DNA of 62,867 nucleotides, counting the filler, from Aduncisulcus paluster (lineage: Eukaryota), in assembly GCA_024181965.1 (NCBI GenBank). It is 5 parts of 5 records of this genome, joined end to end, with 100 filler letters (N's around TTAATTAATTAA, not from the genome) between each part and the next. Parts side by side here need not be neighbours in the genome. Positions count along the whole stretch, not along the records: positions 19,108 to 29,083 come from BQXS01010851.1; 4 more parts are not named here. The stretch is one strand, 5' to 3'. A model generated the notes under the pieces. The model saw only the letters and a program-made list of their open reading frames with translations, was not told where the DNA came from and made no database searches. Position numbers and translations under genes: made by a program. Shown here one piece after another: positions 1-62,867 of this stretch (positions are counted from its first letter, which is position 1; each line of letters begins with the position of its first letter).

Positions 1-3000
1 CCATATTTCCAGAAATCTGCCTCTTCCCATAAGACATGGAATCTATTTATATCCACAATGAGCAATGTTGTTGTAAATCTCATTGTAAAATCTTATCCCT
101 CCCCACAGAAGCTTATTATGGATATATTGACTTCCTTTGTTGTTGGATGTAATCCAAAAGAATGTCCTTCGCAGTTATTGAAGGGCAAAATACCTTGTGT
201 TATGCCATTTGGCCTTGTATTATTGCAGAATTTGAGGGAGCAGATCATGCTTCGCTATTTTATGAACAGAGATTTGGTGATGCCCTTTGAAATTGGGATG
301 TTTCTGGTCGATTCAGAATTGTATTTAGTTCCCACTGCTGATTATTCCCATCCTCCTCCATTTCCTTCTTCCTCTTCCTTCACAGACGTTGAGATCACAT
401 TTGTTTCATCTTTGAAAACTACAAAGATTCCTTCCCATATTACTGCTTCATGTCGATCTCTATCGAGGAGGTTTGACATGATCAATGAGGCCTGCGATAA
501 ATCTGAGCTGACATCATATCTTTTGAAAGACCTTATCAATGGAAAGTATCACATGGTCGCTTCATTTCTATCTGTCTATTTGACCATGATTGACCAGTCA
601 TTCATTTCAGCTGAGAAAGTCAAGAAAATTCTGAATGAGTTTATCGATCAACGATTTACAAAGAAATCACATCCTGTTGCTGAGCAGTATGTTATGAAGG
701 CTTTCTTTTCATACTCGTGTGAAAGAATGTTTGTTGATCCACTTATATGGGAAAAGAACATTACATCTTCAACATCTTCCATGTCTCGTCTCTGGGCTGA
801 TTATGACCATGAAGATGTTGACGACTGTGTGAAGTATCACTCTCTTGCTGGAGTTTTCACGACTCTTAATAGATTTCAGTATTATCAAATAGATCCTTTT
901 GAGTGTGCCAATGAATTGAACTCTTCGGCCAGTGATAAAGAGGATTTCTTTTCTAGAATGCAACATGTGGCTGAGTGTGATGTTCAAATCCATCAAACAG
1001 GGAAGAAATCGATCAAAAAGGTGAAACCGAAGCATTCAATTCCATTACTTTGTTCCCTTCTTTGTTTAGGATATAAACCCAAATTTGAGAAAGGTCGAAA
1101 GAATGGTATCCAGCCGAAATATTGTCCATACATTTCCTTGAACAAAAAAGAATACCATCGTCGACATGTTGATCATTTCTATTTGTCAGCCTTCTCTTCT
1201 TCTCGCCACTCTAATCCTCTAAAAGTCCCATACTACCAGATGCCACTGATGTACTCTCAGCTCCAAAAGTGTTCATCCCACGTTGCTCCTTGGTCTTGCC
1301 TTTGTTTTGTCATTCAACTCTATGTGGGACTTTTGTTTCTCAATTCTCGTCCTAATTTAGATTCTGATAAATCTGATCCGATGATTTTCCAATCTAATCG
1401 TGGTTTACATAGTGCTATTAATTCCAGTTTTGGTAGGGCCCAGACCCATTCCACATCCCTCAATGATGCTGCTCTCGTTGTGGCCTCGTCTTTCCTTCCC
1501 ATTGTGGACCACTATATAAGTTCGAGTGTTCTTGGCATTACTTTCAACAAGACATCGAATCCATTCATATTTCAAACATTACGACTGTGTTCTACAGTGT
1601 TGGATGTATTCCCATCCAACTTACTCCGTAGTCCAATTTCTCACACAATTCTATCAAAAATAGATGGATATTCTAGATTTTATGAGGAAAAAATGTTTAA
1701 TAAGATGCTCATTGTGCCATCGTTCATGTCTTGTGTCATTATGCACCAAGGTATTGAATCAGCTCAAAATCAATTTGCAAGGAGTTATGGGGGGCAAACC
1801 CAATCATTAGAGAGAATGAAGGACACATTGAGTTGTTTATTGACTCCTTCCTTCCTTTGGAGGATCATTAACCATCATATATTCCCAAAATTCATTGATA
1901 CGGCCTCTCAGAACTATTCTAATCCCTTGCATGAGGATGTAATTGCGTTTAAAACTTCAGTGTTATCATTTTTGATGCCAAGTGATATTTCTAAAGTTAT
2001 GTGGATTCTTGATCCACTATTTGCTCCCTATTCTGGTGCATCTATCCTTTTCCAAGAGTTGTTTATTAAGAAGCTCTATCCCCACCTCACACGAGAAAAT
2101 GGAAAGGTTATTGTTGATCGAATATCTGCTGGAATATGGGATCCTTATGTGTCCAATATGTTTTTGACACACTACCCTCAGATATTTGACATTGAAACGC
2201 TTTATTCCCTTGGAAAATCAGGTTTATTTGATCCATTTGTTATTCTTTCTGGAATGTTCTCGATCTATTCCATTTCTAAATGCACCACACTGTTAATGAA
2301 TGCAATAATTGTTTACTATTCCCCTACAAGAGCGGAAGTTCCCCTTTTCGATTGCTACGCTGTCCAATTATGGGAACAGATTGTGTGTTTTAAATTCCAC
2401 TTTGGCTATAAAAAATCCTACATTTCGGATGATTGTGCGATGCCTCTTCTTTTGTTGAGTTATCTACACCACTGGACAAGTCTGTCTGACAAGGAACCTG
2501 ATCAAATTATTGATCCTCTCATCCAGGATGAATGTAATTGGAATAATATGATTCCCCCGCATGTTATTGTTGCTCTCAGTTCACAAACCATGATAGAGAA
2601 GTCTCGAATCTTAGTTGTAAACCAATATTTGAGGTACATATTAACGAAAGCTGTCCTCTCCCAGGACATTAATGAAAATGATCTCATTTGCCTTGAATCT
2701 TTACTTATTTGGCAACAAACAAAGCCAAATGCAATACCATCAACCATGGCCAACCTGCAGAACAAGACCATTCGTATGATTCTATCTCTATTTCGAGATG
2801 GTGTTTCTCAAAATCCAGCCTCAGCAATGCACCATGAAGATTCTGTCAAATATGTCCGTTTCACTCGTAGGCTTTTGATGAATAGAATTCTAAGTATTTT
2901 CACTGACGAAAGCGAGATTTCTACTCGACTCGTAAAGACATGCATGACCCATCTGGTTCATTCCTGCACGTATGGAGTTTTGAGTGATATCAACCCCCAA

Positions 3001-6000
3001 TCCCAGAATTATTCAGAGCTGTCAAATTCTTTTCAATCCTTTGTTACCTCGAAGGTACCTGCCGTTGTTGTTTATGACACAATCGAAGATTTCAAGTCAA
3101 AACGTGACCTCTTTGAAATGTGGTTTTCTCTATATTTACTGTTTGTGTGTTGCCATACTGATGCAGGAAAACAGATATCTATTGAATCCACGGGAACAAA
3201 TCAACCATACTTGGCTTTGTTCGAACAAGAGAAATTCTTTTCTCTCTGGACTCATAATGTACTAGAATCCTCTTCTCTCTCTCAATCTGTAATTCTATTC
3301 CTTGACACGATTGAACGTAAATTCTTAGTATCCTCCCCATCAATACAAGTAAGAGAAGAGGGAGAAGATTCAGTATCCATCTCTCCTTTTGGAGCTCACT
3401 TATTTTCTGAGATATATGCCGATATTCTCTTCAAATCAGGTATCCATGGCCTTCAAAGTGCCAGTATTTTGTCCGTTATGTTCTCTGCTTTCCACGAACA
3501 TTTACAGATATATCCTGAATTCCTCAATATCTTCAACTCCGGTGGTATTATGGGATTTCTGATGGATAGCCAGTATTCTTCAATGCTCAAGGACCTTATT
3601 TGTGCTTACATGAGGATTGGAAGGACTCAGAAACGTTGTATGGGTTCTCCAAACAGTGAAGATTGGAGCAAATCAGATACTGGTGGATCTTGGGATGAAA
3701 TACACCACCATTTGATGAATCCTGTTCTCAACAAACTCTGGAGACACTTCCACACTTCGTTCATGCTTATTCATCGCTCTTCTAAATATATCACTACTAA
3801 TAATCCTCAATACTTCTCCTCTCCTCTCAATATGATGCTATGTTCCACTCGCCACTGTTTGATGATAGAACCAACAAATGGCTGTCAAAGGGAAATTCCT
3901 CTACTTTTCTTCAGGAATCTCCTTGATGTTGTTCTGTTCCAAACTATCCATAAAAAGTATAAATGCAATGTCTATGCCTCTGCGTCTTGGAATGTTCCCC
4001 TTTTCGATTGGAAGCATGCTGGAGGCTTCATTCACTTTGGACCTTTGTATTATATTATTACTATGTTTGTATTTCCCCTATTTTCTGGAAGAAAAAGGCG
4101 TATTATATCTGGAATCGATGAGCTTATGTATATTTGGTGGACTGGGAGATCGCTTATGTTTGAATCTGAGATGGCAAAGAGTGTGGAGAAAAGAATAGCG
4201 TATGATATGGCCAACATTGGAAATCCTCATCCAGATTCCCATGAAAATGAAGCAATTAGCGCCATCCACCCTGCCGATTCACTCTTGTTCGCCATTAGCA
4301 ATATTCGATCCATCCCTCAAATGGTTCCTCATATCTTCCTTTTCTGTTGTTCTATTAATAGAAATCAGATTGATGAAAAGTCCCTTATCATATTGAATTC
4401 TCTTGTTCCTCTCATGTTCACTCTTCCAAGAGAGCTTACCGCAGTAATCACCACTCTTTTGATAAGGTTTGAAACGGAATTGAAATCTTTCCCTTGGAAT
4501 TTTATCTCTCTTTTGCAAGAAACCAAGGCATTAATGGCCAAGAAAGAATTTTCAGGGGGGAAAATCCCGAAAGAACTGATATCTGAAGTAATTTTGGCCG
4601 TGAAGAAGAATATCAGTAGTTTATTGAAGGCATTTGGAAGCTCTTGGTCATTGTTCCCATCTCATTGCTGTTGTCAGTTTATTGCTTCGATGAACACAAA
4701 TACCTCATTTGATATTGTGACATTTGGCCAATATTTGATACTGATGATTTACAAGTTTGAAGAGAAATTCGATCAGTCGAAGCTTGATAATTCATATTAT
4801 ATATTAGATTTCCTTCGTAATCCATTATCTGCATATGGAAATTATACAAGAGGATGCCGAATACTTCCAACATTTGCTTCATATTCCCACTTTATTATTG
4901 ATAATTTTGAGGACACTCACCAGATTACTGTAAATATCGATGCCAAATTCTTTCCTCGATCTATTTATAGAAATATGGAGATCATTCGTGCCATTTACTG
5001 TCTATCCAAGCGTACTTTATTTGCTCCCGATTCAAAATTGAGTATTGTTGATCGCGATGGATCATATTTCCAATGTATTTATAATCCAGTGATTGAAAGA
5101 CGTCCTTTGTTTTCCGAGAATGAGAATATCTCTCCTGAATTATCTTATTTAAACCCTTTCTTCTTAATTATCGAAAATAATATGTCCACAATTGGATCTT
5201 CTGATTCTTCTTCTGGATCAGTCGAGGAATATATGTATTATATCAATACTCTTTTCAGAGGGAATGATATTCTGATCATCTCCCTTTCATTACTCATTGG
5301 TATCATACACTCATTCCAAACACCTGAGATCTTGAAAATAGTGAAAAGGGAAGGAATGATTGGAGCTCTCAATGCAAATAGACAGATTCGTGAACTTCTA
5401 CGCCTGTCTCTGAAGGTTATTCTTGATGAAAATCTGAAATATAAATATTCTGATTTATTTTGGAATAGTTCCGACAAGAGTTCGTTTGAAAATATTCTTC
5501 GATTGTTGTCAGATCCCGTCGTATGTTTTCTTTCTCGCCATGTATATGCTCTCATTGAAAAAGAAGACTTTACTAAATATTCCACTGGTCGTGGCATATT
5601 CATTGGCCGTCTGAAGTATTGTTTAAGATTTATTCATAACGTTGGCCTCTCAGAACATTCTTTCTCTCCTGTTCTCCGCTCCATCTGGAATGAATTTTTC
5701 AGATATTATTCCAAATACAATTTTATTTTAACAGATTGCAAGGATCCATCGATGCTTGTTCCCAATCTCTACCGATTCTATACCCTCGAACAGATGTTAA
5801 CCAACGAATCTTGTTGGAATTTCCTTGAAATGCTTTACTATTTCAATTTTCAGAAACATTGCATCCCTAAGCTTCAAGCTATCAAAGATAGGAAGAAAAT
5901 ATGGGATAAAGAATTAGTTTCTCAATTTGCCCTGATGCTTGATTGGTGTAAAGCAAGCAAAACCGATGAACTATTTTCCTTTTTGGAATCAGTGAAAGCA

Positions 6001-9000
6001 GATATTTCGAAAGGAATATACATGTGGAAACATTGTAAATTTGATCGCATTCCTTCATTCAAAGAGAGTGAAGATCTCTATGTGAAGTTCAGAGATAATA
6101 AGAAACAGTATCAAGGTGCTCTAAAACTATTCTTCGATATTGGTCTTTTCAGAATTTCAGAACTGAAAGATCCTCTGATTCAGACAAGGATCCACACTCT
6201 GAATAGTATTGTCACTTCTCTCACAGGTTCAAGCTTTGTTGATGATCCATTATGTGTCATTAAATTTGACAAGACAACTAACATGTATCTATTATTAGAC
6301 TCTTTGAGAAACTTTAGTAACTCCAATTCCAATCTCAACAGTTTGGTTTTCTTGAACGATCTTCACCGTTGTGGATCAAAAAAGTTGTTTTTCATCCAAT
6401 CATTTGTCAATGACACATGTCCTGTTGCTCTCGATTCTTTTGTGGATGACATTATGCAGGAATCCATTGACCAACCCTTTCCTTGGGAACGATTTGGAGA
6501 AGTTATCAAGGCTATTCCCGAAGAATTTAAGTTTGATAAGAAAACAGTTCATTTATCCACTCAAAATGTTCTTGATCTTATCTCATACTCTCGGCAAACA
6601 GATGCTGTCTTTCTGTGTGCCATGTACATGAAATGTATCCTATGGGAACTTTCTCATCTTATCAATGAGGGTCTTTGTCATTCTCCTGCCGATGTTTCAG
6701 AAGATAATCATGATCCAGATTATTTCATTTCAACCTCGTTTAAAACTATCATTAGTTCAGTCAATTTTTTCCAATCATTTGAAGGTTCTGTGGCTGAGTA
6801 TTATGGTAAGAAATTAAATATTTTTAATTCTCAAGTGAAACACATAGTTCAGAATATCCTCACAAGACATCTTAATGATCCCAATTATCTGCTTTCGATG
6901 GTCCAACTCTGGAGTGGTAATTTCAAACAATGCACAGATTCAATCGTTTCTATTGGATGTCAGATCCCTTACATATCCCTCATGAAATGTTTCTCCTTGA
7001 ATTTTCATGGATATGCCGCTCTCAAATTCTGCCTTGAACACACATTGCTCAGAGTTTTCAATGGAGATTCCTCAACTTCTTTGCAAGAAAGGAACATGTT
7101 GTGCGATCTCAATCGAGAAAAGGAGTATATTTCAAGAGAATATGGATTTGATGTATGGAGAGTGATCTTTGAAAGTTCAACTATTCCTCATGTCGTGGAG
7201 AGACTTAGTGCTGAAATTGCGAAAGTTCAGGAACCCATAGAGAAATATGTGCTTATAGAGAAATTAGGATACATGTACCCGTTCATTTCCAACATAAATG
7301 ATGTTTCCAATAGACCGATTGTTGATTTTCTCTTGTTTTGTAAGTGTTGGAAGTATGTTGCTCACATGTATAGAGATGCCACAATTGAAAATCTCTTCAC
7401 ATTGATAATAGTTGAAAAAGACCGTAAGCATGAAAGCGATGAGGCTAAATCCAACAATCCACAACAAATCCAAGAACAAATCGATTCTGTTGACACCGTT
7501 CATGCCAAACTCAGTTCTGATTTCCCTTATTTGTCTCGATATGGATCTCTTAGTATTTTTATTGCTCTTGCGATCCAGCATAACCTCACCATCCCATCTG
7601 CTCTGTCTGATTATCTCCTCCCTCAGTTCCCCCTCTCCTCTTTCTCCCTTCCTGATGCATCCTTTGCCTTCCTTAACACCTTTTCCTTCCCTTTTAATTC
7701 GCTCCCCTTTATTTCAGCCGTCTTCTCATCCCATCCTTCTTTGTCTACAATGTATCGAGTTGAAGTGTACCTCTCCGGAGTCTTCATCATTCCCTTAAAC
7801 TGGTCCATTGTAAAGAGGATCCTACATTACACACACCAGAAACCTCTCAAGGGTCCCATTGAATGTATTCCATCTGAAGGACAAAGTGCTATCTCCCAAA
7901 GACAAGGTATCATCATTCACTCGTTGAATGAGGCAAAAACTAGATCTTCGAAACAATACTTGAAGAAAGGGTCAGGGTGGGCGACAAAAAAGCGTCGTGG
8001 AGAAGATAAAAGAGACGAGTTTGTTAAGTCTAATCCCTTTCAGAAAAAAGGGCCAACGTATTACTCTCCAAATATTATCCCTGCGCAAAGACTAGTGTCA
8101 AGGTTCTTTTTGCTGCATGCCTTACAAGAGAAAAATATTCTATGTGTTTTTTCCTCAAAAGCTTACTTTTGGAAGAATTATGTGTCTTCCTTTTCCTTAG
8201 CTCCTGCCTCCGATTCGAAATCCAGTGAAATCATGCCCTCACCCTTGTCTTCATCTGTTGATTCTGAGAACCCTGAGAACACACAGGACAGAGGAGAAAG
8301 TGAAGAAATGGTCAAAGTTCAAATTCGTTTTAGATCAATATTTTCGCATATTCCATCAATAATCCACAATCTCCCAGAATCTCAAGCCCAGATCCACCTT
8401 CCGTTTCCTCTTTATGAATATCCTGAAGAAATGGTATCAAAATATCCTGAAGCTCTTCCGACTGGTAGCAAACCGATACCATGCGTTCTCTGCGTTTCTC
8501 CAGTTGGAGCTCTTGCGACGATTAGGCATTCTTCAACCTCTTATTCTCCTCTTGATATCTTTGTGAGTATACTGAACAACTTCATGGTTCCAAGGGAGGA
8601 TCTTGCAATTTCCAGAGCCATGTTATCTGATCCAATTCGCTCCTCATCTTGCCGTTCAAGAAGAAGCCTCTACCCCGATGCTGTAATGATACGAAAGCCT
8701 CTTGTGGCGATATCTCTCACCGATATTCACCCACAACTCAAACTATATTCCCTTCTCACGCCCGCCTTTGTTAGATCCATTGAGGTAGGAGAACGTATCT
8801 TTAGACACATTCCCTCACGGCTTTCATCAAGAGTTAAATTCGAGGATTGCCTCGATCTAGGTATCCTGCGAGCCATCAAGACACGAAACAAAATTCACAG
8901 CTCGGTTTCATTTGAGGGGATGATTGCTCAGGATGCTGGTGGAGTGTTCAGAGAGTTTGTTGGTCGTGTTATTGAAGGGGGATTATCTAGGATTTGTGAG

Positions 9001-9927
9001 GAAAATTGCGGGGTTTTCACTTTCATTGATGATAATTCAAGAAGTTGTACATATCCGCTTAATGATCGACTGACAATTGCTTTTACGATGGGTGTATACA
9101 CAGCTGTGACTTGGAAAATGTCACACAAATTCTCCTTCCCAATGTGCTCATTTCTTGTCATGTCTTTAAGATATATGCTCCGGGCTATAACGTTCTGTGA
9201 ACACAAAAGGCTGAAAGATTTTAAATTCTTGGAGCACATTAAAAATTTGGATCCACCCACCAAGATTGTGCATGATTTCGTTGAATTCGCTCCATATTCT
9301 TTCGATCCGTCATGCAAAGGAATGGCTCACTTTGTTCGATCCCATCAAGAAGCAAAACAAATGGGAATGGAATGGCCAGATTCGCTACGTCAAAATAACA
9401 CTGATCACATTACTCCAATTTCGACAGAAATCGAAGATATGCACGATTATAAGACTTTTATTATGTATAATTTGTGCCGCAAAATATTAAAAGCTCCCAA
9501 AACAATCTGTGCGTTTGCATTAGGATTCGCCACTTCCCTGCCTATTTCATCTGCCTTCTTGGATATTCCAAATCCGAAGTTTATTCTTGCACTGAAACCC
9601 TCCATTGAAGTTCTGAGAGCAGATATTATAAGACTTGTAAGAAATCCAAACAGGGTTCCATTGATGGAAATGTTTGAAGATCATGTGTTTACTCTCACTC
9701 TTGAGAAAGCTATTGAATTTGTTGAAAAATTCTTCAGATTTGGTTCTTCTGCACCTCGAATGAAATTGACCATTGATGATAAACTCCAGGAACACCACAA
9801 ACTTCCCACAGCCTCGACATGCAGTGGTTATATTCATGTTCACCCGGATTGGGATCCAAAAACAATGTTCGAAAAGTTCCAAAGTGTCTTCAAATTAGGG
9901 GCTCATATCACCTTTGGATTTGTTTGA
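1..9927 (+). CDS. Giant HECT-type E3 ubiquitin ligase (>=3289 aa; probably 5'-partial)
   Basis: C-terminal HECT motifs: VSFEGMIAQDAGGVFREF, catalytic LPTASTC and terminal TFGFV*. The frame is open from base 1 to the ATG at 58, so the true start may lie outside the window. No domain recognised in the N-terminal ~2900 aa. Confidence 0.85.
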   Translation, partial: PYFQKSASSHKTWNLFISTMSNVVVNLIVKSYPSPQKLIMDILTSFVVGCNPKECPSQLLKGKIPCVMPFGLVLLQNLREQIMLRYFMNRDLVMPFEIGMFLVDSELYLVPTADYSHPPPFPSSSSFTDVEITFVSSLKTTKIPSHITASCRSLSRRFDMINEACDKSELTSYLLKDLINGKYHMVASFLSVYLTMIDQSFISAEKVKKILNEFIDQRFTKKSHPVAEQYVMKAFFSYSCERMFVDPLIWEKNITSSTSSMSRLWADYDHEDVDDCVKYHSLAGVFTTLNRFQYYQIDPFECANELNSSASDKEDFFSRMQHVAECDVQIHQTGKKSIKKVKPKHSIPLLCSLLCLGYKPKFEKGRKNGIQPKYCPYISLNKKEYHRRHVDHFYLSAFSSSRHSNPLKVPYYQMPLMYSQLQKCSSHVAPWSCLCFVIQLYVGLLFLNSRPNLDSDKSDPMIFQSNRGLHSAINSSFGRAQTHSTSLNDAALVVASSFLPIVDHYISSSVLGITFNKTSNPFIFQTLRLCSTVLDVFPSNLLRSPISHTILSKIDGYSRFYEEKMFNKMLIVPSFMSCVIMHQGIESAQNQFARSYGGQTQSLERMKDTLSCLLTPSFLWRIINHHIFPKFIDTASQNYSNPLHEDVIAFKTSVLSFLMPSDISKVMWILDPLFAPYSGASILFQELFIKKLYPHLTRENGKVIVDRISAGIWDPYVSNMFLTHYPQIFDIETLYSLGKSGLFDPFVILSGMFSIYSISKCTTLLMNAIIVYYSPTRAEVPLFDCYAVQLWEQIVCFKFHFGYKKSYISDDCAMPLLLLSYLHHWTSLSDKEPDQIIDPLIQDECNWNNMIPPHVIVALSSQTMIEKSRILVVNQYLRYILTKAVLSQDINENDLICLESLLIWQQTKPNAIPSTMANLQNKTIRMILSLFRDGVSQNPASAMHHEDSVKYVRFTRRLLMNRILSIFTDESEISTRLVKTCMTHLVHSCTYGVLSDINPQSQNYSELSNSFQSFVTSKVPAVVVYDTIEDFKSKRDLFEMWFSLYLLFVCCHTDAGKQISIESTGTNQPYLALFEQEKFFSLWTHNVLESSSLSQSVILFLDTIERKFLVSSPSIQVREEGEDSVSISPFGAHLFSEIYADILFKSGIHGLQSASILSVMFSAFHEHLQIYPEFLNIFNSGGIMGFLMDSQYSSMLKDLICAYMRIGRTQKRCMGSPNSEDWSKSDTGGSWDEIHHHLMNPVLNKLWRHFHTSFMLIHRSSKYITTNNPQYFSSPLNMMLCSTRHCLMIEPTNGCQREIPLLFFRNLLDVVLFQTIHKKYKCNVYASASWNVPLFDWKHAGGFIHFGPLYYIITMFVFPLFSGRKRRIISGIDELMYIWWTGRSLMFESEMAKSVEKRIAYDMANIGNPHPDSHENEAISAIHPADSLLFAISNIRSIPQMVPHIFLFCCSINRNQIDEKSLIILNSLVPLMFTLPRELTAVITTLLIRFETELKSFPWNFISLLQETKALMAKKEFSGGKIPKELISEVILAVKKNISSLLKAFGSSWSLFPSHCCCQFIASMNTNTSFDIVTFGQYLILMIYKFEEKFDQSKLDNSYYILDFLRNPLSAYGNYTRGCRILPTFASYSHFIIDNFEDTHQITVNIDAKFFPRSIYRNMEIIRAIYCLSKRTLFAPDSKLSIVDRDGSYFQCIYNPVIERRPLFSENENISPELSYLNPFFLIIENNMSTIGSSDSSSGSVEEYMYYINTLFRGNDILIISLSLLIGIIHSFQTPEILKIVKREGMIGALNANRQIRELLRLSLKVILDENLKYKYSDLFWNSSDKSSFENILRLLSDPVVCFLSRHVYALIEKEDFTKYSTGRGIFIGRLKYCLRFIHNVGLSEHSFSPVLRSIWNEFFRYYSKYNFILTDCKDPSMLVPNLYRFYTLEQMLTNESCWNFLEMLYYFNFQKHCIPKLQAIKDRKKIWDKELVSQFALMLDWCKASKTDELFSFLESVKADISKGIYMWKHCKFDRIPSFKESEDLYVKFRDNKKQYQGALKLFFDIGLFRISELKDPLIQTRIHTLNSIVTSLTGSSFVDDPLCVIKFDKTTNMYLLLDSLRNFSNSNSNLNSLVFLNDLHRCGSKKLFFIQSFVNDTCPVALDSFVDDIMQESIDQPFPWERFGEVIKAIPEEFKFDKKTVHLSTQNVLDLISYSRQTDAVFLCAMYMKCILWELSHLINEGLCHSPADVSEDNHDPDYFISTSFKTIISSVNFFQSFEGSVAEYYGKKLNIFNSQVKHIVQNILTRHLNDPNYLLSMVQLWSGNFKQCTDSIVSIGCQIPYISLMKCFSLNFHGYAALKFCLEHTLLRVFNGDSSTSLQERNMLCDLNREKEYISREYGFDVWRVIFESSTIPHVVERLSAEIAKVQEPIEKYVLIEKLGYMYPFISNINDVSNRPIVDFLLFCKCWKYVAHMYRDATIENLFTLIIVEKDRKHESDEAKSNNPQQIQEQIDSVDTVHAKLSSDFPYLSRYGSLSIFIALAIQHNLTIPSALSDYLLPQFPLSSFSLPDASFAFLNTFSFPFNSLPFISAVFSSHPSLSTMYRVEVYLSGVFIIPLNWSIVKRILHYTHQKPLKGPIECIPSEGQSAISQRQGIIIHSLNEAKTRSSKQYLKKGSGWATKKRRGEDKRDEFVKSNPFQKKGPTYYSPNIIPAQRLVSRFFLLHALQEKNILCVFSSKAYFWKNYVSSFSLAPASDSKSSEIMPSPLSSSVDSENPENTQDRGESEEMVKVQIRFRSIFSHIPSIIHNLPESQAQIHLPFPLYEYPEEMVSKYPEALPTGSKPIPCVLCVSPVGALATIRHSSTSYSPLDIFVSILNNFMVPREDLAISRAMLSDPIRSSSCRSRRSLYPDAVMIRKPLVAISLTDIHPQLKLYSLLTPAFVRSIEVGERIFRHIPSRLSSRVKFEDCLDLGILRAIKTRNKIHSSVSFEGMIAQDAGGVFREFVGRVIEGGLSRICEENCGVFTFIDDNSRSCTYPLNDRLTIAFTMGVYTAVTWKMSHKFSFPMCSFLVMSLRYMLRAITFCEHKRLKDFKFLEHIKNLDPPTKIVHDFVEFAPYSFDPSCKGMAHFVRSHQEAKQMGMEWPDSLRQNNTDHITPISTEIEDMHDYKTFIMYNLCRKILKAPKTICAFALGFATSLPISSAFLDIPNPKFILALKPSIEVLRADIIRLVRNPNRVPLMEMFEDHVFTLTLEKAIEFVEKFFRFGSSAPRMKLTIDDKLQEHHKLPTASTCSGYIHVHPDWDPKTMFEKFQSVFKLGAHITFGFV

Positions 9928-10186
9928 TCAGATCTTAATATTATAGTAATAACAATATTCTTTTGTAAATCCTATTGTTTCCAGCGAAATGCCGGCTGAA
10001 TCCCGACTTTTTAAGCTAGTGAGAATGAATCATCGAATAAATTTATTACTCGCATTATTTTATTCCTTGAAAATATTTCTCTGAAGGATATGTGTTCAAT
10101 ATTCACCATAGAGATCATACTATGACTCTTATAGTACTTCGCAAGCTCCATATTCAAATCACTTTGTTTGAACGCTTGAAATTGTA

Positions 10187-11887
10187 ATGTCTGAGATAAC
10201 TGACGTTATTAAAATCCTTCAACAGGAACAATCAGATGAAGTATGTTCTTTTTTGTTTTATTACGTTTTTAGTCTTGATCTTTATTTATGCATTTTCTTA
10301 ATATGAATGTAGGTGATAAAAGAAGCAATTAAAATATTATCTTGGTGCACTGGATCACTTGAAAAGGTTCAAGAATTGCGTAGATGCAATATTTTGTCCA
10401 TTATCTCTCCATTTGTTTCCAGGACTTCAGTTGCGACAGAAGTATTAGAATGTATCGATATTCTTACCTCTTCAGATGATATTATTCTCAAACAATCGTA
10501 TGGAAGAGGATTGCTCGAGAAACCTGAGATACAAAGCCTTCCCGTCTTTACCATCATCAATCATTTATTAGTCAATTTAAAAGCTGGTTTTATTGTTGCC
10601 AAGAAATCTGCCACTCCCTGTGAAGAAGGCGATCTTCTCTCTGGTGCCCAATTTCTTCCTGTAAAGCTTTCTGGATCAGCCATTGTCTGTGCTGGAATTC
10701 TTGCCAATATTGCAACCGATAAATTAGGCGCAATGGCTATTGTAGACTGCTGTAAACATATGGAGGTCCCAAAGAAAAAGAGCAAAAGTAGTCCCTCAAA
10801 AAAGAAAGGTAAAAACTCCAAGAAATCCGCTCCCACCGTGCACAATTTCAGTGATGAATGTAATAGTGTTGTTTGTGAGTTATTACAACATCTCATCTTG
10901 TTTATTTGGCGTGGTAGAGATTCTGAAGTGTGTTTCCCTCTCTGTCGTTTATTGCAAAACCTCTCTACCCATATTGAGGTTCAAAATATCCTCATTTCCC
11001 ATTCCATTTCTCCTCTTATTGCCCCATATATCCCTCCATTCCTTCATAAAAGGGCTTTGATTGGTTTGGTTGCCCTAAGTGTTCTTGCCAAAGTGATTGG
11101 TGCTTTGAAGATGACCATGGTTGGCAAAGATGGAATGTTATACAAAGAAGAAGATCGTGAGGCATTTGTTAACATGAATCTTGGAGTAATTAGGAACTGC
11201 TGTTTCCAGTTCACAGATGATGTCGATTCGTTACCACTTTTGATGCCTATTTCTGATAGAGCTGTGAAACACTCCTGTTCTTCAGATCTTACCGTCATTG
11301 AAGAGAAGGATGTCCTCCGTCTCCTTGTTCACGATATCTATCTCCCTCCTTCTCCTTCTCGGAAGAAGAAATATTCACATCTCAAAGTATACCCTCTCAA
11401 TCTCTCTGCTTTGATAGCTATCCTTATTCCACCAAACACTCCAACATCTACTGACTCGTCAAAGGTCGGTTCAGGCATAGGTATCAAGCGTTTAAGGGAG
11501 CACGAGGTCGCCTTGGTTCCAGGTTGGACTCGTGTCCTCTTTTCTGCTGGATCTGATCATTCTTGGGAACCCAATGGAACGAACAGAATTATGTTGGCAC
11601 AAATACTCCATATGCTAATGTTGACGCCCGCAGCAAAGCAGGTTTGTGCCGATTTTGGATATTATTATATTCTTCGTAGTTATCACGCGTATATATGTGA
11701 TGTTCTGGAACTCGAAGCAAAAGAGGAAGGGAAGGAAGACGGCGAAGAAGTGCAAGTGGCCTTAGAAATTATCGAAAGAATATTGGAAATGCAAGAAAAG
11801 CTAAGATCTGAAAGAGAAAAGGAAATGGAGGAGGCTAAAATAGAAGAAGAGGGAATAGAAGAGTTAGATTTCGATGAATTGGACTGA
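10187..11887 (+). CDS. HGH1: HGH1/FAM203-like eEF2 chaperone, 2 exons (10187-10240, 10313-11887)
   Basis: Motifs GVIRNCCF and IMLAQILHMLMLT..YYILRSYH plus an acidic tail match HGH1. Exon 1 (MSEITDVIKILQQEQSDE) joins in phase 0 through a GTATGT..TAG intron. Confidence 0.75.
10241..10312 (+). other. Spliceosomal intron (72 nt, phase 0)
   Basis: GTATGT donor, T-rich body, TAG acceptor; removal links ATG 10187 to ORF 10313 in frame. Confidence 0.85.
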
Positions 11888-11942
11888 AAAATACAACACC
11901 TTTTTCTCGAATAAATGAAATGACCGTTCATTCAATTTTTTA

Positions 11943-12755
11943 TTAGGAAGGTTTTCCACCATACTTGATAATTTGAATCAGAAGATAAATAAGAAGTATG
12001 ATAGCCAAAAGAGTCAAAAACATGGGCCATTTGTTCCGTTTAATATATCCAGAAAGCTTACTAACTTCTTTTGATTGAGTCTTCGTCCGAGCTTCAGTTT
12101 CGTCAACCTCCTTATGAAGATCATCAACAAGTGTTGTAGTTTCGTCAATTTTGCCATGAATAGCCACAGCCTGATGTTTCATTCCAACAACAACATCATG
12201 TAACTCATCAAGCTGATCATCATTCCTATCAAGACGCCGCATTGTGCTTGACATCAATTCACCATCACTTCTGGCTTTTGTATATTCAGTTTCTCCAATC
12301 TTGGAAAAATCTTTACGTTCAACGGGACCTCCTCCAGATCTTCTTATGATAATACCAGTGAAACGCTTCTCCAATCTTTTAAAATCATTGCCAATTTTCA
12401 TTACTTGCCCAGCATAAGTTGTTAGTTCATCTCTATCATATCTATGATCCTTCTCTCGCTCAGCAGTATCAATCATCATGTCAATTTCCTTTAGAGTGTT
12501 TCTTCCTTTCTCAATACCCTTTGTAACTTTGTGTTGCTTTCTGGCAGCTTCAGCACTATCAGAAATGGATTCTTTAATTTTTAAAATGTGTTGTTATTAC
12601 CAAAAACATTAGAAAAAATGAAATTGAAATTATTTAATGGAGATTTCAAGAATATAATACAAAGAGGAAAAAAACATACCATATTCATCAACCCCACCTG
12701 AAACCTTCAAATATAAACTCTCTACTTTTTTAATGTGATCTTTAATTGTTGACAT
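11943..12755 (-). CDS. Qc-type SNARE (SYP7/syntaxin-6/8-like), 2 exons (12755-12680, 12571-11943)
   Basis: SNARE heptad region (DDQLDELHDVVVGMKHQAVAIHGKIDE) and a C-terminal TM helix. Exon 1 MSTIKDHIKKVESLYLKVSGGVDEY joins in phase 1. Confidence 0.8.
12572..12679 (-). other. Spliceosomal intron (108 nt, phase 1)
   Basis: Minus-strand GTATGT donor at 12679 and AAG acceptor at 12572; removal restores a GAA codon and removes an in-frame TAA. Confidence 0.75.
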
Positions 12756-13085
12756 CCTTTGCTTAATGTGTCAAAAAAGTATTCAGACAAAATAACTTCC
12801 TATCGAAAAGAATCTTGATGAAATACATCATAATTTAACACATATTTATACGATAAGACACGATCTGGTTTTTATCTCCCTCGTCAACATTATATTACAG
12901 AGATATGGAATACAAGTTCTAACAGCGAAAATATTGGTATGATAATGTTGTTTCTCATATAATTAGGTATTATACCTTAATTTCTCCCGAATTATGTTCA
13001 AAAATAGTATATATCATAATCCCAATCACACTCCATTATTTTTCGGTCGCATTGGTCTGACTGGACTGTAGGAAGATTTTCCGTG

Positions 13086-15368
13086 ATGGTTGAGACCAAA
13101 TATAGAAGTGTTATGTCATTGGAGGAGAAATTTTATCTCTCTCCTTGGCAGAAATGGAAGACTTATGGAAGGTTTCCTTGGAAATTCACCCTTCATGTTC
13201 TAGGTTTACTTTTTTCCTCTTTTATCATTCTTCTCCCTCATCAAACTATTTTGAGATATTCTGATGCAGCCGAAACAACATTTGCTAATCTCCTCGTTAT
13301 GGATACTCTTGGTGACCCTGATGCCAAGACAAAAGAATATTATCTCTTTTCTGTTGATGATTCTCTTGACTCCTTTCAATATTTTAGGGATCATTACATG
13401 AATCTTGTGGAAGATTCTGTTGATGAATTTTTTTATTCCAGTTGTGATGACACTTTCCAAAAAGTACAAGATCCATACATTGAGGTCACAATTACTTATT
13501 TTCAAGGCCCAAACAAGGAGCAAAGGCTCCCGAATCTTGGGAAAAGGACATATATTTGGAATTCTACGGATGATTTTGCTCCTTTCGATGGGGATTACGA
13601 TGATATTCAACAATTATTCTTTGATATTGCGAATGTATCGCTTAAAGCCGGTGTTCAATCATCAGCAGAATGGTATACTCACCACATGGTTGGATACAAT
13701 TGGAAAATCCAACAATCATACGATTTCTCCCTTGATGGTGGTCGTATTCGCATGAAACAAGAAAATATGATGACTCCATTATCCCATTCTTTTGGATGGA
13801 ACGTGACTGCCTTCCCTATTCGTCTCATTCTTGACCTTTTGTTGGGTGTTGTGTCCATTTGGTCCTTTTCACTTTCAATCAAGGCCTTATCAAGGAGTTT
13901 CTCAATTCTAAAACAAGTTAAGAAGAGAACAAGTGCGAAAACACTCACACAACGCCAGTTAACTCGTTTGTTTGCAAAAGGAGGCATCACATGGGAACAG
14001 TTGCCAAGCCGAGACAAATACCGTTTCTTTAACATGTGGTTCGTGTTCACAATCATTTGTGACCTCGGCAATGCTGGTTATTCAATCTGTGACATCATTA
14101 ACGTCTTCTCAACGCTAGTTTCATTCAGTTTTACCAACATGTTGCTTGGTCTCGGTTGCTCCTTCGCCTGGTTCAATATAATGAGGTATTTTGAGTTCAA
14201 AAAACGTTTCTATATGCTTGTTTTGGCTCTTAAAAAGGCCATTCCAACCATTGTTGTCTACCTTATTTCCATTTTCCCAGTATTTTTTGGATTCGCCTTT
14301 TTTGGAGTGGCTGTGTTTGGATTTGAAAGTGAAAAATTCCGTGATTTTGGTCAATCATGTGTTACTCTGTTCGCTGTCCTTCACGGAGATGTTATTCTAG
14401 AGACCTTTGATGCCATTTATAACATCTCTCCTCTTGTAAGTCGGACCTTTATGTACATTTATGTGACACTATTCATCTGTGTTGCTCTGAACATCTTTAT
14501 TTCTATCTTGGAAGAGGCCTACCAGTATGCCGCTGAGCGTATCTTTGGATCCCACATGTTCACAAAAACACACGAAATACTCCACGAAAAACGAGGGCAG
14601 CAAGCGCCTGTGAGACCAGCTATGGATGAGCCTGGCCAAGGTGGACCACCAGTGGCTTCCGGTTCTGTCCCTCAACCAGTTCCTCCAGGTCCCACTCACA
14701 CTGCCATTCCCCTTGACGGTGCCACTGGTTCCACTGTGAGTTCTGCTGTCCCAGCACCCGGCGACCACCATCTTGACGAGCTTCATGAGGATGACAACTT
14801 GTCCCATATGCTGTTCAGGAAGACTCTGGTCATCGGGGAAGGCAAGGACAGTGAGAGCGAGAGTATCTTGAGTGAGTCTGAGGAGGAAGGTGGGAGAGGT
14901 GAGATGGATCACCTGCTCAGAGAGGCTGACCGGAGACACAGAGAACGGATGATGCAGATGCCTGCAGATGAGAGGGAGAAAGAACGTGAAAAGATGGAGA
15001 AGAGACGGAAAGAGAGTGAAGAAAGTGAAGCCCTAAGTGACTTGAAATTCAAGAAGGTTGAAAGTGCCCCCACATCAACTGAAAGTTCCTCTTCTGAAGC
15101 AAGAAGGAAGAGGCGTATGAGAGAATTGAAAGACAAACGCGGAGAAGGGAGAAGAAGAAGTGAGAGAGGAAGACGCGAAAAGGAAGAAATGGCCGCATTA
15201 ATGAAAAAGGTTGCATTAGAAAGTGCTACTCTTGTGCTCAAGAAGGCCATGGGAATGAAGTTCATCGGTTTACAAGAAAAGGAACACGAAGAAGATTCTA
15301 CTGAGGAGAAGAGATATGGAACAATTGTTGATCGGAGGGATGAACTTGGTCCAGAGTTTTTGGAATAG
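13086..15368 (+). CDS. MCOLN: Mucolipin/TRPML-family cation channel
   Basis: N-terminal SPWQKWKTYGRFPWKF motif, large luminal loop, six TM segments, pore helix CVTLFAVLHGDVILETF, S6 LFICVALNIFISILEEAY, long charged tail. Confidence 0.9.
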   Translation: MVETKYRSVMSLEEKFYLSPWQKWKTYGRFPWKFTLHVLGLLFSSFIILLPHQTILRYSDAAETTFANLLVMDTLGDPDAKTKEYYLFSVDDSLDSFQYFRDHYMNLVEDSVDEFFYSSCDDTFQKVQDPYIEVTITYFQGPNKEQRLPNLGKRTYIWNSTDDFAPFDGDYDDIQQLFFDIANVSLKAGVQSSAEWYTHHMVGYNWKIQQSYDFSLDGGRIRMKQENMMTPLSHSFGWNVTAFPIRLILDLLLGVVSIWSFSLSIKALSRSFSILKQVKKRTSAKTLTQRQLTRLFAKGGITWEQLPSRDKYRFFNMWFVFTIICDLGNAGYSICDIINVFSTLVSFSFTNMLLGLGCSFAWFNIMRYFEFKKRFYMLVLALKKAIPTIVVYLISIFPVFFGFAFFGVAVFGFESEKFRDFGQSCVTLFAVLHGDVILETFDAIYNISPLVSRTFMYIYVTLFICVALNIFISILEEAYQYAAERIFGSHMFTKTHEILHEKRGQQAPVRPAMDEPGQGGPPVASGSVPQPVPPGPTHTAIPLDGATGSTVSSAVPAPGDHHLDELHEDDNLSHMLFRKTLVIGEGKDSESESILSESEEEGGRGEMDHLLREADRRHRERMMQMPADEREKEREKMEKRRKESEESEALSDLKFKKVESAPTSTESSSSEARRKRRMRELKDKRGEGRRRSERGRREKEEMAALMKKVALESATLVLKKAMGMKFIGLQEKEHEEDSTEEKRYGTIVDRRDELGPEFLE

Positions 15369-15645
15369 ACCTCAGTTCAAAATATAATTCTAAATCTTTA
15401 ACTCTTTTTTATTCTCCACTTTCTTTTCGGCGAGTAGAGCCCATTTATTCATTTGGATTTTTTTGCACTAATACAATAAATAATAATATCTCCCTTTCTT
15501 TTTTTAAGATTAAATCGGGTTTTTAAATCTAGATAGCAAAAAAATATTTATTAAAATGAATAGTTCAGTTTTTACATAAATTTTTCTGAGTTCATCCATT
15601 ATCAAGAATATATCACCTTTAAAATAGATATTTTTGTCGATAAAT

Positions 15646-16377
15646 ATGAAGAAAAAGCCTTCCGCTGGATTTCTTGACTTTGCTGATGCAATTATTGCAG
15701 CTGAAAAGAAATTTCACGAAGAAGACAACCTTGGTGCATTGAAATCGTTGCAAGAGAAGTACGTTCTAATTTTTTAAGTTTGGCCATTCAATTTTATTCC
15801 ATTTGTTCTCATTCAACACAAAATTTCCCCTCTAACGATTCTCAACATTTTTTCCTTTTTTTCCCAAAACAAAATCAGATATGATTGGATTAAACAGCCA
15901 GTTAAGATACCAAAAAGATCAGTTTCAGTGTTTAGAATTCGAACTATGGAAAAACCTATTCTCAAAAGAAGATCGATTACTTGTCGGAGAGCCCGACCTG
16001 GTCCTCCCTCCATTTTATCATCAGGAAAATCAATATATTCATCTCCACAATATCGTCGACATCGTCGAGTGAAGGGGCTCAGTAGTTCCCATGAACGAGA
16101 AAAAGTCGACTCTCCAAAATCTCTTGGCAAAAGTATTGCTCTTGCCTCTCCAACAGGTGGGTTTGGCAAGCCTAAATCCTCATTAATTGTTAAAAAAACG
16201 ACGTCCTCGGGTGTGATTCAAAAGTCATCCTCATCCATTCCCAAACCAATCATCACGAAGAAAACATACGCAAGACTTCCCAAAGGGCCTTCGAAAAAGC
16301 CCTTCTTCTTCTTCTCTTATCCCAAAGACCCATTCGATGCCGCCAGAGACAAAAAAGGTCGATTTGATTGGAGATGA
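15646..16377 (+). CDS. Hypothetical basic Ser/Lys/Pro-rich protein, 2 exons (15646-15758, 15879-16377)
   Basis: ATG at 15646; a GTACGT..CAG intron joins exon 1 in phase 2 to the frame of ORF 15928. Confidence 0.65.
15759..15878 (+). other. Spliceosomal intron (120 nt, phase 2)
   Basis: GTACGT donor, CTAAC branch-like motif near 15831, pyrimidine tract, CAG acceptor. Confidence 0.7.
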
Positions 16378-16748
16378 CCTCTTGAAAAAAATGAAAGAAA
16401 GAAGAGAGAAAAGGAAAAAGAGAGAACAGAAATAGATGAAAATTGACGTTTATTTTCAAAATATATGCATGCCAGATCGATACATAAATATAACTTATTT
16501 CATATATTCTATTCTCCCTAAAATAGTGATATTCAAATAGTTTAAATCGTACAATCAACACGATATAACAACGTAGCAAAGTATTTTTTTTTTTTTTTCT
16601 TTTTCTATTTTTCTGGTGTGATGTTTAAATTTTAGTGAATTGATTGATATTCTTTTCATTTCGAGCTATATAATCATTGATATTCAGTAATCGACTATCC
16701 AAATTACATGAAAATAAAAGAGAGCAACGAGAAAGTTTCGTTGGGGTT

Positions 16749-17327
16749 TTAGTCATCCATGGATTCAACAGTTTCTTCAATATCTAGAGAACTATCCACC
16801 GCTGAAGAATTAACAAGTTTAAAGAAGACAATCTTACGAACTAATTTCACCAATTGTTGAATAAAATAGATTTTACCAAATTGAAACCATAAGATAGCGA
16901 ATAAAGACCCTTGTATGATAGCAAAAAAAATTTGAAAAAGAGAATGAGAAAAAGAGATAATTCGACCGCAAAAAACAAATATTGAACAGATAACAAAAAC
17001 AATTAAAACTAATTCACAATGTTTTTTAGAATAATTTTCAGGATAAACATCATATATTAAGAACAGGAGAAAGAGGCTAATAAAATATGAAACATAGCTT
17101 GAATGACCAGATGGACACCCATAACCAGACCGCACTGCACCTTTTGGTCTCTCCATCTTAATGGTTTTCTTTAAAAATAAAACTAACCCTTGATTGATAA
17201 CTTGTCCAAAAGAATAATAGCCAATATCTCCACTTTGGGTTATTAAAAATATCAGAACCAATGAAATTGAAATAAACAATGGAAAATATTCAGAAAAGAT
17301 GATAATTACATTTTTAATTGACATCAT
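16749..17327 (-). CDS. PAP2-family membrane phosphatase, dolichyl-diphosphatase-like
   Basis: PAP2 motifs KKTIKMERP, PSGHS and GRIISFSHSLFQ with several hydrophobic helices. Confidence 0.85.
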   Translation of the reverse strand: MMSIKNVIIIFSEYFPLFISISLVLIFLITQSGDIGYYSFGQVINQGLVLFLKKTIKMERPKGAVRSGYGCPSGHSSYVSYFISLFLLFLIYDVYPENYSKKHCELVLIVFVICSIFVFCGRIISFSHSLFQIFFAIIQGSLFAILWFQFGKIYFIQQLVKLVRKIVFFKLVNSSAVDSSLDIEETVESMDD

Positions 17328-17770
17328 ATCATCAAATAAACGATGTTGTATTCTATTTCTTTGTTACAAAACTTTAAGAATAATTTTAGGAATATAATAA
17401 CATCAATACCACAAATAATAATTAATTATGATATTTATTCAAGAGCACCCCAGCTTTACTATGAGATAATCAATCTTTTCAATATAACATTAAAATAATA
17501 AGAATTTCTTTAGAATTTCAACCAAATTTGCTTAGTATTTATCTATTTGTTGCATTGATTGAATAAACACAATCAAAATCCGGTCCATACGATGTATAAA
17601 GCAAAGATAGTTCCAATTCGGCCTATCATGGTTGTTCTGGAAAAATATGATAATTTATGGAATTAAACGATATAAAACATTTGAAATTTATTCCATATGA
17701 TACGTTTGAGCATGAATCAGAGAATAAACAGAAAATTTGGTTGTTTTGATCACCTATCAACAAAATATTT

Positions 17771-19007
17771 ATGGATAAAGAGAGTAATATACTTAGAATT
17801 AATGCTGACCTTAAGCGGCAGATAGCTGAGATCAGAAGTGTGCTTGAACATCAAAGTAAGTCATCCGTCTCTGGACGTGCAAGCGCAGCACCCTCTAAAC
17901 CCGTTACTTATGACGAAAAGCAACGTCAACTTGAAGTTAATCTCACAAAACTTATAAAACAAAACCGTGCTTTGGCCAAACAACAATCTACCATCATGGA
18001 TTCTTTATTTGAGATTAGACAACTTGAAGATACTGTTAAAGCGAAGAGAAAAGAGATGAATGCCCTTGAAAAGAAAACCCTCGGATTTGAAAATGTTTTA
18101 GGCATTCAGAAAAAGGGTCTCTCTCAAAATGAAAAAGCTTTCAAGAAACCCACTGAGACAAAAGAAAAGATTTTGGCTGAAAACCGTGAGATTGAACATG
18201 AAATGAGTAAGGCTGCTGTTAAAGTACGTGAACAAGAAGAAAAATTGAGAAAATTGGCAAATTCCCGTAGAAATCTTGATAGAAGAGTGGATCTCCTTGC
18301 AGATGCTCTAGGTAAAAGTAGGGAAGTTATTGAAATGGAATTTAAAAAGGCTAAAGGTATTTCTGCGACTTCCACGTTTGATGGGGATGATATGGCATCT
18401 CCTGATATCGATTCTCCCGGTAAATCCGAAGATGGATCAGTAGCAATTGATAAAACTGTTATTTCTGAACTTCAACGTGCCACTGAAGAAGCCACTGGTG
18501 CTGAGAAGGTCGTTCTTCTTCGTAAATTATTGGGAAAGAAAACTGAAGAAATGGTTATCGCCAACCGTCGTCATGCACTTGCTAAAGAGAAATTAAATAC
18601 TCTCCAGAAAGCTTTAGACTCAAGAACAAGGTCATATCGCCAAAAAGAAGAAGTAATTGAAGAACGAATCTTTGAGCTTCGTGAAGAAATTCGTCACATG
18701 CAAGAGGATGCCAATGCCGCCATAAAAAATGCTAGAGATAGACTTTCCAAGCGGATGGAGAAAGATAAACTTGACCGAGCTTTCAGTTTAGCTCCTCTTG
18801 AAGAAATAGAGAAACTCGGATCTCCAAGCCCCGCCAAAAAACCTCCAATGACCGATTCATCTTCAAAAGTAGGAGATCCTAAAACACCCTCTGTCTCTCA
18901 TGATGCTATAATGACCAAAATAGAAGCCGAGGAGAAGCATTCAGACCCTATGACAGAAGAAGAAGAGCCTGTTCATGAAGAGCCCAAGAAGGAAGAGGAA
19001 CAACCGA
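17771..19007 (+). CDS. Coiled-coil protein interrupted by a scaffold gap
   Basis: Long heptad-rich ORF running into Ns. A possible end HQPRDNGQN-TAG lies at 19108-19137 after the gap. Confidence 0.7.
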
Positions 19008-19107
19008 NNNNNNNNNNNNNNNNNNNNNNNNNNNNNNNNNNNNNNNNNNNNTTAATTAATTAANNNNNNNNNNNNNNNNNNNNNNNNNNNNNNNNNNNNN
19101 NNNNNNN
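19008..19107. other. Assembly spacer N44-TTAATTAATTAA-N44
   Basis: Six-frame stop linker inside Ns. Confidence 0.95.
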
Positions 19108-19133
19108 CATCAACCTCGGGATAATGGACAAAA

Positions 19134-19325
19134 TTAGAAAGGTTTGAAGGTCCATCCGCATGCTAGACCAGCGGCAAAACCAAGAACGACAAGGGCAATC
19201 ATTAAAATGATGGTTGAGGGAGTAATAGTTTTCACAACAATGGGTTGAGAATGACTATGAGGCTTTTCTTGTGGAATGGAGTCCGAGACAGGGACAGGTT
19301 TAATTTGAGAAGATCTTCCAGACAT
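19134..19325 (-). CDS. Small (63 aa) tail-anchored membrane protein
   Basis: ATG at 19325 (MSGRSSQIKP..); single hydrophobic C-terminal segment IILMIALVVLGFAAGLACGW. Confidence 0.55.
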   Translation of the reverse strand: MSGRSSQIKPVPVSDSIPQEKPHSHSQPIVVKTITPSTIILMIALVVLGFAAGLACGWTFKPF

Positions 19326-19585
19326 TGGTATTTCGTATACGGGCAAAAAAAGATCTGTCACAAATCGAAACAACAATGATGAATTGTACACTGATTTCAA
19401 GATCAAAAGTTGCTGAAATATCAGTAAGATTAAAATCAAAGAATTTATGATGGATAATAAATCATCAAAAACCTTTGGATTTTTATCGGAATGATGAAGA
19501 AAGTTAAGTCTCGAATGTACAATTTATTCATTTATCTATCACAAAATAAATCCCGTTTAGACACTGTAAATACTTCTCAGATATA

Positions 19586-21145
19586 CTATTCTGCATGGAT
19601 TGCCCATTCAAGGGTGTAAGAACCATCTTGATCGATCCTCTCAAATCCATGTGATCCGAATCCATCTCTCATTGCCTGAATGAAAGAGATGGATTCCATT
19701 CTCTCTTTACACATCTGGGTGATATAATTCATCGTGCTACTAAGAACATGGCAGGGAATTCCAGCTTGCATGAAGTTGTAGACTAAATCCTGCAATTGAA
19801 GCATTCTCACCTTGTCAAATGCAATCTTACGGAATCTTGGAGATGAAGCCCACCACGTCTCTCCCTCGCATTCCTCAAGAGGGAGAGAAAGAGTAGATTC
19901 AATGGTAGTTCTCGTGAACCCACTTTTCGGCTTCACATAAGACTCTTGGTGAGTGAATGTGAGGGTAGTATCCGGTGCAGAACCATACGTATCCTCAGTT
20001 TCTTCAAACTCACGGAGCAGAGGCATCCGAATAATACATCCTCCTTGCCAAACTCGAGTACATTGCTTGATATCAATATCCCATGAATATTTCTTAGAGG
20101 CAGCAAATATGAGAGAAAGACCCTGAGAAAATGCCTGTCGAATAGCAATTGCAAGGGCTCCATATGTTCGATTCATCAATCCTTCAGCCTGTGGTTTGTT
20201 CCGCATTCCACTGATGGTGAGAGCCTTGGAGAAAGTACATCGAGTAGCAGTACGAGCACTCATAGCTCGTTCCTCAAAAGCTGCCTGAATAGAAGGCACA
20301 GGATATCCGAGTTCAAGAGCGGCCTGACATGTCCATAATCCAGTTCCCTTATGACCAGCGACATCACGAATCCTATCAACAACCAAGGGATGCCCTGTCC
20401 CAAGCTCCCTCTTCCGGACAACATGTCTCATAAGCTCAAGTAAATACCCACCAAGATCTTGATGCTCCACAAGAGAATCCGAAGCAACGGCCAAACCACG
20501 ATCACCCACCACCGATCTCAAAAGGTTAAAAACTTCCGCAATCATCCCCATAATAGCATACTCTATACCATTGTGAACCATTTTAACAAAATGTCCAGCT
20601 CCATTGGGTCCAAGTCTTGAGACGCAGGGACGCCCATGGTAATCCCTGGCAGCAGCTTTCTCGAGGATCTCATGAGTCCATTGCCACGCCCGATCTGATC
20701 CTCCAAACATCAAAGATGGACCATTTAATGCCCCATCTTTTCCACCAGATATTCCAAGACCGATAAACTCAACACCTTTCTCGGCATACTTTTCACTACG
20801 AGCCATGGTATCCTTATAAAAGCTATTTCCACCATCAATAATGGCTAAATTATCTCCTTCAAGGCGTTTGTGAACTTCAAGAACAAGTTCATCACTCACC
20901 AAATCAACAGCAGCCCCAGCACTCAACATGAGAAACACAACCTTATTGGTGGGTAATTTACATAGAACATCTTTAATTGAAGTAGCTTTCGTGAATTTAC
21001 CTTCATGACTATAGCGACGCAGGAAATTATCAGTTTTTGAATGAGTTCGATTGTATACAGTAACGTTATAGCCTTTCCGTGCGAGATTCCGTGCCAAAGC
21101 ACTTCCCATGACACCCAAACCAATAACTCCAACAGATGTTACCAT
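19586..21145 (-). CDS. gnd: 6-phosphogluconate dehydrogenase, decarboxylating
   Basis: GVIGLGVMG Rossmann motif, YNRT, IDGGNS, ISGG, catalytic HFVKMVHNGIEY, KGTGLWT, GGCIIR, QAMRDGFGSH. Likely ATG at 21145. Confidence 0.97.
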   Translation of the reverse strand: MVTSVGVIGLGVMGSALARNLARKGYNVTVYNRTHSKTDNFLRRYSHEGKFTKATSIKDVLCKLPTNKVVFLMLSAGAAVDLVSDELVLEVHKRLEGDNLAIIDGGNSFYKDTMARSEKYAEKGVEFIGLGISGGKDGALNGPSLMFGGSDRAWQWTHEILEKAAARDYHGRPCVSRLGPNGAGHFVKMVHNGIEYAIMGMIAEVFNLLRSVVGDRGLAVASDSLVEHQDLGGYLLELMRHVVRKRELGTGHPLVVDRIRDVAGHKGTGLWTCQAALELGYPVPSIQAAFEERAMSARTATRCTFSKALTISGMRNKPQAEGLMNRTYGALAIAIRQAFSQGLSLIFAASKKYSWDIDIKQCTRVWQGGCIIRMPLLREFEETEDTYGSAPDTTLTFTHQESYVKPKSGFTRTTIESTLSLPLEECEGETWWASSPRFRKIAFDKVRMLQLQDLVYNFMQAGIPCHVLSSTMNYITQMCKERMESISFIQAMRDGFGSHGFERIDQDGSYTLEWAIHAE

Positions 21146-21596
21146 TGCTAATCGAAAAACAACAAAACTAATGAGAAGATTTCTTATCACAATTATGACT
21201 AAACTGTTGAGTAGAATTTGAGAAATGAAGGCACAGGAAGCAAAATAGAGAAAGAAATAAATATATTTCGCATAACAATTGTTAAAAATATGAAATTATA
21301 TTCCTCATTAGTATCACAACTGCAGATATGAGAAAGGTCCTATTTCAGTTGTAATATCGTCGAAAACAAAACAACAACATTAAATATTCTTTTAAAAACG
21401 AAAAATAAAAGTCATATACATAAAAGCCATATCTTGATTGAGCCAAATAAAGGAGCTGAAAAAATATTATCCTTATGGCGAATATCAATTGACTTACAAA
21501 ATAGATAACTTAAAATTATGAATAAAAACAATGAAAAAATTAATTTGGTATAATAATTAAAAAATTATAATTGGAAATTATAAAGCAAAAAAATTG

Positions 21597-21602
21597 AAAA
21601 AA
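21597..21602 (-). terminator. Pol III oligo-T terminator of the SRP RNA
   Basis: T6 on the minus strand just after the terminal helix. Confidence 0.6.
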
Positions 21603-21782
21603 GAAGTGTCCATCTGCCGTTGTTTCACCGTCCCACTACAAATCTGTGGCGCAGCATATTCCCTGCTCCCGAACGGGCCTGAGGCGGTACCTCCACTTCA
21701 ATCGAACCCAAGCAATAGACTTCTCTGAAGCTCGTGAACAAACCAAAATCTAAGCAGGATGAAACCAACATATGGCTGGACA
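21601..21782 (-). ncRNA. SRP (7SL) RNA, compact form
   Basis: Minus strand contains the helix-8 SRP54-binding motif CAGG-CCC-GUUC-GGG-AGCAG (about 21663-21681) and UGUAGUGGGA, which resembles the 3' helix-5 strand of eukaryotic 7SL. Long 5'/3' pairing: GUCCA/UGGAC, GCC/GGC, GUUUCA/UGAAAC, UCCUGCU/AGUGGGA, UGGU/GCCA. It ends in a T6 run. Confidence 0.85.
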
Positions 21783-21794
21783 AGAACATTTATC

Positions 21795-21841
21795 TTTATA
21801 TTAATATATATGGAATAATGAAATCGGCATAAATCAGCTAT
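21795..21841 (-). promoter_or_regulatory. Upstream element ATAGCTGATTTATG (21841-21828) plus TATA-like box for the SRP RNA
   Basis: 12/14 identical to the element upstream of tRNA-Sec. TATATATTAATATAA begins about 29 nt upstream of the inferred 5' end. Confidence 0.55.
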
Positions 21842-21997
21842 ACATGATAGAAGCACTTTAGTCAATACATCTCCAAGCTCAAAAAATGCATAAAAAATAG
21901 ATTAAACGTTATATCTCTATAAAAAAACACTTCATTATAAATAAATTTTTACAATTGGTTAATAAAAATGATGTTTGCTAGTCTACATTTATCCTTC

Positions 21998-22011
21998 ATA
22001 GCCGATTTACG
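21998..22011 (+). promoter_or_regulatory. Upstream element ATAGCCGATTTACG for tRNA-Sec
   Basis: Starts 59 nt before tRNA nucleotide 1; the mirrored copy sits about 59-60 nt before the SRP RNA 5' end. Confidence 0.55.
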
Positions 22012-22056
22012 GGAACAATTGATCCATTAGATTCTCATCAACCCCTAGAATGGGTT

Positions 22057-22145
22057 GTGGAGTTGAGCGCTAATGGTTTAGCGGATGGGTTTCAGCCCCA
22101 TTGCTCGGCTTTCGAGAGAGGTTCGATTCCTCCTACTCCACGCCA
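22057..22145 (+). tRNA. tRNA-Sec (anticodon UCA), eukaryal/archaeal 9/4 fold
   Basis: Acceptor GTGGAGTTG/CTACTCCAC (9 bp with a U.U pair), 6-bp D stem CGCTAA/TTAGCG with TGGT loop, 6-bp anticodon stem GATGGG/CCCATT with loop TT-TCA-GC, variable arm CTCG/CGAG, 4-bp T stem GAGG-TTCGATT-CCTC, G73 at 22142, CCA at 22143-22145, T5 at 22159-22163. Confidence 0.93.
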
Positions 22146-22809
22146 TTTCTCAATATTATTTTTCTTTATAAGGTTCTTTTTTGATATTAATTTGGTATTC
22201 AACCACATCAAGAAGATTTTGCCCCGACTATCTCAATAGAATTGTTCATCAAGTTTCATTGGAGTCACCTTTCCTTTTTTTGCCCAAATCAAAAATAATA
22301 TCTCCTTTTCGATGATATATCATTGATTAAATCGCCATATTATTCCCAATTATCACTCAAAAATATAGATTTTGTGTGTATTCAACCGGTGAAGAGATTG
22401 CATACGTAATTGAAGGTGTTTGCAATTTATTAACATATTTTCTTTCAAAATATTGTTTATAAGTAGAAAATCCTTTCAAATTTCCCCATAAATATGTTAC
22501 CAACAAATTATTAAACGATTTATTATTGTGGGTTTAACATTGGCACTCATATTATGCCAATCTCAATTTAGGAAATATAAATCAACATATCTTTAGTGGT
22601 ATTTACTTTTTTATTGTTGCTGTTGGATCTTCATTTCAGTTGTTTGTCAATGATTGTTTGACAATTTTGACATCCAATCCACCTTCTTTTTTCGTTTTTT
22701 GTCATCTATTCTGATACCTCCCTTCATTTTTAGTTTCTTGTTTTATTAATATTTTCATTATTTTAGTTTCTATTTAACCTCTTTTTGTGATTATTCGTTT
22801 TAAACAACA

Positions 22810-23922
22810 ATGGTTCATATTTTGATTACAGGTGGTGCCGGATTTATCGGATCTCATTGCGTGGAGGAATGTATTGAACGTGGAATACCGTGCACTGTTA
22901 TTGATATTGATTGTTCACCCTCGCGACGCATTAGTCATCCTCATGTCGCGTATGTCGAAGGTGATATTACAAACCCCGAAACTTTTAAAAAAATTGAAGA
23001 GTCTCCAACTCATATCATTCACTTAGCGGCAGCAATTTCAGTTACTGAATCAATGAGACTCCCAACCAAATATCGACAAACCAATGTTGAGGGTTCCAAA
23101 CGAGTATATGAGTTCGGTGCTGCATGCAAATGTCATCGAATCGTAAGTGCTTCAACAGCCGCTGTGTATGGAAATCCAAAGGAAATTCCCGTCAAAGAAG
23201 ATACTCTCCTCTCCCCTCTTTCTCCATATGCTGAAACCAAGCTTGAAATGGAAAAAATCGGCCGTTCTCTCGCGTGTAAAAAACAAGAGGATGTCCCAGG
23301 CATGTTTTCATATGCTGATGAGTCAGGAAGTTCAAGTTGGACTGAATCCTCTAGCGCCATTTCTGACAGTGACACTCCCGCACCCAGAGAAGACAAATGC
23401 CCTCATGCTGCCGAGCAGAAGGATCGTCCAAAGGTTTCGTCGATCCAACCATTTCCTCCCTTACATTTCCTTCGTTTCTTTAACGTATATGGACCTCGCC
23501 AGGATCCATCATCTCCATACACCGGTGTTATATCTACATTTGCTGCAAGTGGTCAAACAGGGAAGAATCTCATTATTTATGGAGATGGAACGCAGACTCG
23601 TGATTTTGTGTTCGTAAAAGATGTCGTAAGTGGAATTTTCCATCTGTTATTATCTCCTGTTTTTGATGAAACATCTTCTCTTGTTTTTAATGTCGGTACG
23701 GGACGTGGAATCTCCATTCTTGAATTGGCTCATACAGTTCTGAGGCTTGTGAAGTCTCCGAAATCCAAAATAATTCATTCCGAAGCAAGACCCGGAGATA
23801 TCAAACACTCATGTGCAAATATTAGTTCTTTCAAAGATAATGGTTGGAAACCCAAGATATCCTTTGAGGATGGTCTAAAAATGACTCTTAGTTGGATTGA
23901 ACATGAATATAAATGTAAATAA
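22810..23922 (+). CDS. Extended-SDR UDP-glucose/UDP-GlcNAc 4-epimerase-like protein
   Basis: TGGAGFIG, HLAA, SASTAAVYG, catalytic YAETK, LRFFNVYGPRQDP, GDGTQTRDFVFVKDV, RPGDIKHS. Confidence 0.9.
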   Translation: MVHILITGGAGFIGSHCVEECIERGIPCTVIDIDCSPSRRISHPHVAYVEGDITNPETFKKIEESPTHIIHLAAAISVTESMRLPTKYRQTNVEGSKRVYEFGAACKCHRIVSASTAAVYGNPKEIPVKEDTLLSPLSPYAETKLEMEKIGRSLACKKQEDVPGMFSYADESGSSSWTESSSAISDSDTPAPREDKCPHAAEQKDRPKVSSIQPFPPLHFLRFFNVYGPRQDPSSPYTGVISTFAASGQTGKNLIIYGDGTQTRDFVFVKDVVSGIFHLLLSPVFDETSSLVFNVGTGRGISILELAHTVLRLVKSPKSKIIHSEARPGDIKHSCANISSFKDNGWKPKISFEDGLKMTLSWIEHEYKCK

Positions 23923-24044
23923 TAAACCAATTTTAAATTCAACCAATACTAGTCATAATGAGCGTTTCCCTCGCGATTTATTTCTCTATTGACTCCTAGG
24001 GAAATCCAATCAACAAAATCTGCCGATTTTGCAGAGGTCAAAGT

Positions 24045-25265
24045 ATGATTCCATTAAAATCATTACGTTCAACCCTCAAAAATCGCGAAAAATATCTCAA
24101 ATCCTTACCAAGTGCTGAAATAGAAAAGATAGAACGCACAAAGAAATCTATCGAGAATGTTCAAAAAAATATCGAAGCAAGAAGGTTAGATAGAGCAATA
24201 GCTGAATATATCAAACAAAAGGAAGATAATCGTAAAAAGTATATGAAACAAACAAAATCAAGATTAAAATCACTCCCAAAAGATGTTTCTGAAAAGAAAA
24301 AGCAGCAATTGGTTGATAGTATTAAAGAAGAACAAATGTATATTCGTAATTATCCTATATTAGAGCAATTTATTCCCTTTCAAGATCCAGAAAAGAAGGA
24401 TCTTGTAAAACAAGTCCTATCAAAGATAAAAGAAATCGTATCTGATAAAGATTATCAATATGATGTAGAACATGCTGTTTCTGAACTTCGTAAGAGAAAA
24501 GAAATAATCCAATCATCGATATTGAAGAATAGCAAGAAAGCCCCCAAAACACCCAGGAAAACCATATACCCAACTGAAATTCCCAAATTTTCTGCGTATG
24601 AAATTCCTTCTATTCTTGAATTTGTTGATTCTGATGGAAGTATCCCCAATTTCAAGTATGGCCGTCTTCTTCATGTTGATTTCATTACAATTACACCTTC
24701 CTCAGAGGATTCCTCTTCTTATGATACTTTTATTGCCCAAATGCTCGATAAAGAATCGAAGCAATCGTTGTCTCGTCGCGCCATTCAAAAGTCTGTCGAA
24801 AGAAAGAAAGTGAGGATTCAAAATGAGAAAGAACAAAAAATCCGTCAAGCAGAATTATCCATTGTGAAGGATGTTGTGTTAGATGGTCTCGAAGATGTTG
24901 CTGAGGAGAAATTTGAGAGGATTCCAATTTCTAAGAGCAAGTCAAAATCCCATAAGAAACAGAGCAAAGAAGAGGAAGAGGAAGAGGAAGAACCACATGC
25001 CCCTTCTCCAGAGGTAGAAGAGAGAGAGATTACACAGATTCAAGGTCATGATGCCTTTGATGACATTTTTGAAGATGTTGCTGAGGAGAAAACTGCTGAT
25101 GATTGTGTTGTAAAGTTGAAAGGAGAACGGTTGAAATTAACAGACGTTGATCTCGATGATGATAGAGATATTGATGTCTTCAGAAAGCGTCGTGGCTTAA
25201 AAACTAGCGATAAATTCGGCAAGAATTGGGTTGTTAGAAAGAAGAGGAATTTCGACAGGAAATAA
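24045..25265 (+). CDS. Lys/Glu-rich nuclear protein, possibly Efg1-like rRNA-processing factor
   Basis: Basic helical N-terminus with YIRNYPILEQFIPF, resembling the Efg1 Y-x-x-Y-Y-P-x-x-E-K-Y-I-S-L motif from memory; charged tail. Confidence 0.45.
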   Translation: MIPLKSLRSTLKNREKYLKSLPSAEIEKIERTKKSIENVQKNIEARRLDRAIAEYIKQKEDNRKKYMKQTKSRLKSLPKDVSEKKKQQLVDSIKEEQMYIRNYPILEQFIPFQDPEKKDLVKQVLSKIKEIVSDKDYQYDVEHAVSELRKRKEIIQSSILKNSKKAPKTPRKTIYPTEIPKFSAYEIPSILEFVDSDGSIPNFKYGRLLHVDFITITPSSEDSSSYDTFIAQMLDKESKQSLSRRAIQKSVERKKVRIQNEKEQKIRQAELSIVKDVVLDGLEDVAEEKFERIPISKSKSKSHKKQSKEEEEEEEEPHAPSPEVEEREITQIQGHDAFDDIFEDVAEEKTADDCVVKLKGERLKLTDVDLDDDRDIDVFRKRRGLKTSDKFGKNWVVRKKRNFDRK

Positions 25266-25528
25266 GACAAATTCTAAATTTCATGCTTTCTTTTGTTTGA
25301 AAATTACCTTTTATATCATTTCCAATACATCCATTGGACATTATTTTTCATTATGTCGCTATCCGGTAATATAAAAAGTTAATAAAATTCTAGTTACAAA
25401 TTTTAAAATCTCACATCTAATATTAATTCATTATGAGGTCCTAATATCTTGTTTTATGGTTTGAAGAAGGAAGAAGCATTTTTCGTCACTACCAAAGACC
25501 ATAAATAATTTAAAAAAGATCTAACAAG

Positions 25529-28500
25529 ATGTCTGATCTTGATATGGATAGATATTTGCAATTTATGCTTCTAAAAGCATCCAGTTCGAAGAATTGGACC
25601 AAATTATCAAAGCAGCAAGTTTTGGCTTTGGAACGAATTAAAGCAAAAATTGGAGATGAATTATTTCAAATATATGAAAATATGGCTCAAGATACCAGGA
25701 AAAGATTAAAATCCAGTGAAAGATCAAATAGAAAAAGTTATGTCGATGGTGAAGAGAAAGCAATGATTAAAATAGAGCCCAAAATATTCTCTGCTTTGAA
25801 AATTTATGATACATCGGTTAAATCTACACCATCCAAAGAAAAGGCTCCGCATCCTATTCTTCCAATCAAGCCCCTTCCCACCATTTCTCAGCCCAAGGAG
25901 ATTTTAGAGACTTCTACAAAGAAACCAATTCAAGATAAATATGATCATACAGATAAAACAATACTTTCCGGTAAAATCCAAGATAGCAACCCCACTTCGA
26001 AAGATACTCATATTTCTTTATCTCCCACCGTTAAACCTGAAAAATCCAAGCCACAAGAGACTAAAAAGCCCGACATAGCCAAAGAGAAGTCAGATCAGCA
26101 ATCCAACGTGACTCCTCAGAATATACCTGATCAAATTGATGAAGAACATGAGCAGGATTCATCTCCCTCTTCAAAGGATGCATCCTCAGTCTTTTCTCAC
26201 ACAAAAGCTCCAACTAAACTCAAAGATTCCACCCCATTGACCCTCGTTCACCATGCTCAGGATAAATCAGCGTCCACGACAATACCTACTGTTGAATCCT
26301 CCTCTTCTCTCCCTATTCAGCCCAATTTCCCATCCTTTTCGACCGATCTTTCCCTTCTCCTCCCCTCCCTTTCCCAGATCCATGGTTCTATCCTTCCTGC
26401 TGCCACTCGTCGTGTCTCCGTCCTTCTCTCCCCTCTCTCGGGCCCTCCAATCTCTCACATAGTTGCCAATTCGCTATCCAAGGCACCTGCGTTGTTCTCC
26501 ATCATTGAGTTTCAGAGGCAAGTTATCCTTGAGACAGTTGCACAACATATCGAGCTGGAACGATCCTTCGAGGAGTATAAGGCCAAAAGCACGCGGGACT
26601 GTTCAACTCTCAGGGTGGCCATTCGCAAAGCTGTTCTTGATCGAGGCAAGATCACTCAGCAACGAGAAGAGCTCAAGGAGAAGATACGAGAGCTACAGAC
26701 AGAGATCTGGAAAGGACAAGAAGAAAATAGGAAAGCAAAGGAAGAGAAAGAGATAGAGAAACAAATTAGTGCACGTAAGGAGAGGGAAATTGATATCCTC
26801 CGGCGCAGTATTGGTCGTGAACGTATGTCGGCCATTGAGTCGATGAGAGAAGACACGGCTTTCCTTGACCCCGTATCGTATGGTTCTCTTTATGCTTCCG
26901 GCAATAATAAGGGAATTTCTGCACTTGGTTCATCCTCTTCTTCGCAAGGATCAGGGCCATTGAGTCCCCGTTATAATAATCCTTTCGGTAGATCTTCAAG
27001 TTCATCCTCAGGAGTTTCTCATCACGTGGGTGAGTCATCCTCTAATTCTAAAAATAGACAAATATCATCTCTTGAGAAACAAGTTGAAATGTTGAAGAAA
27101 CTTGTTGGAGAAAAAGAGGAAGATCTTGAAATTGAGCGTCAGAAACGGATAGATTTGGATGAGAAATGCAATGATCTTGAGCGTTCGTTAGAAATGTATG
27201 ATATGACTCATCGAGGACGGATGTGGGATTCATTTTCTTCCCATGCTCATCCACTCCAAGGGAGTCCCAGATCATTGTTAGGTCGTTTCTCCAATCTGTC
27301 GAATTCGTCTACATCCCCTTCCTCCTCTTCACATATTGCTTCATTTGAATCTTTCCCCATGTCTCCCTCTGCCTCCTCTCTTCTCTCTCGTTGCCTAGGT
27401 GAGAACCAGAAGATGAGAAAAACTATTGCTGAATTGAAGAGATCTAACACTATCCTGTCAAAACAACACCATTCCAAACCGATTTCTAAAAAAGGGCCCA
27501 GAGTTTCTTATTCCACACTGTTGAGAGGTCTCGGAACTATCCTTCTCTCCCCATCTTCCTCATCCTCCCTTCCTTCCCTTCACAAGTCAACAGTTGAGCT
27601 CTCTCGTGTGTTTAAAAAAGAGGTGAAGCGAGTATACGAATCGGTTGCAGTCGGAATTGCTCAGTTTGTGTGCAATGTTGGTTCTATTTGTGGATGTGAG
27701 AAAGAAGTCAAACTTGCTGCGTTATTGTGTGATAATCCCTCTAGATCCCATCAATCGACTTCAGCCAGATCCAAGAATGCAGGAAAGAAACAACAGTCGG
27801 GCGGTATTGTGAAGAACACAAATAGAGGTCACAGTATGAGTATGAGTGTTCAACACACTGGTTCTAAAAATAGATCTTCAACAACACCTAAAATTAGATC
27901 AACCCCACCCCTTGGTTTCGATAACCAATTTCTTGAAAAACGAAGCCCTATGCCGTTTTCTACTCCCCATAGAATTTCCCTTGTGTCCATCGGGAAGGAA
28001 AGAGAAGAGAAAAAGAGAAGAGAAGAAGAACAGGAAAGAAGAAAGAAAGAAGAAGAAGAAGAAAGAAGAAGAAGAGAAGAAGAAAGGAAAAGGAGAGAAG
28101 AGAAAGAAGAACAGGAAAGAAAGAAAGAAGAAGAAAGAATGAGAAAAGAGAAAGAAGAAGAAGAAGAAGAAGAACACAACTATCAAAATGACTTTGAAGA
28201 TATAGTTGCCACAACCATCCAAAATACTTCCTTCACAAAGCCTACCATTACAGCAACCCTTACCACCCACCAAGATGATAGAACCATTGTTAATGATGAT
28301 AGAACCATTGTTAATGATGATAAACAATCCCTCGGAGATAATACAGAGAGTGAATACAGTGAAGAGGATGAACGAGAGTCTAATTCTCGAAAGAAAGCCG
28401 ATAGTGATGGATTCATATCTCCATCCGAATCAGACTCTCTTTCTGAGCGTCTTACTCCTATGCTATTGACCGTGACAACTCATAGAGTATCAATTCCAAG

Positions 28501-29083
28501 TACTTCTTTGAGTACTGATAGCCCCGAGTCCAAACACAATGAAAAGTCTATATCCCACTTCCCCATATCTCCAACCATTATCCCGTCTTCCCAGAGATCC
28601 TTGACCACCGGTAGAAGTGACTCTATGACTCTTCATCAACATCATTCGCTCTCAAGAAAGCTTATAAACGTTCCAAGGACTTCCATCGATATGGGAGAAG
28701 ATGTTCGCGTGAATTCACATTCCTCGGTTGTTTCTAAACCTTTGGGGGGTTCAGGATTGTCCTCGCAGAGAACAGTAACAGGAATACATGACAAATCTCT
28801 CTCAGTTGTCGAAAATACCTCTCGAATGCCAAGAAATTCGATTGATATTGGAGAGAATGTTCATATTCACTTCAAATCTCGACCTAAGACTTCATTGGGC
28901 CATGTTTCTGATACATCTCTCTCCTTTTCTGACTCCAATACAGTACAATATTCCCATCCCAGGGATTCAACTACCCTGGATAAGTCCCTTGAGGAGTTTC
29001 ATGGTGTAGATATTGACCAACTAGACAAGGGAGTATTACAACAGGTGGAGCTTAGTACAGTACAGTCCCTCACAAATAAGCAC
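25529..29083 (+). CDS. Large Ser-rich/coiled-coil hypothetical protein, 3'-truncated by gap
   Basis: >1180-codon ORF with coiled coils, Ser-rich tracts and an E/R/K-rich helix, running into Ns. Confidence 0.75.
27994..28173 (+). repeat. Purine-rich (GAA/AGA) tract encoding an E/R/K charged single-alpha-helix-like segment
   Basis: About 180 nt almost entirely A/G; translates as KEREEKKRREEEQERRKKEEEEERRRREEE... Confidence 0.7.
28274..28321 (+). repeat. 21-nt in-frame tandem repeat (DDRTIVN x2)
   Basis: GATGATAGAACCATTGTTAAT twice, followed by GATGAT. Confidence 0.85.
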
Positions 29084-29183
29084 NNNNNNNNNNNNNNNNN
29101 NNNNNNNNNNNNNNNNNNNNNNNNNNNTTAATTAATTAANNNNNNNNNNNNNNNNNNNNNNNNNNNNNNNNNNNNNNNNNNNN
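29084..29183. other. Assembly spacer N44-TTAATTAATTAA-N44
   Basis: Six-frame stop linker inside Ns. Confidence 0.95.
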
Positions 29184-29728
29184 ATCTTGAAAGTCCATGG
29201 GCTACACATAGGACCCATAATATCAAATTTAGGATTACCAACCTCATCGATCATCTGGAACTCACGGTTGAAAATAGACCACAATTGTTTGATCTCACCA
29301 ATCTTGGCACCGTGAGAATCAAAAGCCTCAAGAAGTTGGAGCCAACAGCACCAACAGCAAGATGGGAAACAACGGAAAGGACGGTTAAACCGACAGATTT
29401 CTTGTCCAGTCATCATGACAACTTTAGCTTCGAAAGGACGAGAAGGACCACAACAGAATCTACAGCAGGCGTTTGACTCTTCCTGAAGCTTTAAAACCTT
29501 CCTTCCATCAGTGGCAACAACTTCATATTCTTGATTAGCATCACAACCACACATAATTTCCATAATACTTTTCTGTTGCATAACTCCGAGAGCGGGGTAA
29601 TATTGGAGGTACTGGAGGGGATCGGTAATAGAAGCAGGACTAGGAATAGGGGCGGGCATTGGGATTTGGGCGGGCATTCCACCAGCCATGGGCATAGGCT
29701 GACCCATTGGCATTCCGGGTTGCATCAT
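29184..29728 (-). CDS. Phospholipid scramblase family protein, 3'-truncated by gap
   Basis: Pro/Met-rich N-terminus, EESNACCRFCCGPSRPF, Cys-rich RPFRCFPSCCWCCWLQ, IGEIKQLWS, FDIMGP. Confidence 0.9.
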
Positions 29729-30066
29729 TCGGGGCTGAGAGCTTTTCCAGCCTCAAATTGCGTTATATCCGATTTAAATTGGCTGAAAAAATCTCATTTC
29801 TCTATTTTGAGCTTTCAACATCAATACAGTGCTTCCTTGAACTGTGTAAGGGGGCACACAAGATCAAATCGGCAGTGGAGCATTTTCATTAAAAATAAAG
29901 GTAATTCTTTAAATAATATTCACTAATTTAAAAATACTTTTTAATCAATTTATATTTTTCCCAATTATTATTGACAGACATATTGAGGAACTTTGGATTC
30001 TTCCAGAAATGCCCTCAGTTCTTATTTTCCCCGCAATATCCATCTTATTTAAATTTTTTTATTGTA

Positions 30067-32823
30067 ATGAGTTCAACTAGTACAACTATATTATCTTATC
30101 TCATTTCTGAATATAATCTAACAAAGAGGACTATTGCTCACGAAGCTAAAACCTCAGAAGATGTCTTATTCCTCATTAAAAGACTCCGAATATTGTTTAT
30201 TCAGAATATTTACTGTTTGACTTCCCTTTCTGCGACAGAAGAAACCCAAGTTTGGGAGATATGGCGATATCTTTCCTTTTCTCTATTTTTTCTTTCTAAA
30301 CTTCCAATGTTGAAGAAAGATGACAAAAAACTCAATGATTACTTTTGTTCTACATTTAAAGCTGAAATTGAATCAATTAAAACAGCCTCTTCCGCTAAAA
30401 AAGAAGAATTACAAAGATTCATTCGTGATTGTTGCATATTTTCCCAATATGCACCAATTTTAACGTGGGCAAAAGAGGATATTCAATTATTTAATTCGAT
30501 TAGCATCGAACATCCTGGTAAACCACTCCCCTATTTCAAGTCCAAACATTTGTCACGTTTGAAAGTGCCCCATTCAAAAATATCTCCCGAAGATTCACCA
30601 AAAATCGATGAAATTCTCAAGAATTGTGATGAAATTGGCCTGCCTCTCCATGTCTTTGTTCGTCGCCCTGTCGTATTTTCCTCGAAGTTGTGCCTCTTCG
30701 CTGAATTAATCCTATTTACTGATGAAATACCCAAACTCACGAATCCAGATGATATTATTATGTTCTTTAAGGCTTCCTTGTTGTCATCTCTTGCTATATC
30801 ATGGCTATTCAAAGGATTTCCACCATCTTACAGTTTTATTGATGCCTACTGTTCTTCCTATCGTTTCAACATGATCCCTTTGGATAATTCTATGGCCAGG
30901 AACTATTCAGATATCATTCTACATGACATATATTTTGAGAATATTGTCATTCCGTCATCAAAGTCTATTTTTGACTGGGTTAGAGATAGGTTTGCCACAA
31001 CTAAGGTTCCAAAGTTACAATATCTCTGTCTTTCCATTGATTTTCTCTCCTCTTCAATATCCACCCATTCTCCTAACCTCCTTATTATGGAGTATGTCTT
31101 CGGCCCAGGTCTCAAAGAACTTCCTTCCTCATCCATCGAGTATTTCCATCATATGTCTTCTTGCTATGACAAGGACAAGGACAGTAGCGAAAAAGACAAG
31201 GCTTCTTCAGACCGCATGGATGCCTGTCGTATTAGTTTACCCTCAACTTCTTCTGTAAATTTCGAGCTCTTCTCGTGTCTCTCTAGGATGGATTCATTCC
31301 TGACGTCTCCTTTTTCTTGTGAGGATCATGCAAGAATGGACGATCTCATTATGGATATCGAGTCCAAATACGCCCATCCTGCCCATCGAGACAGGGAAGA
31401 CAGTGAAGATTGTGAAGATGAAGCTAATCTCCTAGAAAGTCTCTTGAAGACCATCGGAGATAAGTCTAAGACCATTTCAACATTGGAGAGTCAGATTCAA
31501 ACGGCACAAGAAGCTCAAGATGCTCTGAAGATAGATATTTCAACCCTCCGAGAAGATTCCAAGACTTTGGAAGAAGAAAAGACAATGGTCATTGAGGATA
31601 AGCTGCGCTTTGAAAAAATGAAAAAAGACAGGAGTCAACAATTGAATCATGATCTCATTGAGATACTAACAAAGGACAAAATGCTTGGTATCCAGGCCAA
31701 AGTTGTCAAACATAATCGACGAGTGATTGCAGAAATCACCAAAGAGCAGGAAATACTGAAGCAGAACTGTGAAAAGCAGTCTAGAGAACTGAAGAAGAAG
31801 AAGAAAAGGAATCAAGAGCTTGTTCAGGCTCTACGAGACGCTGAGGAAGATGCAGCCAGAATCGGAAAGCTCTCGAAAAAAAAGAGAGAAGAGCATCTCA
31901 AGAAGATTCAAAATCTCAAAAAACAGTTGGATGACATGGGATTAGAGATTGCCAAAAAACAACGTGAACTCTCCAAAGCTAAGAAAGAGTCAGCCGCTGT
32001 AGTTAAAAAGCTCTCCTCTGTACAAGAATATTTCCCTTCAGATTGGTGTATTTATACAGGAATGTGTCTATCTGACCATCTGTCAAAGACTCCCTATTGT
32101 ATTCCTCTCGATTCATCCACACACAGTCTCTTTCAGAGAGCTATTGATGACTCCACTAGTCGACATTTCAAGGTCATATCTGTCGAAAGAATCGAGAATC
32201 CAGCTCTGTGGAGTGGATATGACAAGGCAAGGAAAACCATTCTGGAAATTAACCATGAATTGAAGACTTGGTTTGAGAAGATAAGGACGAGAATGGATGG
32301 AACGGATTTGGCTCAGCTTCTGGCAAAGAATTCCTCATCGCCCTCTGATATCTTATTCGACAGAAAAAACCTTCCATCAAGCAGCCTAGACCCCAAAACT
32401 GGTCTCGCTTGCGATTATCCTAAGCTCAGTTCTGATCCTTTCCACAATGAGAAGTACCTATGGTACAGCTCCAAAGATGTCTCTTCTCTGTGGAAAACAG
32501 GGATAGACACTCGATCAATCGAAGTTGGAACATTTGGACGTGGTATTCACACATTTGATGTATTTCATGAAGCAGATAAGTCGGCACCAGAATCCAGTCC
32601 AGGTGTATATACCGTTTTGCTTCTTCGTGTGTTGCTTGGACCCGCTGTGTACCACCAAACAAGCTCCAGCACACAGCGAAGACCCCCTAATCATCCTAAA
32701 GGAAATATGATTGCTGCTTCAAGTGTGTGTGGAAAGCTTACCGGCGGTGAGAATCAATATGTCGTATTTGAAACAACTTCTGTATATCCTCAGTATTATA
32801 TTAAGTATTCAAGAGGTAAATAA
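30067..32823 (+). CDS. Coiled-coil protein with C-terminal degenerate PARP catalytic-like domain
   Basis: ERIENPALW, NEKYLWYS, GIDTR, GTFGRGIH, LLRVLLG and QYVVFETTSVYPQYYIKY follow the PARP-fold motif order. First ATG at 30067. Confidence 0.8.
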   Translation: MSSTSTTILSYLISEYNLTKRTIAHEAKTSEDVLFLIKRLRILFIQNIYCLTSLSATEETQVWEIWRYLSFSLFFLSKLPMLKKDDKKLNDYFCSTFKAEIESIKTASSAKKEELQRFIRDCCIFSQYAPILTWAKEDIQLFNSISIEHPGKPLPYFKSKHLSRLKVPHSKISPEDSPKIDEILKNCDEIGLPLHVFVRRPVVFSSKLCLFAELILFTDEIPKLTNPDDIIMFFKASLLSSLAISWLFKGFPPSYSFIDAYCSSYRFNMIPLDNSMARNYSDIILHDIYFENIVIPSSKSIFDWVRDRFATTKVPKLQYLCLSIDFLSSSISTHSPNLLIMEYVFGPGLKELPSSSIEYFHHMSSCYDKDKDSSEKDKASSDRMDACRISLPSTSSVNFELFSCLSRMDSFLTSPFSCEDHARMDDLIMDIESKYAHPAHRDREDSEDCEDEANLLESLLKTIGDKSKTISTLESQIQTAQEAQDALKIDISTLREDSKTLEEEKTMVIEDKLRFEKMKKDRSQQLNHDLIEILTKDKMLGIQAKVVKHNRRVIAEITKEQEILKQNCEKQSRELKKKKKRNQELVQALRDAEEDAARIGKLSKKKREEHLKKIQNLKKQLDDMGLEIAKKQRELSKAKKESAAVVKKLSSVQEYFPSDWCIYTGMCLSDHLSKTPYCIPLDSSTHSLFQRAIDDSTSRHFKVISVERIENPALWSGYDKARKTILEINHELKTWFEKIRTRMDGTDLAQLLAKNSSSPSDILFDRKNLPSSSLDPKTGLACDYPKLSSDPFHNEKYLWYSSKDVSSLWKTGIDTRSIEVGTFGRGIHTFDVFHEADKSAPESSPGVYTVLLLRVLLGPAVYHQTSSSTQRRPPNHPKGNMIAASSVCGKLTGGENQYVVFETTSVYPQYYIKYSRGK

Positions 32824-33230
32824 TAGTTTTTCCTATTGTTATTTTATTGTTTGCCCTAGATATAGGGATAATGGGTCGCTTTGGATCCTGAATGGGAAAT
32901 GAAATATTATACAGAAATAAAAATTTTAAAACCATTGGAAAGTTTCTCTTTATTATAATTTTTGGGATTTTTCATGATAAATTAGACTTGAACCTTCAAC
33001 TCTGATCGAACACCCACTGGGTGCCTGGCAGGCAATTCAGTGAATTGTATTTTGCAAAATTCTTGTTTCGTTCAATTAATTAATAAATAATAAAATTACT
33101 ATTATCAATAGAATTATGGTATCCCGGGATTTAACGAATAAACTAACTCAACTTGTTCGATGATCTCGAATAAGCGTTTTGACGCTCTTTTCATTATCAA
33201 TTTCAATTTTACTTTCTTTTTCATCTTTTC

Positions 33231-34355
33231 ATGACTGTTTTTGTTCACAATCTCCCCCCTGGGGTCTCAAACTCTCGCTTATTTACGATTGCTTGCCAAC
33301 TTGGTCGAGTTGTTAAATTTACACACCGTGCGCGGTGTAAATATTGTTTTGTTGATTATGCTACTGAAGACGAAGAAATTTTTGCCATTAGTCGCTTCAA
33401 TTCTATCTCTTTGACCGACTCAAAAGGGTGCGAGTATCGTTTAGGTTCTGAACCTGCAAAAAAATCATTGATTCCAGAACATCAATGGTTTCATACCGGA
33501 ATGCGCCCATCTATCCCAATTTCTGTGTCTTCCAGTTTACCTGTTATTCCCCATTTCGCTTATGAAAGATCTCTTTCTCATCCAAATTACCATGTATTTA
33601 GTGACTGTGATGTTCCACCTTTGCAACAATGTGCTCCAATGAGTCTATCTTCATCCTGGTTTTCATCAATTCCCCATGCTATGCCCACTAGCTCATCTTC
33701 CGATCCTTCCACGGTCCAATCCTTCCCCAAAAGTCATCATATGCATGGAAGTAGCGATATTCATTCTGATTCACACATTCTTCCACCTCTTGCCTCCTCG
33801 CACGTTCCGTATCTCTCCGTTCCTGGACCCATCTCAACCTTCAAAAGTATGGGTGGAGATCATCCTCATCAGAGGTATCTTGATGAGTATTCTTCCTCTT
33901 TTGACCCTCGAATTTCATCCTCAGCTCCATACCAATCCTTTAGATCTCGATCTGAGTCAATTCCTAGCACATCGTCTTCCTCATGTTCAACTTCCTCGAC
34001 TACTACCTCTTCTTCCTCTCTCGATGGATCAAGGACGATATCTCACTCGTCCTCATTGTTTTCTTCGCATTTACTTGACGACCCATCAACCCAACCCCAT
34101 CCTGGCCCTCTTACCTATGATTCCCGTAGCGGTCATAGTCAAGCCTACACGACTTCCACGAATCCTCCTCAATCCCACTTGGAATCGCTTGGATATGAAC
34201 CATTTTCCCTTGGATTTGGTCCAGATTACCCTCCATATTCCTCTGGTGTACTCTCACAGACCACTTCTTCCTCAGGGACTGCCAGGGACTGTGAGGGCTG
34301 TTTGAGTGAAGAGGAAGGAATGACTTCAATCCCAAAGATCTTATCTAATCGCTAA
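33231..34355 (+). CDS. RRM RNA-binding protein with Ser/Pro-rich disordered tail
   Basis: RNP2-like VFVHNL and RNP1-like KYCFVDY at the N-terminus. Confidence 0.75.
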   Translation: MTVFVHNLPPGVSNSRLFTIACQLGRVVKFTHRARCKYCFVDYATEDEEIFAISRFNSISLTDSKGCEYRLGSEPAKKSLIPEHQWFHTGMRPSIPISVSSSLPVIPHFAYERSLSHPNYHVFSDCDVPPLQQCAPMSLSSSWFSSIPHAMPTSSSSDPSTVQSFPKSHHMHGSSDIHSDSHILPPLASSHVPYLSVPGPISTFKSMGGDHPHQRYLDEYSSSFDPRISSSAPYQSFRSRSESIPSTSSSSCSTSSTTTSSSSLDGSRTISHSSSLFSSHLLDDPSTQPHPGPLTYDSRSGHSQAYTTSTNPPQSHLESLGYEPFSLGFGPDYPPYSSGVLSQTTSSSGTARDCEGCLSEEEGMTSIPKILSNR

Positions 34356-35002
34356 AAATAGATATTTATATACATATATTGAATATATATATATATATTT
34401 ATATACAATTTTACGTATATTGTTTGATTGTTTTTCTTATCTTTTCTTTTGATCTTATTTTTTTTTTTTTTTCCCGTTTCTCTCTTTTTTTTCTTCGTTT
34501 TCTTATTCCTTTGTAGTTTTTCTTTCTTTTCCGTTTTGAATGAAATCAGGAAGAATTTTTTTTGGTTTATTTATTTGTTTTGTTTATTAATATGAATATT
34601 TTTATATCTTATTATTGAATGTCTCATTTGTGCTCTTTTTTGTCCCTATAGAATTGTTTTTGTTTTAAATTGTATTGTTCGAAAATTTCTTCCCGTTTTC
34701 ACTTTGTTCCCTTGTCCAGGATTCCATCATCAAACGGATCAAAAAAAAAAAAAAACCCTTCTCACGAATTGTATATTTCAGGCATTTTTCTCATTTTTGT
34801 TACAAAAATTAATAATATTATTTCTATATTTATTTTGTTGAAGCTCTCTCTACAAATTGTTCATAAATCCCATTTGAAATGATGACACATCTCTTACAGT
34901 AGAAGATTAAAAATCAATATAATATATTGATTCAATATAAATTAAATCCGAGAATCAAAATAATTTTCAGTTGTCATTTTGAAAAATAAATTTAAGTTGA
35001 AA

Positions 35003-35151
35003 ACTATACTATACTATACTATACTATACTATACTATACTATACTATACTATACTGTATTCTAGATCTACTATACAACATTGTTTGGTCTGTTTTGGCTG
35101 ACTGCAACAATACTATACTATATACCGTACAATACTATACTATACTATACT
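35003..35151. repeat. (ACTAT)n pentanucleotide microsatellite with a degenerate second block
   Basis: About 10 perfect units at 35003-35055 and a degenerate block at about 35110-35151, between convergent genes. Confidence 0.9.
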
Positions 35152-35205
35152 GGAAATTATATAAGAGTTAGCTGACGAATAGAATAAACCCAACAACATT
35201 GACAA

Positions 35206-36466
35206 TTACAGATCAGACAAAATATCGCTTGAGGAATCTTTGAAAATCTCATCAACGGAATCACTCAATTCTTTATCCAGATCTCCAAATTCTAATTCAA
35301 TAGAAAGAATCGAAGATGAAGTCGCATTCATAAACTTCTTGTGGGAAGAAGATTCGCTGTCAGAGCTCTGACCATCTTCATCAACAGAGGAAGCCAGAGA
35401 CATCTTCCCAAGGGCATCAGGACTTGGAGTATTCGACTTGCTTGCCTCACCAATTCCTCTCCTCTCAAGCTGGGATGTTGATGTCGGTTTTAGGTGGAAC
35501 TCACTTGTCTGCGAATCATCTTTGGATTGTTCAGACTCAGACTCGAATATCTTATCCACATCCTCTGAGAAGGACTCTCCAAGAATGTCAAAATGAGAGT
35601 GATCCACGCCAGAGTCATCCACAGTCGAGTGGGAATTGGAAGTATCATCATCAGTGCTGTCAGAGAAAGGCATCGAAGAGCTAGCAAGACGGGTTTTGCT
35701 TGGGATTATACTAAGAACGGCATGAGATGAGTCATCGTGAAGGATACCTCGAATGGAAGAAGAGGAAATGAGAAGGTCTTTGGAGGATTTGACAAGAGGG
35801 GAAGAGTCCACGTCTTTGTCAGAGTCGTCAGATGAAGAGAGAGACTCAGAGGCATCAACAGAGGAGGATTCGGCACCAGCTACAAGTTGCTGAACACGTT
35901 TAAGAGCAGATTTGCGTTGTTCAGCCCGCTTCTTCTCTTCAATTTTCAAAGCCCTACGTTCTAGTACTTGCTTCCTCTCGATTTCACGCTGTATTCTTTC
36001 AGCAGCTTCTTGCTTGCGTTTCTCCTCTTTCTTTCGAAGACGAATGAGTTGACGTTCTTTCTCAACTTTTTGTTGTTCAAGTCGACGTTCTTGTAAAGCT
36101 CGTTGATTCTTTTTCTGCCTCTCTTTTGCCTCAAGTTCTGCTATTCTCTCATTTTCTTTCTCAATTTCTATTTTTTTCTTTTTTCTCATTTCGATAATTT
36201 TCTTCTTTTTTTGTCTCATCTGTTCGTTCTTCTCCCTTTTCTTCTTCATCCTTTCTTTCCTTTTTTTCTGCCGCTCTTTGATCTCCTCGAGATCTTCATC
36301 AGTGAGATCAGGCACATGCTGGAGAGAACTAATACCGTAGGGTGATGTTAGCACAGAGGGCATCAAAGAAACGGACATGGAGGTATATTGGTCACGGAGG
36401 CGAATAAGTTGCGCCATCGAGGGTTGAACCCGGGGCCTGGCACTTGTTGGAGGATGTGGTTTAATT
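35206..36466 (-). CDS. 3' part of a charged coiled-coil/Ser-rich protein (5' end in gap)
   Basis: Frame stays open from the listed ATG at 36417 up to the Ns at 36467. Confidence 0.65.
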
Positions 36467-36566
36467 NNNNNNNNNNNNNNNNNNNNNNNNNNNNNNNNNN
36501 NNNNNNNNNNTTAATTAATTAANNNNNNNNNNNNNNNNNNNNNNNNNNNNNNNNNNNNNNNNNNNN
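36467..36566. other. Assembly spacer N44-TTAATTAATTAA-N44
   Basis: Six-frame stop linker inside Ns. Confidence 0.95.
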
Positions 36567-39500
36567 TTCTCTTCACCTTCTTTTCCAATAGCATCAATGC
36601 CTTCTCCCCAAATGGATTCAAGCTTCTTACTCACCTTGTGTTGATCTATTTTGGGAATATTGCGCACAGAGAATCCAATACGATTGCGCGCACTCTTTAA
36701 CAGGCCAGAGTATTTACACATATCAGGTGAAAGAAGGAATGAGAATATCGATCCTGCGACATCCTTAAGGCCATCAATCTTCTCAACTGTCATCTTAGCG
36801 CTCAAAATGGCCAGTTCTTCCTGTAATTCAGAGAGACTGGCGAGTAACTTGGTGACATTGGTGCGATTGCTCGACTCTTGCACAGCTAGCATATCAACTC
36901 CCTCGCGATAATAAATGGCCCCAATGCACAGTTCACAGCCACCAATTAAACAAGCTCGACGAGCCCATGACCCAACATCTCCGCATTGGTTTGTAGAGTA
37001 ATCTCTAAGTTCTCTCTTGATAACAGCAATTGTTTGGGATAAAATGCTCTGCACACTCGGTAAAAATGTCGCTTGGGCCAATATTTTCTTTTCTTTCTCT
37101 TGCTTCTTCTCTTCGAACATCCTACGATTTCCAATAATTTCTGAAATGGTTCTTCTTCTTCCACCGTCCCATAACTCCTCAGATGTCAGATTCTGGGGAA
37201 CTCCAAGTGGTCTTGTGAGATTCTTTGTTCTGGTTTCACAAATAACGGCACCAGCCTCACCAAACACACACATGCAGCAAATACGACAACAGCTCAGAGC
37301 GCCATGTTTTCTCATGAGAATATCAGATGCAGGTGATGTGGAAGCATTGCACAACAGTGGGAATAGAAGGGACAATGGTGTAATGTTCTCATGCTCAGAG
37401 TCCAGTGAAGATTCTTCGAAAGAGGAAGAGGGTGGAAGCTGAGATAGAATGACATCTGGGAGTTGATCCTTGCTTAAACAGGTTCCCCAGATTTCCTTGG
37501 GGATATTACTACACGATTGGGCAACTGCGGGCGAAGATCCAATGACAGGAAGAATCAAAGATACCAGGAGAATGATCCATTCTTCTAATTTGTCAGTCCC
37601 AGAAAGAACATCTATCGCCCGCAAACAGAGTATCTTCATTGCTTTCCGCCCTTCTTCGCCTTCTTTTTCTCCTCTAAGTCCTTGAACCAACAATTTAATA
37701 GCTGCATCAAAGCAATTTTGAGGCAATGAAGGAGCTAATAAGGAGAGTGTTGAGAGTAGAGCAATTCTCATAATCTCAGAGGACATGAAATGGGGCAAAT
37801 ACAAGCAATTGATCACATATTTTATAATGCTAGCCTTGCAAGAGATATCCAAACAATCTTTTCCTCCCTTTTCTTCTTCTTTCTCCACAGTAACATCACA
37901 GTCCTCATAAATACCGCCAGAAAGTCCGGCTTCTTCTTTTTCTTCCATCACACACGCTACAATTTCACCGACACACAGTAAAGCACCATGCTTGGCTTCT
38001 TCAGACCTTGAGGCATCTCTGAGAAGGGGAACAACCCCTGGAAGAATAGATTCTCTGACATATTCTTTTTCCTCAAGTGCACAGAGCTTTCCAACACAAC
38101 GGGCTGAGAGATGTCTTATAAGGGGGTCCCAATGATGCATGCAAGCGGGAGAAATCAAATGGGAGATGAAAGACCGGCGGAGGGTTGGGGATAACGCAGC
38201 GATCGTTGGTGATACTCGCAGGAAAGAATTATGTACATTTCCAACAGAGTAAAAATCAGCAATGGCGAGGATCTTAATCCCATGCTCAAACACACCCAAT
38301 CTTCCAACACACTCTTGAAAAGCAGCAGAGGCAGCACGACGTACATTGACTTCCCTGTCAAATACACAAACACAGAGTAAAGCAGAGGATAAGGAAGGCG
38401 CAAAGGGCATGATGTCTTCTGGGTTATAGGCTCGAGATAGGGACCAAACACAGAAACATGCACCATCACGAACAGAGGCAGCAGCACTTCGACGACCACT
38501 TCTAAACTCTGTCTGGAGAGCCAAATGAATGACATCAACAGCTTTATGCAATTGGCTCTTTTCCACCAAACCTCTCCGAATCAACTCTGCGAGACATATA
38601 CATGCTCCATGCCATGATTCTGGAGGTTCAGCAGGAGAAAATAGAGATAAGATAGACTCCAAGACATCTCTGGCAAATGAACGGGGAATACGAGCAGTCA
38701 GAGTTCCAAGACCCTTGGCAGCTTCTGATCTAACTTGAGTATGAGAGTGAGTTAGATTACACAACAAAACATCAAAGCAATCATCGAACAGTACGGGAAC
38801 ATCGAAGCCAACTTCTTCGTCATCTTCTTCGGAAATGGTTTGCTCGGAGGCAGCTTCTTTCTCGTGTACAGAAATAGAATGGGGAGATCCGGGTTGGGAT
38901 GAATCTTCTTCATCTTTCAAGCGGTGAGGATCTTGGGCATATCCGCCGAGAATGAAATCTTCTCCCTCAATTCCGGCTTTCTTTATACCCTGAACGCCAT
39001 CCTTGTCAACATGAGTCAGGAGGGATCTGCTTCCACGGCTGTATGCCCAGGCACATGGACGTTTATGTGAGAATACGAGACCACATGAGGTCACAAGAGA
39101 CGATAGTGCAACTCTACAAGAAGGAGAAGTAAACAAGGGACTCTTCCGGGCTGTTTGACGATCTTCTTCCGTCAATGGGGGGAAATCGGAATCTTCAGCT
39201 TGAATGTCAGTCTCTTCATCGCCTAGACTTGTTCTTTCAGCTCCTCCAGCTGCTTCAATCAAAATGCGTGGAATCATGATTGCAAACGGTCTAACTTGAT
39301 CACGAGGGCATGTGGAAAATGAAATAGAGAGAGAACGAATGATTGGAAGGGCCGTGTTGAGGGAAATTTTTTGAGAAGGAAGAATAGCATCCCAATCTCG
39401 ACATTTTTGACCATAGACACATGCTTGAAGTAAATCATAACATATCCCAAAATACAGCGAGATTGTCGAATATTTCTCTAATTTTCCATCAACTAACAAT

Positions 39501-39787
39501 TCTATCTGTTCATTTGCATCATGTCTAGAAACAAGTCTGGCAAGGAGAACTCCAGCTTCCTCATCTTGATTAATTCTTTGATTAATTCCGGAAAATCCGA
39601 TGGATAATATTGTTGATGGTGATATTCCAAGGGTTTTTAATGGAAAAGGCACAAGAATGAGCAGGGACAATTTTGAAAACAGAGATTTCTCCTCTTGCCA
39701 CTCAGATTCCCTTTTTTGAAGCTCAAGAAGTTCTGCAATGGTAGTCCGCAACTGTGTTGGTGAAGTTGTATCACAAGAATCAGACAT
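36567..39787 (-). CDS. TBCD: Tubulin-folding cofactor D, 3'-truncated by gap
   Basis: VRSEAAKGLG, WHGACICLAEL, VRDGACFCVWSLSRAY, FDREVNVRRAASAAFQECVGRLG, GDVGSWAR. ATG at 39787. Confidence 0.93.
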
Positions 39788-40408
39788 GAAATGATTAATT
39801 TGTATCAAACTCAAGAATAAAATGTTGCACTTCAGAAAAATCAACTATTGAGGAATAAAAGGTATTAGATGATCGTGTATTGTAACATAACATTTCGAAT
39901 TTACTCAGAGACGGATATATATCCGTGGAATTGGAGAATAATGAAGAAGATTAGCTTAAATTATCAGAGTCGGTGATAGGGAATTTATGTAACAAGGTAA
40001 TTTGGAGATTCCCAAAGTTCTGCATTATTATTGCAAAATTAACTACTCATCATTCTTCCTTTATGGAAGGATCAAAAGAAATTAGGAAAAAAAAAACTAA
40101 TCATATTGATGATTTACTACTTCTAGATTTTACAAATAATTTTTAAGTAACTACTATATTAAGCTTGAATTTGGCTTTTGCTTATGAACAATTCATATTA
40201 TTTCGCGACATATATTGACAGTTTCTATCACGTGAAAATAGGAAGATAAACGTGAAATACCAGTGGATAATACCTATAATAAGATGTTAGTTCAATTTTT
40301 TTTATTAAATCATAATATTGGTTTATAGAAAAAGATATTAGTCTTCTATTTTTAGAAAATCTCCTTCTCAGATATTGTAATTCTTTTGATTCTTGGTTTG
40401 TGAGCCGA

Positions 40409-40851
40409 ATGACTGTTGAAAAATCCCACAGAAAGCAGAGGAGCAAAGCTACCGCTCGTCGTAACAAAATGGTCAAGTCTGTTTGCCGTGAGGTTGCTGG
40501 AATGTGCAACTATGAGAGAAGAATCGCTGAAATGATCAAGTTGGGTAAGGATCGTGTATGTAATCAGTCTAGATATGTTGATTTTCTTTAGTATTTTAGA
40601 TTTTAAATGATTATAATTTTCTTATTATCTTTAATTTTGTCTTAATTGAATTCTCGTTGATATTTGTTGGATTTCATTTATATTTCACGTAAAATCTCGT
40701 TAAATCAATCCTCGTTATTTCATATATGTTGTGTTTATATTTTTTCCTTTAGCGTGCTCTCCGTTTTGCTAAGAAGCGTCTTGGTAACCACAAGCGTGCT
40801 CAGTTGAAACGTGATGAGGTTGCTGAATTGATCAAGGCCGGATACCATTAA
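40409..40851 (+). CDS. RPL36: 60S ribosomal protein eL36, 2 exons (40409-40555, 40753-40851)
   Basis: Spliced product contains REVAGMCNYERRIAEMIKLGKDR|RALRFAKKRLGNHKRAQLKRDE, the eL36 core. Missed as a unit by the ORF track. Confidence 0.95.
40556..40752 (+). other. Spliceosomal intron (197 nt, phase 0)
   Basis: GTATGT donor, pyrimidine tract and TAG acceptor; removal restores eL36. Confidence 0.93.
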
Positions 40852-41067
40852 GCAGTCAATAAATTCTATCTCTATATTTGAGATTTGGGAATATTATCCT
40901 TGTTTTTTGTATTTCTTAGGTTCTTTGGAGTTTTTTGGCATTTTCTTTAAAATTTGACTGTACAGTCATTATTCTGAGATAAATATTTTTTTTTGTTTTC
41001 GGTATTATATAGAATAAACAATAAAACGTCATCATCTTGTTTTGCTCCAAAACATGATTATACTGAA

Positions 41068-42696
41068 ATGATGTTTACAAATTTATTTATAAAAGGGAAT
41101 ATTAAATCAGGTGAAATAATTATATGTGGTGAATGTCGAGGTTTTGTTTCAAGGAATGGAAAAGTGAAGCCTGACGTTCCATTATTGACAAAGCATTCAA
41201 TTAAAGATGATAAATCATCAATCGCTGGAATACCAGAATTTAATGAAGTCTCAGAATGGATATCCTATGTCCAACAATGCGATTTTGAAAGAAAGCAATA
41301 TATTCAATCCACTAACCCCGAAGCTCTTTCGTCATTTCATAGTTTTGCATCATCAATGGCTTCCCAACGTGTTGAAGTTATTCGGGATGGAATTAAATAT
41401 TTAGTATATTCAGCGTCGCGACCTCCTTCCCGTTCGCAAAACCCAGTTCAAAATCATAAACTTTCAGGATCTGTTATGTCACTAACGCCATCTCAACCAA
41501 TTCCCCAACGACCAGGATCTCAGATACCTATATTCTCAAAGCCAGATGGACCTATCACTAATACTCCTGTTACTCTTAAAAGATCAAGATTGGAATATTG
41601 GGGAGATGATAAAGGATATATTTGTAGTGCTGGAGCTCCTGTTCCATCGTCATCTTCTAAGCAACAACCATCTTCAACCCCAAGTAAGAAATCATCAATT
41701 TCCTCCGGTTCATCCGAAACAGCCTCAAATGAATCGAATACTAAAGTTCCATCTGTTGGAACTGACTATTCTTCAACAGGGATACCTGCTTCTTCTACTC
41801 TAACTGAAATTCCTTGTACAACTAAAGTAGGATCTTCCGGGACTTCTGGTTCTAGTTCCGGCATTCTTTCATCGGTAAACCGACCATCAACCCCCACTAT
41901 CACTCATCGTCAACCTGTTTCTTCTTCCACAGCGTCTTCCTCCTCTTCATCGGGGCAGAGTCTCCTTCCTTCAGCTCTCGTCCTGTCTGGTCTTCCCATT
42001 CCTTCTCATTCTTCTCATTCTATACTTGTCATCATGAGAAGAATCTCTGGAGAAGGGAGTCGAGTTCGTCTTAATTCGCATACTTTCCATTCTCTCGTTG
42101 AAGGCGCTGCTGGAAGTCTGAGTCTTGGAGTTGCTGGGAAAAAGGGGAAGAAAGATCCTTCGAGTCCCTCTTCATCTTCCTCTTCGGCATCAACTTCTTC
42201 GGGTAGGGGTAGTTCACATCCAAAATCTTCTCAAATCTCCATTGTTCTTCCCCAATCTTCAGTGTTCAAACTTCTTGATATCGCTCGGTCTGTGTTGCGA
42301 TGTCCGAGGTTGGTAGCATGTCGTGATGAATATGGTTGTATAATCCTTGATGTTAGACTGGTGCAACAAGGGAATGTATTGTATTTTACAACTGAAGAGG
42401 AAGAATCGATGCTCGCTTTGATGGAGCGGGAAAGGTTAGCTTATTCACGCAATTCGGACAGCTCTCGTGATGCATTGGTATCCTCTGATCGGTTCTTGGA
42501 TGATTATGACACATTTAACATAGATTCGATGTATTCTCCTTCTTCACTTTTGTATAATTTCACAAGTATGGGAATTCTTGGGGTTGGTGCCAAGATGACA
42601 GATGATGGATATATGGGTAAAATTGGCAAAAGAAGAGTTATTGAGGAAAGAATTATTACTGCAAAACCAAAGGAAGAGGAAGAGGTCAATACTTGA
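41068..42696 (+). CDS. Ser-rich protein with a C-terminal KHA/doublecortin-like (beta-grasp) domain
   Basis: IVLPQSSVFKLLDIARSVL..DEYGCIILDVRLVQQGNVLYFT resembles the KHA pattern. First ATG at 41068. Confidence 0.55.
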   Translation: MMFTNLFIKGNIKSGEIIICGECRGFVSRNGKVKPDVPLLTKHSIKDDKSSIAGIPEFNEVSEWISYVQQCDFERKQYIQSTNPEALSSFHSFASSMASQRVEVIRDGIKYLVYSASRPPSRSQNPVQNHKLSGSVMSLTPSQPIPQRPGSQIPIFSKPDGPITNTPVTLKRSRLEYWGDDKGYICSAGAPVPSSSSKQQPSSTPSKKSSISSGSSETASNESNTKVPSVGTDYSSTGIPASSTLTEIPCTTKVGSSGTSGSSSGILSSVNRPSTPTITHRQPVSSSTASSSSSSGQSLLPSALVLSGLPIPSHSSHSILVIMRRISGEGSRVRLNSHTFHSLVEGAAGSLSLGVAGKKGKKDPSSPSSSSSSASTSSGRGSSHPKSSQISIVLPQSSVFKLLDIARSVLRCPRLVACRDEYGCIILDVRLVQQGNVLYFTTEEEESMLALMERERLAYSRNSDSSRDALVSSDRFLDDYDTFNIDSMYSPSSLLYNFTSMGILGVGAKMTDDGYMGKIGKRRVIEERIITAKPKEEEEVNT

Positions 42697-42955
42697 TGTG
42701 AGAATTTTCATTGATGATTTATTAAAAATATTGGAAATCAAACTTAGGTACTCTTCAATGTCTCTAATCAGAGATAATGAGAGTCACATTGAGTTGATAT
42801 TTCATTGATAATTTGTCTAATGATATCATGTAACGTTCTGATATCAGAATTTCTTATGTACAAAAAATCATTTTTTTTATACTTTAAAAATGAAAGTCTC
42901 AAGAGATCAACTAGAATCAGTAAAGGATGTTTATAAGTGCAAATGAGGAAGGAAT

Positions 42956-45900
42956 TTAATGCAATTCGTCAAAGATCATGCCGATCTGAGCTTTCTTTTC
43001 ACGAATGATTCTCCCTTCAAAGCACATCTTACACACCTTCTCGGCACGGAGTTTGTAAAATTCTGGCAAGATTTTCTTGTGTCCACTGCATTCAGAGCAA
43101 AATACATATCCACAGCATCTGCAATGGTGACGTCTGTTAATCCTTGTAAATCTAACACCACATCCGCAGCAGAAAGCACAATCATCATCCGAGATCCAAT
43201 TAACTTTCTCAGCTCTCTTACTCAATATCGGACAGCACCACTTTACATTGCATGCGGTATCACAGGACAATATCACGTGTGCTGATTGTGGGATGAAAAT
43301 TGACGAAAGAGGGTATTCGTGTTGCACGGGAGAGCAGACAAACTCGATCTTGTTGGCAAAATGCTCGGCGGAACATTTCTCGGCTTCATCACTGCAATAA
43401 AGTTCCTCAATGGTCTTCCAATATTCTTCCAACTTCTTCTCAAATGTTTTGAGCATGGCTTTCGACCTAGCATCAATATCTTCACGTGAGGATAGATCTT
43501 CATGTAATGTGGTAGCCGTGACAGAAAGAGAACTCTCATCCATCCTACTTGAGTCTAAATCATGGAAAGCATGGCTGGACGAACCAGCAGACTCTTCAAG
43601 CAACTTCTGGCGTCTGGCTCTTTCTTCTTCTTCGTGTCTCTTCCTTAACTTCTCATAGATCCGTTTGTCTTGATCCTCATCCATCGCACCAANNNNNNNN
43701 NNNNNNNNNNNNATTCGTGTTGCACGGGAGAGCAGACAAACTCGATCTTGTTGGCAAAATGCTCGGCGGAACATTTCTCGGCTTCATCACTGCAATAAAG
43801 TTCCTCAATGGTCTTCCAATATTCTTCCAACTTCTTCTCAAATGTTTTGAGCATGGCTTTCGACCTAGCATCAATATCTTCACGTGAGGATAGATCTTCA
43901 TGTAATGTGGTAGCCGTGACAGAAAGAGAACTCTCATCCATCCTACTTGAGTCTAAATCATGGAAAGCATGGCTGGACGAACCAGCAGACTCTTCAAGCA
44001 ACTTCTGGCGTCTGGCTCTTTCTTCTTCTTCGTGTCTCTTCCTTAACTTCTCATAGATCCGTTTGGCTTGATCCTCATCCATCGCACCAAGAGCTTCAAT
44101 CACCTTAATTCCGGCATTCTCAAACTTTTCACGTTCTCTTTCTTCCCGCAATCTCTTTTCTTCTTCCAATTCACGTTTCAAATCTCCACTGTGATAAATA
44201 TCGAGACGTTTCCTCACAGTTTGCTTCATAGATTTAAATTCAAGTTTCAATTTCTCCTCTTCCTTTGTGAAGGAAGGTACAATTCCAAATCTGATTCTCC
44301 AAATGGAAATCTCACCGCCTTCATGTCCAGCAACGAGAATTGTATTGTTGAAATATGATGCGTTATTGGCTACTCGAATCATGGAAACCCGTGATAAAGT
44401 GATTTGTTGTTTTCGATGAGAATCTGTGACTTCACCTGAAATTCTTGTATTCACAACATACTGACCGCTATGAATATCACAGATGGCCAAGAACACTCCA
44501 TCACACACCCAGACCCAGTCATGGCTCACCCACATGCATAGACGAGGTCCAGAGGAGGAGAGAGAAGAGCTGTATGGAGGGGGTGTCAAGGGGCTTGAAA
44601 TGGAACACGGGCTTGGTTGACCCTCATAGAACTGTTTGGAAGGACACAATAAATGACTCAAAACTCGGTATATCACGTAACTCCGAGAGTCAATGAGGAC
44701 AACCGTTGCGTCACTTGTGAGGATATACAAAAGGTGGGTCTCTTCATTCATTTGCATAGAAATAACCTTATTATCCATATTGAAGCCAGCACACAGTGAA
44801 AGAACATCGTTGGCATGGCTATAGGCTCTGTTGTAAGGGAAGAGACCGGCCACATTAACGTGAATATCTCCAACCTTTTGAGAATCTGAATTATCGATAA
44901 TTTTCCATATCTTTACAGAATTTCTGCAACTCGTGACGAATAATCCGTCTCCAACACACAAAGAATCGATGGGTCCAGAATGTATTGAAGGGAAACACAG
45001 AAGAACGGGTGACTTCATGATATCACGGAAAGAAGTATGAGTGTTTGAAGAGATTCCATCAAGGGGATTACCATGAACAGACGAGGCTTCACGAATTACA
45101 ATTCCTCGATCAAATGGAGCTGCGTACACTGAATATTCCATCGTGGATTCGTGCATAGAGACATCACCAATACTTGTTTGTTCTTTCGGCAATCCACTTG
45201 AAGAGGCTTCATCAAATAAGACATCTTGCATAGGTTTTGCAGATATGAAATTAACTAAAGCTGAGCCAGGCATTCCGACCTGAGCAATGGTTTGGGAGGC
45301 ATCAATTTCTGGATTGAATGTCAAAGCACTGGAGTTAAAGGATGAAACAATGCTCAAAGCGGGAATATTAGAGACAAATGAGGAGATCGATGCTGTACAA
45401 GCAACCCCCAACAAAGAAGGCAAGAAAGAGATGTTCACCCTATTAACATCAGACGAGGCTCTTCGGTTCTTATGTGGGTGAGCCTCAGACTCAAAGAGTT
45501 GCTTGGGGGTCAATCCAAAGTATCTCATCTGAAGCATCTTGCTTCTCTTCTCTTCAACGTTGGTCTCCCCCTCAATGTGTCTCTTAGAGGCATAGGTCAG
45601 GGGATAGAATATATTCACGGCTTCATGAGCAGCCGGTCCACGCTGTTTGAACCCAAAGATAAGGTCAATCCAAGAACATAACTCGTCAGAACAGAATGAA
45701 CTCTCAAGGGCCTGTCGCATAATCCTAGTGAAGGCAACAGGAGAGTTATGAGCCCACATGGGGAGTTCAACATCGTTCACGGGTTTCAGTGTCTCCTGAC
45801 TCTGTCCAAAATTGAGGACATTCTGGTTAGTGAAGAGGCTAGGAAGGTAGAAGAACTCTGGGATAAGTTCCTTGACATCAGCCATGTTGAGAGAAGATGC

Positions 45901-48900
45901 AGCTCGCCAAGTGGCACAAACAGATGTGAATAATCTATCCGGTTGATCGAACACACCGCTCTGAAGGATCACATGTTGACTTGAGTATGGTTCAACACGA
46001 ACAAGGTAGTGCAGAACAACAGCCGAGGAAGAGTAATGAGTTCCATAATGGAATGGAGGTAGAGCAANNNNNNNNNNNNNNNNNNNNCATCGTTCACGGG
46101 TTTCAGTGTCTCCTGACTCTGTCCAAAATTGAGGACATTCTGGTTAGTGAAGAGGCTAGGAAGGTAGAAGAACTCTGGGATAAGTTCCTTGACATCAGCC
46201 ATGTTGAGAGAAGATGCAGCTCGCCAAGTGGCACAAACAGATGTGAATAATCTATCCGGTTGATCGAACACACCGCTCTGAAGGATCACATGTTGACTTG
46301 AGTATGGTTCAACACGAACAAGGTAGTGCAGAACAACAGCCGAGGAAGAGTAATGAGTTCCATAATGGAATGGAGGTAGAGCAACATGAGCCATTCCATT
46401 CTTACGCATCATGTCGTAAGCCATCTTGGCATCATTGTAACGTTGAATAAATCTCTCTCTCCTCGTGTGATCTTGGCATCCCATGGGAATCGAGAGGTCT
46501 CGGAAAGATTTGGGATCAGAAAAGTCAATCGAATTGGAATCCTTATTATGATTCAAGATCCATGGGAAAACAGGGTATTGTGTGAGATCCAATTCCGAAC
46601 GACCAGAACAAAGGTTAAGGATGGACAAATAGTCAAAGTTGGTCAACAATCCATTCTTCCATCTTTCACTTTCCTTGAGACACAGATTAAGCAATAGTTT
46701 GGAGAAGTGATCGTCAACAATCACACCTTCAAGGTCATGAGCTTTCTGAGGGAGGAATAAATCAATAAATCCTCCAATCAAGGGGAGGCAATGCGCAGAT
46801 TGTGTTCCAGCATTTGCTGTAATTCCAATGCCGAGGCGATGTTTCACTTCATCTTGCACAGAGAGCTTCAGAGCTGAAATCCTCTTTCGAAGGCTTGTAC
46901 TAACTTCGGAACTCAATGAATAAGCTTCCTCACAAACGTCAAGGGTGAATTCCATCACTCGTTCGACGGGATTCTGCCACACGGATCCCCTTGGTTCCTC
47001 TCTTTCCATGTGATGCAAGAGATGGGATATTAATGTGAAGAAAGCGGTGCAGATTGTTGAGGAAGAGTTGGATGAAAATATCATGGAAGAAGTCAGAGAA
47101 TGAGATGAAACTGATGATTGAGGCAAATATTCATTAGATTTGATAGTTTTCTGCTTCCTTTCATCAACAACAGAACTATCTGTGGAATCAATAGAAGTGC
47201 TTTCAGTGTCACTCTTTTGTCTCACATTGGATATATTAACCCAGCTTGTCCCTTTATCCTTTCGCTTCATGCCAGATGTCATGGAATCTTTCTTCTTCTC
47301 TTCAATGCTACCCCCTCGACCGCCCTCGCCCCAAATTGTGGCATCGCAAATACTCCCACTGATCGCACTCCCACCAACGCACATGCAGATCTTCATTCCC
47401 ACTGTTGTACTCAGCAATAATGAGGATGGAAGGGCTGAGAATGTTCGGAGAAGGATGGAAGAGAGGGATGATAAGGGAATAAACACAATTGGTGGGGTGG
47501 GAATTGGATTATCACNNNNNNNNNNNNNNNNNNNNAGAAGTGCTTTCAGTGTCACTCTTTTGTCTCACATTGGATATATTAACCCAGCTTGTCCCTTTAT
47601 CCTTTCGCTTCATGCCAGATGTCATGGAATCTTTCTTCTTCTCTTCAATGCTACCCCCTCGACCGCCCTCGCCCCAAATTGTGGCATCGCAAATACTCCC
47701 ACTGATCGCACTCCCACCAACGCACATGCAGATCTTCATTCCCACTGTTGTACTCAGCAATAATGAGGATGGAAGGGCTGAGAATGTTCGGAGAAGGATG
47801 GAAGAGAGGGATGATAAGGGAATAAACACAATTGGTGGGGTGGGAATTGGATTATCACAGAGATGAACGGAGGAGAGGAGGAGAGAGGAACACCAATGAG
47901 GTGGGCAAAGAGAGAAAGGTAAAAAGGTCGAGAGAGTTGATGAGAGAGTCGATTCATCAAAGGTCGACAGGAAGGAGTTCATTGCATAAATCTTTTCAAT
48001 GGTATTCATGTTTGATTCAGATTCATTCACACATAAATACTTGGGAGTAATATTATAGTGAGAAGAGGAAGAGTGAGATGATGATCCATGAACAACGGTT
48101 GATGGGGAGGAGAATCTATTTGAATTCTCGTTATCGGTCACCTTGGAGTTGATTCCTTGAAGGGCATTGATTGTCAGATGGGTGAGATGACTATCTGCAT
48201 GCAGCGGGTATGAATGGGTGATCACAGAGAGTGAGTCATCAATACCAGGGAATATATGGGATAAGTGGGAGTATATTCTGCCCTCACGAGTGGAAAGAGA
48301 TGAAGCACCTTCACGATGGATTGTACTCTGTAACTTGGCGCTAGCGGTGATCTCAAGTGTGGAAGTTACATCTTTAGCACGCCTTTCTCTCTCTCGTTTT
48401 GCGCATCCACGCTGTCTCCTCTCTCCGACAACTCTCCAGCCCCGCAGGATGGCTACAACAATCTGTCGAGTCTCTCTGTGTTGGCAGATACATAGACATC
48501 CTTCCTCCGGGTCCAGGGAATGCGATAATAGGGAGGAATGGATGACAGCTATTGGAGCAAGGGAGGGAGGGAGAAGAGATGGTAAAGGAAGGAACATAGG
48601 GATTGGAAGACCAGGATTTGAACAAGAAATGGAAGAGTATGACAGTTGTGAAAATGTTTCCTCAAATTTCGATGATGAGGAACTCTCAGATTTATGGCAT
48701 AATTCTGACGAAGTCTCGGAAACTTTCCTCTTCTTCTTCCTCACTTTTTCGTCAATGCATACCAAATGGCCATGCCTTGAACACATCGGAAGTGACAATG
48801 GAGATGGCAATGTGTGTGAATATGAACGAATCAGTGCAGAATACGCAAGAAGTTTGAAACTTTCAGCAATTGGGGGCAGTGGTTTCTTGAGTAAAGAAGC

Positions 48901-51900
48901 TGGAGTGTCTGAATGGGGATACTGATATCCCTCAGAGGCTGGGACATAACATTCATTAATTCCTTCCTTCAGTGAGATACGGAGACAATCGCCACCACCG
49001 GCAGTGAGGGAATCATGCAGTCCCAATGAGTGAATTGACGGACAGTGTTCACGAAGGCCGTAGATGCCGCCAAGGATAGTGTGTGTTTCAATAGATTTCG
49101 AGAGGATGGCGTTCGTGGAGGATAGGTATCGCCAACACCAGACAGAGAGAGTTTGGGATAAGTCTGAGAGTTTGGAAGGAGAGAATAGTGGGAATGAAGC
49201 GAAGGACTTGGAGAAATCGACAAAGTGAGCACATGGAGAAAGAGGGAAGATAACTAAATTCTCATCGTTGAACGACACCATTGGAGTTTTCTTCTCTTCA
49301 TGCATTCTCCATAGCATTGAATGTCTCTGATTCTGAGTATGCGTCATCAATGACTTAGAAAACACCATGGGAAATACAAGAACATTCTTGAACAAGGGCT
49401 TGAGATATAACAAACAGTCACAGAATTGATCAGTAAATTGCTGCAGATTCTTGGCAAGGGTATCTGTGTTGTTAATGACCAATAAGTCCAAGAACTGTTG
49501 GTGATTGGTGATGCACTGTGACTTGACTCCTTTCTTGACCTTCAGAGAGTGAGGATTGGCCAGATAATTGGACCACTGCACAAGCCATTCCTGTGGAGAG
49601 AATATAATAGGTTTCTGTTTGGTTTTGTGATGTGTTGAGAAAGGGATTGGAGATGGAAGAGGAATGGAAAGTGCAGATGGCTTTCCAGATAGCGAAGAAT
49701 CAACAGAAACGGAGGGGCCAGAATAACCATCTCCTTTACGAGTCCATGATTTATGAAGTGGTTTATCGTTCTTTACACCCCATAGAACTTCGAGGATTCC
49801 TTTCATTCCATTTCGCCAACCAGTTGAGAGGAGACGAGATCGGATCTGACTCGAATCCTTAAATTTATCTGGGGACGGCAAATCCTTACAGAGACAACGT
49901 CTAATGAGTCGAAGAGCAGCCTGAGATGAATCATTCCAGTCAGCATACACGGCTATCACTGTCAGCATTGATATGTATGTCAAGAATATGGCTGGCAACG
50001 AGGATAGATATGATTGTAACACTCGTTTCTTTGAAGGAATATTCTGACGCATAATGACATCATCTCGAGCAAGCCAAGCCTCTCTATCCAACAACTGAGC
50101 AACATTAACTTCCTTACCATCCCATTCCTCCAGGGATATCCCTTGGGCATAGTTCTTGAGTCCATTCCCAAGAGCTTTGTACATGTCAGTGGAGTCGAAG
50201 GCATAATCCAAGAAGCACAAGAGAGTTGGCGTGATCGATGAATGAGTTGTTGAAGGAGACACGGGTACAGCTGAAAGGAGAAGATCAACATTCTGAACAA
50301 TTTTGAGGGGAGAAGCAGAAAATAGAGAGTGTCCGGGCAAAGAAGAGGAAGATGCAGTGTCAGATGTGGAGTGAACTTCATCATGATGTGGAAGATCGAC
50401 GTGTTTTGATGAGAATGATGCTTGGGAAGGTTTTTCGACATCACCAGCATCAACAATTGGTAAGGTTGGGGAAGAAGGCGGAAATGTGGATGTTGGATGT
50501 GTTTCTAATAACCTAATCTCTCGTTTCTTGGCTTCGATCTGAGCAATAGCAATCTCTCGTGCTCGACGTTCCTTATCTTCACGTTCCCTCTGTTTCTTCT
50601 CCTGACGCCTCCTTTCCTGTTCTTTCTCATCTTCTTTCCTCAGGAATCTCCCCGCACAGTGATGGGCCACGCATCCACTCACCCAAGTGTACATGGTTGT
50701 GTACATCTCACGTTGACCCTTTGAGAGCTCAAACTGAGCATGGAGAGACGCATCCGAGTCCCGAATTAGACTCAAAGTTGAGCACAAAGACAGCAAAAAT
50801 ATAGAGAATGTGTTTGTTAACGAGTGTGGGATTGGAACATCGAGTCTGGAGTGCATTGAGGTCAGAATAACAAAGATATCATTGGAAAAATTTGGGGAGG
50901 AGGCAGGGAGATCTGTGAGGAATAGAAGACTATTGGCTAGAGCAAACAATGATGAAGTGAAACAGGGGAGTGACGATAATGTCAGGATAATTCGTTCAGA
51001 GGAGTGTGGTGATCTGTCAAATTTTGAGGTATCGACAATATGTTTAAGCCATTTCTCATTACCATGCTCATCAAGAATAACGTGGTTCAGACTCTTGGAA
51101 GTATCCCAACTCCTCGTCCTTCCATCAGATCTTCCTTCTCTCACGGCAGTGTGTCCTTTACGCCATTTTTCAAAGAAAAGAGCTTGGTAACCACCAGAAC
51201 ATATCTCCATTCTGGGTCCCTCGTCTCTTTTTGCAGACTTCCACTTCATTGGAGGAATCATTCTCCCTCTGGCTTCTCCAGTGTCAAGGCAAAGCATGAG
51301 CTCTCTTAGATGTGGGAAGAAGGTTGGAGTGAGAGATGGATCGAAGAAACTCATCAACAGGGAGCAAAACAGAGTCATTGAGGACATCACAAGGGTATCT
51401 TTGGAGAGAGGAAGTGAGAGAATAATCATATTGTCAGAATGTGGAATACTACGTTCCTCATCTTCCTCCCTCTTTGTCTCAGAAGTCTCATCGTCATCAA
51501 ACTCAACAACAATGGGTGAATCTCTGTCTCTCTTTGTCAATGGGCTACTGACCATCGATTGTTCGTGACTATGTTTCTTCTCAATGAACTTTGATAATTC
51601 ATTCTCAGTTTCCTTGTCAATACGAATACGACCATTTGAGAGTTGTTCGCCCATAAACAACCCCTTAATGGCATCGGATGTATCATGCATGTGTGTGTGT
51701 GAGTTTGAAATGAATAAAGCCTTGAATCCCAACGATAGAAGAGAGAGTAAAGCGGATAATGAATCCATGCAGGTACACAGTGACACAAGCACACCAGCAA
51801 GAGGAGGAACAGCGGACATGAATGAATATGTAATTGGATTATCACTCTCTTGTGGAGAATATCTATTCCCAAGTGTAATGTCGTCTTGTTGCTCATACTT

Positions 51901-54900
51901 CATGAGACTGGGGAGGTCATTGGTTGAGAGTGCAAGGCAGGCATAACTGACCAGACAACTGAATATCTCATCTCCTTGAGAACATATTCCATAGCAGTGA
52001 TCACAGTGAGATTCACACTCGACAAACATGTGAGAATGGGCGTGAAGAAGAGCCCATTGGAGATTGGACTGGGAGATAATATTGTGATGAACTGCAGAGT
52101 ACAGGAACAATGAGACAAGTGGGTAAGAGATGGCAAGAAGAGACGATGAGGCAGGAGGGATTGGAAAGGCCTGGAGAGGGACGACAGGGGATGTCTTGGA
52201 CAGAGCAGAAGATGAAGAACAGGGCTGAGGAGGAGGGAATGAATTTATAAGATTCATGGTTGAGTGAGAAGAATCATGCGAATGGGATCTATTCTTCACA
52301 ACAATACACCGTTGAAGGAGCCATGATAGTTCATTCACACAGACGTTCTTTTCAACACAAATACGAACAACGTCAGCAAGATTATGATTGACCCACAAGT
52401 GACTTTCTTTCCTCTGTAAGTTCATACTTGGTTTTCCGAAGAGACGCGCAGCAAGGAACTCCATGTTGAGACCAAAGGATACCAACAGAAGTGGAAATGA
52501 GAAAAGCAACCCTTCTCCTTCACGTGATCTCGATATACTCTTTGTGAAGATACGGTTGTATACACCTTTTGTCAATGCATCCCAAGCACATAATCTTATT
52601 CCTCGAGAATCAGTGGTGCAATCATCTTCTTTTCCCCCAAACTCACCATTGAGAGGTTTATGGAGATATAAAACGAGGTGAGTGTACCAATGATGGAGCA
52701 GAGAGAGCACAGATGATGTGGATAGACAGAAACTGGACAAGAGAGGAGTCATGGGGTTAGGTTGAGTCTGAACAGGAGGTTGTGGCATTGAGTGAATAAA
52801 GGATGCTGGCAAGAGAGAGAAGAGGGAATAAAACATCTGAAGTAACGTATGCATATGGATGAAGAGAAGAGGAAGAGAGAAAGGTTTCCTTTCAGAGGTT
52901 TTGACCACTTTTGATCTCTCCTTTTCTATTTCATCGGAATCTTCAGAGTTCTCAATGGTGCAGCTCTTTGTGATAACAGACGGCACTTCAGTAGGGAGAA
53001 CATCATCCAATACATCCATGGAAGAGTAGAAAAGCATGTTATCGGAAACAGAAGGATTGACAGAGGAAGCAAAATCAAACTCAGATTTGTCTGACCATCT
53101 GATTCGTTTCTCAATGCCTTCAAATACCCATTCAATGAGAGAAGAACGCATGAGGCATGAGGAAATGTCATAAAATCCAAATCCAACGAGGGATATGTTC
53201 GTGGTCTTGAATTCAGGATCAACAGGGAGGGGAGGAAGACCCTCAGGGGATGAAAATGGTGGCAGAGAGAACAAGAATGCTGACATGTTGGCACTTTCTT
53301 GCATTCCGATAGAAATAACACCCTTTCTTATTCCGATATATCCCTGTCTTTCTCTCTTTCGAATAGAAACAACCTTTTCACAGAGTGATAGCACTCCAAT
53401 TAATTTCCTGGCAGCGACGGCAACACTCACACACACACCTGGATCACACAAGAGTACGTTCAGAAGCTCCATTATGCCACTGTTTGTGAAGAGAGTAATC
53501 AATTGTGAACGTTGCTTTGCTCGTTCTTCTTGTGAAGGTATAGGAACATTTATGACAAATGTCTGAGCAGCTTGGGTATTGAGAGGAAGCGCGTCAATGT
53601 AAGTGTAAGTTGAAGAGGAGGTACAGAGAGTGTTGATGTATTTAATAAAGTGGAACAGAGCAATCCAACAGCCAGATCCACGGACATGAATATATTTATG
53701 CTCAAATTCATGGTTCTCCTTTTCTTCTACTATTGGTTCCTTTTGTTGGCCAACGATATTAACACCTCTTGACTTTGTTGACGATTCTTTGTATCCATAC
53801 ACGCCTGACACTGTATCCTTTCGAAGGGAAGATGCGAGGAAAGAGAAGAATTGACACACAGAGACACAGACTCCCATAGCTCTATCAGTATGGATGGGTG
53901 AGGTCAAATATATCGACAAGATAGACAAAATCGCACTGAGGACACGAGAGGAGAGAAGGAACGGCAGGGGAGAAGGAGGAGGAAGAACGATGGGGGGATG
54001 TTCAGGTCCATCAAGGTGAATTTGGATACATTTCAAGTGGTGGGAATGAACAATGAGCATTGTCAAAAGCTGAATAAATGTGTCAACGGTATCTTTCTCA
54101 GATGCTAATTTTAGAATGAGAAGGAAGGTGTGGAAAAGACGTTGCTCTGTGGCTGAAATATGGGTGTGGAATTCTCGTTTGGTTTGAACAAATTCATTTT
54201 TCAAACGAATTGGGTCATACAAAACACTCTCATCACAATTCACATAAATATATCGATTTTTAGAAGAGAAATTTCCATTAAATAATTTAATTTTCTCACT
54301 TTCGATACATTCCTCATCCTGAGAATTAAACTTATCAATGAATTCATTCGTTCCATCGGCCTTCCATCTTTCAACTATCTTGATATTCTGCATTTCGCAC
54401 AATGCACCCAAGGTCCATACTTTCTTGACTCTTTCAACGCAGCTCCTCACGGCAAGCGACAATGGTGGAATCAGAATATCGATTCCTCCCAATTCGTTAA
54501 GTCGGTCAAACATGCGTGTTGGCGTGGTATCATTTTGGATATGTTTTGATTGGATGGTGGAGGGAATGGGGAAAGAGAATTTAGCAAGCGATGGATGGAT
54601 TGAAGAGAAGGCTGGGAGAGGGCGGATGAGCACTTTGTCTCCTTTTGATGATGAGAAACCAGTGATTTGTTTCATTCCTTTGCCATCGTTTCTGAGTTGC
54701 ATTGAGAGAGGGGTGGAAGAATGGAAGAGAATAAAAGGGATGGGATTGACAAGATTGGAGAGAATATCAATTGAGTGGTGTGACACGGTCTGAGCAAGTT
54801 TTCCCAGTTTTTCAGTGACTCGCTGGGAATATTGGATAAGTTTTGAAGCAGAAATATGAGCGATTGATTGACCATTCTTGTAATTTGAACAAGTTTCAAG

Positions 54901-55706
54901 GTCTGATTCAACTGTAAAATTGAGTTCAACATCGCGGACCGATGCAGTAGGTTTCCTTTCGAGAAACATGGGTAACTGTGTGGGTGGGTGTGATCGTATG
55001 TAGTATATATCATTTATATCAACATTGCCAATGTACAGAGACATTGAGAGGAGAGACAGAGAAAGCAAGGAATGGTCATATTCATACATAGAAGCAGAAA
55101 CGGGAGATGAACCGTTACTCATAGATGATTTCCTTCTTGAAATTGTTCTTCTTTGACTGTTATTGCTGTTATCTGTCATCACGGAAGCATCATAGAGGTT
55201 ATTTTGATGAGAAGATAGCGAATAGGAACCACTCAAACCTCGTCCACAGCTGAAACGAGAGTGTTTGGCATTCAAAATAGTACGACGTTTCCTTTCTTCC
55301 AGAAGTCGTTGACGGAGCTCAAGCTCTTCTTTCCTTCTTTGGTTGTACATAACAACATCAAGGGGCGATACAAATAGCCACCCATCTCCTTTCATTTCCC
55401 GACGAATCTTCTCCCAAGGCTCAGCTTCAACAAAACGTGCACTCACACTACCAACTGAGAAGGATATTGTTCTGGGTGAAGTGAAGACGGCAGAAAGATT
55501 CTGAGAGAAAGGAATGGCGTTGTTGTTCATAGCTCCAACCAGTTCTTTCCGTACACTCTGACCTCTGCTCTTCTTATGCTTAGTTTTGGAGGACACAACT
55601 GAACAACACAGAAGTCTATCATCGACATATATCGATACTCCAATGCCACGCTTCCGTTCAGAGCTACGTTTAAGAGTCACCGTGATAAGGTGAATTCCTG
55701 TAACAG
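42956..55706 (-). CDS. BEACH-WD40-FYVE protein (WDFY3/LvsA-like); one gene split into four ORFs by unmerged overlaps; 5' end in gap
   Basis: BEACH: WKNGLLTNFDYLSILNLCSGRSELDLTQYPVFPW, HYGTHYSS, DVKELIPEFFY, WIDLIFGFKQRG, FGLTPKQLF. WD-like repeats follow, then FYVE WISDDD..RRHHCRCCGYVFCSECS. Duplicated flanks at each 20-N gap join the ORFs. Confidence 0.9.
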
Positions 55707-55806
55707 NNNNNNNNNNNNNNNNNNNNNNNNNNNNNNNNNNNNNNNNNNNNTTAATTAATTAANNNNNNNNNNNNNNNNNNNNNNNNNNNNNNNNNNNNNN
55801 NNNNNN
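55707..55806. other. Assembly spacer N44-TTAATTAATTAA-N44
   Basis: Six-frame stop linker inside Ns. Confidence 0.95.
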
Positions 55807-56053
55807 AATAATCATTCTCGTCAGTGAGAGGTAAAGGTTTTATAATATCGTCCTCACCGCGATGCCATTCAATAGTTGGTGGAGGAGCACTAGTAGGTGG
55901 ATCAAAGTGGAATTGCTTTAGATATGTGGATGCTTTTACAAAAATGGCCCTCTGCAAATCTTTAACATCAGCCACCATTAATTCAGTCATTTCACTATGA
56001 CCCCCGGTATCCCTTGAATTATTCTTTATCAAGAAATTAATTTTAACCCGCAT
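55807..56053 (-). CDS. 5' fragment of a gene entering the gap (possibly the N-terminus of the BEACH gene)
   Basis: ORF on the same strand as the BEACH gene, preceded by AT-rich intergenic DNA and ending in Ns. Confidence 0.5.
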
Positions 56054-56478
56054 CCATCACAATTGGTTCATGAACTCCGAAGAAAGACCAATGTGATTTT
56101 TTTAACATCCAACATAAAGAAATATTCACATGTTTTGATTGAAAAAATACAATAATAGCCTGTTTAAACCAATTTTTTTTTATTTTATTTTATATTTATT
56201 TTCCAATTTTGAAGTGAGAAAACGACACTTTTTTCCGAAACAGCAATATTAATAAATTTCCATAAATCTTGGATCTAGCCTGTTAATAGTCGAGAAATTA
56301 ATTGGAAAGACACGAAAAAAGATCTTAAAATATACCCACATACTTTGAGAACAATATCACTCTTTGGATGATTTCCGTGGATGCTACCGGTAGGCATGTC
56401 TCCAACCAAGATGTTTTACTTTTATTAAATTTGCTAGCCGTCTTCTATAAGGAAGTCAATAGTAGAAAAGAACACGCA

Positions 56479-58134
56479 TTAAATTGTTAATAAATGGTTC
56501 GAATCAACTGATAAAATTAATTCTCCAAGAAAACTTTCCTTTGACTTCTTTTTGTAAGTTATGATAAATGTGAGTTTCCCTTGCATTTCTTGACAGATAT
56601 TTTCATTTTTGGACGGATTATTTATAGAACAGAATAGTTCTGAGAAATAACTTATTCCATAAACAGACCCTGAGGAATTAACAGGTTTTGATAAGAGGAC
56701 CTTATCTGATGAGTATACTTCAATTCGGAGGAAGTGAAAACTTTCAGATTGTGATGGAGGCAAAACAAGAGAAATTACAACATACCCAATGGAAATAAAA
56801 TCAGAATAAGCATTATTGGGACTATTGGCGATTTGAAATTGGGATATTTTATCAGGAAGAATCTTGATTTTACCCTTTATGGTTCCATCCAACCCTGATA
56901 AAGTAACAAACTTTCTGTAAGTCGCAGGTGAGGGTTCAATTCCAACATTAAACACAGTAAAACGAGTAAAAACCTGGTTGAGAGAAACCATTTGATCGGG
57001 ATAACCTTTTCTTCCATCAGATAACATCACAGAAACAACGTCACGAATCTCATTATTCTCTGTGAATTGGTGAATTGGAGAGACACAATATGCATGGTCA
57101 AGGTCAATGGTTAAATTTGATTCTGAAACAGTCTGTTCTGATCTATTTTTAGGTTTTGAACAACATATGTAAAATTCATCAGAGAATACAAACTTTCTCA
57201 ATGTATCTATTATTGGAGATTGATTATGAACATTAATAATATTATCGTTTTGATTATCATTGGTTTTCCCATTCTCCATGTTTTCCATAAGAAATTGATC
57301 CAATGAATTGACTGTTGAGTTGTGTGAAGTGGAAGAAGACATGAAATGATCGGGATTATATGAAATAAAACACATCTCTTTCTTATTTCGAGAAGAAGAA
57401 CAGTATATGGATGTAAAATCACCTTTCTCATTCATGACGAATCTCACAGGAATTATATTGAAGAAATGATAAAATATGCCTGGTATTCCACCTTCAAGTC
57501 GTGAATAAGAATCATCAAAAAGCTCAAATGCCATTGCTAACTCAAGGGATTGCAACAAACCAGAAGGAGAAGATGATGTAACGTCACGATATATTGTTAA
57601 AGGTTGTCCATCAACATGTTTAGGAATGGGAGAAGAAGAAGGGATATGTTGTTGAAGTTGAATTGAAATTGAAGGAAGAGATATTGTTCGAATTGGTACA
57701 ATAGGATCAATAACATGATATTTAAGACAAAAGCATTGAAATATAGCTGATATCCAGGCAAGATAATTTGGAGATGATTGAGCAGGACAAACATCTTGGT
57801 TGGAGTTATAGTTGGACATTAAAATAGATTTATATGCACTAATAAGCCAACAATCATTGAATATTCCCTGGTAAACCTCATTATAATGGTATAAATCCAA
57901 GGAAGGAGGCTTAATAGGATTCATTATTATCTTAAGATCCCATTGTTGGGGAGCAAGGGAAACATAATTGAAATAATCGGGTAAAGTCGGAATGACTGGC
58001 GTAGTAGAACATGCACAAGGGAATATACCACCTAATAGAGAATATATTGACTCGGAATTGGAAGGAAATATTTCCTTCCCATGTACAGCAAAAAACATAT
58101 AAAAGATAATGATAAACAAGAATTTCAAAGTCAT
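56479..58134 (-). CDS. Divergent calpain-like (peptidase C2) protein with a predicted signal peptide
   Basis: QGIFNDCWLISA (Cys site), LELAMA..YSRLEGG, HAYCV (His site); hydrophobic N-terminus MTLKFLFIIIFYMFFAVHG. Confidence 0.75.
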   Translation of the reverse strand: MTLKFLFIIIFYMFFAVHGKEIFPSNSESIYSLLGGIFPCACSTTPVIPTLPDYFNYVSLAPQQWDLKIIMNPIKPPSLDLYHYNEVYQGIFNDCWLISAYKSILMSNYNSNQDVCPAQSSPNYLAWISAIFQCFCLKYHVIDPIVPIRTISLPSISIQLQQHIPSSSPIPKHVDGQPLTIYRDVTSSSPSGLLQSLELAMAFELFDDSYSRLEGGIPGIFYHFFNIIPVRFVMNEKGDFTSIYCSSSRNKKEMCFISYNPDHFMSSSTSHNSTVNSLDQFLMENMENGKTNDNQNDNIINVHNQSPIIDTLRKFVFSDEFYICCSKPKNRSEQTVSESNLTIDLDHAYCVSPIHQFTENNEIRDVVSVMLSDGRKGYPDQMVSLNQVFTRFTVFNVGIEPSPATYRKFVTLSGLDGTIKGKIKILPDKISQFQIANSPNNAYSDFISIGYVVISLVLPPSQSESFHFLRIEVYSSDKVLLSKPVNSSGSVYGISYFSELFCSINNPSKNENICQEMQGKLTFIITYKKKSKESFLGELILSVDSNHLLTI

Positions 58135-58557
58135 TTCATTGAAATTAACTTAATTAGGCTCGATGCATGCAAACAAAACAAGATATGATGACAGTTTTTA
58201 AATCTCTTTACCAAGTTGATATTATAATGACAAAATAGACTCATCAACCAATTTTATTCCTATTTATTTAATCCAAAATTCGCTTCAAACTTCAATTTGC
58301 TCTCTGGTGGCCAAACTAAATCACGCTTTACTTTTCTCTTAGCAGAGTTTGGAAGATAGTTGGACACATAGGTGTAGGCGACGTAATAAAGAGCCAAACT
58401 AAATTATCCCAGGTCACTGACCTGAGATCAGAGATCTACCTGAGACAGCTTGGCCAGCTGAATTGAATTTATTCCATAAATATACCCGATTGGAATCGAA
58501 CTGATCCCAAAATGTGGAATCCAAATAAAAAGAAAATAGATCATTGTCTACATAAAA

Positions 58558-59973
58558 TTACAATTTCTTTTGTCGTACGAGTGTGAGAGCTTCATCGCGT
58601 AATCCACTTTCATCGACGCATTTTAGCATCATATCAACACCATCTACAACCCTTTGAAGCTTAAATATAAGACTAGTGATCAGTTCGTTGTGGTGAATGC
58701 TTACTATTGATGTCCGACAAGAGGGACATTTGGAGGTTCCGCTAGCTGTTGCAGTTGATAATCTTTCGAAACATTTGGCACAAAAAGTATGAAAACAAGG
58801 CAAAATAGTAACAGGATCTTCGAGAGGTTGCAAACAATTGGAACATGCAACACAGGAAAGAAGACTTTTGAAGGTTGTCGATAGTTTATATGCGTAACCA
58901 GACAGAGCCACAGAAAGCTGTTTATGCTGAGAAGCAAGGCACAACGCGGAATCTGCACGGTGTTTAGATGCATCACAAGCAGCGTGGGCAGCACGCATAC
59001 TATCAGAGGCATCATCACTCTCCTTAGTGAGTCTGTCAACTTCGGAGGAGAGTTGAGTCTGCAATGTGGTTGTTAAGCGTTTGTATCTCTCCAGTTCAGT
59101 GGTGATCCGCTTAATCTCGGCACCAAGTTCCTCTTTTGTTTGAGACAGAGAAGATTCACCGATAGATATCTGCTTGGAAAGGGATTGTTCGCGGCTAACA
59201 GTGTCCTTGTTGATTTGATAAGCACGTGTTTGAAGCATATCAACGGCTTTTCCAGCATACTCTGACTTACGTTCAGAGGCAGACAATTGAACCTTTAAAC
59301 TATCAATCTCTTGACGAAGATCCAACAATTCTCTTTCTTTATCCCTTCTCTGACGAATTGCAGATTCTTTCAACTCAAGTTGGGCACTTTTTAGTTCTTG
59401 ACGAGTTAAAACAAGGTCTTGAAGCGTTGTTTCACTCTCAGAAACAACTTTTTGGTATTGTTCACGCTCATGAGCAATGCGATCTTCTAATATTTTAAGG
59501 CGTTGTTGACAGCGCTGATCCATGGCTTCAACTTCATCTGAAAAACGCTTTCTTGCCTTTTTAAGCTCCATATCTTGCTTATCGCGAAGATCTCTCATTC
59601 TTTCTTCATAAAATACAGAAGAACCAGAGGCTTTGAGTAATTCGCCATGCATATTCTCCACCTCAGAAATAAGAACGATATTTCTTTGTTTTGTTTCGGC
59701 AAGAGAGTGTCTTAATTCTGCATTTTCTTCTTCCATCTTAGTCATTGCTCTATCCAGAGAATCAGCCCGTCTGTTTATAATTCCATTCTCCTCTTTAAGT
59801 TTTTCATATTCATCTTGCAAATCATAATATTTTTGTTGCAAATCGTCATGAATATCACGGGCATGAGTAATATCTCCTCTTAATTCTTCCATAGTGCATC
59901 GAGACCATTTCTGTGCCCTAGTCAGCGAAATATTTTTGGCAGTAAGAGCTTTAAGAGCAAGTTCCTTTGACAT
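58558..59973 (-). CDS. Coiled-coil protein with C-terminal C3HC4 RING finger (probable E3)
   Basis: CSNC..LPCFHTFCAKC..CPSCR after about 350 aa of heptads. Confidence 0.85.
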   Translation of the reverse strand: MSKELALKALTAKNISLTRAQKWSRCTMEELRGDITHARDIHDDLQQKYYDLQDEYEKLKEENGIINRRADSLDRAMTKMEEENAELRHSLAETKQRNIVLISEVENMHGELLKASGSSVFYEERMRDLRDKQDMELKKARKRFSDEVEAMDQRCQQRLKILEDRIAHEREQYQKVVSESETTLQDLVLTRQELKSAQLELKESAIRQRRDKERELLDLRQEIDSLKVQLSASERKSEYAGKAVDMLQTRAYQINKDTVSREQSLSKQISIGESSLSQTKEELGAEIKRITTELERYKRLTTTLQTQLSSEVDRLTKESDDASDSMRAAHAACDASKHRADSALCLASQHKQLSVALSGYAYKLSTTFKSLLSCVACSNCLQPLEDPVTILPCFHTFCAKCFERLSTATASGTSKCPSCRTSIVSIHHNELITSLIFKLQRVVDGVDMMLKCVDESGLRDEALTLVRQKKL

Positions 59974-60576
59974 ATAATAAATTTTAAGGCAAAAACAATA
60001 TCAAATTATGTTAAAAATAATAAAAAACTTGAAATATATGTCTTTCACAAGGAGAAAAATCACAAATTAGATTGATCGCTCAATCCCACCATCATACAAT
60101 GTCCTCTGGCCAAGCAAGAATAACAAAACCAATATTTTTTGATAAATTTCATTTTTTTACTATCATCCCATTGCTTAACAGCGAGTTTCAGCAACCAGAT
60201 TTTATCTCTCTGAATCGAAGTTAAATTGCAAATTAAAAGTAATATTCACTCATAAATAACAATTTTAGAATGAAATATTAATTTAATACTATCATTATAG
60301 CTGGATTTAAGCCCCCTCAGAATTTTGTTTTCTGGAAGCTCGAGCAAGTCCATGAACAACATTTTCAAGGGCATTTATGGGATTATTGTTACAAAAACAT
60401 TTATTTTATGTCACAGACCTGAAGAAGATTTGGATTTTTTTGTGGTTCCTAAATAACATTTCCACCAGTCCGCCCACGACGGTTTGGCAAGTACTATTTC
60501 TTCAGGTTATTACGATGAAAGAGAAGATTATAGTGAACATCTCAGTTCAACTCCTGAAGTTCAGGCATAATTAGTC

Positions 60577-62867
60577 TCAAATGGCTGTTCTTCCAGAGGG
60601 AGGGAGGATAACATCTGAACTTGTTGAGGTAGCATTAATAATAAGGAAATCCATTCCGAGAGTTTCATATTCAATACAGATAACAACAGTATAATAATAG
60701 GTAGAACCACTCTTTGTCAAGAAAGACAGCATCTGACCGGTTTCAAGACAATATGTTGAGGCATGAGTTGAAGTAGGGGTCGTATATCCGTCAAGAACAA
60801 TGGTTTCTAATCCAAACAAAGCAGGGGAACTTTGAGAATCACCTTGCATTTTGAAGGATTGGTTCGCTTTAATCTTCCCTGAATCGCTGGCAATTTCTGT
60901 TGTGCCGATTGTAACAGAAGAAGATGCTTCGATAGAAGGGACACTAACATCAGAATCGATGGTCAGAGTCCCAGATTCATAGGAAATGCTTGAGTTGTCA
61001 TCATCAGCAGAATTTCTGATCAAAAGAGAAGCAAGGGAAAGAGGCTGATTCATATTGAAATTAGAGCCAGAGTACGTCAAAGCAACGGATGAATCATTGA
61101 TTTGAAACCCTGAGGCAGTAATAATGGATGATGACGTGAAGGCCTTGTCAATGGTAGCTGTCAAGGATGAATAAGTGATTGTGGCATCACTAATGGAAAT
61201 GCTAGTGCCAGCTTTGATATTACCTCCAGAATAAACATCGAGAGATGCACCAGATGTACCCTGAAGGTTCAAACGAGTGTTGGTTGAATCATATACCAAT
61301 TCAACTGCCCCACTACCGAGGGTAAACTTATTCCCAGATAAGATCATAGTCTGTGAGGTGATATCGAATCCAGAGGAAGTGGCCTCAAAAACAACAGTGG
61401 AATAAGAAGAAGAGAGGGTTATCAAAGAGCTAGAAACATATATATCCTTGTTGAAGGAAAACCTGTCATTGGTAGAATCGTACTGCAAATATGCAGATTG
61501 AGCGGAACTAAACCGAACGATTGCAGGATCGCTGGTGAGTTCGAACAAAGTAGCTGACATCTTCCCACTTGATTCAAATGGAGTATCAATGCTGGACACA
61601 CCAGCACTCACAGTGATTGAAGCAGTTCCCACCTCGAGGGAATCACAGATGAGTGTATCAGCGATTGTGGCAGACCCATCGACATACAACCCCAGCGATG
61701 TGCTATTGACAGTGTGATCGAGGGTCAAAGTATTTGAGGAATAGGACATGAGAGCATCCCCAAGTTTGATAGCTCTAGTGGCAGAAGAAGCAGAAACTTC
61801 AAGGGCTGAATATGTTCCATTGTAGCTTATCGTGAGAGCATCAGAGTCAAATGAGAGAGAAGATGAAGAAAGAACTGAATCACCCGCAGTGATATCTCCA
61901 GTTGATTGAATTGGAGCACCGAACAAGAGGGTACCACCAGAACTAGAAATATTCAGACCATCAAGAATGATCTTTGTTCCAGCAACCTTCAGAGAACCTG
62001 TGAAGACATGGCGAGAGTAAGTACTATCGTACGAAATTGAAGCACTGGTTCCAACATCAAAAATAACTGAATCCAAAGTCACATCACCATTGATCACAGC
62101 ATTAGTTGAAATCTCCAGATCCCCACTACTTTCTGAAAGAACAGGCCCAACAGAAGACCCTACATACATGCTTGTAGCAATGATCTCTCCATCAAACGAT
62201 GTAATAAGAGAAGTTCCAGCGGCAGAATGGGTGAATTGAAGTTCACCAGGGGCAGAAGAATCGTAGGATACAACGGCATCTCCAATTGCAAGTTCTCCAC
62301 TCAAAGTAAGCAAATCACTCTCCACTGTGAAATATGATCCATCATCAAAATAAATCATATTTGACCCAACCTTCAAAGCAGTTCCCTGCGAAGTCAGAGA
62401 AACCCCATCAAGATCAATATCAGCCATGGATAGAGTGTGAGTAAGACCAAATGTGGTAGTATCGTGATCATATGTGAGTTTGGCACCATCAGTGTAATGG
62501 AACACAACTGAAGAAGATGACAAGGAATCAAGTGAGATAGAACCAGAAGAAATCGTAGGGATTCCAGTAATAGATAGACCAGATGCCGCACTCGTAAGAG
62601 TGTAATCTCCAATGGTAGCACTGCCGTCAGCAGTAAAGTCTCCAGTCACATACAGATCAAGGTCATCAACAGAACCATCAAGCGTAAGCTTGGTGCCGCT
62701 GAAGGACATACGACTGTTGCCAATGGCGAAGCCACCTCCAGTGAGATGCAAGTAGCCATCAGCAGGGTCGGTCAAGGTCATGGAGTTGAGAATCAGACTC
62801 GTTCCAGTCAACGTCAAGGAACCACCAACAGTCAACAGATCGCCTGCAGCATTTGCAGCAAGGCTGA
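60577..62867 (-). CDS. 5'-partial Ser/Thr/Gly-rich beta-strand repeat protein (fibre/adhesin-like)
   Basis: Frame open to the window edge; recurring x-Y-D-S-T motifs and short alternating beta-strand patterns. Confidence 0.7.
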   Translation of the reverse strand, partial: SLAANAAGDLLTVGGSLTLTGTSLILNSMTLTDPADGYLHLTGGGFAIGNSRMSFSGTKLTLDGSVDDLDLYVTGDFTADGSATIGDYTLTSAASGLSITGIPTISSGSISLDSLSSSSVVFHYTDGAKLTYDHDTTTFGLTHTLSMADIDLDGVSLTSQGTALKVGSNMIYFDDGSYFTVESDLLTLSGELAIGDAVVSYDSSAPGELQFTHSAAGTSLITSFDGEIIATSMYVGSSVGPVLSESSGDLEISTNAVINGDVTLDSVIFDVGTSASISYDSTYSRHVFTGSLKVAGTKIILDGLNISSSGGTLLFGAPIQSTGDITAGDSVLSSSSLSFDSDALTISYNGTYSALEVSASSATRAIKLGDALMSYSSNTLTLDHTVNSTSLGLYVDGSATIADTLICDSLEVGTASITVSAGVSSIDTPFESSGKMSATLFELTSDPAIVRFSSAQSAYLQYDSTNDRFSFNKDIYVSSSLITLSSSYSTVVFEATSSGFDITSQTMILSGNKFTLGSGAVELVYDSTNTRLNLQGTSGASLDVYSGGNIKAGTSISISDATITYSSLTATIDKAFTSSSIITASGFQINDSSVALTYSGSNFNMNQPLSLASLLIRNSADDDNSSISYESGTLTIDSDVSVPSIEASSSVTIGTTEIASDSGKIKANQSFKMQGDSQSSPALFGLETIVLDGYTTPTSTHASTYCLETGQMLSFLTKSGSTYYYTVVICIEYETLGMDFLIINATSTSSDVILPPSGRTAI

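Follow-up and report, generated by a model that had tools for sequence, protein, structure and literature searches.

A putative SRP RNA gene of about 180 nt, apparently without an Alu 5′ domain, in an AT-rich protist genome

Results

Gene content of the window and placement of the host

The window, which is the whole stretch of 62,867 nucleotides that was analysed, is gene-dense, has a G+C content of 32–44% in 2-kb windows, and carries long ORFs under the standard genetic code. The ORFs end in TAA (15 of 23), TGA (6 of 23), or TAG (2 of 23), and the standard code means that the host is not a hexamitid diplomonad. The eukaryotic families found in the window are a polycystin channel, tubulin chaperone D, BEACH, FYVE, and scramblase. 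The best hit for TBCD has 39% identity over 36% of its length, and no close named relative was found for this protein. The 6PGD gene product is 71% identical to a protein of the fornicate Aduncisulcus paluster, and its further hits reach at most 39%. The A. paluster G+C content is 39.1% (PMC9933649). On the basis of this one protein, the host is tentatively placed as an AT-rich, gene-dense protist among the fornicate metamonads. The 6PGD gene itself (19586–21145, minus strand) is of bacterial type, and apart from Aduncisulcus the listed hits that bear an organism name are all bacterial. The listed hits span 34% to 39% identity, which suggests an old lateral transfer common to the two protists.

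Two RNA genes lie next to each other and are divergently transcribed. The first is a tRNA-Sec gene on the plus strand (22057–22141) that scores 63 bits against an Rfam cut-off of 47 and is assigned the anticodon TCA by ARAGORN. Its presence indicates that the organism probably makes selenoproteins. Spironucleus makes selenoproteins and Giardia does not, according to the available part of PMC3916229. The second, 275 bases from the tRNA-Sec gene, is the minus-strand locus from about 21782 to 21599, which we identify as a predicted SRP (7SL) RNA gene of about 180 nt. It would encode a structured RNA of about 177 nt and a U tail (21599–21782).

Covariance-model match at the locus

The preliminary description of this DNA had expected an SRP covariance model to match the locus, and a match was found, though under the gathering score. 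The Rfam covariance search aligned Protozoa_SRP (RF01856, clan CL00003) to 21608–21854 at 52.3 bits, with E values of 7.1e-10 for the 801 bases searched and 5.6e-08 for the whole window. At E ≤ 0.1 this was the sole SRP match in the whole window and the sole match of any kind besides the tRNA-Sec gene. The curated gathering score of Protozoa_SRP is 65 bits, which the locus does not reach; by Rfam's rule, it is a sub-threshold, divergent member of the family. The Rfam scan at curated thresholds returned the tRNA-Sec gene as its sole match and did not return the SRP gene. A score below the cut-off means that default Rfam annotation misses this gene, which is a practical point for the annotation of metamonad genomes.

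When the gene was searched alone (21597–21782, 186 bases), it scored 50.2 bits over model positions 55–228 and was flagged as 5′-truncated. These positions of Protozoa_SRP comprise helix 5, helix 6, and helix 8, that is, helix 5 and the S domain. The alignment posterior is mostly 0.9–1.0 across helices 5, 6, and 8 and along the returning strand of helix 5 to the 3′ end.

Structure of the RNA

The RNA is divided into four segments on the minus strand. The 5′ strand of helix 5 (21742–21782, RNA positions 1–41) begins at the 5′ end with UGUCCAGCC. It is followed by helix 6 (21702–21741, RNA 42–81), with the apical loop GAAG at 21723–21720, and by helix 8 (21651–21696, RNA 87–132), with an AGG/AGCA internal loop and the apical loop GUUC at 21674–21671. 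The 3′ strand of helix 5 (21607–21650, RNA 133–176) ends in UGGACA. Helices 6 and 8 were delimited by the model alignment and the two strands of helix 5 by folding together with the model alignment.

From T at 21782, the minus strand reads TGTCCA to 21777. In the unconstrained minimum-energy fold, UGUCCA (21782–21777) pairs with UGGACA (21612–21607), and the next pairs inward are GCC (21776–21774) with GGC and GUUG with CAAC. The helix 5 pairing did not change when helices 6 and 8 were fixed to the covariance-model pairs, and the SRP fold did not change on addition of 100 upstream bases. The reported pairing of the 5′-terminal UGUCCAGCC with the bases just ahead of the T6 run was reproduced in both the free and the constrained folds. 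A long helix 5 of about 40 nt per strand, running from the S domain to where the 5′ and 3′ regions pair, is present in the free, constrained, and extended folds. The fold energy is near chance (z = −1.37; 22 of 200 shuffles were equally stable), and the evidence for SRP identity is the model match, not the fold energy. There is no covariation support for the terminal helix or the start, as the metagenome matches listed include no close RNA relative.

Standard base pairs fill 12 of the 18 model pairs in helix 6 and 11 of the 15 in helix 8. The GAAG apical loop of helix 6 fits the GNAR pattern, which is the SRP19 site in other eukaryotes. The conserved internal loop of helix 8, with AGG on the 5′ side and AGCA on the 3′ side, aligns letter for letter with a posterior of 0.98–1.0; the M domain of SRP54 has its site at this loop. 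At its apex, helix 8 has the loop GUUC and not GNRA. To our knowledge, a GNRA tip on helix 8 is near-universal in SRP RNA, and the SRP-like, hairpin-forming helix-8 classes among the metagenome matches listed all have G..A loops (GCAA, GUAA, GAAA, GUGA, GUCA, and GACA). The helix 8 tip contacts SRP19 and the receptor in other systems, and the GUUC loop suggests a possibly altered contact there. The same loop could also mark a divergent or decaying copy.

Ends, terminator, and upstream elements

The 5′ end is predicted to lie within about 5 nt of 21782 and the 3′ end inside the T6 run. UGGACA is followed by C21606, then UUC, then the T6 run (21602–21597), CAA, and a T7 run (21593–21587). T runs terminate RNA polymerase III, and the segment 21587–21602 has the form of a polymerase III-type terminator with a back-up. 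On the other side of the gene, the preliminary description had noted AT-rich DNA with a TATA-like box. This is confirmed by a G+C content of 26% over 118 bases and by the stretch TATATATTAATATAAAG at 21810–21794, a putative promoter element. The stretch lies 12 to 28 bases ahead of 21782, a distance consistent with transcription starting within a few bases of 21782.

The octamer GCCGATTT is a possible shared upstream element. It precedes both the SRP gene (21821–21828, minus strand) and the divergent tRNA-Sec gene (22001–22008, plus strand), each time on the strand of its own gene. Further copies are at 24022–24029 (plus), 29866–29873 (minus), 11648–11655 (plus), and 23255–23262 (minus). The six matches in the window compare with 1.41 expected, and none of 100 shuffles reached six. 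Four copies are upstream and on the strand of a gene, namely the SRP RNA gene, the tRNA-Sec gene, and the ORFs 24045–25265 and 29132–29728, and GCCGATTT may be a promoter element of this organism. The earlier claim that upstream-element spacing independently fixes the start was not reproduced. The sole shared element, GCCGATTT, begins 46 bases ahead of 21782 at the SRP gene, as against 56 bases ahead of the tRNA-Sec gene. Because the spacing differs by 10 bases and the octamer occurs at four other sites, it provides no independent evidence for the start and was rejected as a ruler.

Two public runs of one sample carry this stretch, neither of them recorded as RNA. One is a DNA run, which may be the source of the window itself, and the other is guessed to be RNA. 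The contigs listed from the guessed-RNA run cover 19664–21704, 21825–22234, and 22357–23909, with none over 21705–21824, but such contigs carry no information on starts, ends, or levels, and the gap proves nothing. The contig 19664–21704 runs from the 6PGD ORF across the spacer and both T runs into the SRP gene, of which it covers the 3′ 105 nt.

Analysis of the DNA upstream of helix 5

The DNA upstream of the gene bears on whether an Alu 5′ domain is present. A normal-length SRP RNA would start 50–100 nt further upstream, and 21783–21880 would then hold a very divergent Alu domain that the models do not see. The full glocal Protozoa_SRP alignment is consistent with such a domain in that it reaches 21854 and scores 2 bits above the truncated one. 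The DNA at 21880–21821 is also somewhat G+C-richer (30–45%) than its surroundings, and the Alu domain is described in the available part of PMC8137916 as the most variable part of protist SRP RNA. However, the 50.2 bits obtained with the gene alone show that the upstream DNA is worth about 2 bits. In the full alignment, model positions 1–54 fall on AT-rich DNA with a low posterior and a 21-base insertion, and the sole hairpin within this part contains four non-standard pairs.

Searched alone, the 274 bases between the gene and tRNA-Sec gave no match to an SRP-family (SRP-clan) model in Rfam at E ≤ 10. The four weak matches in the same scan were to one plastid intron motif and three snoRNA families. 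The 100 bases upstream of the gene fold at −12.8 kcal/mol (z = +0.85; 170 of 200 shuffles were equally stable), which is worse than the shuffle mean and shows no structure beyond that of shuffles. The UGUNR motif is absent from the 118 upstream bases, where the three UGU occurrences read UGUAU, UGUAU, and UGUUC. Base composition marks the same border. The G+C content is 51% in 21606–21782, 26% in the 118 upstream bases, and 15% downstream. It is 15–20% in 20-base windows from 21820 to 21781, steps up to 45% at 21780, and falls back to 15% at 21600, and the upstream step coincides exactly with the first paired base. A start further upstream would also place the TATA-like box within the RNA. We regard a hidden Alu domain in 21783–21880 as unlikely.

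Comparison with control SRP RNAs

A metagenome scan with a degenerate helix-8 motif provided the control set of at least 119 loci. The metagenome matches listed fall into 17 motif classes, with 80 of the 120 matches in one class, and they represent either SRP RNAs of other eukaryotes with a higher G+C content or coding DNA that fits the motif by chance. Twelve of the at least 119 loci, chosen to span the SRP-like motif classes, were run through Rfam. SRP matches were obtained in 11 of the 12, with 13 matches in total. Nine of the 13 matches span the whole model, with lengths of 272–299 nt for Plant_SRP and Metazoa_SRP and 234 nt for Protozoa_SRP. The Protozoa_SRP control (locus L117) covers all 228 model positions at 120 bits. 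One of the remaining matches is cut at the end of its locus, and partial matches account for the other three (those in L049 and L064 and one of the three in L007).

The nine full-length controls have 160–182 nt on the 5′ side of the helix-8 motif and 44–92 nt on the 3′ side, and each has the UGU turn motif in its first 30 nt. These controls show an Alu region, so the method detects one where it is present. The SRP gene described here has 94 nt 5′ of the motif and 53 nt 3′ of it, and it starts directly with helix 5. The RNA is 66–88 nt short on the 5′ side compared to the full-length controls. The eight Plant_SRP and Metazoa_SRP controls represent the canonical RNAs. The S domain, with helix 6 and the AGG/AGCA loop of helix 8, is common to them and the RNA described here, and so is helix 5. 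They measure 272–299 nt, of which 164–182 nt precede the motif, and their first 30 nt include a CUGUNR turn. The gene in the window differs from them in its 94 nt 5′ of the motif, in having no CUGUNR turn at the 5′ end, and in its GUUC rather than GNRA loop. The proposal of an SRP RNA of about 180 nt without an Alu domain is supported, with only model positions 55–228 matched and an upstream region free of SRP matches. The best reading of these sequence comparisons is a gene of about 180 nt from which the Alu 5′ domain appears to be absent.

The partial match in L049 is a separate observation. This metagenome contig carries a bacterial class A RNase P RNA (2–336, 304 bits) 22 bases from its SRP match (358–520), which covers only the S domain (Metazoa_SRP positions 93–255, 103 bits) and has a helix-6-like hairpin. 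This unexpected pairing could reflect a chimeric contig or an unusual SRP RNA.

Discussion

We assign a probability of roughly three in four to a nuclear SRP RNA gene of about 180 nt that consists of helix 5 and the S domain, is missing the whole Alu 5′ domain, and gives a particle without classical arrest. The model match, the anatomy of the RNA, and the lack of a recognizable Alu sequence upstream are observations, to which we add an inferred scheme for where the transcript starts and ends, which polymerase makes it, which proteins bind it, and how arrest is lost. Transcription would probably be carried out by RNA polymerase III, from about 21782, downstream of the TATA-like box, to the T6 run at 21602–21597. 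The RNA would form one rod, helix 5, whose own 5′ and 3′ ends pair to close it and which bears the S domain, and the missing Alu 5′ domain would correspond to helices 2–4 and the UGUNR turn. Because the features of helix 6 and helix 8 are intact, the S domain is predicted to assemble with SRP19 and SRP54 in the usual way, and the particle would then be expected to recognize signal peptides and dock to the receptor normally. With no Alu 5′ domain and a helix 5 of about 40 nt per strand, nothing would occupy the elongation-factor site of the ribosome, and targeting would proceed without classical elongation arrest.

The locus might instead be a 5′-truncated extra copy or a pseudogene, with a working, Alu-bearing SRP RNA gene elsewhere in the genome. 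A score under the family cut-off and a helix 8 loop that departs from GNRA are what such a copy could show. The pairing of the ends does not separate the two cases because it survives any cut just before helix 5, so that a copy truncated there still pairs its ends. However, the conserved features of the S domain are intact, namely the AGG/AGCA loop of helix 8, the GNAR loop of helix 6, and an unbroken helix 5, and the gene is flanked exactly at its borders by a TATA-like box and a double T-run terminator of its own. In addition, the available parts of PMC3916229 and PMC4040695 describe relatives in which the Alu domain and its proteins are absent. We judge a truncated copy to be improbable. 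Least probable of all is an Alu-less RNA complemented by a second, tRNA-like RNA that replaces the Alu domain in the trypanosomatid fashion. For trypanosomatids, the accessible text of PMC4231752 and PMC8137916 describes a 7SL RNA whose Alu 5′ region is truncated, a tRNA-like RNA beside it, and an absence of Alu-binding proteins. A tRNA-type gene is also near the SRP gene described here: the tRNA-Sec gene, 275 bases upstream and on the opposite strand, is likewise preceded by the GCCGATTT octamer. This gene, however, has the score of an ordinary tRNA-Sec (63 bits against 47, anticodon UCA) and needs no other role, and nothing alike is reported for diplomonads in the available part of PMC3916229.

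An SRP RNA gene without an Alu 5′ domain, the reading that we prefer, has precedents. Alu-less or Alu-reduced eukaryotic SRP RNAs are already known in diplomonads, microsporidia, and trypanosomatids. For the diplomonads Spironucleus salmonicida and Giardia intestinalis, the available part of PMC3916229, from 2014, states in one sentence based on unpublished results that the 7S RNA has no Alu domain. The same text reports that S. salmonicida lacks the two Alu-domain proteins and proposes that arrest was lost in diplomonads. Giardia has SRP19, SRP54, SRP68, and SRP72 and lacks SRP9 and SRP14 in the accessible part of PMC4040695. The main text of PMC3091692, the reference given for Giardia in PMC3916229, mentions neither SRP nor Alu. 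The diplomonad 7S RNAs, compared with ours by their description only, likewise lack the Alu domain and occur in genomes without SRP9 and SRP14. Diplomonads probably belong to the same wider lineage (Fornicata) as the organism in the window, judged from one protein, and S. salmonicida also has tRNA-Sec (PMC3916229, available part). Spironucleus differs in its genetic code from the organism here, which uses the standard code. In the literature searched, we found no description of the structure of a fornicate SRP RNA, and the Alu-less diplomonad SRP RNA appeared there only as the one sentence resting on unpublished results. A 2004 study by Rosenblad et al. (BMC Genomics 5:5) may contain such a description.

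The trypanosomatid 7SL RNA family, Protozoa_SRP, is the best-matching Rfam family, and its helix 5 and S domain (positions 55–228) align with our RNA. Trypanosomatids also lack the Alu-binding proteins (PMC4231752, available part). Their RNAs differ in keeping a truncated 5′ Alu region, model positions 1–54, which is unmatched in the gene described here. The Encephalitozoon SRP RNA has no canonical Alu domain, and although the yeast and human RNAs exceed it by about 60 nt, it is still longer than about 180 nt (PMC5499648, accessible part). Microsporidia are an unrelated lineage, and theirs is an independent reduction. In Dikaryan fungi, helices 3 and 4 are absent and UGUNR is retained (PMC4605306, available part). 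The SRP built on the small bacterial RNA works without elongation arrest (PMC8137916, accessible part), and targeting in Escherichia coli likewise proceeds without it. Bacterial 4.5S RNA likewise has no Alu domain, and it is a single rod that is closed by its 5′ and 3′ ends and carries helix 8. It has no helix 6, whereas the RNA described here has a helix 6 with a GNAR loop and a eukaryotic model as its best match. Unlike 4.5S RNA, the gene in the window sits among nuclear eukaryotic genes.

Elongation arrest by the Alu domain is regarded as a hallmark of the eukaryotic SRP. Lineages that lack it demonstrate that co-translational targeting does not require arrest, and the locus provides a concrete case for which coordinates, structure, and the surrounding promoter and terminator are annotated. 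The Alu-less condition of diplomonads probably extends to a fornicate relative that uses the standard code. If the placement near Aduncisulcus holds, then loss of the Alu domain predates the diplomonads. Somewhat short of even odds, in our estimate, is the full claim that this RNA of about 180 nt, with no Alu 5′ domain and a GUUC tip, is among the shortest nuclear SRP RNAs of any eukaryote and belongs to a standard-code fornicate that is not a diplomonad. If this is true, then loss of the Alu domain and of elongation arrest preceded the origin of diplomonads and took place in ancestors that were free-living, not through parasitism, and the helix 8 tip was remodelled as well.

The protein-coding part of the window offers further observations. 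One BEACH domain is split over the adjoining ORFs 45969–47396 and 43645–45885 on the minus strand, which come after a 2672-aa ORF (47512–55530). The segment 43645–55530 (minus strand) probably encodes one giant BEACH protein that is broken by an intron, a frameshift, or a sequencing error. Three plus-strand ORFs have no Pfam family: 58–9927 (3289 aa), 25529–29131 (1200 aa), and 30067–32823 (918 aa). The 1200-aa ORF has no homologue but itself among 5.8 billion proteins, which points to a very poorly sampled lineage.

Follow-up and report, generated by a model that had tools for sequence, protein, structure and literature searches.

Mirrored 14-nucleotide sequences between divergent SRP RNA and tRNA-Sec genes of Aduncisulcus paluster: a candidate external Pol III promoter element

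Genes for two small RNAs, a selenocysteine tRNA (tRNA-Sec) and an SRP RNA, stand head-to-head in the genome of the free-living fornicate Aduncisulcus paluster, with a GC content of 39.1% (PMC9933649), and each of them is preceded, some 60 nt upstream, by nearly the same 14-nt sequence. We propose that these 14-mers might be mirrored copies of one PSE-like external Pol III promoter element that serves both genes, a reading of the DNA to which we give even chances. A bolder version would make of their consensus, ATAGCYGATTTAYG, the first PSE-type core promoter element to be defined by sequence in a metamonad, bound by a SNAPc-like factor that fixes the Pol III start 59–60 bp downstream, within a mirror-symmetric type-3 cassette co-expressing an SRP RNA devoid of Alu domain and a leaderless tRNA-Sec. 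This we hold as a tentative hypothesis, possible but on the doubtful side. The features of the locus are listed below, with positions counted along the whole stretch of 62,867 bases that was analysed (henceforth the window).

22159-22163, plus strand: T5 run, 17 nt past G73, likely Pol III terminator of tRNA-Sec
22057-22142, plus strand: tRNA-Sec of the eukaryotic type (RF01852, ARAGORN)
22039-22057, plus strand: palindrome CAACCC-CTAGAAT-GGGTTG, its 3' arm ending on the first base of tRNA-Sec
21998-22011, plus strand: tRNA-Sec-side element ATAGCCGATTTACG, spanning -59 to -46 when counted from G22057
21842-21997, no strand: AT-rich spacer centre of 156 nt between the mirrored elements
21841-21828, minus strand: SRP-side element ATAGCTGATTTATG, spanning -60 to -47 when counted from G21781
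21828-21821, minus strand: second core GCCGATTT, abutting the SRP-side element
21794-21811, minus strand: TATA-like run of A and T only, ATATATATTAATATAAAG, covering -30 to -13 of the SRP RNA gene
21608-21781 (approximate), minus strand: SRP RNA of about 174 nt, with helix 5 and S domain (helices 6 and 8) and no Alu domain (RF01856, fold)
21597-21602, minus strand: T6 run (A6 on the plus strand), 5 nt past the 3' end of the helix, likely Pol III terminator of the SRP RNA

The segment 22057-22142 is a tRNA-Sec gene, as a preliminary description of this DNA had it, and it is of the eukaryotic type. In an Rfam scan of the whole window the RF01852 model spans 22057-22141 with 63 bits, for a gathering threshold of 47, and ARAGORN agrees, calling a tRNA-SeC with anticodon tca at the same site. 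Alignment to the covariance model gives the 9/4 fold of eukaryotes and archaea, with an acceptor stem of 9 bp, a D stem of 6 bp, a T stem of 4 bp, a long variable arm and the anticodon UCA. Directly 3' of the acceptor stem, at 22142, comes the discriminator G73, described as essential for tRNA-Sec function (PMC5330540), and the CCA that follows it immediately (22143-22145) is genome-encoded; a run of three T (22146-22148) then lies between the gene and the T5 run. The B box is canonical throughout (GGTTCGATTCC, 22120-22130). The A-box region is atypical: it reads TGAGC with an extra A, and such an extra A is a described trait of tRNA-Sec genes (PMC2695483). The palindrome that overlaps the start of the tRNA by one base accounts for a spurious match of 27 nt to the tmRNA model, at 22039-22065.

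For the SRP RNA gene, on the opposite strand, the evidence comes from a covariance model as well. RF01856 (Protozoa_SRP) aligns there over helix 5 and the S domain with 52.3 bits (E of 8e-10 in a local search of 901 nt, 5.6e-8 over the whole window), which upholds the earlier assignment though the score lies under the gathering threshold of 65, and the scan of the whole window at gathering thresholds returned no SRP RNA match. Such a low score is to be expected for an SRP RNA without Alu domain, as found in diplomonads: this domain is reported missing from the 7S RNA of Spironucleus salmonicida and from the Giardia SRP (PMC3916229). Confident alignment is restricted to model positions 71-228 (helices 5, 6 and 8), where the posterior is high, while the Alu part of the model falls on AT-rich DNA upstream of 21781, with low posterior and mismatched pairs. 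The S domain is recognised by its helix-8 core, AGG...GAGCAGG, together with helix 6, both closed by a long helix 5. The fold of 21604-21790 is a single long hairpin, closed by the pairing of GUCCAGCC, which begins at 21781, with GGCAGAUGGAC, whose last base is 21608. It is this pairing, combined with the model alignment, that places the probable 5' end of the RNA at 21781. Folding energy alone is unexceptional for this short form (z of -1.24 against shuffles), so that the case for an SRP RNA is made by the covariance-model alignment. A longer form, which would reach the motif region (21604-21860), was considered and discarded, as it folds no better than shuffles (z of -0.40). Past its 3' end the RNA sense reads ...GGAC ACUUC UUUUUU CAA UUUUUUU, the second run being a T7 at 21587-21593. 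Both genes are thus followed by a T-run placed as a Pol III terminator would be, an argument for Pol III that is a weak one since T-runs are frequent in AT-rich DNA.

The lineage is well suited to this pair of genes, because tRNA-Sec is found in Spironucleus and the diplomonad 7S RNA has no Alu domain. More precisely, tRNA-Sec and the selenocysteine machinery are described as present in Spironucleus and absent from Giardia and Trichomonas, and the short 7S RNA of Giardia and of S. salmonicida, to which we liken the present SRP RNA by description rather than by sequence, is reported in the same source (PMC3916229).

Between the two RNA 5' ends lies a spacer of 275 nt (21782-22056; 27% GC), in keeping with the earlier account of divergence over about 275 nt of AT-rich DNA. 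Its centre, at 21842-21997, has neither an open reading frame nor a match to an RNA family. On each side of this centre, and each pointing towards its gene, ATAGCCGATTTACG and ATAGCTGATTTATG are identical at 12 of 14 positions, both mismatches being C/T transitions. The first starts 59 nt before tRNA-Sec (22057 minus 21998), the second 60 nt before the SRP RNA (21841 minus 21781). Similarity continues inwards, to 20 nt at 80% identity, and stops sharply at the outer ends. On the SRP side a second core follows, 10 nt past the first (GCTGATTTAT / GCCGATTTCAT); the tRNA-Sec side has no counterpart to it. The features of the motif pair that had been noticed in the preliminary description – coordinates, strands, identity, offsets and abutting second core – are all found in the sequence as it gave them. 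When ATAGCYGATTTAYG is sought with up to two mismatches, these are the only two sites in all 62,867 bases.

How much weight can such a pair bear? It is made of two instances, spotted by eye after the fact, and chance was estimated with the two spacer halves of 137 nt, each turned to the direction of its gene. A match of at least 12 of 14 in the same register (within 2 nt either way) appeared in 26 of 5000 shuffles and, when real intergenic segment pairs of the window were used, the locus itself being excluded, in 33 of 4000. As the length of 14 nt had been picked post hoc, a length-free diagonal score was also computed: with real intergenic pairs the observed value was reached 69 times in 6000, with shuffles 80 times in 6000. 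The probability of an in-register match by chance is therefore 0.5–1.3%, about 1%, which is suggestive and not compelling. In any register, matches of at least 12 of 14 are common (88 of 500 shuffles), so that the signal resides in the equal spacing. The latter tolerates any SRP RNA 5' end within 21780-21783 and breaks down at 21779 and at 21785.

That two AT-rich upstream regions should share a functionless 12/14 word near the same offset by mere coincidence is, in our view, rather unlikely, yet it is an explanation to be taken seriously. The ease with which similar words arise out of register speaks for it, as does the fact that a figure of 0.5–1.3% is not negligible when many observations have been listed over 63 kb; moreover, one of the two reference points, the SRP 5' end, is itself deduced, the window holds no third copy of the motif, and the regions around -30 are unlike each other. 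Coincidence fits less well with offsets that agree within 1 nt and fall where PSEs typically lie, with a similarity that extends to 20 nt at 80%, and with the use, elsewhere, of external promoters by both classes of genes (PMC2695483). The 14-mers might also be true binding sites for a protein of another kind than the PSE/SNAPc type: an activator of general use, a factor that marks a boundary or excludes nucleosomes, or a regulator of the Pol II type at the flanks of an open region shared by the divergent genes. We regard this as improbable, while noting that Myb-like factors are reported as greatly expanded in Spironucleus (PMC3916229) and that the short core CGATTTA behaves as a general regulatory word might, 6 of its 7 off-locus occurrences being intergenic in a window that is 19% intergenic. 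CCGATTT cores are present upstream of two protein genes, one at 24023, 22 nt ahead of the ATG at 24045, the others at 29866 and 29769, before a minus-strand gene that starts near 29727. Yet these off-locus sites have 6–8 nt in common, and their flanks have no similarity beyond that, a share at chance level; the full 14-mer is restricted, within the window, to the RNA-gene locus; and its strict spacing to both 5' ends is better suited to an element that positions a start than to an activator.

Two further explanations seem to us highly improbable, to the same degree. One would see the 14-mers as terminal inverted repeats of a MITE-like insertion of 184 bp (21828-22011), or as the relic of an inverted duplication. 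The copies do amount to an inverted repeat (12/14 over 14 nt, 80% over 20 nt), AT-rich DNA of 156 nt lies between them and their similarity ends abruptly on the outside; against this, the ends show no target-site duplication beyond GG/GG, the repeat has no further copy in the window as a MITE might have, and the insertion would have had to hit, to within 1 nt, a position symmetrical with respect to the two RNA starts. The other would make the 14-mers incidental, the A and B boxes inside the divergent tRNA gene serving the SRP RNA gene as its upstream promoter, as in trypanosomatids. There, the companion tRNA lies about 95–100 bp upstream of the 7SL or snRNA gene. Here the starts are 275 nt apart, and such a scheme would leave unexplained why the tRNA side has a mirrored motif equally far from its gene. 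The layout is reminiscent: a tRNA gene head to head with an SRP RNA gene whose Alu region is unusual, a perfect B box (GGTTCGATTCC, 22120-22130) in the tRNA gene, and, in trypanosomatids, Pol III genes that cluster with tRNA genes (PMC2695483). Yet the tRNA of the present locus is a bona fide tRNA-Sec, whereas the tRNA-Sec genes of trypanosomatids are unlinked to 7SL (PMC2695483).

Coming back to the reading as an external Pol III promoter element, we find that the locus resembles known type-3 promoters in several respects. Typical PSEs sit in the region of -60. The elements described here lie at -59 to -46 and -60 to -47 relative to the deduced RNA 5' ends, that is, within the range of about -65 to -45 used to define a PSE-type element. 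Among the closest parallels is the vertebrate tRNA-Sec gene, which belongs to the same gene class and has its upstream element at about -60 to -46, similarly spaced when measured to where the mature tRNA begins; an intact B box and an atypical A-box region are found there too. The sequence of the element found here has no known relation to vertebrate PSEs. The vertebrate promoter is described as comprising a TATA box, a PSE, an activator element and the internal B box (PMC2695483), whereas on the tRNA-Sec side of the present locus, known from its sequence alone, we identified no clear TATA box at -30 and no distal activator element.

The SRP side resembles what is seen in plants (USE plus TATA) and in Drosophila (PSEA plus TATA), where an external element that different small RNA genes have in common precedes an AT-rich or TATA region by about two helical turns: it has an element at -60 to -47 and a TATA-like run at -30 to -13. 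Plant 7SL genes do use a promoter made of USE and TATA. In type-3 promoters, specificity for Pol III is conferred by a TATA-like element near -30. In plants and Drosophila, by contrast with the present case, many snRNA genes have the element, at a fixed spacing to TATA, while here two genes are known to carry it and their -30 regions differ, ATTAGATT at -31 to -24 being all that the tRNA-Sec side has to set against the SRP-side ATATATATTAATATAAAG. The general layout of type-3 Pol III promoters of plant U-snRNA genes and of Drosophila is described in PMC1796607.

The mechanism that we envisage is the following. In metazoan 7SL the internal control elements reside in the Alu domain. A tRNA-Sec with its atypical A-box region and an SRP RNA without Alu domain would then be two Pol III genes unable to use ordinary internal promoters. 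A sequence-specific factor, which may be a SNAPc-like complex, would bind ATAGCYGATTTAYG at about -60 to -46, and the bound factor would set TFIIIB over the region around -30, with the predicted outcome that Pol III starts, on each side, 59–60 bp downstream of the first base of the element. On the SRP side the additional GCCGATTT, one helical turn further, would provide a second binding site. On the other side, the predicted start coincides with nucleotide 1 of the mature tRNA and no 5' leader would be made, which is the situation of vertebrate tRNA-Sec. In this scheme the binding of a factor, the identity of that factor, the polymerase involved and the start sites are all putative. Naming the factor SNAPc, and the element a PSE, adds a further inference to that of a promoter element, and background from related organisms may be read beside it: SNAP proteins are said by a secondary source to have been found in Excavata, G. 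lamblia included (PMC10887745, citing Thiedig 2021), and the TBP of diplomonads is described as highly divergent (PMC3916229). The proposal of an external Pol III promoter element, already put forward in the preliminary description, comes out of this analysis in two parts. Its anatomy fits a type-3-like element, as witnessed by the equal offset of 59–60 nt, the T-runs, the absent Alu domain and the atypical A box; the promoter role, deduced from two instances that chance would produce in about 1% of cases, is what we leave as a conjecture. The difficulties are plain: the -30 regions differ, the second core is on the SRP side only, and there are two instances.

We looked for relatives of the element and of the genes. 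With three mismatches allowed, the window has 20 matches to ATAGCYGATTTAYG for 17.3 expected, and it thus brings no corroboration of the motif. No further small RNA gene could be recognised in the window, either at Rfam gathering thresholds or at E values up to 1. A GC-rich island with an upstream GCCGATTT, at 29560-29770, was considered as a third RNA gene and dismissed, since its minus strand codes for protein (MMQPGMPMG..., with CCRFCCGP). A degenerate helix-8 pattern retrieved at least 120 SRP RNA-like loci from metagenomes; among those listed, 18 have a BLAST match to the SRP RNA of the window, which in each case spans 30–46 nt and stays within the universal helix-8 core; one identical core is carried by 80 of the matches listed. 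Being confined to the helix-8 core, the BLAST matches do not make any of the loci listed a relative. Viral contigs scanned with a stretch of 48 nt from the tRNA-Sec gave no match. In the literature, a full-text search with 10-mers of the motif found, among the matches listed, just unrelated primers and probes and no promoter element, and the main texts on fornicates and diplomonads, in the portions available, describe no upstream element of small RNA genes.

What would be gained if the element is real? External Pol III promoters of the PSE/USE type are already well known: the novelty would be in the sequence and in the lineage. Pol III promoter architecture has hardly been described in metamonads. 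One source states that no Pol III consensus had been published for Giardia (PMC2518118), and another points to missing information on such promoter elements in protists (PMC1796607). A genuine element would supply a means of finding the highly divergent small RNA genes that fornicates have (snRNA, RNase P, MRP), expected about 60 nt downstream of the motif, and a data point on the age of external PSE-type Pol III promoters, and it would explain how an SRP RNA without Alu domain comes to be transcribed. Were the whole scheme true, SNAPc/PSE-type Pol III promoters would extend to a lineage that ranks among the most divergent of all eukaryotes. Should the match be due to chance, the locus would be reduced to two neighbouring RNA genes, correctly identified.

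The window is gene-dense, with long uninterrupted open reading frames and a GC content of about 32–44%, and it encodes eukaryotic domains such as a polycystin channel, RRM, RING, BEACH and tubulin chaperone D. An exact direct repeat of 13 nt on either side of the cassette was judged not significant and dismissed. Two public runs of one sample are relevant here, one perhaps DNA and possibly the source, the other guessed to be RNA. Contigs of the latter cover 19664-21704, 21825-22234 (depth 7.8) and 22357-23909, contigs of this sort carrying no RNA starts, ends or strand, and the gaps between them having no meaning for expression. Finally, the neighbouring gene at 19586-21190, on the minus strand, encodes a 6-phosphogluconate dehydrogenase, the single protein by which the organism was placed among fornicate metamonads, whose closest named relative, at 71% identity, comes from Aduncisulcus paluster, all others staying below 40%.

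When the SRP RNA of the head-to-head SRP RNA/tRNA-Sec cassette (21608-21781, -) is aligned to the Rfam model of protozoan SRP RNA (RF01856), its helix-8 apical loop reads CCC-GUUC-GGG, whereas the Rfam consensus has there a GNRA-type loop (GGaAAC). This loop, together with the missing Alu domain, marks the molecule as very divergent. The second core, which abuts the SRP-side copy of the mirrored upstream element, is similar, taken with its flank (UAUGCCGAUUUCAU; 21819-21829, -), to the 5′ strand of the SRP RNA itself (UAUGUUGGUUUCAU; 21757-21768, -). In the longer fold of the SRP RNA, an extended form with an energy no better than that of shuffles, UAUGCCGAUUUCAU is able to pair with the same 3′ strand as UAUGUUGGUUUCAU. 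The resemblance may be what is left of a partial duplication, or U-rich words may coincide here by chance.

The ends of tRNA-Sec and the outer flanks of the cassette carry the following features:

21539-21551, +, 13-mer ATTAATTTGGTAT, copy 1, 57 nt past the SRP RNA 3′ end
22039-22057, +, palindrome CAACCC-CTAGAAT-GGGTTG, the end of its 3′ arm being exactly the first tRNA-Sec base
22143-22145, +, genome-encoded CCA, directly 3′ of tRNA-Sec G73
22186-22198, +, 13-mer ATTAATTTGGTAT, copy 2, 41 nt past the tRNA-Sec CCA

The palindrome produced a match to the tmRNA model, which is spurious. The ARAGORN prediction of tRNA-Sec reaches 22145, CCA included. A genome-encoded CCA is unusual in eukaryotic tRNA genes, and its presence after G73 may be due to chance. 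As for ATTAATTTGGTAT, its two copies are identical and in the same orientation, one on each outer flank; exact repeats of at least 13 nt appeared in 55 of 1000 Markov simulations, and in 9 of the 109 1-kb tiles of the window, so that the pair, taken alone, is not significant.

Beyond tRNA-Sec, some 660 nt (22146-22809) precede the epimerase gene, the ATG of which is at 22810. No ORF of at least 60 aa was found there, save a spurious one over tRNA-Sec. In the run guessed to be RNA, a contig starts at 22357, 450 nt 5′ of this ATG. The stretch might correspond to a long leader or an intron, or to a transcript that has escaped recognition; the contigs cannot discriminate among the three.

Protein genes and ORFs elsewhere in the window include:

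58-9927, +, very long ORF, 3289 aa as submitted
19586-21190, -, 6-phosphogluconate dehydrogenase
25529-29080, +, very long ORF, 1184 aa as submitted
29190-29727, -, unannotated protein gene
47536-55680, -, very long ORF, 2715 aa as submitted

None of the three very long ORFs gave a Pfam match with an E of 0.001 or less. The unannotated gene, interrupted by masked N runs at 29140-29183, begins MMQPGMPMGQPMPMAGG and includes CCRFCCGPSRPF; its product resembles a phospholipid scramblase. Finally, 6-phosphogluconate dehydrogenase has a single close relative, from a fornicate (71% identity). Its other nearest matches are bacterial, with 35-39% identity, and come for the most part from Actinomycetota and candidate phyla. 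The comparison suggests that this lineage has acquired an enzyme of bacterial type.
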